NCBI GenBank assembly: GCA_963667725.2
Contig: CAXXHO010000005.1
Coordinates: forward strand, 352,001-416,000
DNA length: 64,000 bases
Direction of reading: 5' to 3'
Source: Treponemataceae bacterium
Lineage (GTDB): Bacteria > Spirochaetota > Spirochaetia > Treponematales > Rectinemataceae
Positions within the stretch are counted from its first letter, which is position 1. Every line of letters begins with the position of its first letter. Both the position numbers and the translations under genes were made by a program. The notes below the pieces were generated by a model. That model did no database searches. It had not been told where the DNA came from and saw only the letters and a list, made by a program, of their open reading frames with translations. Positions 1 to 64,000 of this stretch are shown here, piece by piece.

Positions 1-195
1 CTGATCGGTTACGCTGCGTTCGGATCGGGATGGCGCAGTCTTGTCGTAAGGCGTTCGCTCGAGGATGACGGGAAAAGGCCCCGCCAGGGCCCGGCCGGCT
101 TCGGCCGGCAGGTAGATGTCGGTGGCGAGGCGGACGCCGTCGCGCATCGGGACCATGACGTCGGAATGGAGCGAATATGGCTTCGCGCTTTCCAT
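1..195 (-). CDS. CocE/NonD family hydrolase, 5' part (runs off the window)
   Basis: Manual translation from ATG at 195 gives MESAKPYSLHSDVMVPMRDGVRLATDIYLP...PVILERTPYDK, the CocE/NonD N-terminal signature. Confidence 0.85.
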   Translation of the reverse strand, partial: MESAKPYSLHSDVMVPMRDGVRLATDIYLPAEAGRALAGPFPVILERTPYDKTAPSRSERSVTDQ

Positions 196-212
196 GGAAA
201 TCGCCTCCGCGC

Positions 213-1237
<1,025 letters not shown>

Positions 1238-1241
<4 letters not shown>

Positions 1242-2221
1242 ACCGGCTCCTCCTCGGGATGCGGATGGAAGCAGCGGCAGCGATGTCCCTCGCCCAGGAC
1301 GGTTTCGCCGGGATCCCGAGCGCATTGTCCGTCGGCGCGGGGACAGCGGGCCTGGAAGGCGCAGCCCTCTCCCAGGGAGAGCGGCGAAGGCATCATGCCT
1401 GGTATCTGGTAGAGTTCGCTGCCTTTCTGCGCACGGGACGGCACGGAGCGGATGAGGCCGCGGGTATAGGGATGCCTTGGATGGTCGAGGATCTCGTCCA
1501 CACTTCCGCTTTCGACGATCTTGCCCGCGTACATGACGCAGATTTTGTCGGCGAGCCCCGCGACCACGGAGAGGTCGTGGGTGATCCAGATCAGCGAGGT
1601 GCCCGAATCGACACAGAGCCCGCGCATTTCATGGAGAATCTGCGCCTGTATCGTGACGTCCAGGGCCGTGGTCGGCTCGTCCGCTATGATGAGGGCGGGA
1701 TGGTTCAGGAGGGCTATGGCGATGCAGACGCGCTGGCGCATGCCGCCCGAAAACTGGTGGGGATAGGCCGCGAGCCTTTCCGCCGCCGCGGGAATGCCTA
1801 CTTTCTCGAGCGCTTCGACGCTGCGCCGTCTCGCTTCCGCCTTGTCCACGTTATTGTGGGCCAGCACGGCTTCGACCATCTGCGTCTCAATGCGCAAGAC
1901 GGGGTTGAGCGTCATGAGGGGGTCCTGGAAGATCGCGGCCACGGCCGAGCCGCGGAGCGATCTGCGGCGTTCCTCGGTGCAGGTGCGCAGGTCCTCGCCT
2001 TTGAAGGCGATGCGTCCGTCCACTACTTTTCCGGGACTGTCCACGAGGCCGAGGATCGAGAAGCCGGTCACGCTCTTGCCCGATCCGGATTCGCCCACGA
2101 GGCCCATTATTTCGCCGGGACGTAGCGAGAACGATACATCGTCCACCGCTTTAACGATCCCGGCCTTGGTGAAGAAGTGGGTCTTGAGGCCTTCCACTTC
2201 GAGCGTCATCGTATCGTTCAT
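1238..2221 (-). CDS. dppD: Peptide ABC transporter ATP-binding protein (OppD/DppD-like)
   Basis: [30 protein letters not shown]. Confidence 0.9.
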
Positions 2222-3129
2222 CGTTTCAACCTCGGATTGAGTACGTCGCGCAGGCGGTCGCCCATCATGTTGAGCGCGACGATCACCACGACAAGGGCTA
2301 TGCCGGGGTAGAAGCTTATCCAGTATTTACCGGAGAGGAGGTAGCGGAATCCGTTGGAGATGAGAAGCCCGAGCGAGGGTTCCGTTATGGGGAGGCCTAT
2401 GCCGAGGAAGCTCAGGGTCGCTTCCGTGGAGATGGCCCTGGCCACCATCGTCGTAGCGATGACGATGATCGAGGGCATGACGTTGGGCATGAGGTGGCGG
2501 AATATTATGCGCAGGTCGCCGAGGCGCAGCGCCCGCGCCGCCTCGATGTACTCTCTGTTGCGCTCGGCCATCGCGCTTCCGCGCGCGGCGCGGGCGAAAT
2601 ATGCCCAGTGCACGATCACGAGGGCGAGCGTGATCTTGTCTACGCCCTGTCCGAGCACGACGAGAAGCACGAGGGCGATGAGCAGGGCGGGAAAGCTCAG
2701 CTGGAGGTCGACCACGCGCATCAGCAGGGTTTCGAAGCGGCCGCCTTTATAGGCCGCGATGAGCCCCAGCGACGTGCCGAAGACGAAGGCGATGATCGTA
2801 CTGATGACGCCTACCGACAGGCTTATCCGCAAGCCATAGAGAATGGCCGAGAGCATGTCCCTGCCCTGCTCATCCGTGCCGAGCAGATAGGTGGAACCCG
2901 AAAAGCTTTTGGAAAGCGGCGGCAGGGTGCCGTCCAGGAGATCGAGCGTCGCGAGGTTGTAAGGGTTCTGGGGAGAGATGACGCTCGCGAAGATGGCCGC
3001 GAGAACGAATACAAGCACGACGAAGAAAGCGATCACGGCCGAGCTGCTCTCGCAGTATTCGGCTATCGCCTTCCCCAAGGGGCGATCCTTGAAAGGTACC
3101 GACGAAGAAGTCTTGTCAGTCTTTTTCAT
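2218..3129 (-). CDS. dppC: Peptide ABC transporter permease (DppC-like)
   Basis: LLGTDEQGRD, EYIEAARALR EAA loop, TM helices. Confidence 0.9.
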   Translation of the reverse strand: MKKTDKTSSSVPFKDRPLGKAIAEYCESSSAVIAFFVVLVFVLAAIFASVISPQNPYNLATLDLLDGTLPPLSKSFSGSTYLLGTDEQGRDMLSAILYGLRISLSVGVISTIIAFVFGTSLGLIAAYKGGRFETLLMRVVDLQLSFPALLIALVLLVVLGQGVDKITLALVIVHWAYFARAARGSAMAERNREYIEAARALRLGDLRIIFRHLMPNVMPSIIVIATTMVARAISTEATLSFLGIGLPITEPSLGLLISNGFRYLLSGKYWISFYPGIALVVVIVALNMMGDRLRDVLNPRLKR

Positions 3130-4100
3130 CGGCGTTCCTCCAGGCGGACTCTGGGATCGAGCGCCGAATAGATGATGTCGACGATAAGGTTGATGATGAT
3201 GAACATCACCACGATCATCATGAGGTAGGCCACGATTACCGGCCTATCGAGGACGGAAATGCTGTCTATAATCAACTTGCCCATTCCCGGCCAGGCGAAA
3301 ATAGTCTCGGTGACTGTCGCGAAGGCTATGGTCCTTCCGAATTCGAGTCCCAGCACCGTTGTTATGGGAATGAGGGTATTCTTGAGCACGTGGACGAAGA
3401 TGATCCTGGCCGGTTTCAGTCCCTTTGCCTTGGCGTATTTCACGTAGTCGCTGCGGATGACTTCCTGCGTTCCGGCGCGCGTCAGCCTGATAATGAGGGA
3501 AAGCTTGAAGCAGGCGAGGTTGAATGCGGGCAATATCATGTGCTTGATGCCGTCCCAGGTGAGAAAACTCACTTGGATGCCCAGGAAATTCACCGTCTCT
3601 CCTCGCCCCGACGCGGGAAGCCATCCGAGGAATACGGCGAAAACGAGCACCATCATGAGTCCGAGCCAGAAGGCCGGCACCGAGAAGCCGAATGCCGAAA
3701 ACCCCATGATGAGCTTGCTCGATAGTGCGTTCGGCTTGAAGCCGGAATAGAGCCCGAGGGGTACGCCGACGAAAATCGTGAGAAGAAGAGCCGCGAAGGC
3801 GAGTTCCAGCGTCGCTGGAACCCTTTCCGAAATCAGCTTAAGCGCTGGTTCGTTGAACTTGAAGGATCGGCCCAGGTCTCCATGGAGAGCGTTGACCAGG
3901 AACTTTCCGTATTGAACATAAAGCGGTTTGTCGAGGCCGAACGATTGTATGACCTCGATGCGCTCGGCTTCGGTCGCTTCCGGGGAAATGAGAACGTCGG
4001 CCGGGTTTCCTATGGCATAGACGCCCAGGAAGACCAGCAGCGACATCACTAATACGAGGAGTATGCTCTGCAGGAGTCTCCTGATTATGAAAACGGCCAC
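3126..4100 (-). CDS. dppB: Peptide ABC transporter permease (DppB-like)
   Basis: GLDKPLYVQY, GDLGRSF, ETIFAWPGMG, LDPRV. Confidence 0.9.
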   Translation of the reverse strand: MAVFIIRRLLQSILLVLVMSLLVFLGVYAIGNPADVLISPEATEAERIEVIQSFGLDKPLYVQYGKFLVNALHGDLGRSFKFNEPALKLISERVPATLELAFAALLLTIFVGVPLGLYSGFKPNALSSKLIMGFSAFGFSVPAFWLGLMMVLVFAVFLGWLPASGRGETVNFLGIQVSFLTWDGIKHMILPAFNLACFKLSLIIRLTRAGTQEVIRSDYVKYAKAKGLKPARIIFVHVLKNTLIPITTVLGLEFGRTIAFATVTETIFAWPGMGKLIIDSISVLDRPVIVAYLMMIVVMFIIINLIVDIIYSALDPRVRLEERR

Positions 4101-4171
4101 GGTATAATGTTCCTTTCCGCATCGGGCGGCGCGAAGCCCCTTGGCTCCCCGCCGCCGCGCGGATCATGAAG

Positions 4172-5770
4172 TTATTTTATCGGAGCGACATAGTTGGCGA
4201 GCGTGTACTCGTCCATCCTCGGCTCGTAGGTGATTCCCTTTCGAAGCGCCCATGTCGTGGTCTGGTAATAGAGGGGAAGAATCGCGTGATCCTTTACAAA
4301 AGCGACGCGCGCGGCATCCTGGAGATAGCCTTCGCGTTTGGCGTCGTCGTCGGTAGCGGCAGCCGCCTTGATGAAGCGGTCGAACTCCGGGTTGGAATAT
4401 CGACCGCGATTATTGGCGCCAAGGCCGGCTGCCGTGTCGAAGGTGGCGAGAACGGCCGTCATGCCGCGAGCCGCGTCGCCCGTCGTGTTGCCGAATCCCA
4501 TCAGGAAAATACTATATTCGAGCTTGGTGGCCGCCGTGCCGAAAACGCTGTAGGGCAGCGCCTGAACCTTGATGTCGATGCCAATCCTCGCGAAAAACTG
4601 GCCGATAGTCTGCGCTACCTGTTCGTCATTGAGATAGCGGTCGTTGGGAGAATGGAGGGTAAGCGAGAATCCGTTCGGATAGCCGGCTTCGGCGAGAAGT
4701 TTCTTGGCTTTCTCGACGTCATAGGGATCGGGAAGGATATCGGGAGCATAGCCGATCATGCCTTCCGGCACGAACTGTCCGGCAACCACGGCCGCGCCGT
4801 TCAGCACTCTTTCGACGAGGGCTTCGCGGTTGATGGCGAGGGAGAGAGCCTCGCGTACCTTCGGATCCTTGAGGGGGTTCCTGTCGAGGGGCTTGCCGTC
4901 CTTGCCCGCCACGAAGGGGGATTTATCCCTATTAGAATCCATATGGATGTACATCATGGTAGCGGCCGGCTTGGAGAGGAGGCTCACCCGCGCGTCTTTT
5001 CTCAGCCTGTCCTGGTCCACGGGGGAAACTTGGTCGATGATATCGACATCGCCGGCCAGAAGGGCCGCGACGCGCGATGGATCGTTGGTGATCGGGCGGA
5101 AAATGACGCGGTCGTAGGAGGATTTCCTGCCCCAGTACATCGGGTTTTTCTCGAGCACGAGCCTGTCGCCCCTGACCCATTCCGCGAACTTGAAAGGTCC
5201 CGTTCCCACGACGTATTTACCCTTGTTGAAGTCATCGATGCTCGCATCGAGAGGCGTAGTCGAAGGAAGAACATAGACGAATGAAAGATCCAGGGGAAGC
5301 TGGGGCTGGGCCGTCTTGAGAAGGATATGGACAGTGTAGTTGTTCACGGCCACCACATCCTTGATACCCGCTACGTTTCGCTTGTAGCTGGAAGGGGAAT
5401 CGGCCACGCGCGGTATGCGCTTGATGCTGAAGACTATGTCTTCGGCTCCGAAATCCTTGCCGTCATGGAACTTCACGCCCTGGCGCAGCTTCAGTTCCCA
5501 GGTAAGAGGATCTACGGCCTTCCATGATACGGCGAGACTCGGCGAAAGCTGGAGATTCTTGTCGCGTCCGACGATGGTTTCGAAAATCTGCTGGGATGCC
5601 TGCTGCGTCGCTCCCGTGGTGGAATACTGCGGATCCAGGGATGCGGGTTCGGTGGCAATGCCTATCTTCAAGACAGATTGCGCCCAGACGTTGCCTGTCA
5701 CGCATGCGAACATGACAAAAACAGCCAACGAAGCGATCATGCGCCGTTTCGATGCGATCTTTCCTTTCAT
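4172..5770 (-). CDS. dppA: Peptide/nickel ABC substrate-binding protein (family 5)
   Basis: Signal peptide, LRQGVKFHDG, GTGPFKF, RBS AGGAGG. Confidence 0.88.
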   Translation of the reverse strand: MKGKIASKRRMIASLAVFVMFACVTGNVWAQSVLKIGIATEPASLDPQYSTTGATQQASQQIFETIVGRDKNLQLSPSLAVSWKAVDPLTWELKLRQGVKFHDGKDFGAEDIVFSIKRIPRVADSPSSYKRNVAGIKDVVAVNNYTVHILLKTAQPQLPLDLSFVYVLPSTTPLDASIDDFNKGKYVVGTGPFKFAEWVRGDRLVLEKNPMYWGRKSSYDRVIFRPITNDPSRVAALLAGDVDIIDQVSPVDQDRLRKDARVSLLSKPAATMMYIHMDSNRDKSPFVAGKDGKPLDRNPLKDPKVREALSLAINREALVERVLNGAAVVAGQFVPEGMIGYAPDILPDPYDVEKAKKLLAEAGYPNGFSLTLHSPNDRYLNDEQVAQTIGQFFARIGIDIKVQALPYSVFGTAATKLEYSIFLMGFGNTTGDAARGMTAVLATFDTAAGLGANNRGRYSNPEFDRFIKAAAATDDDAKREGYLQDAARVAFVKDHAILPLYYQTTTWALRKGITYEPRMDEYTLANYVAPIK

Positions 5771-5885
5771 TGTCGATCCTCCTGAGTCGGCGAATTTCGC
5801 TTCTCGCCGAGATTATGGAAAATTCTAGGGTAGGTCGACCGGCAAGTATGTAGGAGCATGACAGAATATTCTGTAGGACAAAACC

Positions 5886-6542
5886 TTACACCCCGAGATC
5901 CTTTTTGCCATCGAAACCGGCCAGACCGCGGCGATACGCGTAATTAATAAGCTGGGCGTTGTTCTCGAGATTCATCTTCTCCAAAAGCCGGCTGCGATAC
6001 GTGCTCACGGTCTTGACGCTGAGGGATAGAATCTCGGCGATATCGCCCACGCTTTTACCGACAGCGAGAAAAGAGAAAATCTGGTACTCCCTGTCCGATA
6101 GCCGCTTGTGGGGCTCGTCGCTCCCCTTCGCTACGTCCTCAAGCAGAAGCTCGCTGGCCTTCGGGCTAAGATAGCGGTGCCCTGATATGACTGCTTTAAC
6201 GGCCTCGACGAGTTCCCCCGGATCGATGGCCTTATTGGCGCAGCCCGAAGCCCCCAACTTGAACGCCCGCAGCGCGTACTGTTCTTCCGGCAGAATGGTC
6301 AGAATGAGGATATGGGTCGAAGGATCGATGTCCTTGAGATCGCGGATGAGATCGAGGCCATCTCTTCCCGGCATAGAGAAATCCAGAATTACGAGATCGT
6401 AATGCCTGCCCCTGGCGAGGCCGAGGGCGGCAAAGCCGTCCTCGGCCTCATCGAAATGCGTAACGGAAAGGTTCTCCTCCAAAAGCTGACGCAGCCCTTT
6501 GCGTACGAGAAAATGATCGTCGGCAATCAGTATGCTCAACAC
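5886..6542 (-). CDS. NarL/UvrY-family response regulator
   Basis: REC domain (ADDH, LDFSMPG) plus LuxR HTH (LSDREYQ...SVKTVSTYR). Confidence 0.9.
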   Translation of the reverse strand: MLSILIADDHFLVRKGLRQLLEENLSVTHFDEAEDGFAALGLARGRHYDLVILDFSMPGRDGLDLIRDLKDIDPSTHILILTILPEEQYALRAFKLGASGCANKAIDPGELVEAVKAVISGHRYLSPKASELLLEDVAKGSDEPHKRLSDREYQIFSFLAVGKSVGDIAEILSLSVKTVSTYRSRLLEKMNLENNAQLINYAYRRGLAGFDGKKDLGV

Positions 6543-6567
6543 CTTCGTCCACCTCGCTGGTTTTCAG

Positions 6568-9500
6568 CTATCCTTTTCTTCGCTTGTCCCGCCGCTTTTC
6601 CACGGCTCCCGGTTTTTTTGGAAGATGAGCCGCGACGGTGCAGCCTTGGCCCGGCGCCCCGGAGATCGCGAGGGTGCCACCCAGGGAGGCGCAGCCTTCC
6701 CTCATCCCTATTATGCCGAAAGAATCCTGCGCGTCCACCTTGCCCGCCTCGATCCCGATGCCGTCATCCTTCGATTCGAGCGTAAAATCATCGTTTCCTG
6801 ACGTAAAGCGCAGAGAGACATGCTTTGCCTGGGAATGCCTCGCCACATTGCTCAGCATTTCCTGGAGAAGCCGGAAAAAAGCCTTGGCGGCTTCCGGTGA
6901 GAGCTCCTTCCAGCCTTCGCCGATTTCCAGCTTGGTCTTTATGCCGCTCATCCTGCCGAAGCTTCTGACATACCACCGGAGCGCGTCGGGAAAATCCAGC
7001 GTCTCGAGCCCGACAGGACGGAGCCTGGTGGCCACCGCCTTAACCGAGGCCATGGCGTCGAGAATGGCGCTCTGCATGCCTTGCACGACGGGCTTTCGTT
7101 TTTCGGGATCGGCATCGGGATGGGCGGAGAGCCAGTATGCATGAAGATTGAGTACCATCAAATGCTGACCGATCTCGTCGTGCACGTCGCGGGCGACGAT
7201 GGTGCGCTCCTCTTCCCTCGCTTCCTCTATATGCCGGGCGAATTTCACGAGGAGCGCGTTCCGGCGCCGCAGGCTTCCCAGCCGAACCGCTATGGCCCCC
7301 GCCAGAGTGGCCGCGGCGCCACCGATTACGATCATGCGGAACCACCAGGTGCCCCACCAGGGAGACCGCACCAATATAGAGAGCGATGCCCCGTAATCGT
7401 TCCAGATACCGTTGCCGCTGGCCGCCTTTACTCTCAGCATATAGCGCCCGGGTGCGAGCGGGGCGATATACCCAGTATTCACATTCCCCATGGAAGTCCA
7501 TGCGGTCTGTCGGCCCTCAAGGCGCATGGCGTAACGGCTGCGGCCAGGAGCAGCGAAATCGATGGCCGCGATGGAATACCTGAGACCCATGTTGTCGTAG
7601 TCCAGGGTTATCTCGGATCCGCCCGGTGAATGAATGACTTGAGTCTTTTCGCCCAACAGTTCGATATCGGAAATGACGACGTCGGGAGCGGGAGCGTAAC
7701 GGGCGATTCGCGCCGGATCGAATCGCGTGAACCCCTCGCCGCTTCCAACCCAAACTTCCCCGCTCCCTGAAACGAGAATCGCTCCGGAATTCAGCCCTCC
7801 CCCGCTCAGCCCGTCTTCCGCGCCGAAAAGAAAAACGTCATTCCTTTCAGGATCGAGACTGAATAAACCATCCGGGCTGAGAAGCCAGAGAATTCCCGCC
7901 CTGTCTTCGGCTATGCCGTAGATAGTATCGGCGAACAGACCCATATTCGCGCCGCGCCGAATGACGATGCCTGTCCCTGGATCGAGCGCGGCAATCCCCC
8001 CGCCGCCGCTCCCCACCCATACCGTCCCCCTCGAGTCCTCAAAAATGCTCTCGATTCTCAGGTCGCCGATTCCCCCGCCCTGGCGTTGGTCACGGCCAAT
8101 GGCACGAAAACGGGAACCTCCCGGGTCCAGGACGAAAAGACCGGCGTCGGCCGAGCCCGCCCAGGTTCTTCCTTTGGAATCCCTCATGAGGCAGGTGATG
8201 ATGGAGGCAGGCGGAGGCTCCGGCGCCCCGCCCTGGATAGGATGACGCAAGACTATTCCGCCGACTGGATCAAAGAGTTGGAGCCCTTTTCCATCCGTTC
8301 CCACCCAGAATTTCCCATCATCGGTCTCGAGAATGCTTAGTATGAAAGAAGAAGACAGGCTGTCAAGATCGCCATCTTTATGGAGAAAACGCTTCGATAC
8401 TCCATTGGGCAAAATATGCAGAAGCCCCGCGCCGGCCGAACCCACCCAAAGAGAGCCGTCGCGGGCGGCGAGAAGCGCTTTCACGTTGCCGGATCCAGCT
8501 TCGTCCGGTTGGACGTTCATGCGGTACAATGAACCGGAGAGCGGGTTAAACGAGTATAGCCCTCCGCTTCGCGATGCCATGATCATGGAACCGGAAGGCA
8601 GCTCGGCGATGGCTTGTATCGATCCCAAACCGGAAGCATCGGGAGCGGCTATGAAACGGGAAAAAGCCGTCGACCGAAAATCTCCGGTGAGAAGACCTCC
8701 CCAGGCCAGGCCAGTCCACATGAGTCCCCTGCGATCGCGCATCAGAGCCCTGACTTCCACTTCATTCGCGAAGGGAAAGACCGTGATTCCCATGCTCGAA
8801 GGATCGAGTATGCCCAGGCCGCCCTCGCGAAAACCCGCCCATATCTGTCCCCTGCTATCTTCGCCGAGCGCTATGACGGGAGAAAGCCCTTCATCATCGG
8901 CGTTTCCTTCGGAATCTTCTCTCCTCGCGTGCCTGAAACGTCCATCCTCAAAAAGATCGATCCCCCCATCGGCAAATCCGATCCAGATAAAACCAAGCGA
9001 ATCCTCGATGATGGCGCTGACTTTATCGGAGGCGATGCTGTCTCTCCTAAGCGAATCGTGCGCATAGAAGGCGACTGGGATTCCTTCCCGGTCATACAGA
9101 TAAAGCCCCGCGCCCTCGGTTCCTACCCAGATTCTGTCTCTGGAATCGACAAACAGCGAGGAGATGGCTTCGCCATGTTTTCCGGGACGGACGAATGCCA
9201 GAGCTTCCATTTTCTCGACATCCACAATCCGGACCTCGCCATCAGCGGCTCCCGCGATAATTTGTCCCGATCCATCGATGGCGAGCGCGGAAATTTTAGA
9301 CGCCTTCTCCTCCCCATAGGGACCGACGGAAAGCCGCAGTTTCTCGAATCTACCCGAAAGCGTATCGTAACGAGCAAGTCCTCCGCCGTCGGAACCCACC
9401 CAGAAATCGCCGCGCCTGTCTTCGAGTATTGCGCTGATTGAGGAAGACGTGAGTGAGTTGACGCCGGAATCGGGCTTAAAAACCTTAAAACCATGCCCAT

Positions 9501-9729
9501 CGTATCGATAAAGGCCTCCGGCAGCCCCTATCCAGACGAGTCCCCGCTGGTCCTGCATAATGCAGGATACCGAGCCGCCCGCGAATCCCTGATTCTGCCC
9601 GATGGCGCTCCAGACTATCGTCCTCGGATCGAAAGCGAAAACCCTGTCCAACCCCAAAAACAAAAGACATAGGAATACAAGCGAGGAAAAATGAGGACGG
9701 GCTTCGCTTCGTCTCAGCGCTTTAGCCAT
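6568..9729 (-). CDS. Sensor histidine kinase with periplasmic beta-propeller and Y_Y_Y domains and HisKA_3/HATPase
   Basis: Repeated EDxxGxxWVG propeller units, LAPGRYMLRVKA (Y_Y_Y), TM helix, ARDVHDEIGQ, QEMLSNVARHS, DDGIG. Confidence 0.88.
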   Translation of the reverse strand: MAKALRRSEARPHFSSLVFLCLLFLGLDRVFAFDPRTIVWSAIGQNQGFAGGSVSCIMQDQRGLVWIGAAGGLYRYDGHGFKVFKPDSGVNSLTSSSISAILEDRRGDFWVGSDGGGLARYDTLSGRFEKLRLSVGPYGEEKASKISALAIDGSGQIIAGAADGEVRIVDVEKMEALAFVRPGKHGEAISSLFVDSRDRIWVGTEGAGLYLYDREGIPVAFYAHDSLRRDSIASDKVSAIIEDSLGFIWIGFADGGIDLFEDGRFRHARREDSEGNADDEGLSPVIALGEDSRGQIWAGFREGGLGILDPSSMGITVFPFANEVEVRALMRDRRGLMWTGLAWGGLLTGDFRSTAFSRFIAAPDASGLGSIQAIAELPSGSMIMASRSGGLYSFNPLSGSLYRMNVQPDEAGSGNVKALLAARDGSLWVGSAGAGLLHILPNGVSKRFLHKDGDLDSLSSSFILSILETDDGKFWVGTDGKGLQLFDPVGGIVLRHPIQGGAPEPPPASIITCLMRDSKGRTWAGSADAGLFVLDPGGSRFRAIGRDQRQGGGIGDLRIESIFEDSRGTVWVGSGGGGIAALDPGTGIVIRRGANMGLFADTIYGIAEDRAGILWLLSPDGLFSLDPERNDVFLFGAEDGLSGGGLNSGAILVSGSGEVWVGSGEGFTRFDPARIARYAPAPDVVISDIELLGEKTQVIHSPGGSEITLDYDNMGLRYSIAAIDFAAPGRSRYAMRLEGRQTAWTSMGNVNTGYIAPLAPGRYMLRVKAASGNGIWNDYGASLSILVRSPWWGTWWFRMIVIGGAAATLAGAIAVRLGSLRRRNALLVKFARHIEEAREEERTIVARDVHDEIGQHLMVLNLHAYWLSAHPDADPEKRKPVVQGMQSAILDAMASVKAVATRLRPVGLETLDFPDALRWYVRSFGRMSGIKTKLEIGEGWKELSPEAAKAFFRLLQEMLSNVARHSQAKHVSLRFTSGNDDFTLESKDDGIGIEAGKVDAQDSFGIIGMREGCASLGGTLAISGAPGQGCTVAAHLPKKPGAVEKRRDKRRKG

Positions 9730-10430
9730 TCAGTTTTCGCTCCCCCTTTCCCATCTGTCCCGAAAACGCAGGTACCGATTTTCCGCAGCGACGTTTTTCT
9801 ATTATACCAGTCATGCTCGACAAGCTCTGCAGCGCCATATGTCGAGGCGCCGAAGCTGACCTTATCCCATGAACCAATCGTCTCGAGAAAGCGCCGCGGC
9901 ATGCGGAGTCTCGCGGCAAAGCGCATAAAACAGCAGTGAGCCGAGCGTGAATCATATCGCTCGTCGTTTTTCAGCCCCGCTTCGGCAAGCTCCTGCCGTA
10001 TCCTGGATCTGAGCTCGATCAGGGCGTCTCCGTCGTAGCCGGCGATCAAGCCTGCCTCGCGGCTGCATACCACTCCCTCAAAACGCAGCTCGAAGGGCTT
10101 CATGGCCGCGCAGGCGCGGCTGGCGATGTCGAGAAACGCCATATCGAGATCGGGATTGGACGCGAAACCCGCCCGGGCGCTCACGAAATCGAATATGGTC
10201 GTATGGAGATCGCCCGCTGGGTAATAGTACTGATCGGGCTCGATCAGCGACACCGATTGGATCAGCTCGCGGTAGGCCTCTCCCTCCAAACGGATTGGAA
10301 GAATGAGACTTATGCCCTTGCGGGAATCGCGCGACGGATCGAGGACGAACTCGTCGACGATCGGCTCGTTCGCGTCCAGGAAAGGGCGATTCTTCTCGCC
10401 TATGGCGAGATAGAGTTCATGGGAGCTCAA
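9714..10430 (-). CDS. 2H phosphoesterase / 2'-5' RNA ligase-like protein
   Basis: LHTT and AHCC as 2H-type motifs; family resemblance only. Confidence 0.55.
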   Translation of the reverse strand: MSSHELYLAIGEKNRPFLDANEPIVDEFVLDPSRDSRKGISLILPIRLEGEAYRELIQSVSLIEPDQYYYPAGDLHTTIFDFVSARAGFASNPDLDMAFLDIASRACAAMKPFELRFEGVVCSREAGLIAGYDGDALIELRSRIRQELAEAGLKNDERYDSRSAHCCFMRFAARLRMPRRFLETIGSWDKVSFGASTYGAAELVEHDWYNRKTSLRKIGTCVFGTDGKGGAKTEWLKR

Positions 10431-11329
10431 TCCACCGCCCCTCTGCGAAAGGAGGAGCGCAGCCTCTGCGCCATGAAACTCCCCGCGACAATCAGCGCCA
10501 TGCCGACTATCTGGTTCACCGTTATCTTCTCGCCAAGAAAAAGAAGTCCCAGAAGGACCCCGAACGGCACTTCGCTGTATGAAAGCGCGCTGTACTGGAA
10601 CATAGGCAGCCTTTTCATGCCCACGAAGAATAGGCCAAAACCGATCAGCCCGACGGCGATACCGTAAAATATGCCTATACCCAGGTCGGCGAGGGGCGCG
10701 CCCGGAATCTCGGCGATCAGAAAAGGAAGAAAAACAAGGGCGCCGACGCCGTTCTGAAAATACAGCGTGTCCACTTCACTCATCACCGAAAGCGCCTGCT
10801 TGAAGATAATGTTCGTGCCGGCAAAAACAAAAGCCGATACGATCATGCATAGACTCCCGAGTATGAAGGGGCCGTCCAGCGAAAAATCGCGGTGGAGGTT
10901 CATGACGACCACGCCCCCCGTGGCGAGCAGAAGAACGCCCAGCCTTCGCAGGCTCATCGGTTTTTTCTGTCTGATGCTGTCGATCAGGAGAGCGAACACA
11001 GGCCAGAGATAGAGAAGCGCGACGGCATTCCCCATCGCGGTGAGTTTATAAGCCAAAACGAAGAGATAAAGGCGGCCTGCGTTCAGGGCGCTCGCGAGAA
11101 ACAAGCGGCCGCGCATTCCCGGCTTGCCGAAAAGAAGACCATGCCTGGCGACAAAAGGCAGAACAAAGATAAACGGCACTGTCATGCGGAGCGAACTCAT
11201 CGCGAGGCTAGAAAAAGCTAGCCCCTTGATATACAAACCGCTCGAGGCGCCAAGCGCCGCCGCCGCGAGTACGGCGAAAATGGGCAAGGCCTTTATCCAG
11301 GCTCTGGATCGCACAGGAGTTCCTTTCAT
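10427..11329 (-). CDS. DMT/EamA family transporter
   Basis: About 10 TM helices, LYLWPVF, FLGEKIT. Confidence 0.85.
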   Translation of the reverse strand: MKGTPVRSRAWIKALPIFAVLAAAALGASSGLYIKGLAFSSLAMSSLRMTVPFIFVLPFVARHGLLFGKPGMRGRLFLASALNAGRLYLFVLAYKLTAMGNAVALLYLWPVFALLIDSIRQKKPMSLRRLGVLLLATGGVVVMNLHRDFSLDGPFILGSLCMIVSAFVFAGTNIIFKQALSVMSEVDTLYFQNGVGALVFLPFLIAEIPGAPLADLGIGIFYGIAVGLIGFGLFFVGMKRLPMFQYSALSYSEVPFGVLLGLLFLGEKITVNQIVGMALIVAGSFMAQRLRSSFRRGAVD

Positions 11330-11475
11330 CGATCAGGCATCCTACTCCCTTGGCGCATTTATCGCAAGAATCGGGTGGATGAAAATACCTGGCGATCGTA
11401 TTGTAAGGCGAGGGAATTCAGATGGCGCTTGCTCCGCGCGAAGCGTACCATTAAGATCCAGGGAGGGGCCAAAGC

Positions 11476-12363
11476 ATGAACGCATGCGATTCGGATTACG
11501 CCCGCGTCGAAGCGGCGATCAAGTACATAGAAGAACGGGCCACCGCCCAACCTTCGCTCGAGGAAGTGGCCGGCCGAATAGGCCTCAGCACCTACCATTT
11601 CCAGAGACTCTTCACGCGTTGGGCTGGAGTCAGCCCCAAGCGTTTTCTCCAATACATTACGGTGGAGGCGGCCAAAAAGCTTCTGGATGAGTCCGCCTCG
11701 GTGCTGGACACGGCTCTCGACGTCGGTTTGAGCGGTCCTTCGAGGCTTCATGATCTTTTTATAAGCGCCGAAGCCGTTACGCCAGGCGAATTCAAGCGCT
11801 CGGGGGAAGGCCTCGAAATCCGCTATTGCGTCCGTCCGACAATTTTCGGCGATTGCCTCGTCGCCGCCAGTCCCCGGGGACTTTGCGCCGTGGAATTCCT
11901 GGACGTGGCCGACCCGCGCGCCGCGCCGGCCGCCCTCGAAACCCTCAAGCGTCGCTGGAACAAAGCCACCTTCGTGGAAGATCCCACCGCCGGCAAGGCG
12001 GCGCTGGACCTCCTGACCCCCGGCGCGACGCTTTCATCCAGCCAGCCGCTCGCGCTTCACCTAAAAGGAAGCAATTTCCAGCTCAAGGTCTGGCAAGCCC
12101 TCCTCGCCATCCCGGACGGCCATCTCATTTCCTACAGCCAGCTTGCCGAGAAAATCGGCGCCCCCGGCGCGGCGCGAGCGGTAGGCACAGCCCTCGGCCA
12201 GAACCCCATCGCCTTCATCATACCCTGCCACAGGGTGCTGCGCGCTTCCGGCGAGATCGGCGGCTACAAGTGGGGCATCGAGAGGAAAAAAGCCATCATC
12301 GCCTTTGAAGCCACGGCTCTCTCCGCCGCGCGCCGCCGTCAGAACCCTGCGCCGGAAAAGTGA
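11476..12363 (+). CDS. ada: Bifunctional AraC-HTH / O6-methylguanine-DNA methyltransferase (Ada-like)
   Basis: YHFQRLFTRWAGVSPK HTH and IPCHRV active site. Confidence 0.88.
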   Translation: MNACDSDYARVEAAIKYIEERATAQPSLEEVAGRIGLSTYHFQRLFTRWAGVSPKRFLQYITVEAAKKLLDESASVLDTALDVGLSGPSRLHDLFISAEAVTPGEFKRSGEGLEIRYCVRPTIFGDCLVAASPRGLCAVEFLDVADPRAAPAALETLKRRWNKATFVEDPTAGKAALDLLTPGATLSSSQPLALHLKGSNFQLKVWQALLAIPDGHLISYSQLAEKIGAPGAARAVGTALGQNPIAFIIPCHRVLRASGEIGGYKWGIERKKAIIAFEATALSAARRRQNPAPEK

Positions 12364-12382
12364 TAAATTCGAAATGTTTCTA

Positions 12383-12411
12383 TTGACAGATACGGTTTCT
12401 ATAAATAGAAT
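12383..12411 (+). promoter_or_regulatory. Sigma70-type promoter of the ECF operon
   Basis: TTGACA-N17-TAGAAT. Confidence 0.7.
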
Positions 12412-12455
12412 CGTTTCATCTTTCCGAAAATGAAGCCCAAAAGGAGCGCTCGTCC

Positions 12456-13010
12456 ATGACTACCACGAAAAAGCGAATGTCCACGCAGGATCTCGTTTTA
12501 ACCGGAATTCTTCTCGCTGCGGGTACCGTTATCAAGGCGGTTTTCCCCAAGCTGCCGGTTACACCCAACTTTATCATCTCCATGTATTGCCTGGCCGTCC
12601 TGCTCGTTCGCCCGAACTTGATGGAAGCGATCGGCATCGGCGTGGTGTCGGCCATACTTGCTCAGCTCACCACAGGCGCGGCAGTCCCCTTCATCAACTT
12701 CGCTGCTGAGCCCGTCGCGATCGCCGCCTGCTTTTATCTTGCCAAAATACCCTTCGGAAAGGGCATCGCGGGAAGAATCCTTCGCCCCGCCTTCGTCACC
12801 TTCGCCACCACCTTCGTTTCCGGTTCGATATTCGTTCTCATCCTTTCGGCTGTTCTCCTCAGCAGAGGATCGAGCGCGAAGTATGTCATGATCTACAGTG
12901 TCGTGCTCCCTACCGCCGCCGCCAACATGGTCATCGCCGCGCTTTGCTACGCGCCGCTCAGAAAGGTCCTGAAACTTTCGGACGATGACCAGGCAAAGGC
13001 GGCGGCGTGA
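12456..13010 (+). CDS. ECF transporter S component (TrpP-like)
   Basis: Hydrophobic 184 aa protein with PNFIISMY motif, first gene of an ecfA-ecfA'-ecfT operon. Confidence 0.7.
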   Translation: MTTTKKRMSTQDLVLTGILLAAGTVIKAVFPKLPVTPNFIISMYCLAVLLVRPNLMEAIGIGVVSAILAQLTTGAAVPFINFAAEPVAIAACFYLAKIPFGKGIAGRILRPAFVTFATTFVSGSIFVLILSAVLLSRGSSAKYVMIYSVVLPTAAANMVIAALCYAPLRKVLKLSDDDQAKAAA

Positions 13011-13918
13011 GCGCAGCAAGTCCGGACCGCGAAGTCGGGACATCAGGGGCTCCCATAGTCAGCCTCGAGAACTTCGGTTTTACCTATCCGAACGCCGCCG
13101 CCCCAGCCCTTTCTCGCATAAGTCTCTCGGTGGCGCCAGGAGAATTCGTCGGCATAACCGGCGAAGAAGGCTCGGGGCGAACCACCCTTTTTCGCGCCCT
13201 CAACGGCAGCGCGGTTCGTCACTACAAGGGCAGCCGGACTGGACAAGCCATTATCGGTGGCCTGGATGCGTGCACTGCCGGACACGCGACCATCGGGGCT
13301 TTCACCGCCTCGATTTTCGACGATCCCGATTCCCAGATCGTCAGCCTTACCGCTGGCGAGGAAGTCGGTTTCTCGCTCGCCCAAAGAGGTTTCTCCCAGG
13401 CGGCCATAAGGGAACGCGTCGAGAAAGCCCTCGCCGAAGTCGGGCTTTCCGGTTTCTCGCGCCGCTCCACTTCTTCGCTCTCGGGCGGACAGAAACAGCG
13501 CCTCATAGCCGCCGCCGCGCTGGCGCTCGAACCCACTCTCATCCTCCTCGACGAAAGCACCTCAGCCCTCGACCCGCGGGGAAAACGCGAATTCTACGAT
13601 CTCCTCGACCGTCTCCGCCGGGAGAATAATGTCGCCATCATCGCTATAGAACGGGACCTCGAGCTTCTCATGGAACGGGCGGACCGCATCGTCGTTCTCC
13701 ATGAAGGGTACGTGCTTCTGGATGGAAAACCGCGCGATATGGCTTCTTCGAGACATATCCTGAGAACGGCCGGGCTCCGTCTCCCCGCATGGATGGAGAC
13801 TGTCGAAATCCTGAAATCTCAAGGTTGGCTGGAAGGTAAAGCGCCGGAATCCGAGGCCGAAGCTGTCGCGCTCATCGCGGAACTTCTGGAAAGCGTTGAG
13901 GGAGCGATGGCATCATGA
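13007..13918 (+). CDS. ecfA: ECF transporter ATPase
   Basis: GEEGSGRT (variant Walker A), LSGGQKQR, LLDES. Confidence 0.8.
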   Translation: MSAASPDREVGTSGAPIVSLENFGFTYPNAAAPALSRISLSVAPGEFVGITGEEGSGRTTLFRALNGSAVRHYKGSRTGQAIIGGLDACTAGHATIGAFTASIFDDPDSQIVSLTAGEEVGFSLAQRGFSQAAIRERVEKALAEVGLSGFSRRSTSSLSGGQKQRLIAAAALALEPTLILLDESTSALDPRGKREFYDLLDRLRRENNVAIIAIERDLELLMERADRIVVLHEGYVLLDGKPRDMASSRHILRTAGLRLPAWMETVEILKSQGWLEGKAPESEAEAVALIAELLESVEGAMAS

Positions 13919-14745
13919 ATGAGCTGATTAGGATACAGGGACTTCATTCCAGGATGAACAGCGTGGAGATATTGAAAGGCATCGACCTTTCCGTTAACTC
14001 GGGAGAATCCCTCGCGCTGGTGGGACCGAACGGAGCGGGGAAGACGACACTCCTGCGTCATCTCAATGGGCTTCTCAAGCCAAGCGCCGGTACGGTTATC
14101 GTGGACGGAATGGATACGCGCCGCGCAGGAGCCAGCCGGTTCGCGCGCCTCGTGGGATTTCTTTTTCAGAATCCCGACCATCAGATAATCGCCGGCAGCG
14201 TAAGGGCCGAGATCGAATTCGGGCTTGTGCATACCGGCATCGCCCGCGACGAACACCGCGACCGTGTCGCCAGCGCGTCCGCCTCGCTCGGCCTTTCTAA
14301 ATATCTGGACGCCGATCCCTTTTCCCTCTCGCGCGCGCTTCGTCAACGCGTCGCCCTGGCTTCAGTGCTCGCCCTATCGCCGAAGGTTCTCGTCTTGGAT
14401 GAACCGACTTCTTCGCAGGACGAGCGCGGCGCCGAGCTGATCATGAAAGTAGCGGAATCGCTCAACGCTTCAGGGACGACGATCATTCTGGTAAGCCACG
14501 ACATGGAACTCATAGCGCGATTCTCCAAGCGGGTCATCGTCCTCGTCGAAGGGGAAGTGGAAGCCGATCGCGAAGTACATGCCACATTCCGCGATGAGCG
14601 ACTGCTCATGAAAGCCGGCCTATCGACTCTAGGTGCTTACCGCATGGCTTCGGCGCTCGGCATCGCATTCGAAAAAAGCCAGCCGCTTACGGCAGCAACC
14701 CTCGCTGGCCGCCTCGGCTCAATGCTCGCGGGGGCAAACACATGA
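13915..14745 (+). CDS. ecfA2: ECF transporter ATPase 2
   Basis: GPNGAGKT, FQNPDHQ, LDEPT. Confidence 0.85.
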   Translation: MNELIRIQGLHSRMNSVEILKGIDLSVNSGESLALVGPNGAGKTTLLRHLNGLLKPSAGTVIVDGMDTRRAGASRFARLVGFLFQNPDHQIIAGSVRAEIEFGLVHTGIARDEHRDRVASASASLGLSKYLDADPFSLSRALRQRVALASVLALSPKVLVLDEPTSSQDERGAELIMKVAESLNASGTTIILVSHDMELIARFSKRVIVLVEGEVEADREVHATFRDERLLMKAGLSTLGAYRMASALGIAFEKSQPLTAATLAGRLGSMLAGANT

Positions 14746-15491
14746 AAAAGCTGCGCGACTATTCGCCCCTGGCGAAATTCATCCTGATGCTCTCGGTCAT
14801 AGCGAGCGCGTATCTGACCGACTCCTTGTACATTCTTTTTTCGCTCATCGTTCTCCAGGGATTCGCGGCTTCGCGCGAAGGAGCCTGGAGAACCTACGGC
14901 AAGACCATGCTTGCCTTGACAGTCGGCGCGCTCACGCTCACCCTCTTCCAGATATTCAGCATCGATGAAGGAACAACGGTTTTCACGCTGATACCGTCAC
15001 TCGGCATAGGCAGCGTGACTGATTTGGGCATACACGACAGTCTCATGATGTCTGTCCGTATGATGGCGTCGGTGGGAGTCATACCGCTCATGGTGGCGCT
15101 CACGCCGTCGCCGCAGATAATCTCGCTGGTATCGGGAACCTTCGGTCTCTCCCCATCCTATACATGCGTACTCATCACCGCCCTGCGTTTCATCCCCACC
15201 TTCGGCGAGCGGATGGGCAAGGTAATGCAGGCCGAAGCCTGTCGCGGATACCGCGCCGACACGGCTAATCCTTTCCGAAAAATCGGCATGATATTGCGCC
15301 TCTCCCTGCCGCTTCTCGTCACCTGCGTCCGCGACGTGGACAGCCTCACGCTCTCCCTCGAAGCGCGGGGCTTCGATCCGGAATCGAAAACGAAACCAGA
15401 ACGCATCAAACCTCAAAGCATAGAGTATGTAGCGCTCGTCATTGCCCTGCTTGCCGTCGCGTCGCTCGCGGCAGGACGCCTGATCGGCTGA
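14742..15491 (+). CDS. ecfT: ECF transporter T component
   Basis: ALRFIP, ACRG and EARGF motifs. Confidence 0.88.
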   Translation: MKKLRDYSPLAKFILMLSVIASAYLTDSLYILFSLIVLQGFAASREGAWRTYGKTMLALTVGALTLTLFQIFSIDEGTTVFTLIPSLGIGSVTDLGIHDSLMMSVRMMASVGVIPLMVALTPSPQIISLVSGTFGLSPSYTCVLITALRFIPTFGERMGKVMQAEACRGYRADTANPFRKIGMILRLSLPLLVTCVRDVDSLTLSLEARGFDPESKTKPERIKPQSIEYVALVIALLAVASLAAGRLIG

Positions 15492-15496
15492 ACGCC

Positions 15497-16720
15497 TTAT
15501 CGCACGGACGCCCGATCGCCCGCCCTTCCCTCCGCCAATCTCGAGGCGAGAAAAACGGAAAAGGACAAAAGCCCGGCCGAGGCCGCGAGCGACGCGGTAA
15601 AAGACCCCGTCGCCGCGTTGAGCGCTTCCATCGCGTACACGAGCAGAACAGAAGCCTGCCCCGCCAGAGAGACAAGGCCGTTGGAGCTGCCTTCGGGAGT
15701 GGGCCTCGCCACTTCGGCGGCATACTGCATGCCTACCGGATTCACCGCTATCAGGAAAAAGCCCAGAACGAAGCACGAGACGGCAATGAGCGCATAACCT
15801 TGAGCGAAAGCAAGCCCGAGAAGACCCGGCACCGCCCCGATCAAGCCGATCACGATAAAAGGCTTTCTTTTTCCTGAACGATCCGATAAAGCCGGAATGA
15901 TCACCGCGCCGACAAGCCCGCCAGCCAGCATTATGGCGCCCAAAATGCCGGCGGCCGTCGATTCTATGCCTCGCGGCCTCACGATCGCCTCTACCCAAGT
16001 CGTCACGCCGTTGAAAATACCCATCCCGATGAAAGATATGGCGAGAAAGCGGAGAAACGACCCGCTCCGCAGCGCATGCCTGAGTCCTTCCACCATGAAG
16101 GCCCGCTCGCGGGAGGCCGATTCGTCCGGAGGCAGGGCCGGCTTCTCCCTCGCCACCAGAATGTAAATCGCCGCCGCAGCCGCCGCGGCTCCTCCATACA
16201 CGAACTGAACGCTCGCGATATCCATCGCCTCGGCCAGAATAGGCGTGACCACCAACCCCACCGCCGTACCCGCGATGCTCGCTATGGTGATGAGCCCTAC
16301 GGCCGTCGCCCGCTCGCGCGCGGGGAACCAAGCGGCCGGCATTTTTGTCCACGCATTGAGAAGAAGCGGCTGGGCCGCGGCTATTCCGCAGGTCGCCGTG
16401 AGCGCTGCCGCATAACTCTGCCCCGCGCTCCCGCGCAGCAGGCCAAAAACACCCACCGCGACGGATCCCGCCCCCACGACGCGCGCGAATCCGAATCGGT
16501 CGATGAGCCAGGAAGCGGGAATGGAGAGCGGCAGGAAAGCCAGCATGAATGACATCGCGAAGAAGCCGACGGCGAGTTCGGACACGCCGTAATAGGAAGC
16601 CGAAGCGCTCGTGATGGGCGAATAGGCGATCCACAGCGCCTGGATGGTCACGTTCACGAGCATCGTCGCCCCAAGTATCGCCCACCTATAAGGGTAGACG
16701 GAATATTTTACTTCGCTCAC
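15497..16720 (-). CDS. MFS transporter
   Basis: About 12 TM helices, WLIDRFG, WFPARERATA, LSDRSGKRK. Confidence 0.88.
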   Translation of the reverse strand: MSEVKYSVYPYRWAILGATMLVNVTIQALWIAYSPITSASASYYGVSELAVGFFAMSFMLAFLPLSIPASWLIDRFGFARVVGAGSVAVGVFGLLRGSAGQSYAAALTATCGIAAAQPLLLNAWTKMPAAWFPARERATAVGLITIASIAGTAVGLVVTPILAEAMDIASVQFVYGGAAAAAAAIYILVAREKPALPPDESASRERAFMVEGLRHALRSGSFLRFLAISFIGMGIFNGVTTWVEAIVRPRGIESTAAGILGAIMLAGGLVGAVIIPALSDRSGKRKPFIVIGLIGAVPGLLGLAFAQGYALIAVSCFVLGFFLIAVNPVGMQYAAEVARPTPEGSSNGLVSLAGQASVLLVYAMEALNAATGSFTASLAASAGLLSFSVFLASRLAEGRAGDRASVR

Positions 16721-16753
16721 GCTATGCGCTCCTTAAATTCAGGCTCAAATTGG

Positions 16754-17464
16754 CTATAGTATCTTCATGATATCTTTAAGGCGCCTAACTTCGTAGGTCG
16801 GCGCGATGTCCGTATTATTGACGGCTTCCGAAAGGTTCACCCAGCATGTGTCCATCCCGTAGTTCGCGCCGCCAGCGACGTCCGAACTCAGCGAATCGCC
16901 AACCATGATCATTCCGCTTTTGTCGTGGAAGCCGAGCGAGCTGCAGGCATAATCGAAAATGCCGGCGCTGGGCTTGCTGCTGCCGGCCTCCTCGGAGATG
17001 ACGATGCTTTCAAAGTAGCGCCGAATCGGCGAATTGTCGAACCTGGACCGCTGTACTTTTTTTATGCCGTTCGTGACAATAGCCAACCGGTACTTTCCCG
17101 CCAGATATTCGCACAGTTCCTCCGCGCCATCCAGGAGAAAGCCGCCCTTTCCCAGCCAGTCAAGATATGCATCGGAAAAAAGCCCTTCGTCGAGATATAC
17201 CCCTACCTTCTGGAACAGAAGCCTGAAGCGCTCAATCTTGAGCGTGGCCTGATCCGTCTCACCGCGCTCGAACTTCTTCCATAAACCTTTATTAATTTCG
17301 TCATAATCGCGAACGATGTCGCTCGTCGCTTCCAATCCGAACTGCTCGAAGGCGCCGGCGAGGGCAAAAGCCTCGGCCTTCCCAAAATCGAAAATGGTTT
17401 CGTCCGCATCCATGTATACAAGCTCGTACCGTTTCAAAGCGCCTTCCTTTTCCCAAGAAGCCAT
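16754..17464 (-). CDS. yjjG: YjjG-family HAD nucleotidase
   Basis: DADETIFDF, TNG, KP, VGDSLSSDVAG. Confidence 0.82.
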   Translation of the reverse strand: MASWEKEGALKRYELVYMDADETIFDFGKAEAFALAGAFEQFGLEATSDIVRDYDEINKGLWKKFERGETDQATLKIERFRLLFQKVGVYLDEGLFSDAYLDWLGKGGFLLDGAEELCEYLAGKYRLAIVTNGIKKVQRSRFDNSPIRRYFESIVISEEAGSSKPSAGIFDYACSSLGFHDKSGMIMVGDSLSSDVAGGANYGMDTCWVNLSEAVNNTDIAPTYEVRRLKDIMKIL

Positions 17465-17589
17465 TCTACTTCAGAAAACACTGAATACAAATCCTTTCTT
17501 CGTTGACTTGCAAAGAATACAATTCTAGTATGGATTTCATGGTGATCCGTATCGATCACAGGAATAATTCAACAATAGGAGCGCAATCG

Positions 17590-18837
17590 ATGAGCCTCAA
17601 ACGTTCTCTCCTGATTTTCATCGCCCTGGTCAGCCTTCTGGCCGCCCCTGCCTTCGCCCAAGGCAAAGCGGGAATCGACGCGACAATAGCCGCCATAAGG
17701 CCGCAAGTGATTCAAATCGCCGATTATATCCATGAAAACCCCGAATCGGGCAACAAGGAATTCAAGGCTGTGGCGCTGCTCACGAAAACCCTGGCCGAAA
17801 ACGGCTTTGTCATCGAAATGCCGGTAGCCGGCCTCGAGACCGCTTTCGTCGCCACCTACAAGAACGCAGGCGGCGGCCCCGCCATTTCCTTCATGGCCGA
17901 ATATGACGCCCTCGACGGCCTCGGCCACGGCTGCGGCCACAATCTCATCGCGGCATCCTGCACGGGCGCCGCCATCGCGCTCTCCAAAAACCTGGGCGAC
18001 ATACCCGCCACCGTTATCGTCTTCGGCTGCCCCGCCGAGGAAACCACCAGCGGCAAAATCGCCATGGCCAACGCGGGACTCTTCGAAAGAGCCGATGTCG
18101 GCCTTCAGATGCACCCCGGTTCAAACACAGCAAACGTTGGAGCCTACACCCTGGCGCTCAACCTTGTCGATTTCACCTTCGACGGCAAGGCAAGCCATGC
18201 GGCCACCAGTCCCGAACTCGGCCGAAGCGCCCTGGATGGCGTCATGATGCTGTTCAACGGCATCGAATATCTCCGCGAACACGTCAGGCAGGACATCCGC
18301 ATCCAAGGCATCGTGACCAACGGCGGCCAGGCGGCCAACATCGTTCCCGAAAAAGCCGCCGCCCGCTACTATGTCCGCGGCTTGCAGCGCCCCTATCTCG
18401 ACAGCGTCGTCGAGAGAGTCTACGCGGTAGCCAAAGGCGCCGCTATGGCAACCGGCACCACCGTCACGATCTCCCCGATCAAACAGTACGACAACGTCGT
18501 CAACGTCTCTTCTTTCATGGACCTTATCCAGAATGAGAGCAAAGCCGCGGGCTTCGCCGAAATGCCGAAACCCGATTTCAACGGCGGCGCGGGCGGCTCG
18601 ACCGATTTCGGCACAGCCTCGTCGCGCATCCCTTGCGTCATGTTCTCGCTTCCCGTCTCCACTCAGCCGACAGCCGGACATTCAAGGGACATGGTCGCGG
18701 CCACCTTCTCCCCGATAGGCAGGGAATCAGCCGTCAAGGCTGCCGACATCATGGCCAAAGCCGGCTACGAACTCATCGTAAACCCTGCCCTTCTCGCCAA
18801 GATCAAGGCCGAATGGAAAATAGCCGCAGGCAAATGA
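17590..18837 (+). CDS. M20 family amidohydrolase (Acy1L2/AbgB-like) with signal peptide
   Basis: AEYDAL, HGCGHN, PAEE, GSTD. Start at ATG 17590 after AGGAG; N-terminus ends in AFA-Q. Confidence 0.85.
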   Translation: MSLKRSLLIFIALVSLLAAPAFAQGKAGIDATIAAIRPQVIQIADYIHENPESGNKEFKAVALLTKTLAENGFVIEMPVAGLETAFVATYKNAGGGPAISFMAEYDALDGLGHGCGHNLIAASCTGAAIALSKNLGDIPATVIVFGCPAEETTSGKIAMANAGLFERADVGLQMHPGSNTANVGAYTLALNLVDFTFDGKASHAATSPELGRSALDGVMMLFNGIEYLREHVRQDIRIQGIVTNGGQAANIVPEKAAARYYVRGLQRPYLDSVVERVYAVAKGAAMATGTTVTISPIKQYDNVVNVSSFMDLIQNESKAAGFAEMPKPDFNGGAGGSTDFGTASSRIPCVMFSLPVSTQPTAGHSRDMVAATFSPIGRESAVKAADIMAKAGYELIVNPALLAKIKAEWKIAAGK

Positions 18838-18902
18838 TAGGTCGATAGCAGAGAATCTGCCCGCGAACCTCCGCGAATGCCGCGAAGCGGATTCAGAAAA
18901 AG

Positions 18903-18945
18903 AAAAGGGACCGTCCCGGAATCACTTCCGGGACGGTCCCTTTTT
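18903..18945. terminator. Bidirectional rho-independent terminator
   Basis: AAAAGGGACCGTCCCGGAA-tcac-TTCCGGGACGGTCCCTTTT between convergent genes. Confidence 0.85.
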
Positions 18946-18982
18946 GTATCGCGGCGATTAGGCTCGATGCCCCGCCCTCTCC

Positions 18983-20719
18983 CTACATCTTCAAACCAGC
19001 CGAAAGATTCGCGTCCTTCGATTTGTTCGTCATGTAGACGATGGCGAAGACGACGAGGAGCAGCATCACCGACAAGGCACTGGCCTCGCCGAGCTGGCCG
19101 TCGGCTACCGCGCCGTAGATCTGAATAGGCACCGTTCTCGTCCTCGCCCCGTACAGGAGGATCGTCGTGCTCAATTCCTGCAGCAGCGTCGAGAACGTGA
19201 GAATCGATCCCGAGATGATGCCGGGAAGAATTAAGGGGACGCTCACGCGGCGAAATGTGTAAATCCAGTGCGCGCCGGCAATCGTGGAAGCTTCCTCAAG
19301 CGAAGGGTTGAGCTGAGTCAGGCTCGCCGCCACGGAACGGTAGACGTAGGGCGTCCGTCGCACCATGTAAGCGATGATGATGATGGTGTATGTCCCGCCG
19401 AGCGGTATGATGCTTTTGCCGCTGAACGCCGAAAGAAGGGCTACCGAGACGACCGTTCCCGGCAGGATGAAAGGCGCCATGACGGCCATGTCCAGGATGC
19501 CCGCTCCTATCGGTTTGCGCCTTTCGGTGATGTAGGCGACGATGCTTCCCAGGATCGCCGTCAGCAAGGTCGCGACAATGGAAAGATACAGCGAGTTCAG
19601 CAGCTCCTTCGGCGAATTTTTCGGAATTCTGCTGTAGTTGGCAAGCGTGAGACCTTCGGGGAGGAGCCCCTGCCATTTTTCGAAGAAGGACATGATTATG
19701 ATGACGATCTGCGGCGCCAGGGAAACCAGAAGGACGATGAAACAATAAAGAGCCGAGAGCGAGCGTACCACGGGATGCTCATTCTGCTTGATATCCACCC
19801 GCGAAGCGGAAATCGTCTCGTACTCATGCCGGCTCACCACGTATTTCTGGAACCAAAGCACGAGACCCGTGATGAGAACATTCACTACAGCTATCGAGGA
19901 CGCGCCGTTAAGGTCCCAGAAGCCATTCACCCTGAAATAGATAAGCGTCGGCAGGACGTACTGATCGCCGCCGATGATGGCCGGTATTCCGAAATTGCCT
20001 ATGGACCTGATGAAGACCAGAAGGGCGGCGGCCCCGATGCTGGGCAGCACGAGGGGAAAAGTGATTGTCCTCAGAATGCGCCAGCGGCTCGCGCCCATCA
20101 GCATCCCCGCGTCCTCCAGGAGAGCGTTGGCCGAGGAAAAGGCGCCGTGGCTGAGGAGGAACACGAAAGGATAGTACGTTAACGTCATGCAGAAAATCAT
20201 GCCGAACATGCCGTAGATCGGCGGCATTTCGATGCCCAGCGGCGAGAGCAGGATATTGATGTAATGTCTCACGAATCCCTGTCTTCCCAGAAGGATGATC
20301 CAGCTGAATGCGCCGATGAAGGAAGGCATAATCACCGGAAGGATGCCCAGCGAGAGCATGAGACGCTTGCCGGGGATTTTTACCCTCGCCACGAAATATC
20401 CCATCGGCACACCGACGAGCAGCGAGAGCGCCGTTACCGATATGCCCACTATGAACGAGTTCCGAAGGCTTTTCTGGTAGAGGGCGCTGGTGAGGAATTT
20501 CTCGAAACCGGAAAAGCCCAAGGCGCCCAGGTTGAACTTGTTGCCCGAACGCATGAAGGCGCGCAGCAAGGTGGTCACGAGAGGCCAGAAGAGAAAGACG
20601 CAGAGGAAGGCCATGGGAATGAGGAAGACCAGGTAGGGCGTCAGATCCTTCTGAAGAAATTTCTTCAGTCCCTTCGCCTCGCCTAGGGATATCGCTTTAT
20701 CCAGTTTTTGCCCTTTCAT
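18983..20719 (-). CDS. Fe3+/thiamine-type ABC permease (FbpB-like, two TM domains)
   Basis: Two EAA loops (LEDAGMLMGA, LEEASTIAGA). Confidence 0.85.
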   Translation of the reverse strand: MKGQKLDKAISLGEAKGLKKFLQKDLTPYLVFLIPMAFLCVFLFWPLVTTLLRAFMRSGNKFNLGALGFSGFEKFLTSALYQKSLRNSFIVGISVTALSLLVGVPMGYFVARVKIPGKRLMLSLGILPVIMPSFIGAFSWIILLGRQGFVRHYINILLSPLGIEMPPIYGMFGMIFCMTLTYYPFVFLLSHGAFSSANALLEDAGMLMGASRWRILRTITFPLVLPSIGAAALLVFIRSIGNFGIPAIIGGDQYVLPTLIYFRVNGFWDLNGASSIAVVNVLITGLVLWFQKYVVSRHEYETISASRVDIKQNEHPVVRSLSALYCFIVLLVSLAPQIVIIIMSFFEKWQGLLPEGLTLANYSRIPKNSPKELLNSLYLSIVATLLTAILGSIVAYITERRKPIGAGILDMAVMAPFILPGTVVSVALLSAFSGKSIIPLGGTYTIIIIAYMVRRTPYVYRSVAASLTQLNPSLEEASTIAGAHWIYTFRRVSVPLILPGIISGSILTFSTLLQELSTTILLYGARTRTVPIQIYGAVADGQLGEASALSVMLLLVVFAIVYMTNKSKDANLSAGLKM

Positions 20720-21843
20720 TCGCTCTTTCCTTCCTCGGGCAGATAAAGCGAGGCCAGCCCATCCTTGATGGTCACGAAAACATGGTCGCCCTCGGCGATC
20801 CCCTGCACCAGGCCTGGCATGTCCACCTCGAAGGACTGCGCCGAAATCGCGCTGTCGACACTTACCTCATAGCGGACGAACTGACCCAGATGCTGGATGA
20901 TATTGACCTTTCCGTCGACGGCGCCTTCGCTCCTTGCCGTGTTTATGGACAACTGCTCGGGCCGCGCTCCCAGCAGGACAGGAGTCCCTATGGCGACAGC
21001 GGCGGGCAGATGGTTGCGGGGTTCGGAAACCTTAACCTCGCCGCCGCCTACAAGCCTAGCCCTCGCGGCTCCCCTCTCCCGCGCGGTCATGCTGGCGTTG
21101 AGGAAGTTCATCTTGCCGATGAAATTCGCCACGAAGGCGCTGTTCGGCCTGTTGTAGAGCTCGTCGGACGTGCCGATCTGCTCGACGATGCCCTTGCGCA
21201 TGACGGCAAGCCTGTCCCCGACGGCCATCGCCTCTTCCTGGTCATGCGTCACGAAAATCGTGGTGATGTGCGTGGCTTTCTGGATGCGTCGAATCTCGGC
21301 GCGCATATAGCGGCGGAGCTTGGCGTCCAGATTGGCGAGCGGCTCGTCCAGGAGGAGGAGGTCAGGATCGTAGACAAGGGCGCGGGCGATCGCCACGCGC
21401 TGCTGCTGTCCGCCCGAGAGGCCGGAAGGGCTCGGATTCCTTCTCAGCTCGTCCATCAGTCCCACGAGTTCCATCACCTCGGTCACCTTCCGCTTGACTT
21501 CGGCTTCGGGCGTCTTGCGGACGCGTAGACCGTAGGCGACATTCTCGAAGATGTTCATGTGCGGATAAAGCGCGAAACTCTGGAACACCATGCCGATATT
21601 CCGCCTGAAGGGCGGTATCGTGGTCATGTCCTTCCCGCCATAAAAAATATGTCCGCTTGAGATCGACTCGAGCCCGGCGGTACTCCTGAGCAAGGTCGTC
21701 TTTCCGCAACCGGAAGGCCCGAGAAGGCAGAACAATTCGCCCGGCTGGATCGTGAAGGAAACCTCGCGCAACGCTTTGACGGGATTCTTCCCCTTCGCGC
21801 CGAAAATCTTGGTGACATCGCGGTAATTAAGATCGAGACTCAT
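20716..21843 (-). CDS. ABC ATP-binding protein (PotA/FbpC-like)
   Basis: GPSGCGKT, VFQSFALYPH, LSGGQQQR. Confidence 0.88.
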   Translation of the reverse strand: MSLDLNYRDVTKIFGAKGKNPVKALREVSFTIQPGELFCLLGPSGCGKTTLLRSTAGLESISSGHIFYGGKDMTTIPPFRRNIGMVFQSFALYPHMNIFENVAYGLRVRKTPEAEVKRKVTEVMELVGLMDELRRNPSPSGLSGGQQQRVAIARALVYDPDLLLLDEPLANLDAKLRRYMRAEIRRIQKATHITTIFVTHDQEEAMAVGDRLAVMRKGIVEQIGTSDELYNRPNSAFVANFIGKMNFLNASMTARERGAARARLVGGGEVKVSEPRNHLPAAVAIGTPVLLGARPEQLSINTARSEGAVDGKVNIIQHLGQFVRYEVSVDSAISAQSFEVDMPGLVQGIAEGDHVFVTIKDGLASLYLPEEGKSE

Positions 21844-21922
21844 ACATTTCCTCTTGGGAGTGGTGTCGTATAAACAGGCATTGGGATTTCACGATACGCG
21901 GGCGCTGTATCCCCAGTCAGAA

Positions 21923-21957
21923 GAATCCATGCCGCCCAAGCGGGACGGCATGGATTC
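21923..21957. terminator. Intercistronic stem-loop after the substrate-binding protein gene
   Basis: GAATCCATGCCG...CGGCATGGATTC inverted repeat. Confidence 0.6.
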
Positions 21958-21984
21958 CCCTCATTCGGAAAAAATTCTAACCGT

Positions 21985-22965
21985 TCAATTCATCCAATCG
22001 GAGAATTTGCCGCTGAGCTCTTCGCGGATCTTGGCAGCTTCGATCGCATCGTAGGGAATGAGCTTGATGTCGCCGAGGGCGGGAAGATACTTGGGACCGG
22101 GCAGATCGGTTACGACGACGCGGCGGTTCCTCGTACTCAGAATGAGTTTGTAGGCATCCTTGGAAGTGATGAAGTCCATCCACAGCTCGGCGTTTTTCGG
22201 ATTCGGGCCGTTGGCGATGATGCCGGACGCGTCGAAACGAGCGCCAGTTCCGTCCTTCGGATAGATGCAGACGACGGGAGCTCCCTCGCCGATATACTTG
22301 GCGACGTTGCCTTCGCCGGTCGCCGTGATGGCGTACTCGCCCCTCGCTACGGACTCGGGACCGACCGTGGAGCTGGAGGTGAAGGTGCATGCCTTGGCGA
22401 GCTTCTTCACGAAATCCTCGCCGTATAATTTATACATCATATAAAGCTGGGCATATGCCGAACCGGAAAGCGCGGGGTTGGCCATGATGATCTCGCCCTT
22501 GTATTTGGGATTGATCAGATCGGACCATGACTGGGGATAATCGGCTGGCTTCAGGAGCTTGGTGTTGACGATGAAAGCCTGGAGGGGCATGGAGAATCCG
22601 TAGTACTTGGGAACGGCGGCAGCGTCTTTCACGTCGGCGCCCAGATAATTGTGGTTTACGGATTTGTAGGCGCGGAAGAGGTCGTAGGCGCCGTCGAAGG
22701 ATTCCTTCGCGATGCCGAGGAGGATGTCTCCCTGCGGCTTCGGCTGTTCGGCGTTGAGGCGGGTTAGGAGCTCGCCGGAACCTGCCCTTATCACGCTTAC
22801 CTTAATATCCGGATGTTTCTCATTGAACTTGGCGACGAGGGCCTGGGCTTCATCCTCGGCCGCGGCGCTCCAGATGATGAGGCCCTTCGTCTCCTTGGAC
22901 GCCTGGGCGAATGCGGTGCCGGACACCAATGCGACGATCAAAAGTGCCATGATTAGCTTTTTCAA
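21985..22965 (-). CDS. ABC substrate-binding protein (Fe3+/phosphonate/polyamine type)
   Basis: TTG start at 22965 after AGGAGG, signal peptide, GSGELLTRL, ANPALSGSAY. Confidence 0.82.
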   Translation of the reverse strand: MKKLIMALLIVALVSGTAFAQASKETKGLIIWSAAAEDEAQALVAKFNEKHPDIKVSVIRAGSGELLTRLNAEQPKPQGDILLGIAKESFDGAYDLFRAYKSVNHNYLGADVKDAAAVPKYYGFSMPLQAFIVNTKLLKPADYPQSWSDLINPKYKGEIIMANPALSGSAYAQLYMMYKLYGEDFVKKLAKACTFTSSSTVGPESVARGEYAITATGEGNVAKYIGEGAPVVCIYPKDGTGARFDASGIIANGPNPKNAELWMDFITSKDAYKLILSTRNRRVVVTDLPGPKYLPALGDIKLIPYDAIEAAKIREELSGKFSDWMN

Positions 22966-23113
22966 AAATTGCCTCCTTTTGGATCGGCGATTACATAATC
23001 CGAACCGCTCCAATGTTCGCAAATTGTACCATGGGTCCCACCATAAGGCAATAAAAAATAAAAAAAGGAAAAGAAAAACAAAGATGCTTTCCCTTGCCGC
23101 CAATGCCCCGCCC

Positions 23114-24037
23114 TCAGCGCCCCGCCATCATCTGCCGCAGCAGACGATCGTTGCGAAGCGGTTCTTCCAGCAACTCCAGCACCATGTTGGCCCTGGAGCC
23201 GGCGAGAATGTCCAAAACCGCCCCAATAGGGAATCCATTCTTGTCGATGCTTTGATGATCGTCTTTGAAACGTCCAGGCCCCGAGGAGTTGCTGTGCAGA
23301 TGGCAGGTGAACACCTTCCCCGTAGAGACGATCTCCCTGATCCCATCCAGATAATCGAATCCGTACACAAAAGAACAGATGTAGAGATGTCCAACGTCCA
23401 GGCAGACGCCCAGATTGGGATGGAGCTTCGTGAGCGCCACCATCTCGTCGGGCGTATGGAAAAGATAGCCCACGCGCGGGTTGAGATTCTCGGCCGCCAC
23501 GCGGACCCCGAACTCATCGTATATGCCGGCCAGTTCAATCAGGTTCTCCTTAGTCCTGGCCGCGAAGCGCAGGTAGGACTCCTTGCTGTTGTAATCGGGG
23601 CCGCAGATGGAACCGTCCTTGAAGCGAACGTCGGCGCGGAACTCCTCCCTGCCGAGAAGCTCGCTTCGGAGCCTAAAGGCGCTGGGCATCCCGCTGTCCG
23701 TGGCGTACCCGGCGTGAAGCACCACGACGGAAGCGCCGAAACGACGCGCCGTCTCCAGCGTGTCCCGCATATCCCGGAAACTTCTCGCGATCACCCGGGA
23801 ATCGGCACTCGCGAAGTTGGGGAAAAACTCGGTAGCCGGACAGCAGGCATGGATTGAAAGAACCTTCCCCGCTATGAGCGGTTCGAGCTCGTCCAGGAAC
23901 TCCGCCGACATCGTATAACCCAGCTCGAACCTTCCCTCATCGCCCGCCTGGTCAAGATAGGCGCTCACCTCACCGACGTCTTTCATGTCGACCAAAGAAA
24001 TCGCCATGGCGGCCTTCCCGTCTGCATGCATCATCAT
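23114..24037 (-). CDS. Sugar-phosphate isomerase/epimerase (AP endonuclease 2 TIM barrel)
   Basis: VVLHAG, AAEN, CLDVGH, HLHSN. Confidence 0.75.
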   Translation of the reverse strand: MMMHADGKAAMAISLVDMKDVGEVSAYLDQAGDEGRFELGYTMSAEFLDELEPLIAGKVLSIHACCPATEFFPNFASADSRVIARSFRDMRDTLETARRFGASVVVLHAGYATDSGMPSAFRLRSELLGREEFRADVRFKDGSICGPDYNSKESYLRFAARTKENLIELAGIYDEFGVRVAAENLNPRVGYLFHTPDEMVALTKLHPNLGVCLDVGHLYICSFVYGFDYLDGIREIVSTGKVFTCHLHSNSSGPGRFKDDHQSIDKNGFPIGAVLDILAGSRANMVLELLEEPLRNDRLLRQMMAGR

Positions 24038-24044
24038 TCTCCCA

Positions 24045-24809
24045 TCACTCCGTCATCACCTGAACGCCCCGGGCTTCCAATGCCGCCCTTGTGTCGGGAT
24101 CTATCGCGTCCGTGATCAGAATATCTATCGAATCCCATCCGCACACCTTCGCCAGCGCCATCTTGCCGAACTTTGTCGAATCGACGAGAAGGCAGACCTT
24201 CGAGACGGCGCGGATCATCGCCTGCTTCGTGTCCGCCTCTATCAGATTGGTGCAGGTTATCCCATGCTCGAGCGAGACGCCGGCCGCCCCGAGAAAAAGA
24301 ATGTCGGCGTGGATCTGCTCAAAACTGTGCCGCGCGTGCGCGCCTATGAAGGACATGGATGGCCTTCTGAGAACGCCGCCGGAGACGATGAGCTCCACCT
24401 GCTCCACGCCCATCAGTTCCTGGACAACCAAAGCCGAGTTGGTGATGACCGTCAGGGGCCTTTCCGCCACATATTGGGCGAGATGCACGGTCGTGCTTCC
24501 GCTGTCGATGATGAGGCTGTGGCTCGATCCCGCCAGCCTGGAAGCTATCATGCAGATTTTCTTCTTCTTGTCGCTGTTCTCGTTTATCGTGTTGCGGATC
24601 TGCCTTACAAAATCGTGTTTTTCCGCCAGCACGGCCCCCCCGTGAGTACGCACGAGCAGCCCCTTCGACTCCAGATCGTCCAGATCGTTCCGGGCAGTCA
24701 CCTTCGAAATCGAAAAAAGCCGGGTAAGCTCAATCACTTCGACGGACTCCTTGGCATTGAGGAGTTCCACGATTCGCCGTTTGCGTTCTATGGAATTCAT
24801 CTGGCTCAT
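24045..24809 (-). CDS. DeoR/GlpR transcriptional regulator
   Basis: SKVTARNDLDDLE...RTHGGA, DSGST, DSTKFG. Confidence 0.9.
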   Translation of the reverse strand: MSQMNSIERKRRIVELLNAKESVEVIELTRLFSISKVTARNDLDDLESKGLLVRTHGGAVLAEKHDFVRQIRNTINENSDKKKKICMIASRLAGSSHSLIIDSGSTTVHLAQYVAERPLTVITNSALVVQELMGVEQVELIVSGGVLRRPSMSFIGAHARHSFEQIHADILFLGAAGVSLEHGITCTNLIEADTKQAMIRAVSKVCLLVDSTKFGKMALAKVCGWDSIDILITDAIDPDTRAALEARGVQVMTE

Positions 24810-24896
24810 CCCCCGAGAAGGTTTTCTTTTTCTTTCCTTTCCCTTCTTTTTGACTATATCATGGGGAGAATGAGTCGGATATATGGGAAACGCCAT

Positions 24897-26195
24897 TTAT
24901 CGTGCTAACGAGTCCAGCTCCGTGAATACCTTTCTGAAGGCATCGATATAGGGATCGATCAGCCTATGGTCGTCATGCTTGAACCAAGGCACGCTGAAAG
25001 AACGATCGGCCACCCTCTCGGCCTTCGGACAGGAACCGCGCCCCTGCCTCACATCCCGATCCGTAAAACTGATCATCGTCGGCTTGCCCAGTCCGAAAAA
25101 ATCCAGGTCGTTGAATACGGGATGCAGGTGCAGCGGGCCGTTCTTGATGGTGGAGCAGACCTTCACCCCTTCGGCGCGCAAAGCCAGGCATACCTTGCCC
25201 AGGAATTTCTCGGGGAAACTCGAATAATCGAAAAGCCCCTGCGGATAATACCAGCCTCCCATATATGAGCCATCGGCGCGCGAAATCCTGTGCGCGGCGA
25301 GGTGAGGGACGTCGGCCAGCGAATCCCAGAAATATTCCATGGCCTTGTTGATCTCGGCTATGCGCTGGTCGTAATACTTGAGCTGAACCCTTCCCACGGC
25401 GCTGCTCATCTGGTGCATGCGCTGCTTGCACCCGCCGGCGGGGATACCGGCGAACTTCTGCAGCGCGGGGTCGGTGAGTTGGTTGTCCGGGTTGAAGAAT
25501 TCGGAGCCACCGCCCGTCCTTTCATAGAAACCGAAGGAGATGCAGCGCTCGTAGATGACTCTGTCGTTCGTGAATACCATGCCGGCTTCGCCGATCGCGA
25601 AACTTTTCGCCGTCATCAGGCTCATTATAGACACATCGCCCAAGGTACCGCATTTGCGACCCTTGTAGAGACTGCCCTGCGCGTGCGACGCGTCCTCGAT
25701 CACCTTCAGCCCGTGCTTTCGCGCTATCGGCAGGATCTTGTCCATGTCGCAGGGATGCGCCGCGTAATGCACGACGACAATGGCCTTCGTCCGCGGCCCT
25801 ATCCTGCGCTCGATGTCGTCGGGATCTATGCAGAGCGTCGTCTCGTCGATATCCGCGAAATTTACCGCCGCCCCGAAAGTCAGCGCCGGCGCGGCGCTCG
25901 CCCAATACGTCATGGCGGGACAAATCACTTCGTCGCCGGCGCCTATGCCGCATGCCCACATAGCTGCCTGTATTCCCGCCGTCCCGTTGCAGTAGCCGAG
26001 GGCATACTTCATTCCAAGCCAGGCGGCCATTTCCTTCTCGAACTTCTTCGTGATCTCGGTGCCGCTCATGCTGCGCTCGTGGAGCACGGAGAGGACTGCC
26101 TGCTCGTCTTCTTCGGTGATTATCGGCCAGAGAAACAGATCCTTGGATTCTTCCTGGATAGTCGGTTTCCCGCCGTTCAATGCTAATGTTGACAT
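24897..26195 (-). CDS. DegT/DnrJ/EryC1/StrS sugar aminotransferase
   Basis: LALNGG, NGTAG, IEDASHAQG, PLP lysine region SLMTAKS. Confidence 0.88.
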   Translation of the reverse strand: MSTLALNGGKPTIQEESKDLFLWPIITEEDEQAVLSVLHERSMSGTEITKKFEKEMAAWLGMKYALGYCNGTAGIQAAMWACGIGAGDEVICPAMTYWASAAPALTFGAAVNFADIDETTLCIDPDDIERRIGPRTKAIVVVHYAAHPCDMDKILPIARKHGLKVIEDASHAQGSLYKGRKCGTLGDVSIMSLMTAKSFAIGEAGMVFTNDRVIYERCISFGFYERTGGGSEFFNPDNQLTDPALQKFAGIPAGGCKQRMHQMSSAVGRVQLKYYDQRIAEINKAMEYFWDSLADVPHLAAHRISRADGSYMGGWYYPQGLFDYSSFPEKFLGKVCLALRAEGVKVCSTIKNGPLHLHPVFNDLDFFGLGKPTMISFTDRDVRQGRGSCPKAERVADRSFSVPWFKHDDHRLIDPYIDAFRKVFTELDSLAR

Positions 26196-28978
26196 GAACC
26201 TACCTCCTCCCGCATAGAGACAAATAATCGATATATCATATCTTCGGTATCGACAGACAGCGGCGCCGGAAATCCGTAGAACTTGAAAGCCGACTCCACT
26301 TCATAGCCGCCCTCGGCGAAAGCGTCCCTCGTGGGAATATAGCCGACCGAGCCTCCGCTGTAGCCGCATACTATCATGGAAGCGGGGCGCGCGTTCCGTT
26401 TCAGCGTCTTTCCTATCCGGCAAAACGCTTCTCCCGGAAGGGAGAAGAATAAAAGCGAATCTCCCAGCGAGCAGAGCGAAAACCGCGCGCGCGCCGTCGT
26501 CTTGCCAGCAAAGGCATGGCGGGCGTCGAAAGCGTTCGCGAGCAGGTCGCGAGCCCAGGCGAGATAGGTTTGCGCCGTCAGGAGCGGGTTTTCGTGGCTT
26601 CCCGCGAAGCCCCCATCCTTTTTCGTCGCCGCCTTCAGCTCACCGATTTCCGCCTCCAGTCGCTTCGCCAATTCTTCCAGCTCCCCGTAAGCCGGCGGGG
26701 ATGCCAGCGGCAGCTCGACTTCCCTTGTCGACACCGTCAGCAGTCGGCCCTCGATCCACATCTTTTCGCCGGCCTTAAGCTCGCTGAAGATGGCGGATAC
26801 GCGCTCCGCGATTTTCAGACCCATGCGGTCGATGTCGGCCGCCGAACCCTCCGCGAACTCGGTGCCTTCCTCATTCAGGATCATGGGGCGGATATCACCG
26901 CACGCGCCCTGTATCGGGACTACCACGACATTCTGGCCGAATATCCCGCGAATCCGCGCGGCCGCCCTCCCCGGATAGTCAGCTGAAATCTCATGCAGGG
27001 CGACGCTCAGCGTTGTAGGGTGAATCGCCAGGTTAACAAGGAGTTCCTTCAGCTTTCCCTCTCTATCGAAAAGGAACAGCCCGACGAGCTCTTTGTCGTT
27101 TTCGCCCCGGTAATTCGGCCTCATGCTCACTTTTCCGGTCCCGGGATCTCGGAATCTTCTATTTATACCGACCCCTTCGAGCATGGAGACGCCCGAGAGG
27201 CCGACCGCTGGTTCCATATTCTCTCGAGCCGCGATTATGGTCTCATGCATGGACTTTCCGAGCGATTCCAGGAAAAGCCTGTCGCTTTTAAGAAGCCCCA
27301 AGTCGATCGCGGCGGGTGCCGTATGCGTGTGTATGGCCAATAGGAAAACATTCTTTTTCGGTATGCCGTACCTGGTCTCGACTTCGCCATAAAAACTTTC
27401 CGACCATTCGGGAGAGAATTCCAGTACATCGGCGGATAAAAGAAGAGCCTGCTCGCGGGCGGAAGCGAACCAGCAGCATCTGACGCGCAGGGGATCCATC
27501 TCCCTATCCGCGGGTTCCGTTCTCGTGATATGCCCCTGCAGCCTAACTCCCAGCCGCGCCGGAACCATCGCCTCCGCCGACCCGCATAGCATGGTGCCGA
27601 CCATTCCTAGTATCTCGTATACGTCGAGGAGGGGCATTCCCGTGTGGTAACCGGCATCGATATCAGGCGTCGCCGGTATTATCGGCACAACCTCCCCGGA
27701 CAGGGAGACCGTCTGTACTGGAATGCCAATGGCGGAGGGCTTAAGATAGACCCTCTCGATGCAGGCCAGATACGACTTGACCTGGTCCACGCAATATCGC
27801 TTCTTCCCCTCATCTCGCGTCATCATGTACAGCTCGGCGAAGGTCCTCGCCGCTTCGAAGCTCGACCACCAGGGGCAGTTCCCGTTCAGGATTTCACCAG
27901 TCAGCGCATCGACGCTCCTGACAATTCCCCCATGAGGAGCTCGTCCCATCTCGTTGTACCTAATCGCCAGGGAACAAAGCGTTTCGATAGTCTCGCCCCA
28001 TCCTTCCCGGAACTTCGTCATACGGGCTCCAGCGCCTGATGTGGCGTCGCCCCTCTCAGTCCCGCCCGCCGCGTGCCTGAAAAACTGCAGCGCAAGCCCC
28101 GCGAACTCTATGGTATGGCCGGGATTCGTCGTCAAATGCCCCCTGTCCCGTAGGGGCAGGCCATCGCCGTCGAACGCGTCGATCATCAGCAGTTCCGGAA
28201 GAGAATCCTTATGAATATGTCTGGAAAGCGCCGAACCTATGGCATCGACGCCCCTGGCCAAATCTTCCTCCGCCCGCGTCTGGGCGAAGAGAAGTTCGCA
28301 GGCGCCAATGGATATCATCTGCCCTTCGTAGCCATTTCTCGTCGCGGAAAAATTTTCGCCGCCATTCTTTCCGAACTCTATCTGATCGTCGAGGCATTCT
28401 CCTCGTATCGAGGCGTCCACCGCGTTCCTGAGCAGCGGCACGATCCGCTCCAGGTCGGCCTTATAATTCCTATATCCCGCATAGGCCATGAGCCCGCGCA
28501 GCACGAAAAGCTGTGCCAGCGTTGTCTGGTCCTTCCCGAATTCCCGGCCCATGGAATTTCCCGCCGGATCCATGACGAAATACGCCTTAATGCCGGAAGG
28601 AGGAAGACAGACATCCATGATCTTCCGGTACAGCGATTCCGCGGTTCCTGCCAGTTTTTCCCTGTCCAGTACCGTAAATCCCGGCATTGTCTCGAGCCAG
28701 CGCAGGTGGGCCGTCAGAGATTCCAGTCCCCTACCCTGAATCCAGCCATACACCCTGTCTTTTCTGTAGAAATCCTGCGAACCATCCCTCTCTCGCCCAT
28801 CCACGGGATCGAATTTCATGTCGACCCAGCCCGGGGCGGCTTTGTTCTCCCTATAGCGGCTAACCAACATTTCCATCGTGGGGACGGGAATGCCCCTTAG
28901 CAGCGGCAGCAGTCCCGCCAATTCCATTCTCTGCCGAAGCTCCTCGGGCAGCGCTATCGATGCATCAATCTTATTCAA
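26183..28978 (-). CDS. Fusion of an AGE (N-acylglucosamine 2-epimerase)-like domain and a neutral/alkaline ceramidase-like domain
   Basis: N-half has WIQGR, NPGHTIE, WWSSFEA, DAGYH. C-half has AIHTHTAP, GINRR, AIHPT, ISADYPG, QGACGD, LPGEAF, GYIPT..AF.EGGYE. Confidence 0.7.
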   Translation of the reverse strand: MNKIDASIALPEELRQRMELAGLLPLLRGIPVPTMEMLVSRYRENKAAPGWVDMKFDPVDGRERDGSQDFYRKDRVYGWIQGRGLESLTAHLRWLETMPGFTVLDREKLAGTAESLYRKIMDVCLPPSGIKAYFVMDPAGNSMGREFGKDQTTLAQLFVLRGLMAYAGYRNYKADLERIVPLLRNAVDASIRGECLDDQIEFGKNGGENFSATRNGYEGQMISIGACELLFAQTRAEEDLARGVDAIGSALSRHIHKDSLPELLMIDAFDGDGLPLRDRGHLTTNPGHTIEFAGLALQFFRHAAGGTERGDATSGAGARMTKFREGWGETIETLCSLAIRYNEMGRAPHGGIVRSVDALTGEILNGNCPWWSSFEAARTFAELYMMTRDEGKKRYCVDQVKSYLACIERVYLKPSAIGIPVQTVSLSGEVVPIIPATPDIDAGYHTGMPLLDVYEILGMVGTMLCGSAEAMVPARLGVRLQGHITRTEPADREMDPLRVRCCWFASAREQALLLSADVLEFSPEWSESFYGEVETRYGIPKKNVFLLAIHTHTAPAAIDLGLLKSDRLFLESLGKSMHETIIAARENMEPAVGLSGVSMLEGVGINRRFRDPGTGKVSMRPNYRGENDKELVGLFLFDREGKLKELLVNLAIHPTTLSVALHEISADYPGRAAARIRGIFGQNVVVVPIQGACGDIRPMILNEEGTEFAEGSAADIDRMGLKIAERVSAIFSELKAGEKMWIEGRLLTVSTREVELPLASPPAYGELEELAKRLEAEIGELKAATKKDGGFAGSHENPLLTAQTYLAWARDLLANAFDARHAFAGKTTARARFSLCSLGDSLLFFSLPGEAFCRIGKTLKRNARPASMIVCGYSGGSVGYIPTRDAFAEGGYEVESAFKFYGFPAPLSVDTEDMIYRLFVSMREEVGSCQH

Positions 28979-28995
28979 GGTGCGCCTCTATGTAG

Positions 28996-29829
28996 TTATG
29001 CTTTCATACCCGTCAACGTTATTCCCTTCACAATATGCTTCCTCAGAATCATGAACACGATCATCACCGGCAATATGGAGAGCACGGAACCCGCGTTGAT
29101 CGGCCCAAGATCCACCGAAAACCTGTACTGGAACATGCCCAGGCCCAGTTCCATCGTCCACAGCTCCCTGCTGCTGGTTATGATCAAAGGCCATATGAAG
29201 GCGGCCCATGTCTGCATGAAGGAGAATATCGCGAGCGCGTTGGCCGATCCTGAAAGCAGAGGCAGCACGATCCGCCAATAGATGCCGAATTCCGACAGTC
29301 CATCGATCCGCGCCGCGTCAATCAATTCGTCGGGTATTGTCGTGTGCACGTTCTGCCTCATGAAGAAAATACCGTAGCTCATGACGAGGTAAGGCGCCAC
29401 CAGGCCCATGAACTTGTTCACCCAGCCAAACTGCACCATTCGCAAGTAAAGAGGGATCATATAGGTTTCGAAGGGAACCATGGCGGTGGCGAGAATCATC
29501 ATGAAAAGCAAATTCTTCATCGGAAAGGAGAACTTGCCGAACACATACCCCGCCAACGTCGAAGTTAGAAGAACACATATTGTTGAGAAAACCGACAACG
29601 CGACGCTGTTGAGGAAAAAGCGGACGAAGGGCGCGGTCTTGAACACCGTCGCGTAATTTTCGAGCGTCCAGGTATCGGGAATGAACTTGGGCGGCCAGCT
29701 CAACACTTCCGAAGCCGGCTTGAACGATGTCGAAAGCATCCAGATGAAAGGAAGCACCATTATAACAGTGCCGCCGATGAGAGCCAGATGCTTCGCGATG
29801 GATAGGGTCGATAATTTCTTCATTTTCAT
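28996..29829 (-). CDS. Carbohydrate ABC permease (MalG-like)
   Basis: IPDELIDAARIDG. True start MKMKK at 29829. Confidence 0.88.
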   Translation of the reverse strand: MKMKKLSTLSIAKHLALIGGTVIMVLPFIWMLSTSFKPASEVLSWPPKFIPDTWTLENYATVFKTAPFVRFFLNSVALSVFSTICVLLTSTLAGYVFGKFSFPMKNLLFMMILATAMVPFETYMIPLYLRMVQFGWVNKFMGLVAPYLVMSYGIFFMRQNVHTTIPDELIDAARIDGLSEFGIYWRIVLPLLSGSANALAIFSFMQTWAAFIWPLIITSSRELWTMELGLGMFQYRFSVDLGPINAGSVLSILPVMIVFMILRKHIVKGITLTGMKA

Positions 29830-30797
29830 GATGCCGCATGCCTTCTTTTCTTGGGTTCCTTTCCGCCCAGCCCGAACTGGAGGAAAGTGAGTACAAGGAT
29901 GATGAGGAGAAGCATCACGGCTTCCGCCGCGGCATACCCTGTCTTGAAATAGCGGAAGGCGTTCTCGTAAATGTCGAAAACAAGCGTCCGCACGGCCCCC
30001 CCGGGAGCTCCCTGTGCGCCTGAAGTCATGATGTAGACCTGAGTGAAGACATTGTAGGAATTGATTGTCGTGATGACGGTCACGAGGAGGATGATCGGCC
30101 TGAGCAGCGGAAGTATGATCTTCCCGAATATCTGCCCCCTGGAAGCGCCGTCGATCATGGCTGCCTCGATGTAGGTTTCGGGTATGTCCCTGATACCTAC
30201 CAGGAAGATGATCATATTGTATCCGATTATCTTCCATACGCTCATGATGATGATGGCAAGCAACGCTGTCTGAGGGTAGATGAGCCAACCGATGGGCTCT
30301 ATCCCGAACCAGGACAATATGTAATTCAGCAAGCCGTAGGTGGGATCGTAGATCCATTTCCAGACTACGGCCACAGGTACCATGGGCGTGATTACGGGCA
30401 GGAAAAACGCGGTTTCGTAGAGAAGGCTCATTTTCGAGGGCGCGGCAAGCATGAGCGCGACGAGCAGCGCGATGACGACGCCGAAAAAAGTCACGAAGAC
30501 GGCGAAGATGGTCGTGTTTTTTATGGATATGGCGAAGAGGTTATCGGAAAACAGCTCCTTGTAGTTGCTGAATCCCACGAACTCCGCCATCGGATTTCCG
30601 ATTGAGGAATTGAAGAAACTGTAGAGCACATTCTGGGCGATAGGCACGATTCTCAAAATGGCGTACATCGCGATTATTGGGATCAGCGCCCCGTAGGCAA
30701 AGAGATATCTTTGTCTTTTCGTCTTGTCGATCTGGCGAAGTTTTCCTGGCTGTTTCATTTTCTTTTCCATGGAATTAGCTGCATCGTGTTGCGCCAT
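29826..30797 (-). CDS. Carbohydrate ABC permease (MalF-like); start uncertain
   Basis: FVGFSNY, YIEAAMIDGA, GYAAA. Confidence 0.88.
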   Translation of the reverse strand: MAQHDAANSMEKKMKQPGKLRQIDKTKRQRYLFAYGALIPIIAMYAILRIVPIAQNVLYSFFNSSIGNPMAEFVGFSNYKELFSDNLFAISIKNTTIFAVFVTFFGVVIALLVALMLAAPSKMSLLYETAFFLPVITPMVPVAVVWKWIYDPTYGLLNYILSWFGIEPIGWLIYPQTALLAIIIMSVWKIIGYNMIIFLVGIRDIPETYIEAAMIDGASRGQIFGKIILPLLRPIILLVTVITTINSYNVFTQVYIMTSGAQGAPGGAVRTLVFDIYENAFRYFKTGYAAAEAVMLLLIILVLTFLQFGLGGKEPKKRRHAAS

Positions 30798-30888
30798 AGT
30801 TCCGGTATCGCATCTCTACCTAAGCGAAATGTCTTCGGAGGAAAAATCCTCCGAAGACATCCATTGGAATCGTTGATTCGGACGATGA

Positions 30889-32178
30889 TCACTCGCTGAA
30901 AAGTTTCGCCTTCTTGAGAATGGTATTAGTTTCCTCGGCCGCGTCCGCGATGACTTTCGCAATCGCCGCGTCGTTGCCGGCGAGACCTTCGTTCAGATAG
31001 GCCATCGAGAGTCTCTCGGCGAACTTCGTGAGGAGTTCGTCAAAAGCGGCGATGGGAATGTAGCCGTATTCCTGGTATCCGGCCGGCATCTCCACAAAGC
31101 CCTTGAGCTGGGGTTTTCTGGCCAGAATGGCGGAGAAATCCACATCCTGGCGGGAGGGCAGCCAGCCTACGTTGTCCAGCATCCACTGCTGATTCTCGTC
31201 ATTGACGAGAAACTCGATGAAATCCCAGGCCACATCCTGGTTCTTGCTGGATTTGGTCACATAGAGATTCTGAAGGTTCGTGATCCTGCCGCCGCGCATA
31301 TCGGTCGGAACCGGCGCCGTGGCGTAGTTCAGCTTGGGAGCCTTGGCGGCGATGTCGCCTATGACCCAGGACTCGCGCAGGAACATGGCTGTCTGCTCAA
31401 GCTCGAAGGCTTCCGCGTCGTGCTTGATCTTCAGCGAATCCCATTTGTCGGTGTATACGGCGTCCAGATAGTATTTGAGCGCTTTTCTTCCGGCGTCGTT
31501 GTTGTAGCCGGCATGGTACTTGCCATCTTCTTTTCCGGGTTCCAGAATACTTCCGCCCATCGGGAACAGCACGAACCAGAATTTTTCGGCGATGCCAGAA
31601 CCCTGGCCCGAAAGCCTCAGGCTATGGCCGCTGCGCACGAGGTTGCCGTTCTTGTCGAAAACGGCCAGCTTCTTCGCGTATTCGTACATCTCTTCATAGG
31701 TCTTGGGCGCCCTGGAGAGGCCTGCCGCCTTGAACATGTCCACGTTCCAGTAAAGAGCCGTCTTGCCCTGGAAAAAGGGAACGCCGTACAAGGTCTTCTT
31801 GTAGGTCAGACTTTCCTTGGTGAACGAAGTATAGCGTCCGGCTTTATTGACATAGCTCACGAGATTCGCGGGAGTCTTGGGAATGAATCCGGCTTCGACA
31901 AACTTCTGGAGCGCGTAACCCGAAACGTCCAGGATATCGGCTGCCGTGTTGGAAGGAATGGTGGCCGAAAGTTTCTGCTCATATTCGCGCAGCGGATGCG
32001 TCAAAATATCGAAGCTGACGTTCGGATGCAGCTTTTGATATCCTTCCGCCGCGTGCTTGAAAAGCGGTTCCATTTCCGGATAGCCGGACCACACGGAAAG
32101 TTTGATCGGTTTATCGGCCGCGAAGGCGAGGCTGCCGGCGAGCAGCATGATAAACAGAATAGCGAACGTTCTTTTCAT
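30889..32178 (-). CDS. Sugar ABC substrate-binding protein
   Basis: Signal peptide MKRTF...AFA, LYWNVDMFKAAGL, AWDFIEFL. Confidence 0.85.
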   Translation of the reverse strand: MKRTFAILFIMLLAGSLAFAADKPIKLSVWSGYPEMEPLFKHAAEGYQKLHPNVSFDILTHPLREYEQKLSATIPSNTAADILDVSGYALQKFVEAGFIPKTPANLVSYVNKAGRYTSFTKESLTYKKTLYGVPFFQGKTALYWNVDMFKAAGLSRAPKTYEEMYEYAKKLAVFDKNGNLVRSGHSLRLSGQGSGIAEKFWFVLFPMGGSILEPGKEDGKYHAGYNNDAGRKALKYYLDAVYTDKWDSLKIKHDAEAFELEQTAMFLRESWVIGDIAAKAPKLNYATAPVPTDMRGGRITNLQNLYVTKSSKNQDVAWDFIEFLVNDENQQWMLDNVGWLPSRQDVDFSAILARKPQLKGFVEMPAGYQEYGYIPIAAFDELLTKFAERLSMAYLNEGLAGNDAAIAKVIADAAEETNTILKKAKLFSE

Positions 32179-32298
32179 TCTTTTCCCCCTCTTTAAATTT
32201 TTTGTTGATTGCTCAACAATTTTCAAAAACGAATGTCGTTCATGCCAGAGCGGCGCCAAGATATCGCTCGCGCCGCTCTGTCGTTGCCGCTAGCCCGG

Positions 32299-33054
32299 CT
32301 AGAACAGATGCTTTATCCTGCCGATGTATTCGTCCTGGTATTTGACGTTCGCCTCCTCCCCGCCCGGAACATTGGCGCTCTGCCATAGAGGCGGCGCGAA
32401 TCCGTGATCCAATAGGTATCGCACCGTCTCGACCACGAGGAGATTTACGGTAAAACAGTTCGCCAAGGTGGAACTCGGCGCTACTTTCTGCTCCAGCCCT
32501 TCGAATTCGACGACGGCGTCGCCATAGGGCATGCAGGAATTCACGAATACGTCAACGATTTCATGGAGATTCTTGCCGCTCGCATGTCGGGCCGGATGTC
32601 CCTCCGGCACTTTCTCGCCAAATGACGGCGATGTCACGCCGATGGACTTGACGCCCCGCTCTTTCGCCTCGAGCGCCACCTCGATGGTCATGCTGTTGAT
32701 GCCGTACGCGTTCACGATGATGATCAAGCCATCCACGATGCCGTAGGCGTCCAGAACCGCTTTCGCGTATCCGCTCGATCTTTCCACGAAATTCGAGCGC
32801 AGGGCTCCATGGATGAGGGCTGTGCCGGGGTCGAGAATCGCGTTTATGGGAACGAGGCCGCCAGCCCGCCAGAACATTTCTTCCGCTCCGAGGTTTGAAT
32901 GTCCCCCTGTGCCAATCACATGTATCAGCTTATCTTCCATTATGGTCGAACCCATAAGTTCGGCCGCTTTTCCGATCGATCCCGACGGATCGGCGAGAAT
33001 CGTTTTGTACATTGAAACGATTTTTTGATAATATTGTTCCGAATAAACCGACAT
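32299..33054 (-). CDS. SIS-domain sugar isomerase (UPF0309-like)
   Basis: GTGGHS, EEMFWRAGGL, SANVPGG. Confidence 0.8.
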   Translation of the reverse strand: MSVYSEQYYQKIVSMYKTILADPSGSIGKAAELMGSTIMEDKLIHVIGTGGHSNLGAEEMFWRAGGLVPINAILDPGTALIHGALRSNFVERSSGYAKAVLDAYGIVDGLIIIVNAYGINSMTIEVALEAKERGVKSIGVTSPSFGEKVPEGHPARHASGKNLHEIVDVFVNSCMPYGDAVVEFEGLEQKVAPSSTLANCFTVNLLVVETVRYLLDHGFAPPLWQSANVPGGEEANVKYQDEYIGRIKHLF

Positions 33055-33077
33055 ATGACTCCTGAAGGAACCCATTA

Positions 33078-33121
33078 GTTGTATTACAACACAATTATAA
33101 TATGCTTTCACCGGCTGTCAA
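33078..33121 (-). promoter_or_regulatory. Promoter of the sugar operon with a GntR/FadR-type operator
   Basis: Minus-strand TTGACA (33121-33116), N16, TATAAT (33099-33094), followed by the palindrome GTTGTA-T-TACAAC (33078-33090). Confidence 0.7.
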
Positions 33122-33246
33122 TAAAAAACTGCGGCATTGTACGAATAATAATTAAATATCGATTGAATCTATTATGGTATATCAATTTATACCATATCAG
33201 CTCTATCGGTTACGGAAAATTTTCAAAAATTGACAATTAAAAATAA

Positions 33247-34026
33247 ATGGATTACGATTATATCGATGTCATACAACTAGGAAGGATGGAGTCAGTGCAA
33301 CGATTGAACAGTACCAATCTTCTGGAAGTCGCGCGAACTTATATAAAAGACTACATCGTCGGCAATAATCTCAAAAGCGGCGATCCCCTTCCTACTGAAA
33401 AAGAGCTTTCGTCCACGCTGGGATTGAGCAGAACCGTCATAAGGGAAGCGCTGAAAGGGCTGCAGGAACTGGGAATAACCGAGTCCATACAGGGGAAAGG
33501 CCATTTCCTGCGCGAATTCAACTTCGACGCGGCGCTCACCAGTTTCGATTTCATCATCAAACCCAGCCTGCGAAGCTTTAAAGATCTCCTCGAAGTAAGG
33601 ATGTACCTGGAATCCGTCTTTCTTACGCGCGACGTATTCCTGTTCACCAAGGACGATTTCGACGAACTGGCCGCTTTAATCGACGACATGAAGGCGCAGA
33701 TCGACAAAGGCGTTGAAGAAGACGAACTCATCAACATTCATTCGCTGTTCCATCAGAAACTGTACAAGCATTCGGGCAATATTTTTCTAAGCGAACTGAT
33801 AGACATGTTCTCCAGCATGCAGCATAAGCTGATAGTCATCCACGGGTATCATACGTCTGACCGGAGGGAATTCGTGCAGGGACATAGGGATATTCTGGAT
33901 TCACTGAAAAGGCGGGAGCCAGAGATGGTGCGCGGCGTGCTAATACGCCATTTTTCCGAACCTCTGACCTGGGTGCAGCAGAGAATACGCGAAGAGAGCG
34001 AGCAGAATCCATCAATTAAGAGGTAA
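33247..34026 (+). CDS. GntR/FadR family regulator; start may be downstream
   Basis: LPTEKEL...SRTVIREAL...QGKG plus FCD domain. Confidence 0.88.
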   Translation: MDYDYIDVIQLGRMESVQRLNSTNLLEVARTYIKDYIVGNNLKSGDPLPTEKELSSTLGLSRTVIREALKGLQELGITESIQGKGHFLREFNFDAALTSFDFIIKPSLRSFKDLLEVRMYLESVFLTRDVFLFTKDDFDELAALIDDMKAQIDKGVEEDELINIHSLFHQKLYKHSGNIFLSELIDMFSSMQHKLIVIHGYHTSDRREFVQGHRDILDSLKRREPEMVRGVLIRHFSEPLTWVQQRIREESEQNPSIKR

Positions 34027-34029
34027 TGT

Positions 34030-35175
34030 ATGAAGTACAGCGGCATCGATCCAGAATCGGGAAAATCCATCGAACTCATCGTCGAAAACGGCCGAATCGT
34101 CGCCATCGAAGAAAAAGTCTCCCGATCGCAAGACCTGCCCTTCATCAGCCACGGTTTCCTTGATATGCAGGTAAATGGTTACAACGGAAGCGATTACAGC
34201 CTTGAAGATCTCGATCGCCGTCATATCGATCGCATCATAAAAAGCCTGGCGGCCTCGGGCACCACCCAGCACGTCCCAACCATAGTAACCCGCGCCAAGG
34301 AACAGATACTGAAGAACCTTCGTATGATCACGCGCTCGAGGCACGAATCCCCCCTTATCGATTCGGCGATCGCCGGAATCCATATCGAAGGCCCTTTTAT
34401 CTCCGGAGAGGATGGACCAAGGGGAGCGCACGATCTCAGATATGTCAGGGATCCCGATTTCGAGGAATTTCTGGAGTGGCAAGACGCGGCGGAAGGGCTC
34501 GTAAAAATCATCACCATAGCCCCGGAACGGGAAGGCGCCCTGGAATTCATCGAAAAAGTCGTAAAGACTGGCGTCATCGCCGCCATCGGCCACTCGGCGG
34601 CGAGTCCGGAGCGAATCAGGGAAGCCATAGCCGCGGGCTGTACCCTTTCCACCCATCTGGGCAACGGAAGCCATGCCAGCGTCCCCCGTCTCAGGAATTA
34701 TATTTGGGAACAGATGGCAGCCGACAGCCTCGCGGCCGGCATCATCGCTGATGGATTTCATCTGCCAGAGTCGGTCGTAAAAGTAATGGCCAGGGCAAAG
34801 GGTCTGAATAACCTCATCCTCGTCAGCGACGTGGCCCTCATAGGCGGATATCCTCGGGGAATCTACAGGTGGGGAAATCTCGACGTTGAAGTCTTCGAGG
34901 ATGGACATATCGGGCTTCCCGGCACAACCTTTCTCGCCGGGGCCGCCCATCTTCTCGATTGGGACATTCCAACCTTCATGCGCTTTACCGGCGCTACCCT
35001 CGGAGACACTATCCACCTATGCACGGTCAACCCCGCCCGCCTTCTCTCGCGCATCCCTTCGGCCGGCCGGCTCGCTCTGGATTCCCCTGCGGACATTGTC
35101 CTGTTCCGTTTCAAAAAAGGCGAGAAAAGGCTGAAGGTGGGAAAAACATTGATCAACGGCGAAGAAATAGAGTAA
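34030..35175 (+). CDS. nagA: N-acetylglucosamine-6-phosphate deacetylase
   Basis: GFLDMQVNG, HIEGPF, GAH, APE, GHS, THLGN, DGFH. Confidence 0.85.
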   Translation: MKYSGIDPESGKSIELIVENGRIVAIEEKVSRSQDLPFISHGFLDMQVNGYNGSDYSLEDLDRRHIDRIIKSLAASGTTQHVPTIVTRAKEQILKNLRMITRSRHESPLIDSAIAGIHIEGPFISGEDGPRGAHDLRYVRDPDFEEFLEWQDAAEGLVKIITIAPEREGALEFIEKVVKTGVIAAIGHSAASPERIREAIAAGCTLSTHLGNGSHASVPRLRNYIWEQMAADSLAAGIIADGFHLPESVVKVMARAKGLNNLILVSDVALIGGYPRGIYRWGNLDVEVFEDGHIGLPGTTFLAGAAHLLDWDIPTFMRFTGATLGDTIHLCTVNPARLLSRIPSAGRLALDSPADIVLFRFKKGEKRLKVGKTLINGEEIE

Positions 35176-35296
35176 GTAAGCCGCGGCGAATCTGCCAGCG
35201 TATTCCTTAAAACCAGTCTCTCAATTTGCCGCCAAAGTAGCATTGTAAGTATAATATAGAGAATTCTTTATATCGTACTTTAAAGGAGCGGCCTAT

Positions 35297-35698
35297 ATGA
35301 AATTTATCCCTTATCTGGTTTTTCAGGGCAAGTCCGAAGAAGCCATGAAGTTCTACGAAAAAGCACTTGGCGGAAAAATCACCGGTCTGCAGCGTTTCGG
35401 CGACATGCCGGGCGAATCCTCCGGCGCCGCCTTCAAGAACTATGTTCTTCATGGAGAATTGGTAGCCGGCGATATCAAAATATATTTCTCAGACTCGGCT
35501 GAAGCGGTCGCGGAAGGAGAAAACGTAACCCTTCTCATCGACTGCTCATCCGAGTCCGAGGTGGATAGGCTCTACAAATCCCTTTCCCAGGGCGGCACAG
35601 TTCAAATGTCCCTTCAAAAGACGTTCTGGAACGCGAAATACGCGAATGTAAAGGATAAGTACGGCATCACCTGGCAGTTGAACTATCAGTTCGCCTGA
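35297..35698 (+). CDS. VOC/PhnB family protein
   Basis: PYLVFQG..EEAMKFY, TFW, DKYGITW. Confidence 0.85.
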   Translation: MKFIPYLVFQGKSEEAMKFYEKALGGKITGLQRFGDMPGESSGAAFKNYVLHGELVAGDIKIYFSDSAEAVAEGENVTLLIDCSSESEVDRLYKSLSQGGTVQMSLQKTFWNAKYANVKDKYGITWQLNYQFA

Positions 35699-35728
35699 AG
35701 CGTCCAACCGCTAAAGCACAAAGGAAGA

Positions 35729-35935
35729 TCAGCTGCTGGTCTTCCTTTTTCTATGTTTCATGAGAAGCTTTTTCGCCCTTTCGTAATCTCGTTCATCGAC
35801 GGATATCGTCACCTCGTTGCCGGAAACGCTCTGTTTGCCTTTCGCGTTCGTCTCATAAGCGATATCCGCTTCCTGCAGAACGGCGGCGAACAAGTCCACC
35901 TTCGCCTTGCTCTCAAAAGTCCAAAGAATCGTCAA
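35729..35935 (-). CDS. Hypothetical protein (68 aa)
   Basis: ORF preceded by GGGGAGG RBS. Confidence 0.55.
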   Translation of the reverse strand: MTILWTFESKAKVDLFAAVLQEADIAYETNAKGKQSVSGNEVTISVDERDYERAKKLLMKHRKRKTSS

Positions 35936-35988
35936 TACAATAACCTCCCCTATGCAAGAATCACTTCCCCGCCGGCGCTCGAATCGCC

Positions 35989-36468
35989 TTATCCTATCTT
36001 TTTCTTCCCACGTTTCTTCTTTCTTTCTTCTTCGATTTTCATGTTTTCATCCTTCCTGAATCTCACGATTCTTCGTATCAGTTGCTCAGGCAAAGACGCA
36101 TCTATCGGAAACTGAATCGCTCCCTTGGAATTCTTATACTCCCCGATTTCTTTTTTGAAATTTTCCACTCCGCTCGGCGCGGGATAAAATCCAATATGGT
36201 TCGCGTATCCGGCAAAATGAACCAGATTGCCGAACAGGTCATAAGTTGGCATTCCGTAAGAAATTTTCTCCCTGGCCTCGGGAACTTCCTCGCTTATAAT
36301 CTTCCTGATCTCATCCAGCCTTTCCTTCGCTTTACCGGAAAATGTCCGTATATAGCTGTCTATAGGGGATTCATTCCCTTCATTTTCCCTTACTTCGATA
36401 GTCCCATTATTTTTCACGGCAGACTTCTCCATGCTTAACAATTTACTCTTGAGCATCGATGAAAGCAA
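35989..36468 (-). CDS. DUF1801/YdhG family protein; start uncertain
   Basis: EKISYGMPTY, HIGFYP, SKGAIQFP. Confidence 0.82.
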   Translation of the reverse strand: MLSSMLKSKLLSMEKSAVKNNGTIEVRENEGNESPIDSYIRTFSGKAKERLDEIRKIISEEVPEAREKISYGMPTYDLFGNLVHFAGYANHIGFYPAPSGVENFKKEIGEYKNSKGAIQFPIDASLPEQLIRRIVRFRKDENMKIEEERKKKRGKKKIG

Positions 36469-36477
36469 TTCCAGCGA

Positions 36478-37272
36478 TCACGATTTGCTTGCATGAAGGA
36501 TTAATGATAACGGAACCCCCTTGTTGTTCAAGGCTGAAAACATCCCATCCGCTATATCGTAGTCGAACTCACGTATCTTCCTGATCGACAATCCGCTTTC
36601 AATAATGGCATTCAGTATGTTTTCTAAGGAATGCGAAAAACTCGTGAAAGTCTTTGACTTGTAGGATTTCCCCGTAATGTAGTGAATTCCCTTGTTTTCC
36701 TTCCATACCTTGCTGAAATACGAATTGACAAGCCTATTGGGGGCCGCTTCGTCATAACCGTCCTCGCCTGGGGCACCTAGCATATTGGTCACAGGATGCA
36801 TTTCATGGATAAAGACTGAACCATCGGCTTTCAGGCACTTCGCTACCATTTTAAAGAATGGTCCCAAATCCCGGAACCAGCAGAGCGCGCCAATGGTGAT
36901 GACTATGACATCGAAGCTGTCATAGTAGGCAGCTTCGATCTTCAGAATATCGGTGGCGATGAATCTGCAATTAATATTTGCCCTCTTCGCGATATCATTG
37001 GCGAATGAAACCTGGTTTTCCGCTATATCGAATCCAATACCCGATTTGAAGCCGAATTTCATGAGCGACATCAGTTCTCTGCCGTTATTGCAGCAAAACT
37101 GAGCGATGGTCATTCCATTCATGTCCAATTTCGACAAAGTCTCGATAAAATTTTTATCCATGAAGGGAAATTTTTCGACATTCAAACGGGTTATGATATC
37201 GGCACCCCAATCGACGCTTCTCTCCTCGAAAGCCTCTTCCCATGCCTCTTTATTGGACTGAATGTAATCCAT
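36478..37272 (-). CDS. Class I SAM-dependent methyltransferase
   Basis: NKEAW, QFCCNNGRE, GALCWFRDL, EMHP. Confidence 0.8.
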   Translation of the reverse strand: MDYIQSNKEAWEEAFEERSVDWGADIITRLNVEKFPFMDKNFIETLSKLDMNGMTIAQFCCNNGRELMSLMKFGFKSGIGFDIAENQVSFANDIAKRANINCRFIATDILKIEAAYYDSFDVIVITIGALCWFRDLGPFFKMVAKCLKADGSVFIHEMHPVTNMLGAPGEDGYDEAAPNRLVNSYFSKVWKENKGIHYITGKSYKSKTFTSFSHSLENILNAIIESGLSIRKIREFDYDIADGMFSALNNKGVPLSLILHASKS

Positions 37273-37294
37273 GCGCGTCTCCTGATTTATCCTG

Positions 37295-38095
37295 TCATCG
37301 ACCGGCGATTAAAGTGAAAGTCTTCGGAATTCCCCTGTCGAATACTTCGCTTGATTGATTGGGCTCTTCTTTCAGGCTGCGGATAATCAATCCTTCCTCA
37401 GCCATGGACGTCACTATTTCCCCAAGCGTCCATTTTCGAATATAGACAAATTGCTTGATTTCCATCGAATCCAGATGCTTGCCGTAGGCGACTTCTACCT
37501 TTTCGATGCTTTTATCAAAATAGTCGCCGGTGATTTTATACTTTCTGATCTTTGCGGTAGATCCACGATAGCTAATCAGCTTTGTGGAAACAGGATGGAA
37601 ATCTTTCAGGATGAATAATCCCTCATTATTCAGCATATCGAATGCGATTTTCATGAAAGGGTTCAGATCGGTGAAATAATGAATAATCCCCATTTCAGCC
37701 AGGACTATATCGAATGTACGGTTATCGACATAGTCCCTTATTTTAAGGATGTCCGACTGTATGTAGTTGATTTTCACCCCTGCCGACGCAGCCACATCGA
37801 GCGCGTATCGCCTATTTTCCTCGGAGAAATCAACTATCGTAACTTCCGCCCCCAAGACGGCGAGGGCCACCGCCTTGGTGCCATTCGACCCCATCATATT
37901 CAATATTTTTTTGCCTTTTACCTCGGCAAATACATCTCTCAGCGATGACAATATTTTCTTGGGATCGGCTAATATTTTCCTCGCGATTTCTTCAGGCTTG
38001 CCGAAACGCTCTACCCAGGCGGCGTAGCTGTCTGAATTCCAGGAATTCATGTTTATCGCGTTGATATCCAGGCCGGAGCCTATTTCATTATCCAT
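37295..38095 (-). CDS. Class I SAM-dependent methyltransferase
   Basis: LNMMGSNG, VDFS, DFHP, WTLGEIV. Confidence 0.78.
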   Translation of the reverse strand: MDNEIGSGLDINAINMNSWNSDSYAAWVERFGKPEEIARKILADPKKILSSLRDVFAEVKGKKILNMMGSNGTKAVALAVLGAEVTIVDFSEENRRYALDVAASAGVKINYIQSDILKIRDYVDNRTFDIVLAEMGIIHYFTDLNPFMKIAFDMLNNEGLFILKDFHPVSTKLISYRGSTAKIRKYKITGDYFDKSIEKVEVAYGKHLDSMEIKQFVYIRKWTLGEIVTSMAEEGLIIRSLKEEPNQSSEVFDRGIPKTFTLIAGR

Positions 38096-38150
38096 TACGA
38101 TGCGCTCTCCAATATGATCGGTGACATTCATTCTCCAGGGCGTTATTATT

Positions 38151-38402
38151 CTATCGGGTAAGTTCCTCAAGGTTTTTCAGATACCGTACGGCATGTTTCT
38201 TATCCTCTCCGCACATTTCACGAGATGGCTGGAAATTGCGGCATACGGCGGGATACTTCTCCGTCTCATATAATGCGCATTGCCAATTTTTCCTAAGATT
38301 TATGCATCTTGTCCCGGCGGGTTTTCCCTTTTCCATTCCGGGAATACTTGAGCTGATGGAGATGTGGATGCAGCATGCTGCGCATCCTGGTCTGCATTTC
38401 AT
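38151..38402 (-). CDS. YkgJ family cysteine-cluster protein
   Basis: CRPGCAACC, GKPAGTRC, PAVC. Confidence 0.85.
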   Translation of the reverse strand: MKCRPGCAACCIHISISSSIPGMEKGKPAGTRCINLRKNWQCALYETEKYPAVCRNFQPSREMCGEDKKHAVRYLKNLEELTR

Positions 38403-39190
38403 TGCCCCTCCCCAATCGCTCTGGCATGTATATCGATTTCAATCTTCTTTATGACTCTATATGCCTCAGCCAATAGGGAATCCCCATCTGCGGTTTTTTC
38501 TTTAGGCAATATCTCCATATTCAGGATTCCCCCATATTCTTTCGGAAATCGATGGATAAATGCTTCCCAATCTATTTTGCCTTGATACGGAATCCAATGA
38601 TCGTCGACACGACCGTCATTATCAGATATATGCAGACATAACAGCCTCTCCCGATACTTCTCCATTATTCCGAATTTCAAGTCGCTATAGAGGTTGTCAT
38701 GCGACGTATCGAAGCATAGGCCCAATACAGGATCCTCAATCTCATGAAAAACCTTCTCAAGAACATTGTTCTGCTTAGTGTTTTCCGCCGCGATACGTAC
38801 TTTTCTGTCTTTGGCGTATTCTATAAGTCTTCTAAGCGCGATTAGTCCATATTCATTAGCTTCCTTGATCCTATAGCCTTTGGTCAAATGTATCACAAGT
38901 ATCGGGATTTCATTTTTCGAACAATAATCTATATGTCTTTTAATCTCCAGCTCCGTCTCCCAAGACTTATACTCATCCCATAGACTATTGATATTTCTAT
39001 ATGGAGCATGGGCATACTCAAGAATCAAACCGCAATCTTTAATGATGCTCGGCTTATCCTCCAGATCCATTTCCCGACGATCATCTTCGCCTATCCATAT
39101 AGAGGTTGAATCGAATCCGGCATTTTTGATGGATTTGATCCTTTGAATAAATGTTTGGGGGACGCCATACCAGGAAAACACACCTACCAT
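38399..39190 (-). CDS. Sugar-phosphate isomerase/epimerase family protein
   Basis: AAENT, CFDTSH, LHISDNDG..DDH. Confidence 0.78.
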   Translation of the reverse strand: MVGVFSWYGVPQTFIQRIKSIKNAGFDSTSIWIGEDDRREMDLEDKPSIIKDCGLILEYAHAPYRNINSLWDEYKSWETELEIKRHIDYCSKNEIPILVIHLTKGYRIKEANEYGLIALRRLIEYAKDRKVRIAAENTKQNNVLEKVFHEIEDPVLGLCFDTSHDNLYSDLKFGIMEKYRERLLCLHISDNDGRVDDHWIPYQGKIDWEAFIHRFPKEYGGILNMEILPKEKTADGDSLLAEAYRVIKKIEIDIHARAIGEGQ

Positions 39191-39288
39191 CAGCCTATTA
39201 TATACCTTTTGGGGCTTTCAGGTAATTATCCATTTCTCGATCTTATTGATCGAAGTGCTTTGCGCGGAGTTTTTAGCGGCAACCCATG

Positions 39289-39510
39289 CTATAAATATTT
39301 CTTCTCAAATATATGAAGCGTTTCATGAAGTTTTTCATGCGTTCCTTTCCCCATTACCTCCTCTTCATAATCCTCGAAGCTCTCCAGTAGTTCAGCCTGC
39401 TTTTCTTTTGGTATCATCTTATCCGCTATAGGAAACAAGACAGTATTCTCTTTTACGATATGATTTCTCAAAAGTTCGATATATTCTGCAGCGCTTGCGA
39501 TATATCCTTT
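39289..39510 (-). pseudogene. Hemerythrin-domain protein, 3' fragment
   Basis: YIELLRNHIVKENTVLFPIAD...HEKLH; the N-terminal half is missing. Confidence 0.65.
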
Positions 39511-39538
39511 ATAATGGAATCAGCGAGAGAAGCCATCC

Positions 39539-40439
39539 TTATTTTTTCTTGATCAGCGCGTGCCAATCCTCGATGGAATGACGTTGATAGCCTAAAAAGG
39601 CCTGCGTACTCTTAGTATCATACCAATCCAGATAGTACGAATTATTGTCTGTTGGGAAAAGTGACTCGTCCGAGATCCGCAACCCTAAAGGCTCAAAAAC
39701 GCTTTTAATGAATTCTTTCACTATAGTCTGGCACCCTTTCAGTTTTCCTCCAGCAATAAAGCCTTTTACCCCCACCATTTCTTTGGCTTTCAACATCTTT
39801 TTCGCTGTCGAAACAAGCGCGAACGCTACATCTATATCAAAGACAATTTCGCAACGTGCGTTTAGAGGCATGTCAAATAAAATTTTAGCCATAGATAAAA
39901 GACTAGCTATGTTAATAACGGTAGGTAACACTGCCGAAAGCCTTAGAATGCAGAAGGGAAGGCCTAATTCCACTATTAATTTTTCTGCGTCTATTTTGGT
40001 GCTCGAATAGACATCAGACGCTATAAGGCAGTCATCGGGCAATATCGGAGAATTCCTATCCTGCGTATGTCCCATTACGCTTGCAGAAGATATTTCGATA
40101 ATAGCGGATTTATGTATTTCTTCTCTTAAAGCTTTTATTACATTTTTTGTTCCGTCAACATTTACTTCTTTACATAATCCCGGTTTTTCCTCGCTAACTG
40201 GAGGAAGAATTGCAGCCATATGAATTACAATATCTTGATCGGTTACCGCCTTTCGTATTTCTTCGTAGTTGAGAATGTTTCCTAAAAATATCTTTACGCC
40301 CTTAGCGGTATACTTTTTTGAATTCTTAATATTTTCTTCTCGGTACATCGAAAATGGTGGCATCATAGCCACGTTTTAGGCATTCCTCTACTACCAAAAG
40401 GCCAATATTCCCGAATCCACCGGTAATAAGTATTTTCAC
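39539..40439 (-). pseudogene. NAD-dependent epimerase/dehydratase, frameshifted
   Basis: GTG at 40439 gives MKILITGGFGNIG...FDVPRRKY-stop. The remainder (HMAA, YSSTK) lies in a different frame. Confidence 0.75.
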
Positions 40440-40463
40440 TTTGGTAATTTAGGTTGCCTTCAT

Positions 40464-40904
40464 CTAAAGATCCACTATCTCCAATTTAATGTATTTCTTC
40501 TTAAGATAATTGGTTATGACTCTTCTATGACATTCGCTTGCATTCTCTTCGTTGCATAATAAACACGCTCTGTTCAGTTCGGATTCTTTAAATATATTTT
40601 CAGCTCTTCTTTGCTCAAGAATCTTTGAAAATTCACTTTCAAATTCGCTCATGGTTATCTTCTTCTCTCTTTTTGCTACCATTAGTTCTTTGGTCGGCGC
40701 AAAATCCTTTTCATAGATGTACTTTATGTCCGCGATTTCCTTCAAGAAATATTTAAAATCATTTTTCTTCGTAAATCCAGCTAATTGATTAGTATTGCTT
40801 AACCTTATGTCAATTATTTTCTCAATATAATATTCCTTCAACAAATCAAATAATTCTCTTGCGCTTTTTCTATTGGATCCGATGGTATACAGTATATTCT
40901 TCAT
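40464..40904 (-). CDS. DUF488 family protein
   Basis: YTIG, IDIR, APT, LLC.E....CHR. Confidence 0.85.
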   Translation of the reverse strand: MKNILYTIGSNRKSARELFDLLKEYYIEKIIDIRLSNTNQLAGFTKKNDFKYFLKEIADIKYIYEKDFAPTKELMVAKREKKITMSEFESEFSKILEQRRAENIFKESELNRACLLCNEENASECHRRVITNYLKKKYIKLEIVDL

Positions 40905-40955
40905 AAAACTACATCCTCCATATAGCTTGAATATGATCTAACGCTAGGAATCAAC

Positions 40956-41612
40956 TCATCTATTTTTAATGGCAAGCTTTAGTTCTTTATAGCTATCGTA
41001 GATCGTTGAATGGACTATCATTGTAGGGTCGAACTTCAATATGCTAAATGTACTTTGTATGCAAAAGCCAATCGCAAAACCAGATATTACTGTCCCAATC
41101 CCCACCATACCGCCCAAAAGCCACCCTAGTATTGTGGCAGTCAGCTCAATTATACTTCGAATGATTCCTATCGGAAGCTTGATCTTTCGTGCTAATGCCA
41201 CCATTAAGCCGTCACGAGGCCCTGCTCCAAAGCCAGATCCAATATAAAAATAGGATCCTAATGAAATTATATATAGTCCCGCTATTAATACCAAAACTCC
41301 CAAATACGTATTTTCAATTATTGGCACAATATCGCTTAATAGTATAATATCAAGAAATAATCCTATTAAAATCATGTTGAGTATTGTTCCGACGCCTATT
41401 TTTTCACCCATAAATAACGTAATGGCGATAATAATGATTCCAACAATTATACTCGCTTCACCTATGCTGATTCCAACTGACACACCTAACCCAACATGAA
41501 AGACTTCCCAGGGTCCATATCCAATATTTGCTTTTATCGTAAATACTATTCCTAAAGCGTAAAGGAAAAGCCCACATATCAATTTGCAGAATTTCAGTAA
41601 AATTTTTGGCAT
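40956..41612 (-). CDS. YczE/YyaS/YitT membrane protein
   Basis: GYGPWEVF, GAGPRDGLM, GIGT. Confidence 0.85.
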   Translation of the reverse strand: MPKILLKFCKLICGLFLYALGIVFTIKANIGYGPWEVFHVGLGVSVGISIGEASIIVGIIIIAITLFMGEKIGVGTILNMILIGLFLDIILLSDIVPIIENTYLGVLVLIAGLYIISLGSYFYIGSGFGAGPRDGLMVALARKIKLPIGIIRSIIELTATILGWLLGGMVGIGTVISGFAIGFCIQSTFSILKFDPTMIVHSTIYDSYKELKLAIKNR

Positions 41613-41674
41613 TATGACGGAATCTCCTTGTCTACTATCGTGAAATTTTGCCTCAGTGCGTTTGCCTTATGTCG

Positions 41675-42265
41675 CTATAGGTTAGGAACAGGTTCAAGAG
41701 TCCTTATTTCTTCTTTAACCGTTTCACTTTCAATACTATCAATAAACCACTTTTTCTCATACTCATTCATTTTTTCCAATGCTTTTGAAATGCCATCCTT
41801 ATCCTCGTTTCTCAATTCCTCGGTTTTATACAACAAGGCTATTTCCGGACACAAATAGGGAATTCTATTATCGGTAAATCTAATTACATTGCTTCTTTCA
41901 TGTTTTATTTTATTATTTCTTCCATAAATCCAATCGACATCATCCTTTTCATTCAGCAATATTTTTATCTCGGAACCTTCATATTCAATACATAGCTCAC
42001 GTATTGGCAATCTTAGATATTCTTTTTTCCATTCTTTCTTCTCAAATTTTCCTATACGGCTTCTATTATCAATATAGCATTTTTTATATTTTCCTAAATA
42101 TCTGAATAACTGCATTTGCTGCTCTCTATAAATCCCAATCTCAATATCATCATGGATCCTTGTTTCTTTATCAAGAAAAAGTTCAATCGCCCAGTCGCCC
42201 ACAATAAACCACGGATATCCAAACTTGTTCATCATGTTTTTTACTTTAATACACATTTCAAACAT
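41675..42265 (-). CDS. Nucleotidyltransferase (ANT(2'')-like fold)
   Basis: WFIVGDWAIE...RIHDDIEI, PYLCPEIALLYK. The usual GG motif appears as GD. Confidence 0.65.
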   Translation of the reverse strand: MFEMCIKVKNMMNKFGYPWFIVGDWAIELFLDKETRIHDDIEIGIYREQQMQLFRYLGKYKKCYIDNRSRIGKFEKKEWKKEYLRLPIRELCIEYEGSEIKILLNEKDDVDWIYGRNNKIKHERSNVIRFTDNRIPYLCPEIALLYKTEELRNEDKDGISKALEKMNEYEKKWFIDSIESETVKEEIRTLEPVPNL

Positions 42266-42467
42266 ACAATCTCCAATACGCCGGGTTATCTTTCTTTCTT
42301 TTTTGTAGATTTTACTATTACAGGCATATTTGCCCACTTCACTAAGGAATGATTCCGATAATTATTATCGCGTCGTAAAAATTCCACCAAATCCACCAAC
42401 TCTTTTTTTATTTGAATAATAGTATGAATTCCCCAACAAACGGTACACCATACTTAATCGCAATTGA

Positions 42468-42974
42468 CTACTCTTTTTTATCAATCTGCATTTCCCAATA
42501 TCCTACATCTAACCATTCATCGTTCTTATAGCCGACTTTCGAAAAATGCGCTGCCTTCTTAAATCTAAAACTTTCATGAAGCTTAATACTGTTTTCGTTT
42601 GGCAATGCTATCACAGCCATAAGCACATGTATATCTTTTTTATATGTCTTTTCTATAAGGTTTTTTAGCAATGCTTTACCTATACCTCTTCTTATTGCAT
42701 CATTTTTTACATACACCGTATCTTCCGCCGTAAATCTATAAGCCGATCTTTCTTTCCATTTGCTTATATACGCATAGCCTAATACTTTTTCATCTTGTTC
42801 ATACACGATCCAGGGATATAATTGGCAAACTCCACGTATTCTCCGCTCCATTTCATTTTCGGGTATTCTTTTCTCTTCAAATGAAACATTAGTATTCTCC
42901 ACATAATAGTTATAAATTTCGCAAATAGACACAATGTCTATTTTTTTTACGTACCGTATATGTTCATCGATCAT
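42468..42974 (-). CDS. GNAT acetyltransferase (Pat/YncA-like)
   Basis: IYNYYV..T.VSFE, RSAY, LPNENSIKLH, WLDV. Confidence 0.85.
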   Translation of the reverse strand: MIDEHIRYVKKIDIVSICEIYNYYVENTNVSFEEKRIPENEMERRIRGVCQLYPWIVYEQDEKVLGYAYISKWKERSAYRFTAEDTVYVKNDAIRRGIGKALLKNLIEKTYKKDIHVLMAVIALPNENSIKLHESFRFKKAAHFSKVGYKNDEWLDVGYWEMQIDKKE

Positions 42975-43005
42975 TCTACTTCTCCCACACTACTTGAGGC
43001 GGCTG

Positions 43006-43606
43006 TTATAAGGCATCAATGTTCTTCAATATTTCGATATATCTCTTAGTAGCGAGTTCGCTTATTCTCATCTTCCTGCACATATTATAGGATTCCAGCT
43101 TTTTATTCGGATTCTCAACCTTTATTTCATTCTCTATCGCTTTTCCCCTTAGCACTTTAAATGATTCTCTAAACCTTGGATCCTTTTTTGCTTTATCATA
43201 AAATGATAATACATATACATAATAAAATATATTGTACCTGAACATTGGATACTCAATCTTCATAAATAGCTTTCCTATCCCATAATGACATGGTCCCAGA
43301 GGCGTTCTTGTTTCCCAGTGCCGCAATAAAAACTCAACCGCTTTATCCAAGTTTTCTTCTTTATTTGCGTAAAGAGTAAACCTGAATACATCGAGCACAG
43401 TCAATGTCGGCCCTGGGTTGGAAAATGCCGTCTCGGGTCCTTTCCCAAATTTACATGAATTACATCGCCATCCACCATCGGTATGTTGAGTAGCTAATAG
43501 ATGAGAATACGTCTTCTCTAGCCTTTTATCTTCGGAATATCCAAGGTAGCATAGCGTCTTTGCGGCATTTGCCGTATGGCAAGGGTAGATCGCGCCAGAT
43601 TTGAAT
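43006..43606 (-). pseudogene. Prenyltransferase-like protein, 5'-truncated by IS30
   Basis: The frame stays open up to the IS30 end (IYPCHTAN...QHTDGGWRC...NPGPTL) and has no start. Confidence 0.65.
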
Positions 43607-44637
43607 AGTTCGTCAGTAACTCCTAACGCATAAAGTGTTAGGATGGGAACGTGGGAAAATATAGAAGAATCACGAACAAAGATCGTGAAGAGATCACCGT
43701 TTACCTAAATCTTGGGAATAGCCAAGAGGCTATCGCTAAAATGATGGGTTTTTCACAGTCAACCATATCGCGTGAACTTAAGAAGGGACACGATAGAGGC
43801 TTCTATAACCCATTTCTCGCGCAGCGGACTACTGATAAGCGAGCAAAACGTAGAATCCCTGCGCTTAAGATAAATAGTCCAACATGGCAGGTGATCAAAA
43901 ATCATCTTTCAATCCGTTGGTCACCGTTTCAAATAGCAGACTTCCTGCATACTTGTTCAAACGATGCTACAATAATAGCTGTGAGCGAGAAAACGATCTA
44001 TAGCTACCTTCATTTTCATATGAAGGGAGAACTGAAAAAGCTAGCGATTCTGGAGCTTCGTCAAAAGGGTAAAAAGCGTACAAAACGGGGTGAAGAAAAA
44101 CGCGGAAAGCTTGCAAACATTACGCTTATTGACGAAAGGCCAGAAGAAGTAGATTCAAGAGCCGTCCCTGGCCATTGGGAAGGCGATCTGATTATTGGGA
44201 AAGATCATAAATCAGCATTAAGCGTTATTGTCGAACGGCAAACACGATATGTTCTCATTGATCGACTTGAAGACTATTCAGCGGAAGAAGTCAGGAAAAG
44301 CATAGAGAAACGCCTTAAGACAATAGAGCCAAAGCTTGTAAAGAGCTTAACCTGTGATCAAGGCAAAGAAATGGCGGAGCATGAAAAACTGGCTTGCAGA
44401 ATAAAGATGAAGGTTTACTTTTGTCACCCCCATTCTCCTTGGGAAAAGGGAACCTGTGAAAATACAAATTTCTTAATTCGTGATATGCTCGATGGAGAAA
44501 CAGACTTTAGGAATCTAACCCAACGAGATATTTCGCGTGTTGCTCGATTACTTAATGAACGGCCAAGGCAAACTCTTGGGATGGTACCTCCCAAGAAAAA
44601 ATTCGACTGTTTATGCAATGAGAGTTACTGACGAACT
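43607..44637 (+). mobile_element. IS30-family insertion sequence
   Basis: Inverted repeats AGTTCGTCAGTAACTC / GAGTTACTGACGAACT; no target duplication seen. Confidence 0.85.
43651..44631 (+). CDS. IS30 transposase
   Basis: STISREL, GHWEGD, DQGKE, PWEKGTCEN.N, LNERP. Confidence 0.92.
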   Translation: MGKYRRITNKDREEITVYLNLGNSQEAIAKMMGFSQSTISRELKKGHDRGFYNPFLAQRTTDKRAKRRIPALKINSPTWQVIKNHLSIRWSPFQIADFLHTCSNDATIIAVSEKTIYSYLHFHMKGELKKLAILELRQKGKKRTKRGEEKRGKLANITLIDERPEEVDSRAVPGHWEGDLIIGKDHKSALSVIVERQTRYVLIDRLEDYSAEEVRKSIEKRLKTIEPKLVKSLTCDQGKEMAEHEKLACRIKMKVYFCHPHSPWEKGTCENTNFLIRDMLDGETDFRNLTQRDISRVARLLNERPRQTLGMVPPKKKFDCLCNESY

Positions 44638-44772
44638 CATATAAAGAATGAAGAAGAAAAATGGATATGTAAAAAATGTGGAGGAGTCGTATGTGTTCAT
44701 AGAGGATATTGTGTAGAATGTGGAACGATAGTTTACTATAGTATTGGAAATTATCGATCAAAGATAAAGTAG
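44638..44772 (+). pseudogene. 3' fragment of a DUF3795-like cassette gene
   Basis: IKNEEEKWICKKCGGVVCVHRGYCVEC...stop, followed by an attC. Confidence 0.55.
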
Positions 44773-44812
44773 AAAGCCATCATGATACATAAAGAAACTA
44801 ATAAGAAAAGAC

Positions 44813-44931
44813 ACCGAACAACTGCTTCAACCTTATAAAGCCTTTTGTCATAGTTTTTGCAGAACAACAATGCAAAAACCACGCCAATCCTTCGCTTCGC
44901 TCAGGCCAGGCTTTAAAGGTTAAGCCAATGT
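44813..44931 (+). repeat. attC site, cut within R' by IS256
   Basis: ACCGAAC-aact-GCTTCAACC...GGTTAAGC-caat-GT, then IS256. Confidence 0.85.
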
Positions 44932-45906
44932 GGTAGCGTCAACATTGGATAACGTACACTATCTTTCGCACATTTAGAGAGTTGAAAAGAGACGCCCTCA
45001 TCTGGTTAAGTTGAGTTACCAGACCAAACTTGGCCAAAAGGAGGGCGCCATGAACCCAAACGGTTCACAAGAAAAGATTATACGAATAGACGAAGGGCTC
45101 GTGAAGCGGGAACTGAGCGAGATCGTCCGAGGCACGGTGGAGGAGACTTTGAACAAACTTCTTGACGCTGAAGCAGACGAGCTGTGCGGTGCAGGAAGAT
45201 ATGAACGAAGTCCCGACCGGATCGACACAAGGGCCGGTTCGTATGAAAGAAACCTGGAGACGAAAGCCGGAAAGGTCAAACTCAAGGTACCCAAGTTGAG
45301 AACAATTCCTTTCGAGAGCGCGATCATTGACCGGTACAAACGCCGGGAATGCTCGGTAGAAGAAGCACTTATCGAGATGTACCTGGCTGGAGTGTCAGTC
45401 CGTCGCGTGGAAGACATTACCGAAGCCCTGTGGGGCACCAGGGCCTCGGCAGGGCTTATCTCCAAGCTTAACAAGCAAGTCTATGAAAAGATCGAATCTT
45501 GGCGGAACCGGAAGATAGAAGGTCGCCACGCTTACGTCTACCTGGATGGAATCGTGCTCAAACGAACCTGGGCGGATGAAGTCAGGAACGTCTCGATCCT
45601 TGTTGCCTTTGGGGTCAATGAAGACAGGTTCCGGGAGATTCTGGGAGCCGCGGAAGGGGCCAAGGAAGATAAAGCCGGCTGGGGCAGCTTCATCGCGAAT
45701 CTCAAGGAACGAGGGCTGACGGGTGTCAGGCTCTTCATCTCCGACAAGTGCATGGGCTTGGTGGAATCGCTGTCAGAATACTATCCTGACAGTCTCTGGC
45801 AACGTTGTACGGTATAATGAGCCGCGATAACTGGACAGGAATAGAGACAATATAAAGTGGACCGCTCCTCCTTGCAGAACGGAAAGAAGGAGGCATAGAG
45901 TTAGCT

Positions 45907-46209
45907 ATGAGAAAGCGGTACGACAAAGAATTCAAGGCCAAAGTAGCCTTGGAAGCCCTGAAGGGCGAAAAGACTTTGCAGGAACTGGCGATTACTTACT
46001 CGGTCCATCCGAACATGATCGCGCTCTGGAAAAGGCAACTTTCGGAGCACGCATCGGCGCTCTTTGAGAAAGAAGGGAAGGATAAAACAACAGAAGACGC
46101 CACGAGGCAAAAGGATGAACTGTACAAACAGATAGGACAGCTCCAAGTGGAGAACGACTACCTTAAAAAAAAATACAAACAACTGTACGGGACCGATCCG
46201 AAATGGTAG
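45907..46209 (+). CDS. IS3 OrfA
   Basis: FKAKVALEAL HTH; A9 slippery run at 46165-46173. Confidence 0.88.
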   Translation: MRKRYDKEFKAKVALEALKGEKTLQELAITYSVHPNMIALWKRQLSEHASALFEKEGKDKTTEDATRQKDELYKQIGQLQVENDYLKKKYKQLYGTDPKW

Positions 46210-47039
46210 AAGCCGATCATCCCGAGCTCTCAATAGCGCAGCAATGCACGATCCTCGGGATAGCTCGATCATCTTACTACTACCAGCCTAAGGAAGCTCC
46301 GGAAGATCATGATTTGGCTATTCTGGAAGCTATCCTCGAGGTGCTGAAAGAGAAACCGTTCTACGGTTACCGTAGAATAGCAAGGGAACTGATCTATTTG
46401 GACGTTACACGAAAGCAAGTTCGAAGGATTATGAAGAAAGCCGGATTACGGGCGATCTATCCTGGACTTCAGCTTTCCAAACCGTCCAAGGGTTCCAAGA
46501 AATACCCCTATTTACTTAGGGGGATGAATATTTGGCTACCGAATCAGGTGTGGGCGTCTGACATAACCTATATCAAGCTTTCTGGCGGTTACGTCTATCT
46601 GGTTACGATAATTGACCTGTATTCCAGGAAGATTCTGTCCTGGCGGGTTTCTAACACCATGGATGCCCAATTTTGTGTGTCGGCACTGGAAGAAGCAATT
46701 GCCCATTACGGAGTACCAGGCATTTTTAACACAGATCAAGGAAGCCAGTTTACTTCTGACGCCTTTGTGTCGGTGCTGGAATCTCATGGAATACAAATCA
46801 GCATGGATGGCGTAAACAGGGCGCTGGACAATATCTTTGTAGAACGGTTCTGGAGATCCTTGAAGTACGAGGACATTTATCTCAAGGATTACCGAACTAT
46901 GACAGAGCTGAAAGATGGGCTGGCTCGCTACCTTAGGTTTTATAACAGTGAGCGATTCCATCAATCGCTGGAGTACGAAACTCCAGACACTATTTATTGG
47001 AGTAAGTTCCCGGCAAGGGAACTCAAAGAAGCTGTATGA
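46203..47039 (+). CDS. IS3 OrfB (DDE integrase core)
   Basis: WASDITY, NTDQGSQF, DNIFVERFWRSLKYE. Confidence 0.9.
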   Translation: MVEADHPELSIAQQCTILGIARSSYYYQPKEAPEDHDLAILEAILEVLKEKPFYGYRRIARELIYLDVTRKQVRRIMKKAGLRAIYPGLQLSKPSKGSKKYPYLLRGMNIWLPNQVWASDITYIKLSGGYVYLVTIIDLYSRKILSWRVSNTMDAQFCVSALEEAIAHYGVPGIFNTDQGSQFTSDAFVSVLESHGIQISMDGVNRALDNIFVERFWRSLKYEDIYLKDYRTMTELKDGLARYLRFYNSERFHQSLEYETPDTIYWSKFPARELKEAV

Positions 47040-47603
47040 GAGGAGAAGGTGTCCACCTTATTCCTGATTCTTTTCTGTCTAGACAGGTGGGCTCATTATA
47101 TACGGTGCATTTCTACCGGAATGTGTTCACCAATGTCCCAAGTACCAAAGTGAAAGATGTGGCAGCGATGCTCAAGGCGATCCATGCCCAGGAAGACCGT
47201 CAGGCGGCCCTGGAGAAGGCGCAGGCCGTAGCAGAGAAGCTCAAAGCCATGAAATTGCATACCGCAGCCAAGACTCTTGAAGAGGGTATTCTGGAGACCT
47301 TGAGCTATACTGAATTCCCCCGTGAACATTGGCGAAAACTGAGGACCAACAATCCAATGGAACGGATCATGCGGGAGATCCGTCGTCGTACCCGGGTGGT
47401 TGGCAACTTCCCGGATGGTAATTCTGCGCTTATGCTGGTGACCTCTAGGTTGCGCTACATTGCTGGTCGTCAGTGGGGTACACGGTGCTATATGAATATG
47501 GAACTTTTATTCAAAGGAGAAATCGGCTACCAGATAATCGAGGCATAGACGGGAACTGGATGAGGGCTTCCCGATAAATGTGCGAAAGAATGTTGACGCT
47601 ACC

Positions 47604-47869
47604 TTTTTTAATTTACCAATATTTTCACCCAATTCAAGAAACACCAGATCACTTTCTTTTGATATATACCCTTTATAATAGTATTCGCCATTCTTATTAA
47701 GCTTTACGGAATGGACCCTTCCTTCTTTTAGATATGGTCCAGCAATATCTACACTTAACTTTGATGTATCTACTCCAATAGTATCAATAATCTTCCCGGT
47801 TAACGTAAAATTATTTTTTGAACAACTAGTAATTACTAAGCATATAAGTAATAGAATCCAATTTCTCAT
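47604..47869 (-). pseudogene. Lipoprotein cassette gene, 3'-truncated by IS256
   Basis: MRNWILLLICLVITSC lipobox-like start; the frame runs into the IS256 end. Confidence 0.55.
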
Positions 47870-47915
47870 GTGCTCTCCAAAGCAAAACAAAAATATTTTC
47901 AATGTTTTTCTATAA

Positions 47916-47952
47916 ACCTAACATTGGCTTAACCTTTAAATCCGCGCCTGAG
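47916..47952 (-). repeat. attC half (L'/R'), truncated by IS1634
   Basis: ACCTAACattggcttaacctttaaatccgcgcCTGAG, then IS. Confidence 0.8.
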
Positions 47953-49875
47953 CTGGCGTTGTACAGTGCGCGGTATAGAAAATCTTGCTAATACTCTATA
48001 AATAATAGAGTTATACGATTGCAGTCGAAAATCTTTTATACCGCAACAGGATCTCTTGCTACTGTAGCAAGAACTTTCTTTGGTAATTCAATAGTTAAGC
48101 GCTTGAAAATGTCCTTCGCCTCGTCGGAAATATCAGAGCAATACCAGAGGCTTACATTGTCGCTCTCAATAAGCCCTGCAGTAACATCGGACAGAACTTT
48201 TTCAATCTGGTACCACGACCGGTCCGCCATATTCTCTGCATACCGTACCAGCACCATGGCAAGCCAGCAAATAAGAATATGGCTTCGAATACGATCATCA
48301 AGTCGGTGGTATATGGGACGAATATCCAAGGTGTTTTTCATATCCTTGAATACCCGCTCTATGGCCCAGAGCTGCTTATAGCCGGCAACAATATCGGCAG
48401 CATCCAGCTTCATGCTGGACGTCGACACTAGAAACTTGCCATCAAGGAGTTCCTCTGAGGCTATCTTGGCGGTGTCGAGGTGCAAGACACCCTTCGTATC
48501 CTGCCTAATGTATCTGCCATAGGCGGAATGAGAGCGTAGCGCACACGCCGCTTTCGTGTGTGCTTTCCCCGTATACTGCGACAGTTCATCAAGCTTGCGC
48601 TTCGTAGCATCGACGATTTGTTCGCGTATGACATGGTCGCGCGTTTCGGCTTCCGGATTCTTGACGATGATGAATCGGCGCTCCGTGGCTTTCCCTGCAT
48701 CGAGGACGACATCTTTAATCGCGAGGCCACTTTCCAGGATCCTGAATCGCCCTTTCCGGTGTAGGGCTTCTACCGCGGCGCCATCGGTACCAACGCGGAG
48801 CTTTTCGCCGATGATATAGTCACCGCATTCCCGTAAAAGGATTCTTCTGTTGTCGGCACTATTGAATCCTGCATCTTGGACCATGACGACATGACCAAGA
48901 TTCCACTGTCCTAGATCACCTTTCACCTGCTCGACGATCGTCTGGTCGCTCGTGTTGCCCGGGAATACCCAGCAGCGAATAGGAATGCCGCTACGCGTCA
49001 CCGCAAAGGCAATCGAAACCAACGGTAGCTCGGGGTGTCCATCTTTACTGTGGCCACGTTTTAAAAGCCCTGAACCGGAAGCATCTTCGTCGGTCTCGAA
49101 ATAGGTGTTCGTCGTATCAAGAAAGATAAGATCCACATCAAGGTGGGCATTCTTTGATACTTCGGTAAATATGTGCTTCTGGAGTTCTTCGCTCGACTCC
49201 ACAAGAAGATCCATCGCCCGGTAAAGATTGTGAACATCGACGTTCACAAGATCCCTGATATATGCTTTCTTTGAAACCCAGTGTTCAAGAGAAAGCTTCG
49301 AACCCGGAGCCAGGATCCTGCCTGCAACCATGGCAAAGCAGAGCCGTTCGACGGGTGTGGCGAACTGGCGTTCGTTAAGAAGCCCTTTGATAGCCTTTGC
49401 CATGCCAAGACGATTCCATAGGGCATCTAGAAGCCAGGTGCCCCCAAGCTCCCGACTTGAATGGAAGTCAAATCCGGCGGGGACTTCAGAAGGATATTCG
49501 CCTAAGACCGCAGACAGTGCCTTGATGATCGCCTGGATGTAGGAAGGCTCGATCTGATCTTCCCGTCCGAGCTTCATAAGGACATTGGTTTTGGTCTTTC
49601 CTGTTTCCTTGACGCGGTAGTTGTGCACAAGTTGAAGGTACGTATAGGTACCGCCTTGAGCATTCTTTAGGGTACATTTCCGTACGTTCATTATACCGCT
49701 AATTATACAACATAGTGTTTTATCTGTAAAGTTTTATTTCGAATATTTATAAATATCTTATACCGCATTTGCATCATGCTTTTTGTACAGTCCGTTTTTA
49801 GTTATTTGTTGTCAGTATAATATATTAAGCTGCTTTATTGCTTACTGTATTATACCACACGCTGTACAACGTCAG
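47953..49875 (-). mobile_element. IS1634-family element A, copy 1 (1923 bp)
   Basis: Ends CTGGCGTTGTACAG / CTGTACAACGTCAG; inverted copy of 54028-55950. Confidence 0.88.
48036..49691 (-). CDS. IS1634-family transposase
   Basis: YLQLVHNYR, FLDTT, GHSKD, GNTSD, DAG, IERVFKDMK, RPIYH. Confidence 0.9.
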   Translation of the reverse strand: MNVRKCTLKNAQGGTYTYLQLVHNYRVKETGKTKTNVLMKLGREDQIEPSYIQAIIKALSAVLGEYPSEVPAGFDFHSSRELGGTWLLDALWNRLGMAKAIKGLLNERQFATPVERLCFAMVAGRILAPGSKLSLEHWVSKKAYIRDLVNVDVHNLYRAMDLLVESSEELQKHIFTEVSKNAHLDVDLIFLDTTNTYFETDEDASGSGLLKRGHSKDGHPELPLVSIAFAVTRSGIPIRCWVFPGNTSDQTIVEQVKGDLGQWNLGHVVMVQDAGFNSADNRRILLRECGDYIIGEKLRVGTDGAAVEALHRKGRFRILESGLAIKDVVLDAGKATERRFIIVKNPEAETRDHVIREQIVDATKRKLDELSQYTGKAHTKAACALRSHSAYGRYIRQDTKGVLHLDTAKIASEELLDGKFLVSTSSMKLDAADIVAGYKQLWAIERVFKDMKNTLDIRPIYHRLDDRIRSHILICWLAMVLVRYAENMADRSWYQIEKVLSDVTAGLIESDNVSLWYCSDISDEAKDIFKRLTIELPKKVLATVARDPVAV

Positions 49876-49899
49876 TTAAGGGTCAAGCCAATGTTATGC
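49876..49899 (+). repeat. attC half (L'/R')
   Basis: ttaagGGTCAAGC-caat-GTTATGC. Confidence 0.75.
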
Positions 49900-49932
49900 G
49901 GACGCTTCGCGCAAGTATACTTGAAATTATAC

Positions 49933-49961
49933 TTGACAATAGACGTAAGTAAATGTACTAT
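49933..49961 (+). promoter_or_regulatory. Promoter of TA cassette 1
   Basis: TTGACA-N17-TACTAT. Confidence 0.7.
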
Positions 49962-49982
49962 TCATAGCATAGGAGAATGCTT

Positions 49983-50213
49983 ATGCCGCAAATATCACTC
50001 TATATCGATGAAAAGACCTTGAAGAAGGTAGAAAATGTCGCGAAGCGACAACATACATCAATCTCAAAATGGGTTGCTGAGCAGATTCGATCTCGAGTTG
50101 AACCAGCATATCCTGTAAATTTTGAAGCGCTCTTTGGATCTATTACTGATGATACTTTTGTTGAACCTAAAGAAATATCCTTTAGTTCTGATTTAGCAAG
50201 GGAAGAAATGTAA
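49983..50213 (+). CDS. Antitoxin (RHH/CopG-like)
   Basis: MPQISLYID...SISKWV, translationally coupled to a PIN gene. Confidence 0.75.
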   Translation: MPQISLYIDEKTLKKVENVAKRQHTSISKWVAEQIRSRVEPAYPVNFEALFGSITDDTFVEPKEISFSSDLAREEM

Positions 50214-50611
50214 TGTATTATTTAGACACAAATACATGCATTTACTTTCTAAATGGAAAGTATGAATCTGTAAAGACAAAGATTCTCACAACACTTCCAA
50301 ATGAAATAGCAATTCCATCAATTGTGAAAGCAGAATTACTTCTTGGAGCTTATAAGAGTAAAAACAGAAAAAGTAATATTGAGAAAATTGAAAAGTTTTT
50401 AGAACCATTTGAGATAGTAGCATTTGATGACGTAATGGCTTATACGTATGCAGATATTAGGTATAAAACAGAAAAGATTGGAGAGAATGTTGGGCCTAAC
50501 GATCTTTTTATAGCGGCAATTGTAAAATTTCATGAAGGTACATTGGTAACGAATAATGATAAAGAGTTTAGCAGAATTGAAGGATTGAAAATAGAAAACT
50601 GGGTAAAATAA
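50213..50611 (+). CDS. vapC: VapC PIN toxin
   Basis: YLDTNTC, AEL, GPNDLFIAA, LVTNN..EF.RI.GL. Confidence 0.9.
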   Translation: MYYLDTNTCIYFLNGKYESVKTKILTTLPNEIAIPSIVKAELLLGAYKSKNRKSNIEKIEKFLEPFEIVAFDDVMAYTYADIRYKTEKIGENVGPNDLFIAAIVKFHEGTLVTNNDKEFSRIEGLKIENWVK

Positions 50612-50653
50612 TTTCGCATAACAACCGTTTCAACCTTATAACGCTCTTAGTCA

Positions 50654-52359
50654 CCTGAATTCCCAGTAAATTGTAGCTAGGCGACGACCGGCAATTCAAT
50701 GTTTAAGAGCTCCAAGATTTCTCGCTGTGGCTTTGTTATCTCGGTAAGTATCTGACCATATTTTCCTGCATAACGAATCTTAGTAAGCGGATCCATTTCA
50801 AGCAACAATTCCTGAACTGTATATTTTTCAATGAGTTTTGACTGTCGCATTTCTCTTCGTAAAGCACTTGTAAAAATGAGCGCTATGAATTGTATAAAGA
50901 GCCTGCCGTCGACAGTTTCTATCGTGTGCATACGAAGGCGTTTCATGTCCAGGCTATTCTTCAGATCGTCGAAACATTTCTCCACGATATCTTTGTCACG
51001 ATATACTTGGAGTGCCTCATCGGGATCTTTAAAGCGCGTCGTGAAAATCGCCTGAAACCCCGCATAACGTTTGATATACTGACTTACCGCGTCGTTGTTG
51101 TACGAAACCTTCATCCCCCGCACCGGCGTCGTCGTGATGATAAAAAAGGTCTCGTACTGTTCTTTGTTCTCGGCCTTTGGTTTTCCTGACTCCAGCTCTT
51201 CCTTGTAGGTTATGAGTTCTCTATTAAACCGATCGATTGCATGAGCTCTCATCTGGGCGTTGTAGTAAAGGTGCAGATAACAACGTCGCCGATCTTCTCC
51301 CCAGGGATGGAGCATTGAGTGAACATACAGTACCTCATCGTCGATCATCCTGTAGTGTTCAGGCCCCTGAATCGTATCGTAGATCTCGTCTATGGCTTTC
51401 TGAATCCATAGATTATTCAAAGGAACCGAAAGAGTGAAATGGTCTTTTCGCTCTAAAAGTTCATCAACGTTCTTCTTGCTGTAGAACCCTTTATCAAGCA
51501 CATAGTGCAGATTCTTGATAGCTAGTTTCTTAAAGGTCGCTAGAAGATTGTGTACCGTTTGCACATCAGTGATATTGCCAGGAATCCTGTGATAGTACAC
51601 TGGTAGTTTGCTCTTCTGACCGAAGAGCATGGCCAAATTAAGCTGGGGAAGCTTCTCCTTATCTCTGTTGTGTCCCCAGCGGATGTAGTCATTGAACGCA
51701 CTGTAGGATGAAATGCTCGTGATATCGTAGCAGAGATATTCATCCTCAAGAATTTTATCCATCCAGGATGACAAAAACGATTGCTTTGCTCCTGTCGATA
51801 TGGATCCAAGAATCTCGCTTATCCTCTGGCTTGTAAGTGGCTTTGTTGCTGGATGTTCATGGGTTTTGGTCCACGATTCGCATTGGCTTAAGGGCCCTCC
51901 CTGGCAGGCAAGGTAATAAACCATAGTAAGAATTTGTGCAGAGCATTCAGGGAATGCCGCTTTTAAAAGCCTCGCGACTCCCAGCCGCTTGGATATTTCA
52001 TCGAGAATTAACGAAGGTCCAACGATAGTTGCTGTCGCCGTACCGATAGATTCGTTATCTTGTATAGCACTCTGCGTTATGCGCTTTGATGGAATAAATG
52101 CTCCGGTTGTTGGATCAATTTTGCCAATACAGACTTGCGTACTGCGTGCCTGTTGTTTTTCTTTGTCCCAACGAGATACCGATTCATAGACATACGTCAC
52201 GCCGGTTTTCTTATTGAGATGATGTATACGATAGGGCATTAAGCTGATCCTGCATTCATAGCTGTAATTGTAGCTATGTTTGCTTATTCTGTCAATGCTT
52301 ATTCGCATATATCTAATAGATTTATTCAATCCCTAGCTACAATTTTCCGGGAAATTAGG
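50654..52359 (-). mobile_element. IS1634-family element B (1706 bp)
   Basis: 28-bp imperfect inverted repeats CCTGAATTCCCAGTAAATTGTAGCTAGG / CCTAGCTACAATTTTCCGGGAAATTAGG; 6-bp target duplication TAGTCA. Confidence 0.88.
50677..52239 (-). CDS. IS1634-family transposase B
   Basis: YVYES, YDITS, GNITDV, DKGF, VEKCFDDLK. Confidence 0.88.
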   Translation of the reverse strand: MPYRIHHLNKKTGVTYVYESVSRWDKEKQQARSTQVCIGKIDPTTGAFIPSKRITQSAIQDNESIGTATATIVGPSLILDEISKRLGVARLLKAAFPECSAQILTMVYYLACQGGPLSQCESWTKTHEHPATKPLTSQRISEILGSISTGAKQSFLSSWMDKILEDEYLCYDITSISSYSAFNDYIRWGHNRDKEKLPQLNLAMLFGQKSKLPVYYHRIPGNITDVQTVHNLLATFKKLAIKNLHYVLDKGFYSKKNVDELLERKDHFTLSVPLNNLWIQKAIDEIYDTIQGPEHYRMIDDEVLYVHSMLHPWGEDRRRCYLHLYYNAQMRAHAIDRFNRELITYKEELESGKPKAENKEQYETFFIITTTPVRGMKVSYNNDAVSQYIKRYAGFQAIFTTRFKDPDEALQVYRDKDIVEKCFDDLKNSLDMKRLRMHTIETVDGRLFIQFIALIFTSALRREMRQSKLIEKYTVQELLLEMDPLTKIRYAGKYGQILTEITKPQREILELLNIELPVVA

Positions 52360-52518
52360 TAGTCATGGTTTGTGCAGAACAACAATGCACAAACCACGCC
52401 AATCCCTCGCTTTGCTCGGGAACGAGCGTTAAAGGTTAAGCCAATGTTATGCGGACTCGCGCATTCGCGCGAGCTAAGTTATTATAATAGAAGTATATAA
52501 AAAAGTATAATGTTGTTC

Positions 52519-52547
52519 TTGACATTACACATACTAATGTGTAAATT
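52519..52547 (+). promoter_or_regulatory. Promoter and palindromic operator of TA cassette 2
   Basis: TTGACA-N17-TAAATT overlapping TTACACAT-acta-ATGTGTAA. Confidence 0.7.
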
Positions 52548-52567
52548 ATTGACATAAGGAGGACATT

Positions 52568-52765
52568 ATGGCTACAAACCTCGCTATAGATGATAGATTG
52601 CTCACGAAAGCACTTGAAATTGGCGGTTATAAATCAAAAAAGGACACTGTTAATGCTGCACTTGATGAATTTATCAAAAGAAGAAAAGCAAAAGAGCTAA
52701 TAGATATTTTTGGTACAATAGAATATGACGCTTCTTATGATTACAAGAAAATGAGATCAAGATGA
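52568..52765 (+). CDS. vapB: VapB antitoxin (DUF2191-like)
   Basis: MATNLAIDD.L...K..VN.AL. Confidence 0.82.
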   Translation: MATNLAIDDRLLTKALEIGGYKSKKDTVNAALDEFIKRRKAKELIDIFGTIEYDASYDYKKMRSR

Positions 52766-53175
52766 AACGAGTATTAGTAGATACTTCGGTATGGTCTCTT
52801 GCACTAAGAAAAAAGGAAAGAACTGAGGAAGAACAAAAGATAGTAAGTCATCTATCAAAATTGATAAGTAATCTTACTGTTGTTCTTATAGGTCCAATAC
52901 GACAAGAAATTTTATCAGGAATCTCAACGAAAGAACGATTTGAAGCACTTAAAGAAAGGATATCAATATTTGAAGATCATACGATACATACCCATGATTA
53001 TGAACTTGCTGCAGAATACTTTAATGAGTGTAGAAAGCATGGTATACAAGGATCTCATATAGATTACCTCATATGCTCTGTTGCCTCAAATAATGACATG
53101 TCAATATTTACATTAGATAATGATTTTCAGCTGTATAAAAAGCATATAAGAATAAAGTTAGAGAAATACGCATAA
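52762..53175 (+). CDS. vapC: VapC PIN toxin
   Basis: VLVDTSVW, QEILSG, IDYLI, TLDNDF. The stop codon lies inside the attC R''. Confidence 0.88.
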   Translation: MKRVLVDTSVWSLALRKKERTEEEQKIVSHLSKLISNLTVVLIGPIRQEILSGISTKERFEALKERISIFEDHTIHTHDYELAAEYFNECRKHGIQGSHIDYLICSVASNNDMSIFTLDNDFQLYKKHIRIKLEKYA

Positions 53176-53294
53176 CAAAAGCTTCAACCCTATAACGCCT
53201 TTTGTAATGGTTTTTGCAGAACAACAATGCAAAAACCACGCCAATCCTTCGCTTCGCTCAGGAACAGGCGTTAAGGGTTAAGCCAATGTTAGAT
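53170..53294 (+). repeat. attC site
   Basis: GCATAAC-aaaa-GCTTCAACC...GGTTAAGC-caat-GTTAGAT. Confidence 0.9.
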
Positions 53295-53417
53295 CTATTG
53301 AATAACAAACTCCGAGTAGATTTTGATGCTTTGGTATATAAAATTAGATTCTAATTGTACAATAATAGTAAACAAGTAACAACATGATATGCTTTGTACG
53401 TAAAAAAAGAGTGTAAC

Positions 53418-53924
53418 ATGAAGGCTAAAATACTTACCGTTGTTATTATTTTTGCATTTGTTTTTTCTGTATTTTCGCAAGAACAACAATCTTTAGAAGA
53501 ATACTTCAACAGTGAAATTATAAAAGTTAGTTATCCCTTCGGAAGTGGGGTTTCATTAAATGTTAATGGTACAACATCAACAATTGGTTGGAGGTTGTCT
53601 CCAGTAATTTCTAATATGCTGAATCAGTACCCAACAAGTAAAGTATCATTTGAACAATATAAAAAAGAAAACAGAACTGGAAATGTATTATTATGGAGTG
53701 GCTTAGGTGGGATGATGGCTAGCACTCTGGTGTTTTCATATAAGAATAGTGATGTAACTGGTAATATTAATTTTAGTGATCCAGTAAATGTTGTATCTTT
53801 TTCAGGAATATTTATTGGATCAATAATTGAAGTTGTAGGCGCATTTATTATGAGTTCAGGATATGAAGACTTATTCAATTCAATTAATCAGTACAATTTA
53901 GAAAAGATTAAGGAATATAAATAA
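53418..53924 (+). CDS. Hypothetical exported/membrane cassette protein
   Basis: Signal peptide MKAKIL...VFS-Q and two hydrophobic segments. Confidence 0.7.
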   Translation: MKAKILTVVIIFAFVFSVFSQEQQSLEEYFNSEIIKVSYPFGSGVSLNVNGTTSTIGWRLSPVISNMLNQYPTSKVSFEQYKKENRTGNVLLWSGLGGMMASTLVFSYKNSDVTGNINFSDPVNVVSFSGIFIGSIIEVVGAFIMSSGYEDLFNSINQYNLEKIKEYK

Positions 53925-53935
53925 AGCATATTAAG

Positions 53936-54027
53936 ATCTAACATCTGCTTCGACCCTATAACGCCCTTTGTCATGGTTTGTGCAGAACAACAATGCACAA
54001 ACCACGCCAATTCTTCGCTTCGCTCAG
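53936..54027 (+). repeat. attC 5' part, truncated by IS1634 copy 2
   Basis: ATCTAAC-atct-GCTTCGACC...cgCTCAG, then IS. Confidence 0.85.
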
Positions 54028-55950
54028 CTGACGTTGTACAGCGTGTGGTATAATACAGTAAGCAATAAAGCAGCTTAATATATTATACTGACAACAAATA
54101 ACTAAAAACGGACTGTACAAAAAGCATGATGCAAATGCGGTATAAGATATTTATAAATATTCGAAATAAAACTTTACAGATAAAACACTATGTTGTATAA
54201 TTAGCGGTATAATGAACGTACGGAAATGTACCCTAAAGAATGCTCAAGGCGGTACCTATACGTACCTTCAACTTGTGCACAACTACCGCGTCAAGGAAAC
54301 AGGAAAGACCAAAACCAATGTCCTTATGAAGCTCGGACGGGAAGATCAGATCGAGCCTTCCTACATCCAGGCGATCATCAAGGCACTGTCTGCGGTCTTA
54401 GGCGAATATCCTTCTGAAGTCCCCGCCGGATTTGACTTCCATTCAAGTCGGGAGCTTGGGGGCACCTGGCTTCTAGATGCCCTATGGAATCGTCTTGGCA
54501 TGGCAAAGGCTATCAAAGGGCTTCTTAACGAACGCCAGTTCGCCACACCCGTCGAACGGCTCTGCTTTGCCATGGTTGCAGGCAGGATCCTGGCTCCGGG
54601 TTCGAAGCTTTCTCTTGAACACTGGGTTTCAAAGAAAGCATATATCAGGGATCTTGTGAACGTCGATGTTCACAATCTTTACCGGGCGATGGATCTTCTT
54701 GTGGAGTCGAGCGAAGAACTCCAGAAGCACATATTTACCGAAGTATCAAAGAATGCCCACCTTGATGTGGATCTTATCTTTCTTGATACGACGAACACCT
54801 ATTTCGAGACCGACGAAGATGCTTCCGGTTCAGGGCTTTTAAAACGTGGCCACAGTAAAGATGGACACCCCGAGCTACCGTTGGTTTCGATTGCCTTTGC
54901 GGTGACGCGTAGCGGCATTCCTATTCGCTGCTGGGTATTCCCGGGCAACACGAGCGACCAGACGATCGTCGAGCAGGTGAAAGGTGATCTAGGACAGTGG
55001 AATCTTGGTCATGTCGTCATGGTCCAAGATGCAGGATTCAATAGTGCCGACAACAGAAGAATCCTTTTACGGGAATGCGGTGACTATATCATCGGCGAAA
55101 AGCTCCGCGTTGGTACCGATGGCGCCGCGGTAGAAGCCCTACACCGGAAAGGGCGATTCAGGATCCTGGAAAGTGGCCTCGCGATTAAAGATGTCGTCCT
55201 CGATGCAGGGAAAGCCACGGAGCGCCGATTCATCATCGTCAAGAATCCGGAAGCCGAAACGCGCGACCATGTCATACGCGAACAAATCGTCGATGCTACG
55301 AAGCGCAAGCTTGATGAACTGTCGCAGTATACGGGGAAAGCACACACGAAAGCGGCGTGTGCGCTACGCTCTCATTCCGCCTATGGCAGATACATTAGGC
55401 AGGATACGAAGGGTGTCTTGCACCTCGACACCGCCAAGATAGCCTCAGAGGAACTCCTTGATGGCAAGTTTCTAGTGTCGACGTCCAGCATGAAGCTGGA
55501 TGCTGCCGATATTGTTGCCGGCTATAAGCAGCTCTGGGCCATAGAGCGGGTATTCAAGGATATGAAAAACACCTTGGATATTCGTCCCATATACCACCGA
55601 CTTGATGATCGTATTCGAAGCCATATTCTTATTTGCTGGCTTGCCATGGTGCTGGTACGGTATGCAGAGAATATGGCGGACCGGTCGTGGTACCAGATTG
55701 AAAAAGTTCTGTCCGATGTTACTGCAGGGCTTATTGAGAGCGACAATGTAAGCCTCTGGTATTGCTCTGATATTTCCGACGAGGCGAAGGACATTTTCAA
55801 GCGCTTAACTATTGAATTACCAAAGAAAGTTCTTGCTACAGTAGCAAGAGATCCTGTTGCGGTATAAAAGATTTTCGACTGCAATCGTATAACTCTATTA
55901 TTTATAGAGTATTAGCAAGATTTTCTATACCGCGCACTGTACAACGCCAG
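54028..55950 (+). mobile_element. IS1634-family element A, copy 2 (1923 bp)
   Basis: Same ends as copy 1 and an identical translated protein. Confidence 0.88.
54212..55867 (+). CDS. IS1634-family transposase
   Basis: Identical 551 aa protein to 48036-49691. Confidence 0.9.
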   Translation: MNVRKCTLKNAQGGTYTYLQLVHNYRVKETGKTKTNVLMKLGREDQIEPSYIQAIIKALSAVLGEYPSEVPAGFDFHSSRELGGTWLLDALWNRLGMAKAIKGLLNERQFATPVERLCFAMVAGRILAPGSKLSLEHWVSKKAYIRDLVNVDVHNLYRAMDLLVESSEELQKHIFTEVSKNAHLDVDLIFLDTTNTYFETDEDASGSGLLKRGHSKDGHPELPLVSIAFAVTRSGIPIRCWVFPGNTSDQTIVEQVKGDLGQWNLGHVVMVQDAGFNSADNRRILLRECGDYIIGEKLRVGTDGAAVEALHRKGRFRILESGLAIKDVVLDAGKATERRFIIVKNPEAETRDHVIREQIVDATKRKLDELSQYTGKAHTKAACALRSHSAYGRYIRQDTKGVLHLDTAKIASEELLDGKFLVSTSSMKLDAADIVAGYKQLWAIERVFKDMKNTLDIRPIYHRLDDRIRSHILICWLAMVLVRYAENMADRSWYQIEKVLSDVTAGLIESDNVSLWYCSDISDEAKDIFKRLTIELPKKVLATVARDPVAV

Positions 55951-55991
55951 TTGTCTGTAAAAGAATTCACAATGAAAGCGTTAAGTATCAT
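55951..55991 (-). pseudogene. 5' stub of a PhzF-like cassette gene
   Basis: GGAG RBS, then MILNAFIVNSFTD, cut by the IS. Confidence 0.4.
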
Positions 55992-56043
55992 AAACTCCAA
56001 TACCTTTTCATATTTTCATTACATTAGGGCGCCGAAGGCGTCT

Positions 56044-56159
56044 ACCTAACATTGGCTTAACCTTTAAATCCGTGCCCGAAGGGCTTAGCGTGGTTTGTGC
56101 ATTGTTGTTCTTGCACAAACCATGACAAAGGATTTATAAGGTTGAAGCAGTTGTTCGAT
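56044..56159 (-). repeat. attC site
   Basis: Minus strand ATCGAAC...GTTAGGT. Confidence 0.9.
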
Positions 56160-56164
56160 GCTTC

Positions 56165-56503
56165 TTATCTTATTATTACTTCTATTTTTTCTATTACTTC
56201 TTCCATTTTTTTGTCTCCAATTTTTTCTATAAATTCTATATTTCTTTCTCTCCAATCTAAACTCTTTATCTGATCACTTAATACAGAGCCTTTTATCTTT
56301 TTTAACTCTAACTCAACTTCAAATGGATATCCCTTTACCTTACTTGTAATTGGGCAAAATAATGCTAATCCAATTTTCTCATTATATGCTTTAAATGATA
56401 ATGTGAGTGCTGGTCTTCTTCCCCTTTGTTCATGGCCCAATTGTGGGTTGAAGTCCAACCAAACAATGTCTCCTCTCTCAGGAATATAGCTTTTACTTAC
56501 CAT
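56165..56503 (-). CDS. mazF: MazF/PemK endoribonuclease toxin
   Basis: PERGDIVWLDFNPQLGHEQRGRRPA, CPITS, DQIKSLDW. Confidence 0.92.
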   Translation of the reverse strand: MVSKSYIPERGDIVWLDFNPQLGHEQRGRRPALTLSFKAYNEKIGLALFCPITSKVKGYPFEVELELKKIKGSVLSDQIKSLDWRERNIEFIEKIGDKKMEEVIEKIEVIIR

Positions 56504-56730
56504 TCTTCTTTTCCTATTGAAGATCCAGTATCAACAAAGGCATGCAGATTTTCTTCTTTTACTTGAGAAAGAAGTGATTCAAGCGTCGTTTTCTTTGGAA
56601 GAATAACAAGCTTTCCACCATCTTCCAATATTTCTACTGAGCTTCCACCCTTAAGATCAAATTCTTTCACATACAGCGAAGGAATACGTATACCAAGGCT
56701 ATTACCCCATTTTTGAACAACTGTTTTCAT
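56497..56730 (-). CDS. mazE: MazE/AbrB antitoxin
   Basis: KWGNSLGIRIP. Own promoter TTGACA (56777-56772), N17, TATACT. Confidence 0.9.
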   Translation of the reverse strand: MKTVVQKWGNSLGIRIPSLYVKEFDLKGGSSVEILEDGGKLVILPKKTTLESLLSQVKEENLHAFVDTGSSIGKEEW

Positions 56731-56816
56731 AAGAACCTCCACAATAATAGTATACACATTGTATATCTATTTGTCAAGTATACATTGTATATACTATTTG
56801 GGCGCCGAAGGCGTCC

Positions 56817-56931
56817 ATCGAACATTCGTTTAACCTTTAAATCCGTGCCCGAAGGGCTTGGCGCGTTTTGTGCATTGTTGTTCTGCACAAAACGTGCCAA
56901 AGGATTTATAAGGTTGAAACGGTTGTTCGAT
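56817..56931 (-). repeat. attC site
   Basis: Minus strand ATCGAAC...GTTCGAT. Confidence 0.9.
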
Positions 56932-56989
56932 GTCTTCTTTTTGTTATATTTAAATAATTAATATTTATAATTATCTATCACCCTTCAAT

Positions 56990-57412
56990 TTACTTATTTC
57001 TTATTGCAATTGGATGATCTTTATTCAGCTGTAAAAGGTCCCACAAGTTTCCATAAAGATCTTCAAATACAGCTACCATTCCATAATCTGCTTTTTTAGG
57101 CTCTCTAATAAACTTAATTCCCTCTTTTATCATATTTTTATAATCTCTCCAAAAATCATCGGTATTAAGAAATAAAAACACTCTTCCACCGGTTTGATTT
57201 CCAATAAATGGTTCTTGTTCTGACTTAGATGCTTTAGCAAGTAATATGGTAGTTCCAGAACCTCCAGGAGGAGCAATAACTACCCATCGTTTATTCTGTT
57301 CAGGCTGATATGTGTCTTCAATGAGAACAAAATTTAGTTTCTTTATATAGAAATTAAGTGCCTCATCATAATCTTTTACAACGAGTGCTATATGTACAAT
57401 TGATTGTTTCAT
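56990..57412 (-). CDS. VOC/glyoxalase family protein
   Basis: HIALVV.DYDEA, GNQTGGRV, FEDLYGNLWDL. Confidence 0.88.
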   Translation of the reverse strand: MKQSIVHIALVVKDYDEALNFYIKKLNFVLIEDTYQPEQNKRWVVIAPPGGSGTTILLAKASKSEQEPFIGNQTGGRVFLFLNTDDFWRDYKNMIKEGIKFIREPKKADYGMVAVFEDLYGNLWDLLQLNKDHPIAIRNK

Positions 57413-57496
57413 AGTCCACCAATGTTAAATGTAAATATCAATAGCTTCTACAAATAGAACGTATGCATTTTTAAATTTTTTGCGCCGAAGGCGTCC

Positions 57497-57623
57497 ATCG
57501 AACATTCGTTTAACCTTTAAACCACATTCCTGAGCGAAGCGAGGGATTGGCACGTGTTTTTGCATGAGATTTCATGCAAAAACCGTGACAACGTGGTTTA
57601 TAAGGTTGAAACGGTTGTTATAA
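57497..57623 (-). repeat. attC site of the recombinase cassette
   Basis: Minus strand TTATAAC...GTTCGAT. Confidence 0.9.
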
Positions 57624-57686
57624 GTCTTCCTTTCTATACTATGTATCGTATAATCACAATATTTCTGCATTTTAAAAGGAATAAAT

Positions 57687-58571
57687 ATGGGCACACTAAA
57701 AAACAAAATGGTAGACAATATGATCGCTCATGGATATTCAGATAAAACAATAAAACTGTATACTTGTTGTGTTAAATGCTTTTCTTATCATTATATGAAG
57801 TCTCCTCTTAAAATTACTTATCAAGAAATTGAGTCCTTTTTCCTCTACTTAAGAAAACAGAAAAAAAGTGAATCAACAATACATATTTACTACGAAGCAT
57901 TAAAATTCTTCTATTCAATGTACAATCTAAAAGAACGAATTCCATACTTCAATTTTTCTCATTGTAATAATAGACTACCGGAAGTCCTATGCCAAAATGA
58001 AGTTTTTCAACTCTTGGAACAATGTAATAGCTTAAAGTATCGTACTATTTTGACACTGATCTACTCTGCTGGCCTACGCGTCTCAGAAGCCGCAAAACTC
58101 AAGCTGTCAGATATCGATTTTAACCGAAAGCAAATATTCGTACGAAATGGAAAGAATAAGAAAGATCGGTATACTCTACTTGCTAATGAAACCATCCTGA
58201 TCTTAAAGCAATATATGCAAATATATAATCCCGTAGATTATGTTTTTTATACTAATGATATAGCAAAAAGCATATCTACAGACTGTATCCAACAATACTT
58301 TAAGAAGTTACTATCACAGTGTAATATAAGTAAGACTATTCATGTGCATACTTTACGCCATTGTTTTGCAACCCATTTACTAGAAAATGGAACAAGCATT
58401 TTTTATATCATGCATTTACTTGGTCATTCCAATATTCAGACTACAATGATATATCTTCATATGCGGTCTTTAGAAAACCTGAATATTGTATCTCCCATGG
58501 ATAATCATCATTTTGACCCGACGAAAACACCTACAATAGTAGGTCATCAGATGCTTCTACAATCGGCTTAA
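57687..58571 (+). CDS. Tyrosine recombinase, IntI-related, without the IntI-specific insertion
   Basis: N-terminal SAM-like domain (GYSDKTIKLY); complete R-K-HxxR-H-Y set (GLRVSE, GKNKKDR, HTLRH, LGHS, TMIY); C-terminal SPMD. Confidence 0.9.
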   Translation: MGTLKNKMVDNMIAHGYSDKTIKLYTCCVKCFSYHYMKSPLKITYQEIESFFLYLRKQKKSESTIHIYYEALKFFYSMYNLKERIPYFNFSHCNNRLPEVLCQNEVFQLLEQCNSLKYRTILTLIYSAGLRVSEAAKLKLSDIDFNRKQIFVRNGKNKKDRYTLLANETILILKQYMQIYNPVDYVFYTNDIAKSISTDCIQQYFKKLLSQCNISKTIHVHTLRHCFATHLLENGTSIFYIMHLLGHSNIQTTMIYLHMRSLENLNIVSPMDNHHFDPTKTPTIVGHQMLLQSA

Positions 58572-58590
58572 CATTCTGCCCGAAGGGTCC

Positions 58591-58714
58591 TTATAACATT
58601 GGCTTAACCCTTAACGCCTGTTCCTGAGCGAAGCGAAGGATTGGCGTGGTTTGTGCATTGTTGTTCTGCACAAACCATGACAAAGGATTTACAAGGTTGA
58701 AGCACGTGTTAGAA
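58591..58714 (-). repeat. attC site (chimeric arms)
   Basis: Minus strand TTCTAAC...GTTATAA. Confidence 0.88.
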
Positions 58715-58777
58715 TTCTTCATTTCTAATATAATATGTTCATTATTTCTATACTAATTATCATTTTATATGTTTTTA

Positions 58778-59119
58778 TCATCCCCAAAAACAACAATATT
58801 TATCATCTTCTACTGTCTTTATAAAGGCATTCAATGTTTTTACTTCTTCTTTTGGCTCATACGAGTGCCATTTTGAGTCTGCTCTCATCCAATATATCTT
58901 CCATATATTTTCTTTATGGATATATGTAGTCTTTGCAATAGGAGACTCAACTTTTTTCTTACTCATAATTTCTCTAATTTCAAATATTATTATACTTTGC
59001 CGTTCAATTTTATAACTAATATCTATTTTATTTCGAATATCTTCTTTTGGACGTATTTTTTCAATATAATCTTCAATTATTTTTGAGTATTTCTTTATCT
59101 CTTCTTCTGTAAATGCCAT
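58778..59119 (-). CDS. DUF3024 family protein
   Basis: PIAK..Y....WKIYWMRAD.KWH.YEP...CFWG. Confidence 0.82.
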   Translation of the reverse strand: MAFTEEEIKKYSKIIEDYIEKIRPKEDIRNKIDISYKIERQSIIIFEIREIMSKKKVESPIAKTTYIHKENIWKIYWMRADSKWHSYEPKEEVKTLNAFIKTVEDDKYCCFWG

Positions 59120-59222
59120 TGTATCCTCTTAATATGATTAAATTTATTTCTTTAGATTTTAATTACATTTTTATTACTAATATAATCTCAACTTTTAATT
59201 TACTCTTGCGCCGAAGGCGTCA

Positions 59223-59344
59223 TCCTAACATTGGCTTAACCGGTAATTCCGTGCCCGAAGGGCTTGGCGCGGTTTGTGCATAAAGAGCGAAGCGATTGCA
59301 TAAACCGTGACAAAGGAATTATCCGGTTGAAGCAGTTGTTAGCC
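59223..59344 (-). repeat. attC site
   Basis: Minus strand GGCTAAC...GTTAGGA. Confidence 0.88.
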
Positions 59345-60301
59345 ATTTCTTTTTGTATATTTTGTCATCCGTCCATTACCAGTCGTTTCCAATACTCCAT
59401 CTAGTATTAGCTGTTTCAAATCTCTGCTTGCTGTTGCTGTCGATATCCCTTTATTTACTTTTATATACTCTTTCCTATCAAACCATCCAACTAATATAGA
59501 AAGTGCATAATCAGCTCTCTTTTTATAGTCAATATTTGGTATCTTTGTGCCTTCTATAGTCTTTCTTAGGCTCTCATTAATCACTTCAAGCATAAATTCT
59601 ATAAATTGTGTCGACTTTCCCTCATTATCAGAATCCTCTAATACTTTATAATATTTTTCTTGATTATTTCTAATAGTCTCTTCTATTGGAATGTATTCAA
59701 AAATGGGATTCGCATCCATAAGTAATCTGGTTTGCCAAAACCTACCCATTCTTCCATTTCCATCTTCGAATGGATGGATAAATTCCATCTCATAATGAAA
59801 GACGCAACTTTTTATTATATCAAGATCATTATCTTTCTTAATATAATCAAACAAATCTTTCATCAGCCCAGGAACCATACTATACCCTGGTGCAATATGC
59901 TGTACTTCTTTTCCCTTAATAATCCCAACTTGTTTTTGTCGAAATTTCCCAGGATTATCTACTAATCCTTCCATCAAGATTCCATGAGCTCGTAAAAAAT
60001 CGTTCATTGAGTAAGCTTTTAATTGATTTAATTGATCATATGCCCTAATTGCATTTTGTACCTCAAGTATATCTTTTTTAGGACCTACAACATGCACTTT
60101 ATCAATGATTGCAGTGACATGTTCAATATCTAATGTATTTCCTTCTATTGCCAATGAAGAATGAATAGTTTTTATTCTATTTTGTCTTCTTAACTTAGCT
60201 TCTGGTTTAACCAATAGAAGACTTTTACATTGCCCTAAAGCCTCACTTATCTGTCCATATAGAAAGAGGATTCTATTTGTTATCGCATATGGCGGTTTCA
60301 T
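59339..60301 (-). CDS. Fic family protein
   Basis: SLAIEGN, HPFEDGNGRMGR, C-terminal HTH. The stop codon lies inside R''. Confidence 0.9.
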   Translation of the reverse strand: MKPPYAITNRILFLYGQISEALGQCKSLLLVKPEAKLRRQNRIKTIHSSLAIEGNTLDIEHVTAIIDKVHVVGPKKDILEVQNAIRAYDQLNQLKAYSMNDFLRAHGILMEGLVDNPGKFRQKQVGIIKGKEVQHIAPGYSMVPGLMKDLFDYIKKDNDLDIIKSCVFHYEMEFIHPFEDGNGRMGRFWQTRLLMDANPIFEYIPIEETIRNNQEKYYKVLEDSDNEGKSTQFIEFMLEVINESLRKTIEGTKIPNIDYKKRADYALSILVGWFDRKEYIKVNKGISTATASRDLKQLILDGVLETTGNGRMTKYTKRNG

Positions 60302-60348
60302 ATCACCTCTATGATAGCATCATTTGATACTATCTGCAAGCTAAATAT

Positions 60349-60473
60349 GGCTAACATTGGCTTAACCCTTAACGCCTGTTCCTGAGCGAAGCGAAGGATT
60401 GGCGTGGTTTTTGCGTCATCTTCTCGCAAAAACCATGACAAAAGGCGTTATAGGGTTGAAGCGTTTGTTAGAT
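60349..60473 (-). repeat. attC site
   Basis: Minus strand ATCTAAC...GTTAGCC. Confidence 0.9.
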
Positions 60474-60474
60474 T

Positions 60475-61287
60475 TCAGCACTTTCCATTTTGAGCTATAT
60501 ATAACAAATGTTCTGCGCAACCTATGCAATGGGGATCCTCTATAAACTCCATGGCTAAAGTAATACATTCAGAAATCACTTCTTTAGGATACTTCTTTAA
60601 AACTTCTTCATAGGGACCAAGTATGCTCTCAACAGCATAACATCCAATTTTCTTAATCGGAAAAGAACTCATCAATTCTTCGACTTCTTCTATCCTTGAG
60701 AAGTAAGCTGCTGTAAAGCCATCATCACTCACAATATTAGTACCATTACTAAAGTATCCTAACAATGTATTAATGTTTCCAATAACCTTATCTGGATATT
60801 TCTTTAATATGTCAATAATAGGTGCATATGCAGATATGAATGTAGAAGCTATTATTCCATTAGGTTTTAATACCCTTAATGCATTTTCTATGACTTTTTC
60901 TCTATCAGCTTTGTCTGTAAGGTGATAAAGAGGTCCCATGATAAGGACTGCATCATGCTCATTTTCATTAAGATTATTAAGATCAAGAGCATTTCCTACA
61001 ACAAACGAATCTATATGCTCATCGTTATGTATATCATTTTCTCGTGCAAACGCAATATTTTCTTCTGAAAGATCAAATAGCGTGACAGAATACCCTAATC
61101 TTGCTAACCAAAACGAATAATGTCCTGGGCCACCACCTAGATCCAATATTTTTGCTGGTGGTTTTGGTAGATGCTTTAGCAGTAAACGTTTTGTTATTTC
61201 AAATTCTACTGGATGCCTTTCTGCACGCGTCCATTCATGTTCAACCTGTCTATTGTAAAATATTTTTACGATATCGCTATCATGCAT
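60475..61287 (-). CDS. Class I SAM-dependent methyltransferase
   Basis: ILDLGGGPG, MGPLYHL, LKPNG. Start MHDSD follows GGAG. Confidence 0.85.
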   Translation of the reverse strand: MHDSDIVKIFYNRQVEHEWTRAERHPVEFEITKRLLLKHLPKPPAKILDLGGGPGHYSFWLARLGYSVTLFDLSEENIAFARENDIHNDEHIDSFVVGNALDLNNLNENEHDAVLIMGPLYHLTDKADREKVIENALRVLKPNGIIASTFISAYAPIIDILKKYPDKVIGNINTLLGYFSNGTNIVSDDGFTAAYFSRIEEVEELMSSFPIKKIGCYAVESILGPYEEVLKKYPKEVISECITLAMEFIEDPHCIGCAEHLLYIAQNGKC

Positions 61288-61311
61288 TACTATCTCCGAT
61301 ACATTCTGTAA

Positions 61312-61436
61312 ATCTAACATTGGCTTAACCCTTAACGCCTGCTCCTGAGCGTAGCGAAGGATTGGCGTGGTTTTTGCGTCATCTTCTCGCAAAAACCATG
61401 ACAAAAGGCGTTATAGGGTTGAAGCATTTGTTAGAA
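61312..61436 (-). repeat. attC site
   Basis: Minus strand TTCTAAC...GTTAGAT. Confidence 0.9.
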
Positions 61437-61853
61437 ATCTTCTTTTATAAATGGATTGAGTAATTTAATTCCTCTATAATTTTGTCCAGAATTTAAATCT
61501 TCTGATAGAACATATTCACAATTTGCCTTTTCAGCTGCAGCAATTATTAATGAATCCCAAAATGATAGTTGTGATAAAATACTAATATCAATTGCTTGCT
61601 CTATCAAATCTAAATCATTATTTACTATTTCCATATTATGAAAATTATGAATAATATTTTTTACAACTATCGGATCAGCTTTTAATTTATTTGATGCCAC
61701 AACATAAAACTCTTTTATTACTTGAGTAGAAATAGCAGGCTGATGCGATTCTACTACCTTCTTAACTATCTTTCGTGCCATATCCCGTTTATCAATATCC
61801 TTTTGATCTAATGTGTACACTAGGATATTTGTATCTATGAATATTTTAGACAC
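61431..61853 (-). CDS. vapC: PIN-domain toxin
   Basis: FIDTNILVY, STQVIKEF, SFWDSLI, SEDL. Confidence 0.88.
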   Translation of the reverse strand: MSKIFIDTNILVYTLDQKDIDKRDMARKIVKKVVESHQPAISTQVIKEFYVVASNKLKADPIVVKNIIHNFHNMEIVNNDLDLIEQAIDISILSQLSFWDSLIIAAAEKANCEYVLSEDLNSGQNYRGIKLLNPFIKEDF

Positions 61854-62070
61854 GATAAAGTTCCTCTCTTGTCCACGTCACATTCTCTGAAGATACTTGA
61901 AGCTTATCCATTAAAGAAAAGGTATCATCAAGCCATTGATCTTTTGTAGAGAGGACAGTTTGTTCAACCAATCTTCTAACAAGGACATTGAATGATACAT
62001 TATGCTTACGCGCATAATCCCTTCCAGCCTTGAGTACTTTTTCATCCATCGAAAGAGTAATATTCTTCAT
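61846..62070 (-). CDS. Antitoxin (DUF6364/RHH-like)
   Basis: MKNITLS.D...WTREELY. Promoter TTGACA (62115-62110), N17, TATACT. Confidence 0.78.
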   Translation of the reverse strand: MKNITLSMDEKVLKAGRDYARKHNVSFNVLVRRLVEQTVLSTKDQWLDDTFSLMDKLQVSSENVTWTREELYRV

Positions 62071-62194
62071 ACCTTACCTCATACACAGTATATGTGCACA
62101 CTATGTAATTGTCAAGTCTACAACATACTGTAATTGATGTTGAACTATTTCTTTATACCAGTGAATATTATTATCTTCCTGCGCGGGAGCGTCT

Positions 62195-62319
62195 TTCTAA
62201 CATTGGCTTGACCCTTAACGCCCGCTCCTGAGCGAAGCGAAGGATTGGCGTGGTTTGTGCATGGGATTTCTGCACAAACCATGACAAAGGGCGTTATAGG
62301 GTCGAAGCAGGTGTTAGGC
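62195..62319 (-). repeat. attC site
   Basis: Minus strand GCCTAAC...GTTAGAA. Confidence 0.9.
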
Positions 62320-62324
62320 GAAAA

Positions 62325-62903
62325 TTAGTATAACATTCCTTTGTAATTATTCTTTATGGCTTCAATAATTTTCTCTTCTCTTTTCCTTCGTGTCTCTTCA
62401 GTTTTTGCTTCACAATAGAATCCCGCTAGTTGCTTCTGCCTAGAAGGTGAAATGTTTTCCAATAGCTTCAATATATCATTTTTCATACTCAAAATATCTT
62501 TTAGCTTTTTAATATTGGCAGCGTTTATACTATTCTTATCTACTACATCCTTTTTCTTATCGTCAATTTGATATGCTTCTATTCCAAATTGTGTAATTAA
62601 CCCTTTATCCTTAAGTTCTTTATAGATTGCTTTATTCTTTTCAGACCACTTCTTTTTATCAATCCTTCTTGAAAAGTACTTTTTATACTTTGTTTCATCT
62701 ATTGACTTCATAAGCCCATCAATCCAACCAAAACAGATTGCTTCTTCCAAAGCATCGTTTGAAGTAAAAACTTTATTTCCTTTTGTAAAAACAATCCAAA
62801 TACCATTTGAGGAACCATGGTTGATTTCAAGCCATATCCTAAATGCTTTTCTATTTTCGAATTGAAGAATTGAATTACCATTATTCATCATAATTATCAC
62901 CAA
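62325..62903 (-). CDS. YdeI/OmpD-associated family protein; start uncertain
   Basis: EEAICFGWIDG, WSEKNK, AKTEETR. Confidence 0.82.
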   Translation of the reverse strand: MVIIMMNNGNSILQFENRKAFRIWLEINHGSSNGIWIVFTKGNKVFTSNDALEEAICFGWIDGLMKSIDETKYKKYFSRRIDKKKWSEKNKAIYKELKDKGLITQFGIEAYQIDDKKKDVVDKNSINAANIKKLKDILSMKNDILKLLENISPSRQKQLAGFYCEAKTEETRRKREEKIIEAIKNNYKGMLY

Positions 62904-62939
62904 ACTTAAATATTTCTAATTTGCGCGCGAAGCGCGTCC

Positions 62940-63073
62940 GCCTAACATTGGCTTAACCCTTAACACCTGTTCCTGAGCGAAGCGAAGGATTGGCATGGTT
63001 TTTGCCTAAAGGAGCGTAGCGACTCGCAAAAACCATGACAAAAGGCGTTATAGGGTTGAAGCATTTGTTAGGC
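62940..63073 (-). repeat. attC site
   Basis: Minus strand GCCTAAC...GTTAGGC. Confidence 0.9.
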
Positions 63074-63165
63074 ATCTTCTTTATTTCCATTCTCTATAGT
63101 TACATACATTATTTTTCAATATGATACTTTATAGTTTTTTGTTAACCATATAATGTATTTCTAAT

Positions 63166-63579
63166 CTAAATATCATCTTCATCTATTACTTTTATTCCAT
63201 TCTTTAATAATAATTCTGCAGTTATTCCATTTCCTTCTTTCAATGTTCCAGTGAAAGTACCATCATAAATTTCACCTTTACCACATGATGGAGATCTTGC
63301 CTTTAGAATAGCTCTATTACATTTATAAATACGTGCAAGTTCAAGTGTAATCTCAGCCCCTTTCACAAACTCAACGGTTACATCTCTTCCGTCTTTATTT
63401 ATTACTCTTCCATTGATTATCTCTGCAGGTGGCCTTGGTGTCTGTAATCCGCCCAATTGTTCAGGACATACAAATAGTGCTTCTCCATCTTTTATGAGCT
63501 GCTTTATGTCTTTATTAAGCTTACTTTCTCCATTGTATCTACAAGGAACACCAGCTAAACATGCACTAACTAGAATCAT
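63166..63579 (-). CDS. DUF523 / TudS 2-thiouracil desulfurase family protein
   Basis: VSACLAG..CRY, CPEQLGGL.TPR, LKARSPSCG. Confidence 0.88.
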   Translation of the reverse strand: MILVSACLAGVPCRYNGESKLNKDIKQLIKDGEALFVCPEQLGGLQTPRPPAEIINGRVINKDGRDVTVEFVKGAEITLELARIYKCNRAILKARSPSCGKGEIYDGTFTGTLKEGNGITAELLLKNGIKVIDEDDI

Positions 63580-63647
63580 ATTTATCTCCTATTCTGGAAG
63601 ATAATTTATGTTTTCAATTTGTTTTTGCTCGCGCTTTGCGCGAGTCT

Positions 63648-63772
63648 GCCTAACATTGGCTTGACCCTTAACGCCCGTTCCTGAGCGTAGCGAAGGATTG
63701 GCGTGGTTTGTGCATTGTTGTTCTGCACAAACCATGACAAAGGGCGTTATAGAGTCGAAGCAGGTGTTAGGT
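63648..63772 (-). repeat. attC site
   Basis: Minus strand ACCTAAC...GTTAGGC. Confidence 0.9.
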
Positions 63773-63809
63773 TTCTTTGCTTTTTCTTAATATTAATTAC
63801 AATATTTCA

Positions 63810-64000
63810 TTAATACTTATGTACTCTATCTTCTATATTTTCTGGGATATCCAACAGTTTTATATTTTTAATTTGTGCATCACGATATTTTACTGAAAAT
63901 TCAAAGATATTGATATTAAAATATAAACCACCTTTGCAATATTTCTCATAAATTTTATGAATACCAATATGATACAATATAGAATTAACTAACAAAATCT
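63810..64000 (-). CDS. 3' end of the next cassette gene (hypothetical)
   Basis: Open frame ending just before an attC. Confidence 0.45.
   Translation of the reverse strand, partial: ILLVNSILYHIGIHKIYEKYCKGGLYFNINIFEFSVKYRDAQIKNIKLLDIPENIEDRVHKY

Follow-up and report, generated by a model that had tools for sequence, protein, structure and literature searches.

Integron cassettes are viewed as passive cargo moved by one dedicated enzyme. The locus described here raises the question of what it means when the cargo is itself a recombinase: within a long attC array of a spirochaete, one cassette carries a tyrosine recombinase that resembles the integron integrase IntI and lacks its specific insertion. 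Does this protein run the array, move its own cassette or ride along as cargo? The cassette (C5:409503-410596 of the source genome, G000) lies in what we call the window, a stretch of 64,000 nucleotides (C5:352001-416000) from a Treponemataceae bacterium. A first-pass annotation of the window had proposed a non-canonical integron, without a separate intI and attI, whose integrase is an excisable cassette. The reading that we favour, with a probability of about 0.72, is that the recombinase is cargo in an ordinary cassette that is moved by the IntI of the array, and that the recombinase does not run the array.

The recombinase cassette and its host array

The unit is a true integron cassette at window 57503-58596 on the minus strand, 1,094 bp from crossover to crossover. 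Its features, in window positions, are as follows.

57503..58596, minus strand: recombinase cassette, from the R' and R'' boxes as read; homology to metagenome locus L043 (94.6% identity) spans 57501-58600
57495..57625, minus strand: the cassette's own attC, with R'' TTATAAC at 57623-57617 and R' GTTCGAT at 57503-57497
57626..57686, plus strand: leader of 61 nt from attC to start codon, putative own promoter of the recombinase gene
57687..58571, plus strand: tyrosine recombinase open reading frame (ORF), 294 aa, antisense to the array, without the IntI insertion
58578..58589, no strand: GC mini-hairpin GCCCGAAGGGTC at the 5' end of the cassette in array orientation, directly after the recombinase stop codon
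58589..58716, minus strand: attC of the preceding cassette, whose R' GTTATAA (58597-58591) gives the crossover that opens the recombinase cassette

Read from the crossover on, the cassette consists of 25 nt with the small GC hairpin, the antisense recombinase gene, which is the sole long ORF, the 61-nt leader and the attC. It opens at G^TTATAA (minus strand, 58597-58591), complementary to its own R'', and its own R' G^TTCGAT (minus strand) is complementary in the alignment to ATCGAAC, the R'' of the cassette that follows. R1, a covariance model derived from 11 of the window's attCs, matches the cassette's own attC at 125.9 bits (E = 1.5e-33) and the upstream attC at 136.5 bits. The cassette bounds, the core and R'' coordinates and the matched R''/R' ends given in the first-pass annotation are borne out by the sequence and by these model matches. 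The mini-hairpin, described earlier as common to the cassettes of the array, is indeed so: a GC stem directly follows R' in 165 of 241 cassettes of the source genome, compared with 80 of 2000 random 23-mers from the arrays.

The plus strand of the cassette's own attC, as single-stranded DNA, folds at -35.6 kcal/mol (z = -8.9, with none of 200 shuffles as good) into an imperfect hairpin with a bulged T and a bulged G in its 3' arm. Such bulges, which we take from the aadA7 attC to mark the bottom strand, would make the plus strand the bottom strand, so that the array reads on the minus strand. The other cassette ORFs in the array lie on the minus strand. The bulges, the strand of the attCs and that of the ORFs agree in this, and the recombinase gene is antisense, as had been claimed. 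A promoterless gene in sense orientation, which is usual in cassettes without being a defining trait, is therefore not what this cassette holds.

Because the gene is antisense, the promoter of the array is not usable for it. The leader holds TATACT (57635-57640), TATAAT (57649-57654) and the ribosome-binding site AAGGA (57676-57680), with the two boxes at the positions first reported, but a consensus scan found no full sigma-70 promoter upstream of the gene. TATACT is retained in the related loci L011 and L042, where the -10-like boxes are partly kept, and AT-rich -10-like boxes with a ribosome-binding site occupy the same place in other cassette loci. These observations suggest that the leader serves as the recombinase gene's own promoter.

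The host array is long and has an integrase of its own. From about 44.8 kb to its end, the window consists of attC array with a low GC content (33-47%), in contrast to a backbone of 53-63% GC. At 70 bits or above, R1 finds 15 sites in the window, 10 on the minus strand (56042-63774) and 5 on the plus strand (44811-54055). Along the contig, minus-strand R1 sites run over C5:408042-550003 (150 candidates scored), and a nucleotide HMM detects at least 168 attCs on C5 396813-550001, 163 of them on the minus strand. The array thus covers about 153 kb, and its last attC lies 877 nt from an IntI at C5:550880-551806, which scores 446.9 bits over positions 7-315 of the IntI model TIGR02249 (cut-off 265). 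The source genome encodes three IntIs above the cut-off, and the other two, at C7:37069-37989 and C1:34408-35331, also head arrays. The recombinase cassette is about 140 kb from the array head, in mid-array and not beside attI.

Because this array is headed by a canonical, insertion-bearing IntI, and two further IntIs are present in the genome, the proposal of an integron without intI and attI is not supported. The first-pass annotation had also said that a canonical intI elsewhere in the array, combined with a protein inactive on these attCs, would make the recombinase passive cargo; of these two findings, the first is in place.

The array-head IntI and the cassettes share one strand. This is the layout of the Treponema type of integron, in which, according to the passages of the description consulted, intI is transcribed towards the cassettes (PMC3607928). 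The likeness to the sedentary chromosomal integron cassettes of those passages extends to the R''/L''/L'/R' boxes, the bulged bases and the G^TT crossover, as well as to one gene per cassette and uniform attCs within an array. In contrast to them, the gene here is antisense and would need its own promoter, the cargo is a site-specific recombinase, and the same cargo recurs in arrays of different attC types.

A cousin of the integron integrase

The protein matches PF00589 (133 bits) and PF13495 (52 bits), and its residues R131, H221, R224, H247 and Y256 are invariant in 32 homologs, which bears out the earlier description of a catalytically complete tyrosine recombinase. A database search gave 7,815 hits; the top 120 homologs are all 217-353 aa long, and 118 of them carry both domains. 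Against TIGR02249 the protein reaches 175.5 bits in two stretches, below the cut-off of 265, as was predicted for a check with an IntI model. Model positions ~181-236 (about 56) correspond to about 15 residues of the recombinase. The insertion also shows as a gap in the alignment with the source genome's own IntI (29% identity), and residues 181-197 contain no helix in an AF2 model that was based on 32 homologs and has a mean pLDDT of 78.4. The model gap, the alignment and the predicted structure agree with the first observation that the IntI insertion is absent.

The protein shares with IntI (TIGR02249, 2a3v) the PF13495 and PF00589 domains, the catalytic residues, an SPxD tail and ~29% identity. 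It differs in lacking the inserted helix, in its score below the cut-off, in its place outside the IntI clade and in its position in mid-array without an adjoining attI. The SPMD tail, at first taken as an IntI-like mark, is not specific to IntI, with S269, P270 and D272 invariant throughout the recombinase clade. The best family score is that of archaeal XerA (NF040815, 211.2 bits, under the curated cut-off of 220), and by both sequence and fold the closest solved structures are XerA 5hxy and then IntI 2a3v. XerA (NF040815; 5hxy, 4a8e) is accordingly the top match among families and solved structures, whereas the score under the cut-off, the bacterial host, the cassette-borne gene and the lack of a dif context set the recombinase apart from it.

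A quick maximum-likelihood tree of 71 rows, from which 17 near-duplicates had been dropped beforehand and in which the IntIs are three, all from the source genome, places the recombinase within a 47-row clade (SH-aLRT support 99). The three IntIs form a separate clade (support 100), and the sisters of the recombinase clade are IS91-associated recombinases. Because the tree puts it beside the IS91-associated rows and the IntIs elsewhere, the recombinase is, on this phylogeny, a cousin of IntI outside the IntI clade and not an IntI that lost its insertion. The wording "IntI-related", where it meant a derivative of IntI, is thus not upheld. The IS91-associated recombinases are also its nearest annotated relatives and have equal length and domains. 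In contrast to them, no close homolog of the cassette recombinase has an adjoining IS91 transposase, and a conserved N-terminus (MG.L...M) and a C-terminal ...SA end are peculiar to the cassette clade.

It was the gain of the I2 alpha-helix that took integron integrases from recombining double strands to recombining single strands, according to the part of the source consulted (PMC7790495). Because the inserted helix is absent here, the enzyme most probably would recombine short duplex sites in the classical manner. In the favoured reading, it would not be the enzyme that runs this array.

Recurrence and movement of the cassette

The cassette is not peculiar to the source genome. Another genome of the order, G317, has a 72% identical homolog that is antisense and flanked on its two sides by attCs of 89.8 and 74.1 bits, ~87 kb from that genome's canonical IntI. 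A scan of genome contigs with the single protein found one locus alone, L011, a 94% identical copy with an attC 60 nt upstream of its start; the peptide patterns were too specific. A metagenome scan with the 32-homolog alignment yielded 79 loci of 95-32% identity. Their flanks were searched with covariance models, since one hairpin scanner, which required R''/R' complementarity, missed known attCs and another was specific but insensitive. The models were R1, its successor R2, for which 81 hits were used, and R3, which represents a second type of attC and was made from 21 sites. An attC was counted if it lay within 120 nt of the protein match on the upstream side or within 170 nt on the downstream side.

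Loci of at least 47% identity, n = 57: attC on both sides 18, on one side 20, none 19
Loci below 47% identity, n = 22: attC on both sides 0, on one side 0, none 22

An attC thus stands directly beside the gene in 38 of the 57 closer loci, which supports the suggestion that homologs are recurrently attC-flanked. The number of independent lineages is smaller than this fraction implies because the metagenome loci include near-duplicates (e.g. L046-L048, L059/L060 and L061-L063). For 11 of the 20 loci with an attC on one side, the contig end cuts off the opposite flank. All attC hits are on the strand opposite to the gene (the hits on the plus strand are weaker and merely mirror these sites). Between the attC and the start codon lie 39-85 nt, and 13-99 nt separate the match or stop from the next attC. 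The attCs that flank the cassette family are of at least two modelled types, and two more repeat types were seen. Among the 19 loci without a model attC, L094 is flanked by a third, 156-nt hairpin type, and L044, L050, L080 and L086 have kept truncated attC arms, as judged by eye. Remnants of attC are likewise visible at the genome locus L014 against close cassette-borne relatives. Every major subclade within the 40-row core of the tree contains attC-flanked rows.

Other searches delimit the association. R2 and R3 found no attC beside 43-49% identical homologs in eight genomes of the order (L015, L016, L127-L132). Neither inverted nor direct repeats are visible in L051, L052, L057, L066-L068 and L076, and the distant homologs L104-L119 showed no repeat arrays. 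The neighbours at such attC-less loci look cassette-like, with small genes for GNAT, methyltransferase, DinB and PIN proteins that frequently lie on the opposite strand.

The boundaries of homology indicate what moves. When the window is aligned with L043, the match sets in precisely at the AAC/GTT core, and outside it the two sequences are unrelated. The unit also has different neighbours in L042, L043 and L045: the neighbour in L042 is an IS30 copy, and that in L045 is a cassette which in the window lies 7 kb away. Judged from these sequences, the unit is a cassette of the excisable type that moves as a unit, and the earlier claim of excisability gains support from the matched ends and from the break in L043 homology at G^TT.

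Near-identical words of the stretch were found in 20 sequencing runs from 13 studies of freshwater, landfill, wastewater, hydrocarbon and groundwater settings. A contig of 983 nt from run X8 spans 57636-58614, shows 24 differences and has its ends within attCs. Occurrence in these runs may simply track the host organism, and we did not count it as evidence of transfer. Apparent attC-to-attC joints in metagenome contigs, considered as signs of circles or excision, were rejected as repeat artefacts.

Competing explanations and significance

The cassette is located close to the distal end of a giant sedentary chromosomal integron in a spirochaete, and in the favoured reading it would be cut and pasted at G^TT, most likely by the array-head IntI. 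Its cargo would be a self-expressed tyrosine recombinase, transcribed from the leader. The layout of the cassette, antisense with an attC 39-85 nt upstream of the gene, resembles that of an int gene beside its attachment site, an observation that runs counter to a cargo role. By analogy with that layout, the enzyme could use its own attC.

A self-mobilising cassette would take this analogy further. Its recombinase would recognise its own attC or any attC and would excise and re-insert the cassette independently of the stress-controlled IntI, as a minimal integrative element with attC as its attachment site that could also stir integrase-less attC clusters. We consider this unlikely, while several observations agree with it. 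The int-att-like layout is found in all cassette loci examined, and the clade has long been associated with arrays, whose sites fall into two or more modelled attC types and two further repeat types. Two diverged copies of the clade occur within one array at L061. In a sample of 301 genomes of the order, in which related genomes are not independent, the recombinase clade (E <= 1e-60) is present in 11 and IntI in 103; both occur in 8 of the 11, and the three clade genomes with no IntI hit are all drafts (G461, 95% complete; G512, 79%; G484, 87%).

Such a reading is also kept alive by another family of the same phylum (f20), in which 21 of 75 genomes have a clade member of 39-45% identity and none of five tested genomes has an IntI above the cut-off. 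In one genome of this family, G369, contig C2 carries from 218238 to ~304500 about 95 repeats of 157-180 nt at cassette spacing, with ORFs on the minus strand and correct complementarity at the three junctions read. At the high end of this array stands a 345-aa recombinase that matches the IntI model at 182.8 bits in two stretches and lacks the insertion. It has an N-terminal extension in common with the IntI of the source genome, to which it is 30% identical (residues 12-345 versus 9-410). The array also carries three copies of the cassette recombinase, and the copy examined is antisense and repeat-flanked. Because the head recombinase of this array lacks the insertion too, an enzyme without it is not necessarily barred from acting on attC-like sites, and insertion-less enzymes may run attC-like arrays. 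Literature searches returned no description of an integron in genomes like those of this family, nor did a search for integrons in Leptospira. Because this relative combines an insertion-less array head with three such cassettes, it remains worth considering, as a tentative and rather improbable reading, that the clade is a second kind of attC recombinase without the inserted helix, with a cassette that spreads itself without IntI.

Against self-mobilisation, the recombinase lacks the helix that is tied to single-strand recombination in the passages cited above (PMC7790495). A canonical IntI is present in G000, G317, G305, G110 and G288 and suffices for the G^TT breakpoints. Any long-lived cassette family would share attC flanks and, by descent, orientation. 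Further, clade members without detectable attC occur at the other f20 loci examined (L017-L036, except that of G369) and at several loci of the order. The cargo reading is the more probable account of the cassette.

The relationship to IS91-associated recombinases offers another explanation, in which a cassette at some time captured an IS91-type element's accessory recombinase, which is now stranded without a role of its own. The best annotated plasmid relatives (38-43% identity), themselves annotated as 'site-specific tyrosine recombinase/integron integrase', lie directly upstream of IS91 family transposases, and such a transposase likewise follows 6 of the 22 metagenome loci below 47% identity, whose homologs are 32-36% identical. 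However, a tblastn search with two IS91 transposases found none beside any of the 57 loci of at least 47% identity; in the source genome, too, a search found none, although its control matched nowhere. The ORF is intact and the catalytic residues are invariant across 47-95% identity, with one broken copy seen (L089), and the cassette has no spare DNA around the gene and its attC beyond the 25 nt and the 61-nt leader. A stranded remnant is thus quite improbable. Least probable is that the recombinase and its attC head a second, insertion-less integron nested in the first, with the downstream cassettes as its array: the order of leftward gene, promoter region, recombination site and cassettes is that of a classical integron platform, but the unit has matched cassette ends and moves as a unit beside different neighbours, and the attCs downstream belong to one family with the 160-odd other sites in the array that IntI heads.

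Tyrosine recombinases other than IntI near attC sites are already known. Cury et al. 2016, in the parts consulted, count 50 PF00589 proteins that are co-localised with attC and have no IntI-specific domain; for 29 of these, the genome has an IntI at another place in the replicon. The authors judge the proteins not to be IntI and, in those parts, describe them no further (PMC4889954). The recombinase cassette would fall in this class, as those parts define it, and the main-text passages, with the supplementary tree aside, make no mention of a recurrent antisense cassette family. Literature searches, including those on IS91 accessory recombinases, found no description of such a family, and the passages on recombinases in the preprint 10.64898/2026.03.17.712381 and in PMC9176274 do not mention one. 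On sequence grounds, what appears to be new here is the recurrent antisense recombinase-cassette family.

A conserved and widespread cassette family thus carries a close cousin of the integron integrase, with its gene start beside the recombination site. At the least, a self-expressed recombinase, with a putative promoter of its own, joins the standing repertoire of large chromosomal integrons, and the family would account for the class of non-IntI recombinases near attC that the consulted parts of the 2016 survey describe (PMC4889954). If the enzyme acts on attC, it would provide a route of cassette movement independent of the stress-controlled integrase and would bear on the origin of integron integrases from Xer-like ancestors, a question that the array in G369 makes directly testable.

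Cassette starts in the Treponemataceae arrays

In the genome that holds the window (G000), a small GC hairpin with the consensus GAC-GCC-TTCG-GGC-GC lies directly after the R' core in 165 of the 241 cassettes, compared with 80 of 2000 random 23-mers drawn from the arrays. The hairpin is found across all of the G000 arrays, and three examples from the window are:

58578-58589, GC mini-hairpin
57483-57494, GC mini-hairpin
56803-56814, GC mini-hairpin

Because it is located past the crossover, the hairpin is part of the following cassette. It also adjoins the homologous cassette at L011 and L042, two loci with close copies of the cassette carrying the 294-aa tyrosine recombinase.

Insertion sequences and possible cassette decay near the array terminus

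Distal to the integrase, the array ends in a dense cluster of IS30-family, Mutator-family and IS3-type genes (window 43651-47548), followed by two IS1634-family copies that are 100% identical and inverted relative to each other. Beyond the array lies a low-GC run of small genes.

36478-43404, minus strand, low-GC (35-44%) run of small genes
43651-44631, IS30-family transposase gene
45011-45817, 46203-47039 and 47036-47548, Mutator-family transposase gene, interrupted by an IS3-type (rve) gene
47953-49880 and 54023-55950, IS1634-family copies

The attCs between the IS1634 copies (52323-54055) are oriented opposite to the main array, and attC fragments abut the ends of these elements (47895-47939, 49868-49903 and 53934-54022). 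The split attC pieces and the reversed orientation suggest that each copy had an attC as its insertion site and that the segment was later inverted when the two copies recombined. A single attC at 44811-44936 is also in the opposite orientation. The same IS30 (94.5% identity) adjoins the recombinase cassette in L042 and L011.

The genes of the low-GC run include methyltransferases, GNAT, DUF488 and a weak aminoglycoside nucleotidyltransferase-like match, among others. The run, in which no attC matches were detected, may consist of old cassettes in decay, past the end of the array.

Relatives of the cassette recombinase and the G369 array

Within the recombinase clade, one metagenomic array (L061) holds two diverged gene copies (257-1087 and 2522-3346; 73% nucleotide identity). 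In several genomes of family f20 (L017, L020 and L024), a conserved GC-rich structured element containing …GGGATACGAAGGGCTTGGTC…GGAGTAGCCCGACCC… is located downstream of the recombinase stop codon.

Integron integrases (IntI) are matched at three G000 sites, and the open frames holding them (431-480 aa) exceed the family model, which has 315 positions. Their N-terminal extension is also present in the recombinase heading an array in G369, whose genome belongs to a different family within the phylum.

G000:C5:550880-551806, C1:34408-35331 and C7:37069-37989, IntI matches
G369:C2:218238-306233 (loci L121-L126), attC-like repeat array with head recombinase
L124:17196-18233, minus strand, G369 head recombinase, 345 aa

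No IntI over the cut-off was found in G369. Its array comprises about 95 attC-like repeats of 157-180 nt each, with cassette spacing and matched junctions, and contains three antisense recombinase cassettes of the same clade as that in the window. The head recombinase, encoded on the same strand as the repeats, is without the IntI insertion, and the G369 array resembles an integron driven by an insertion-less enzyme.
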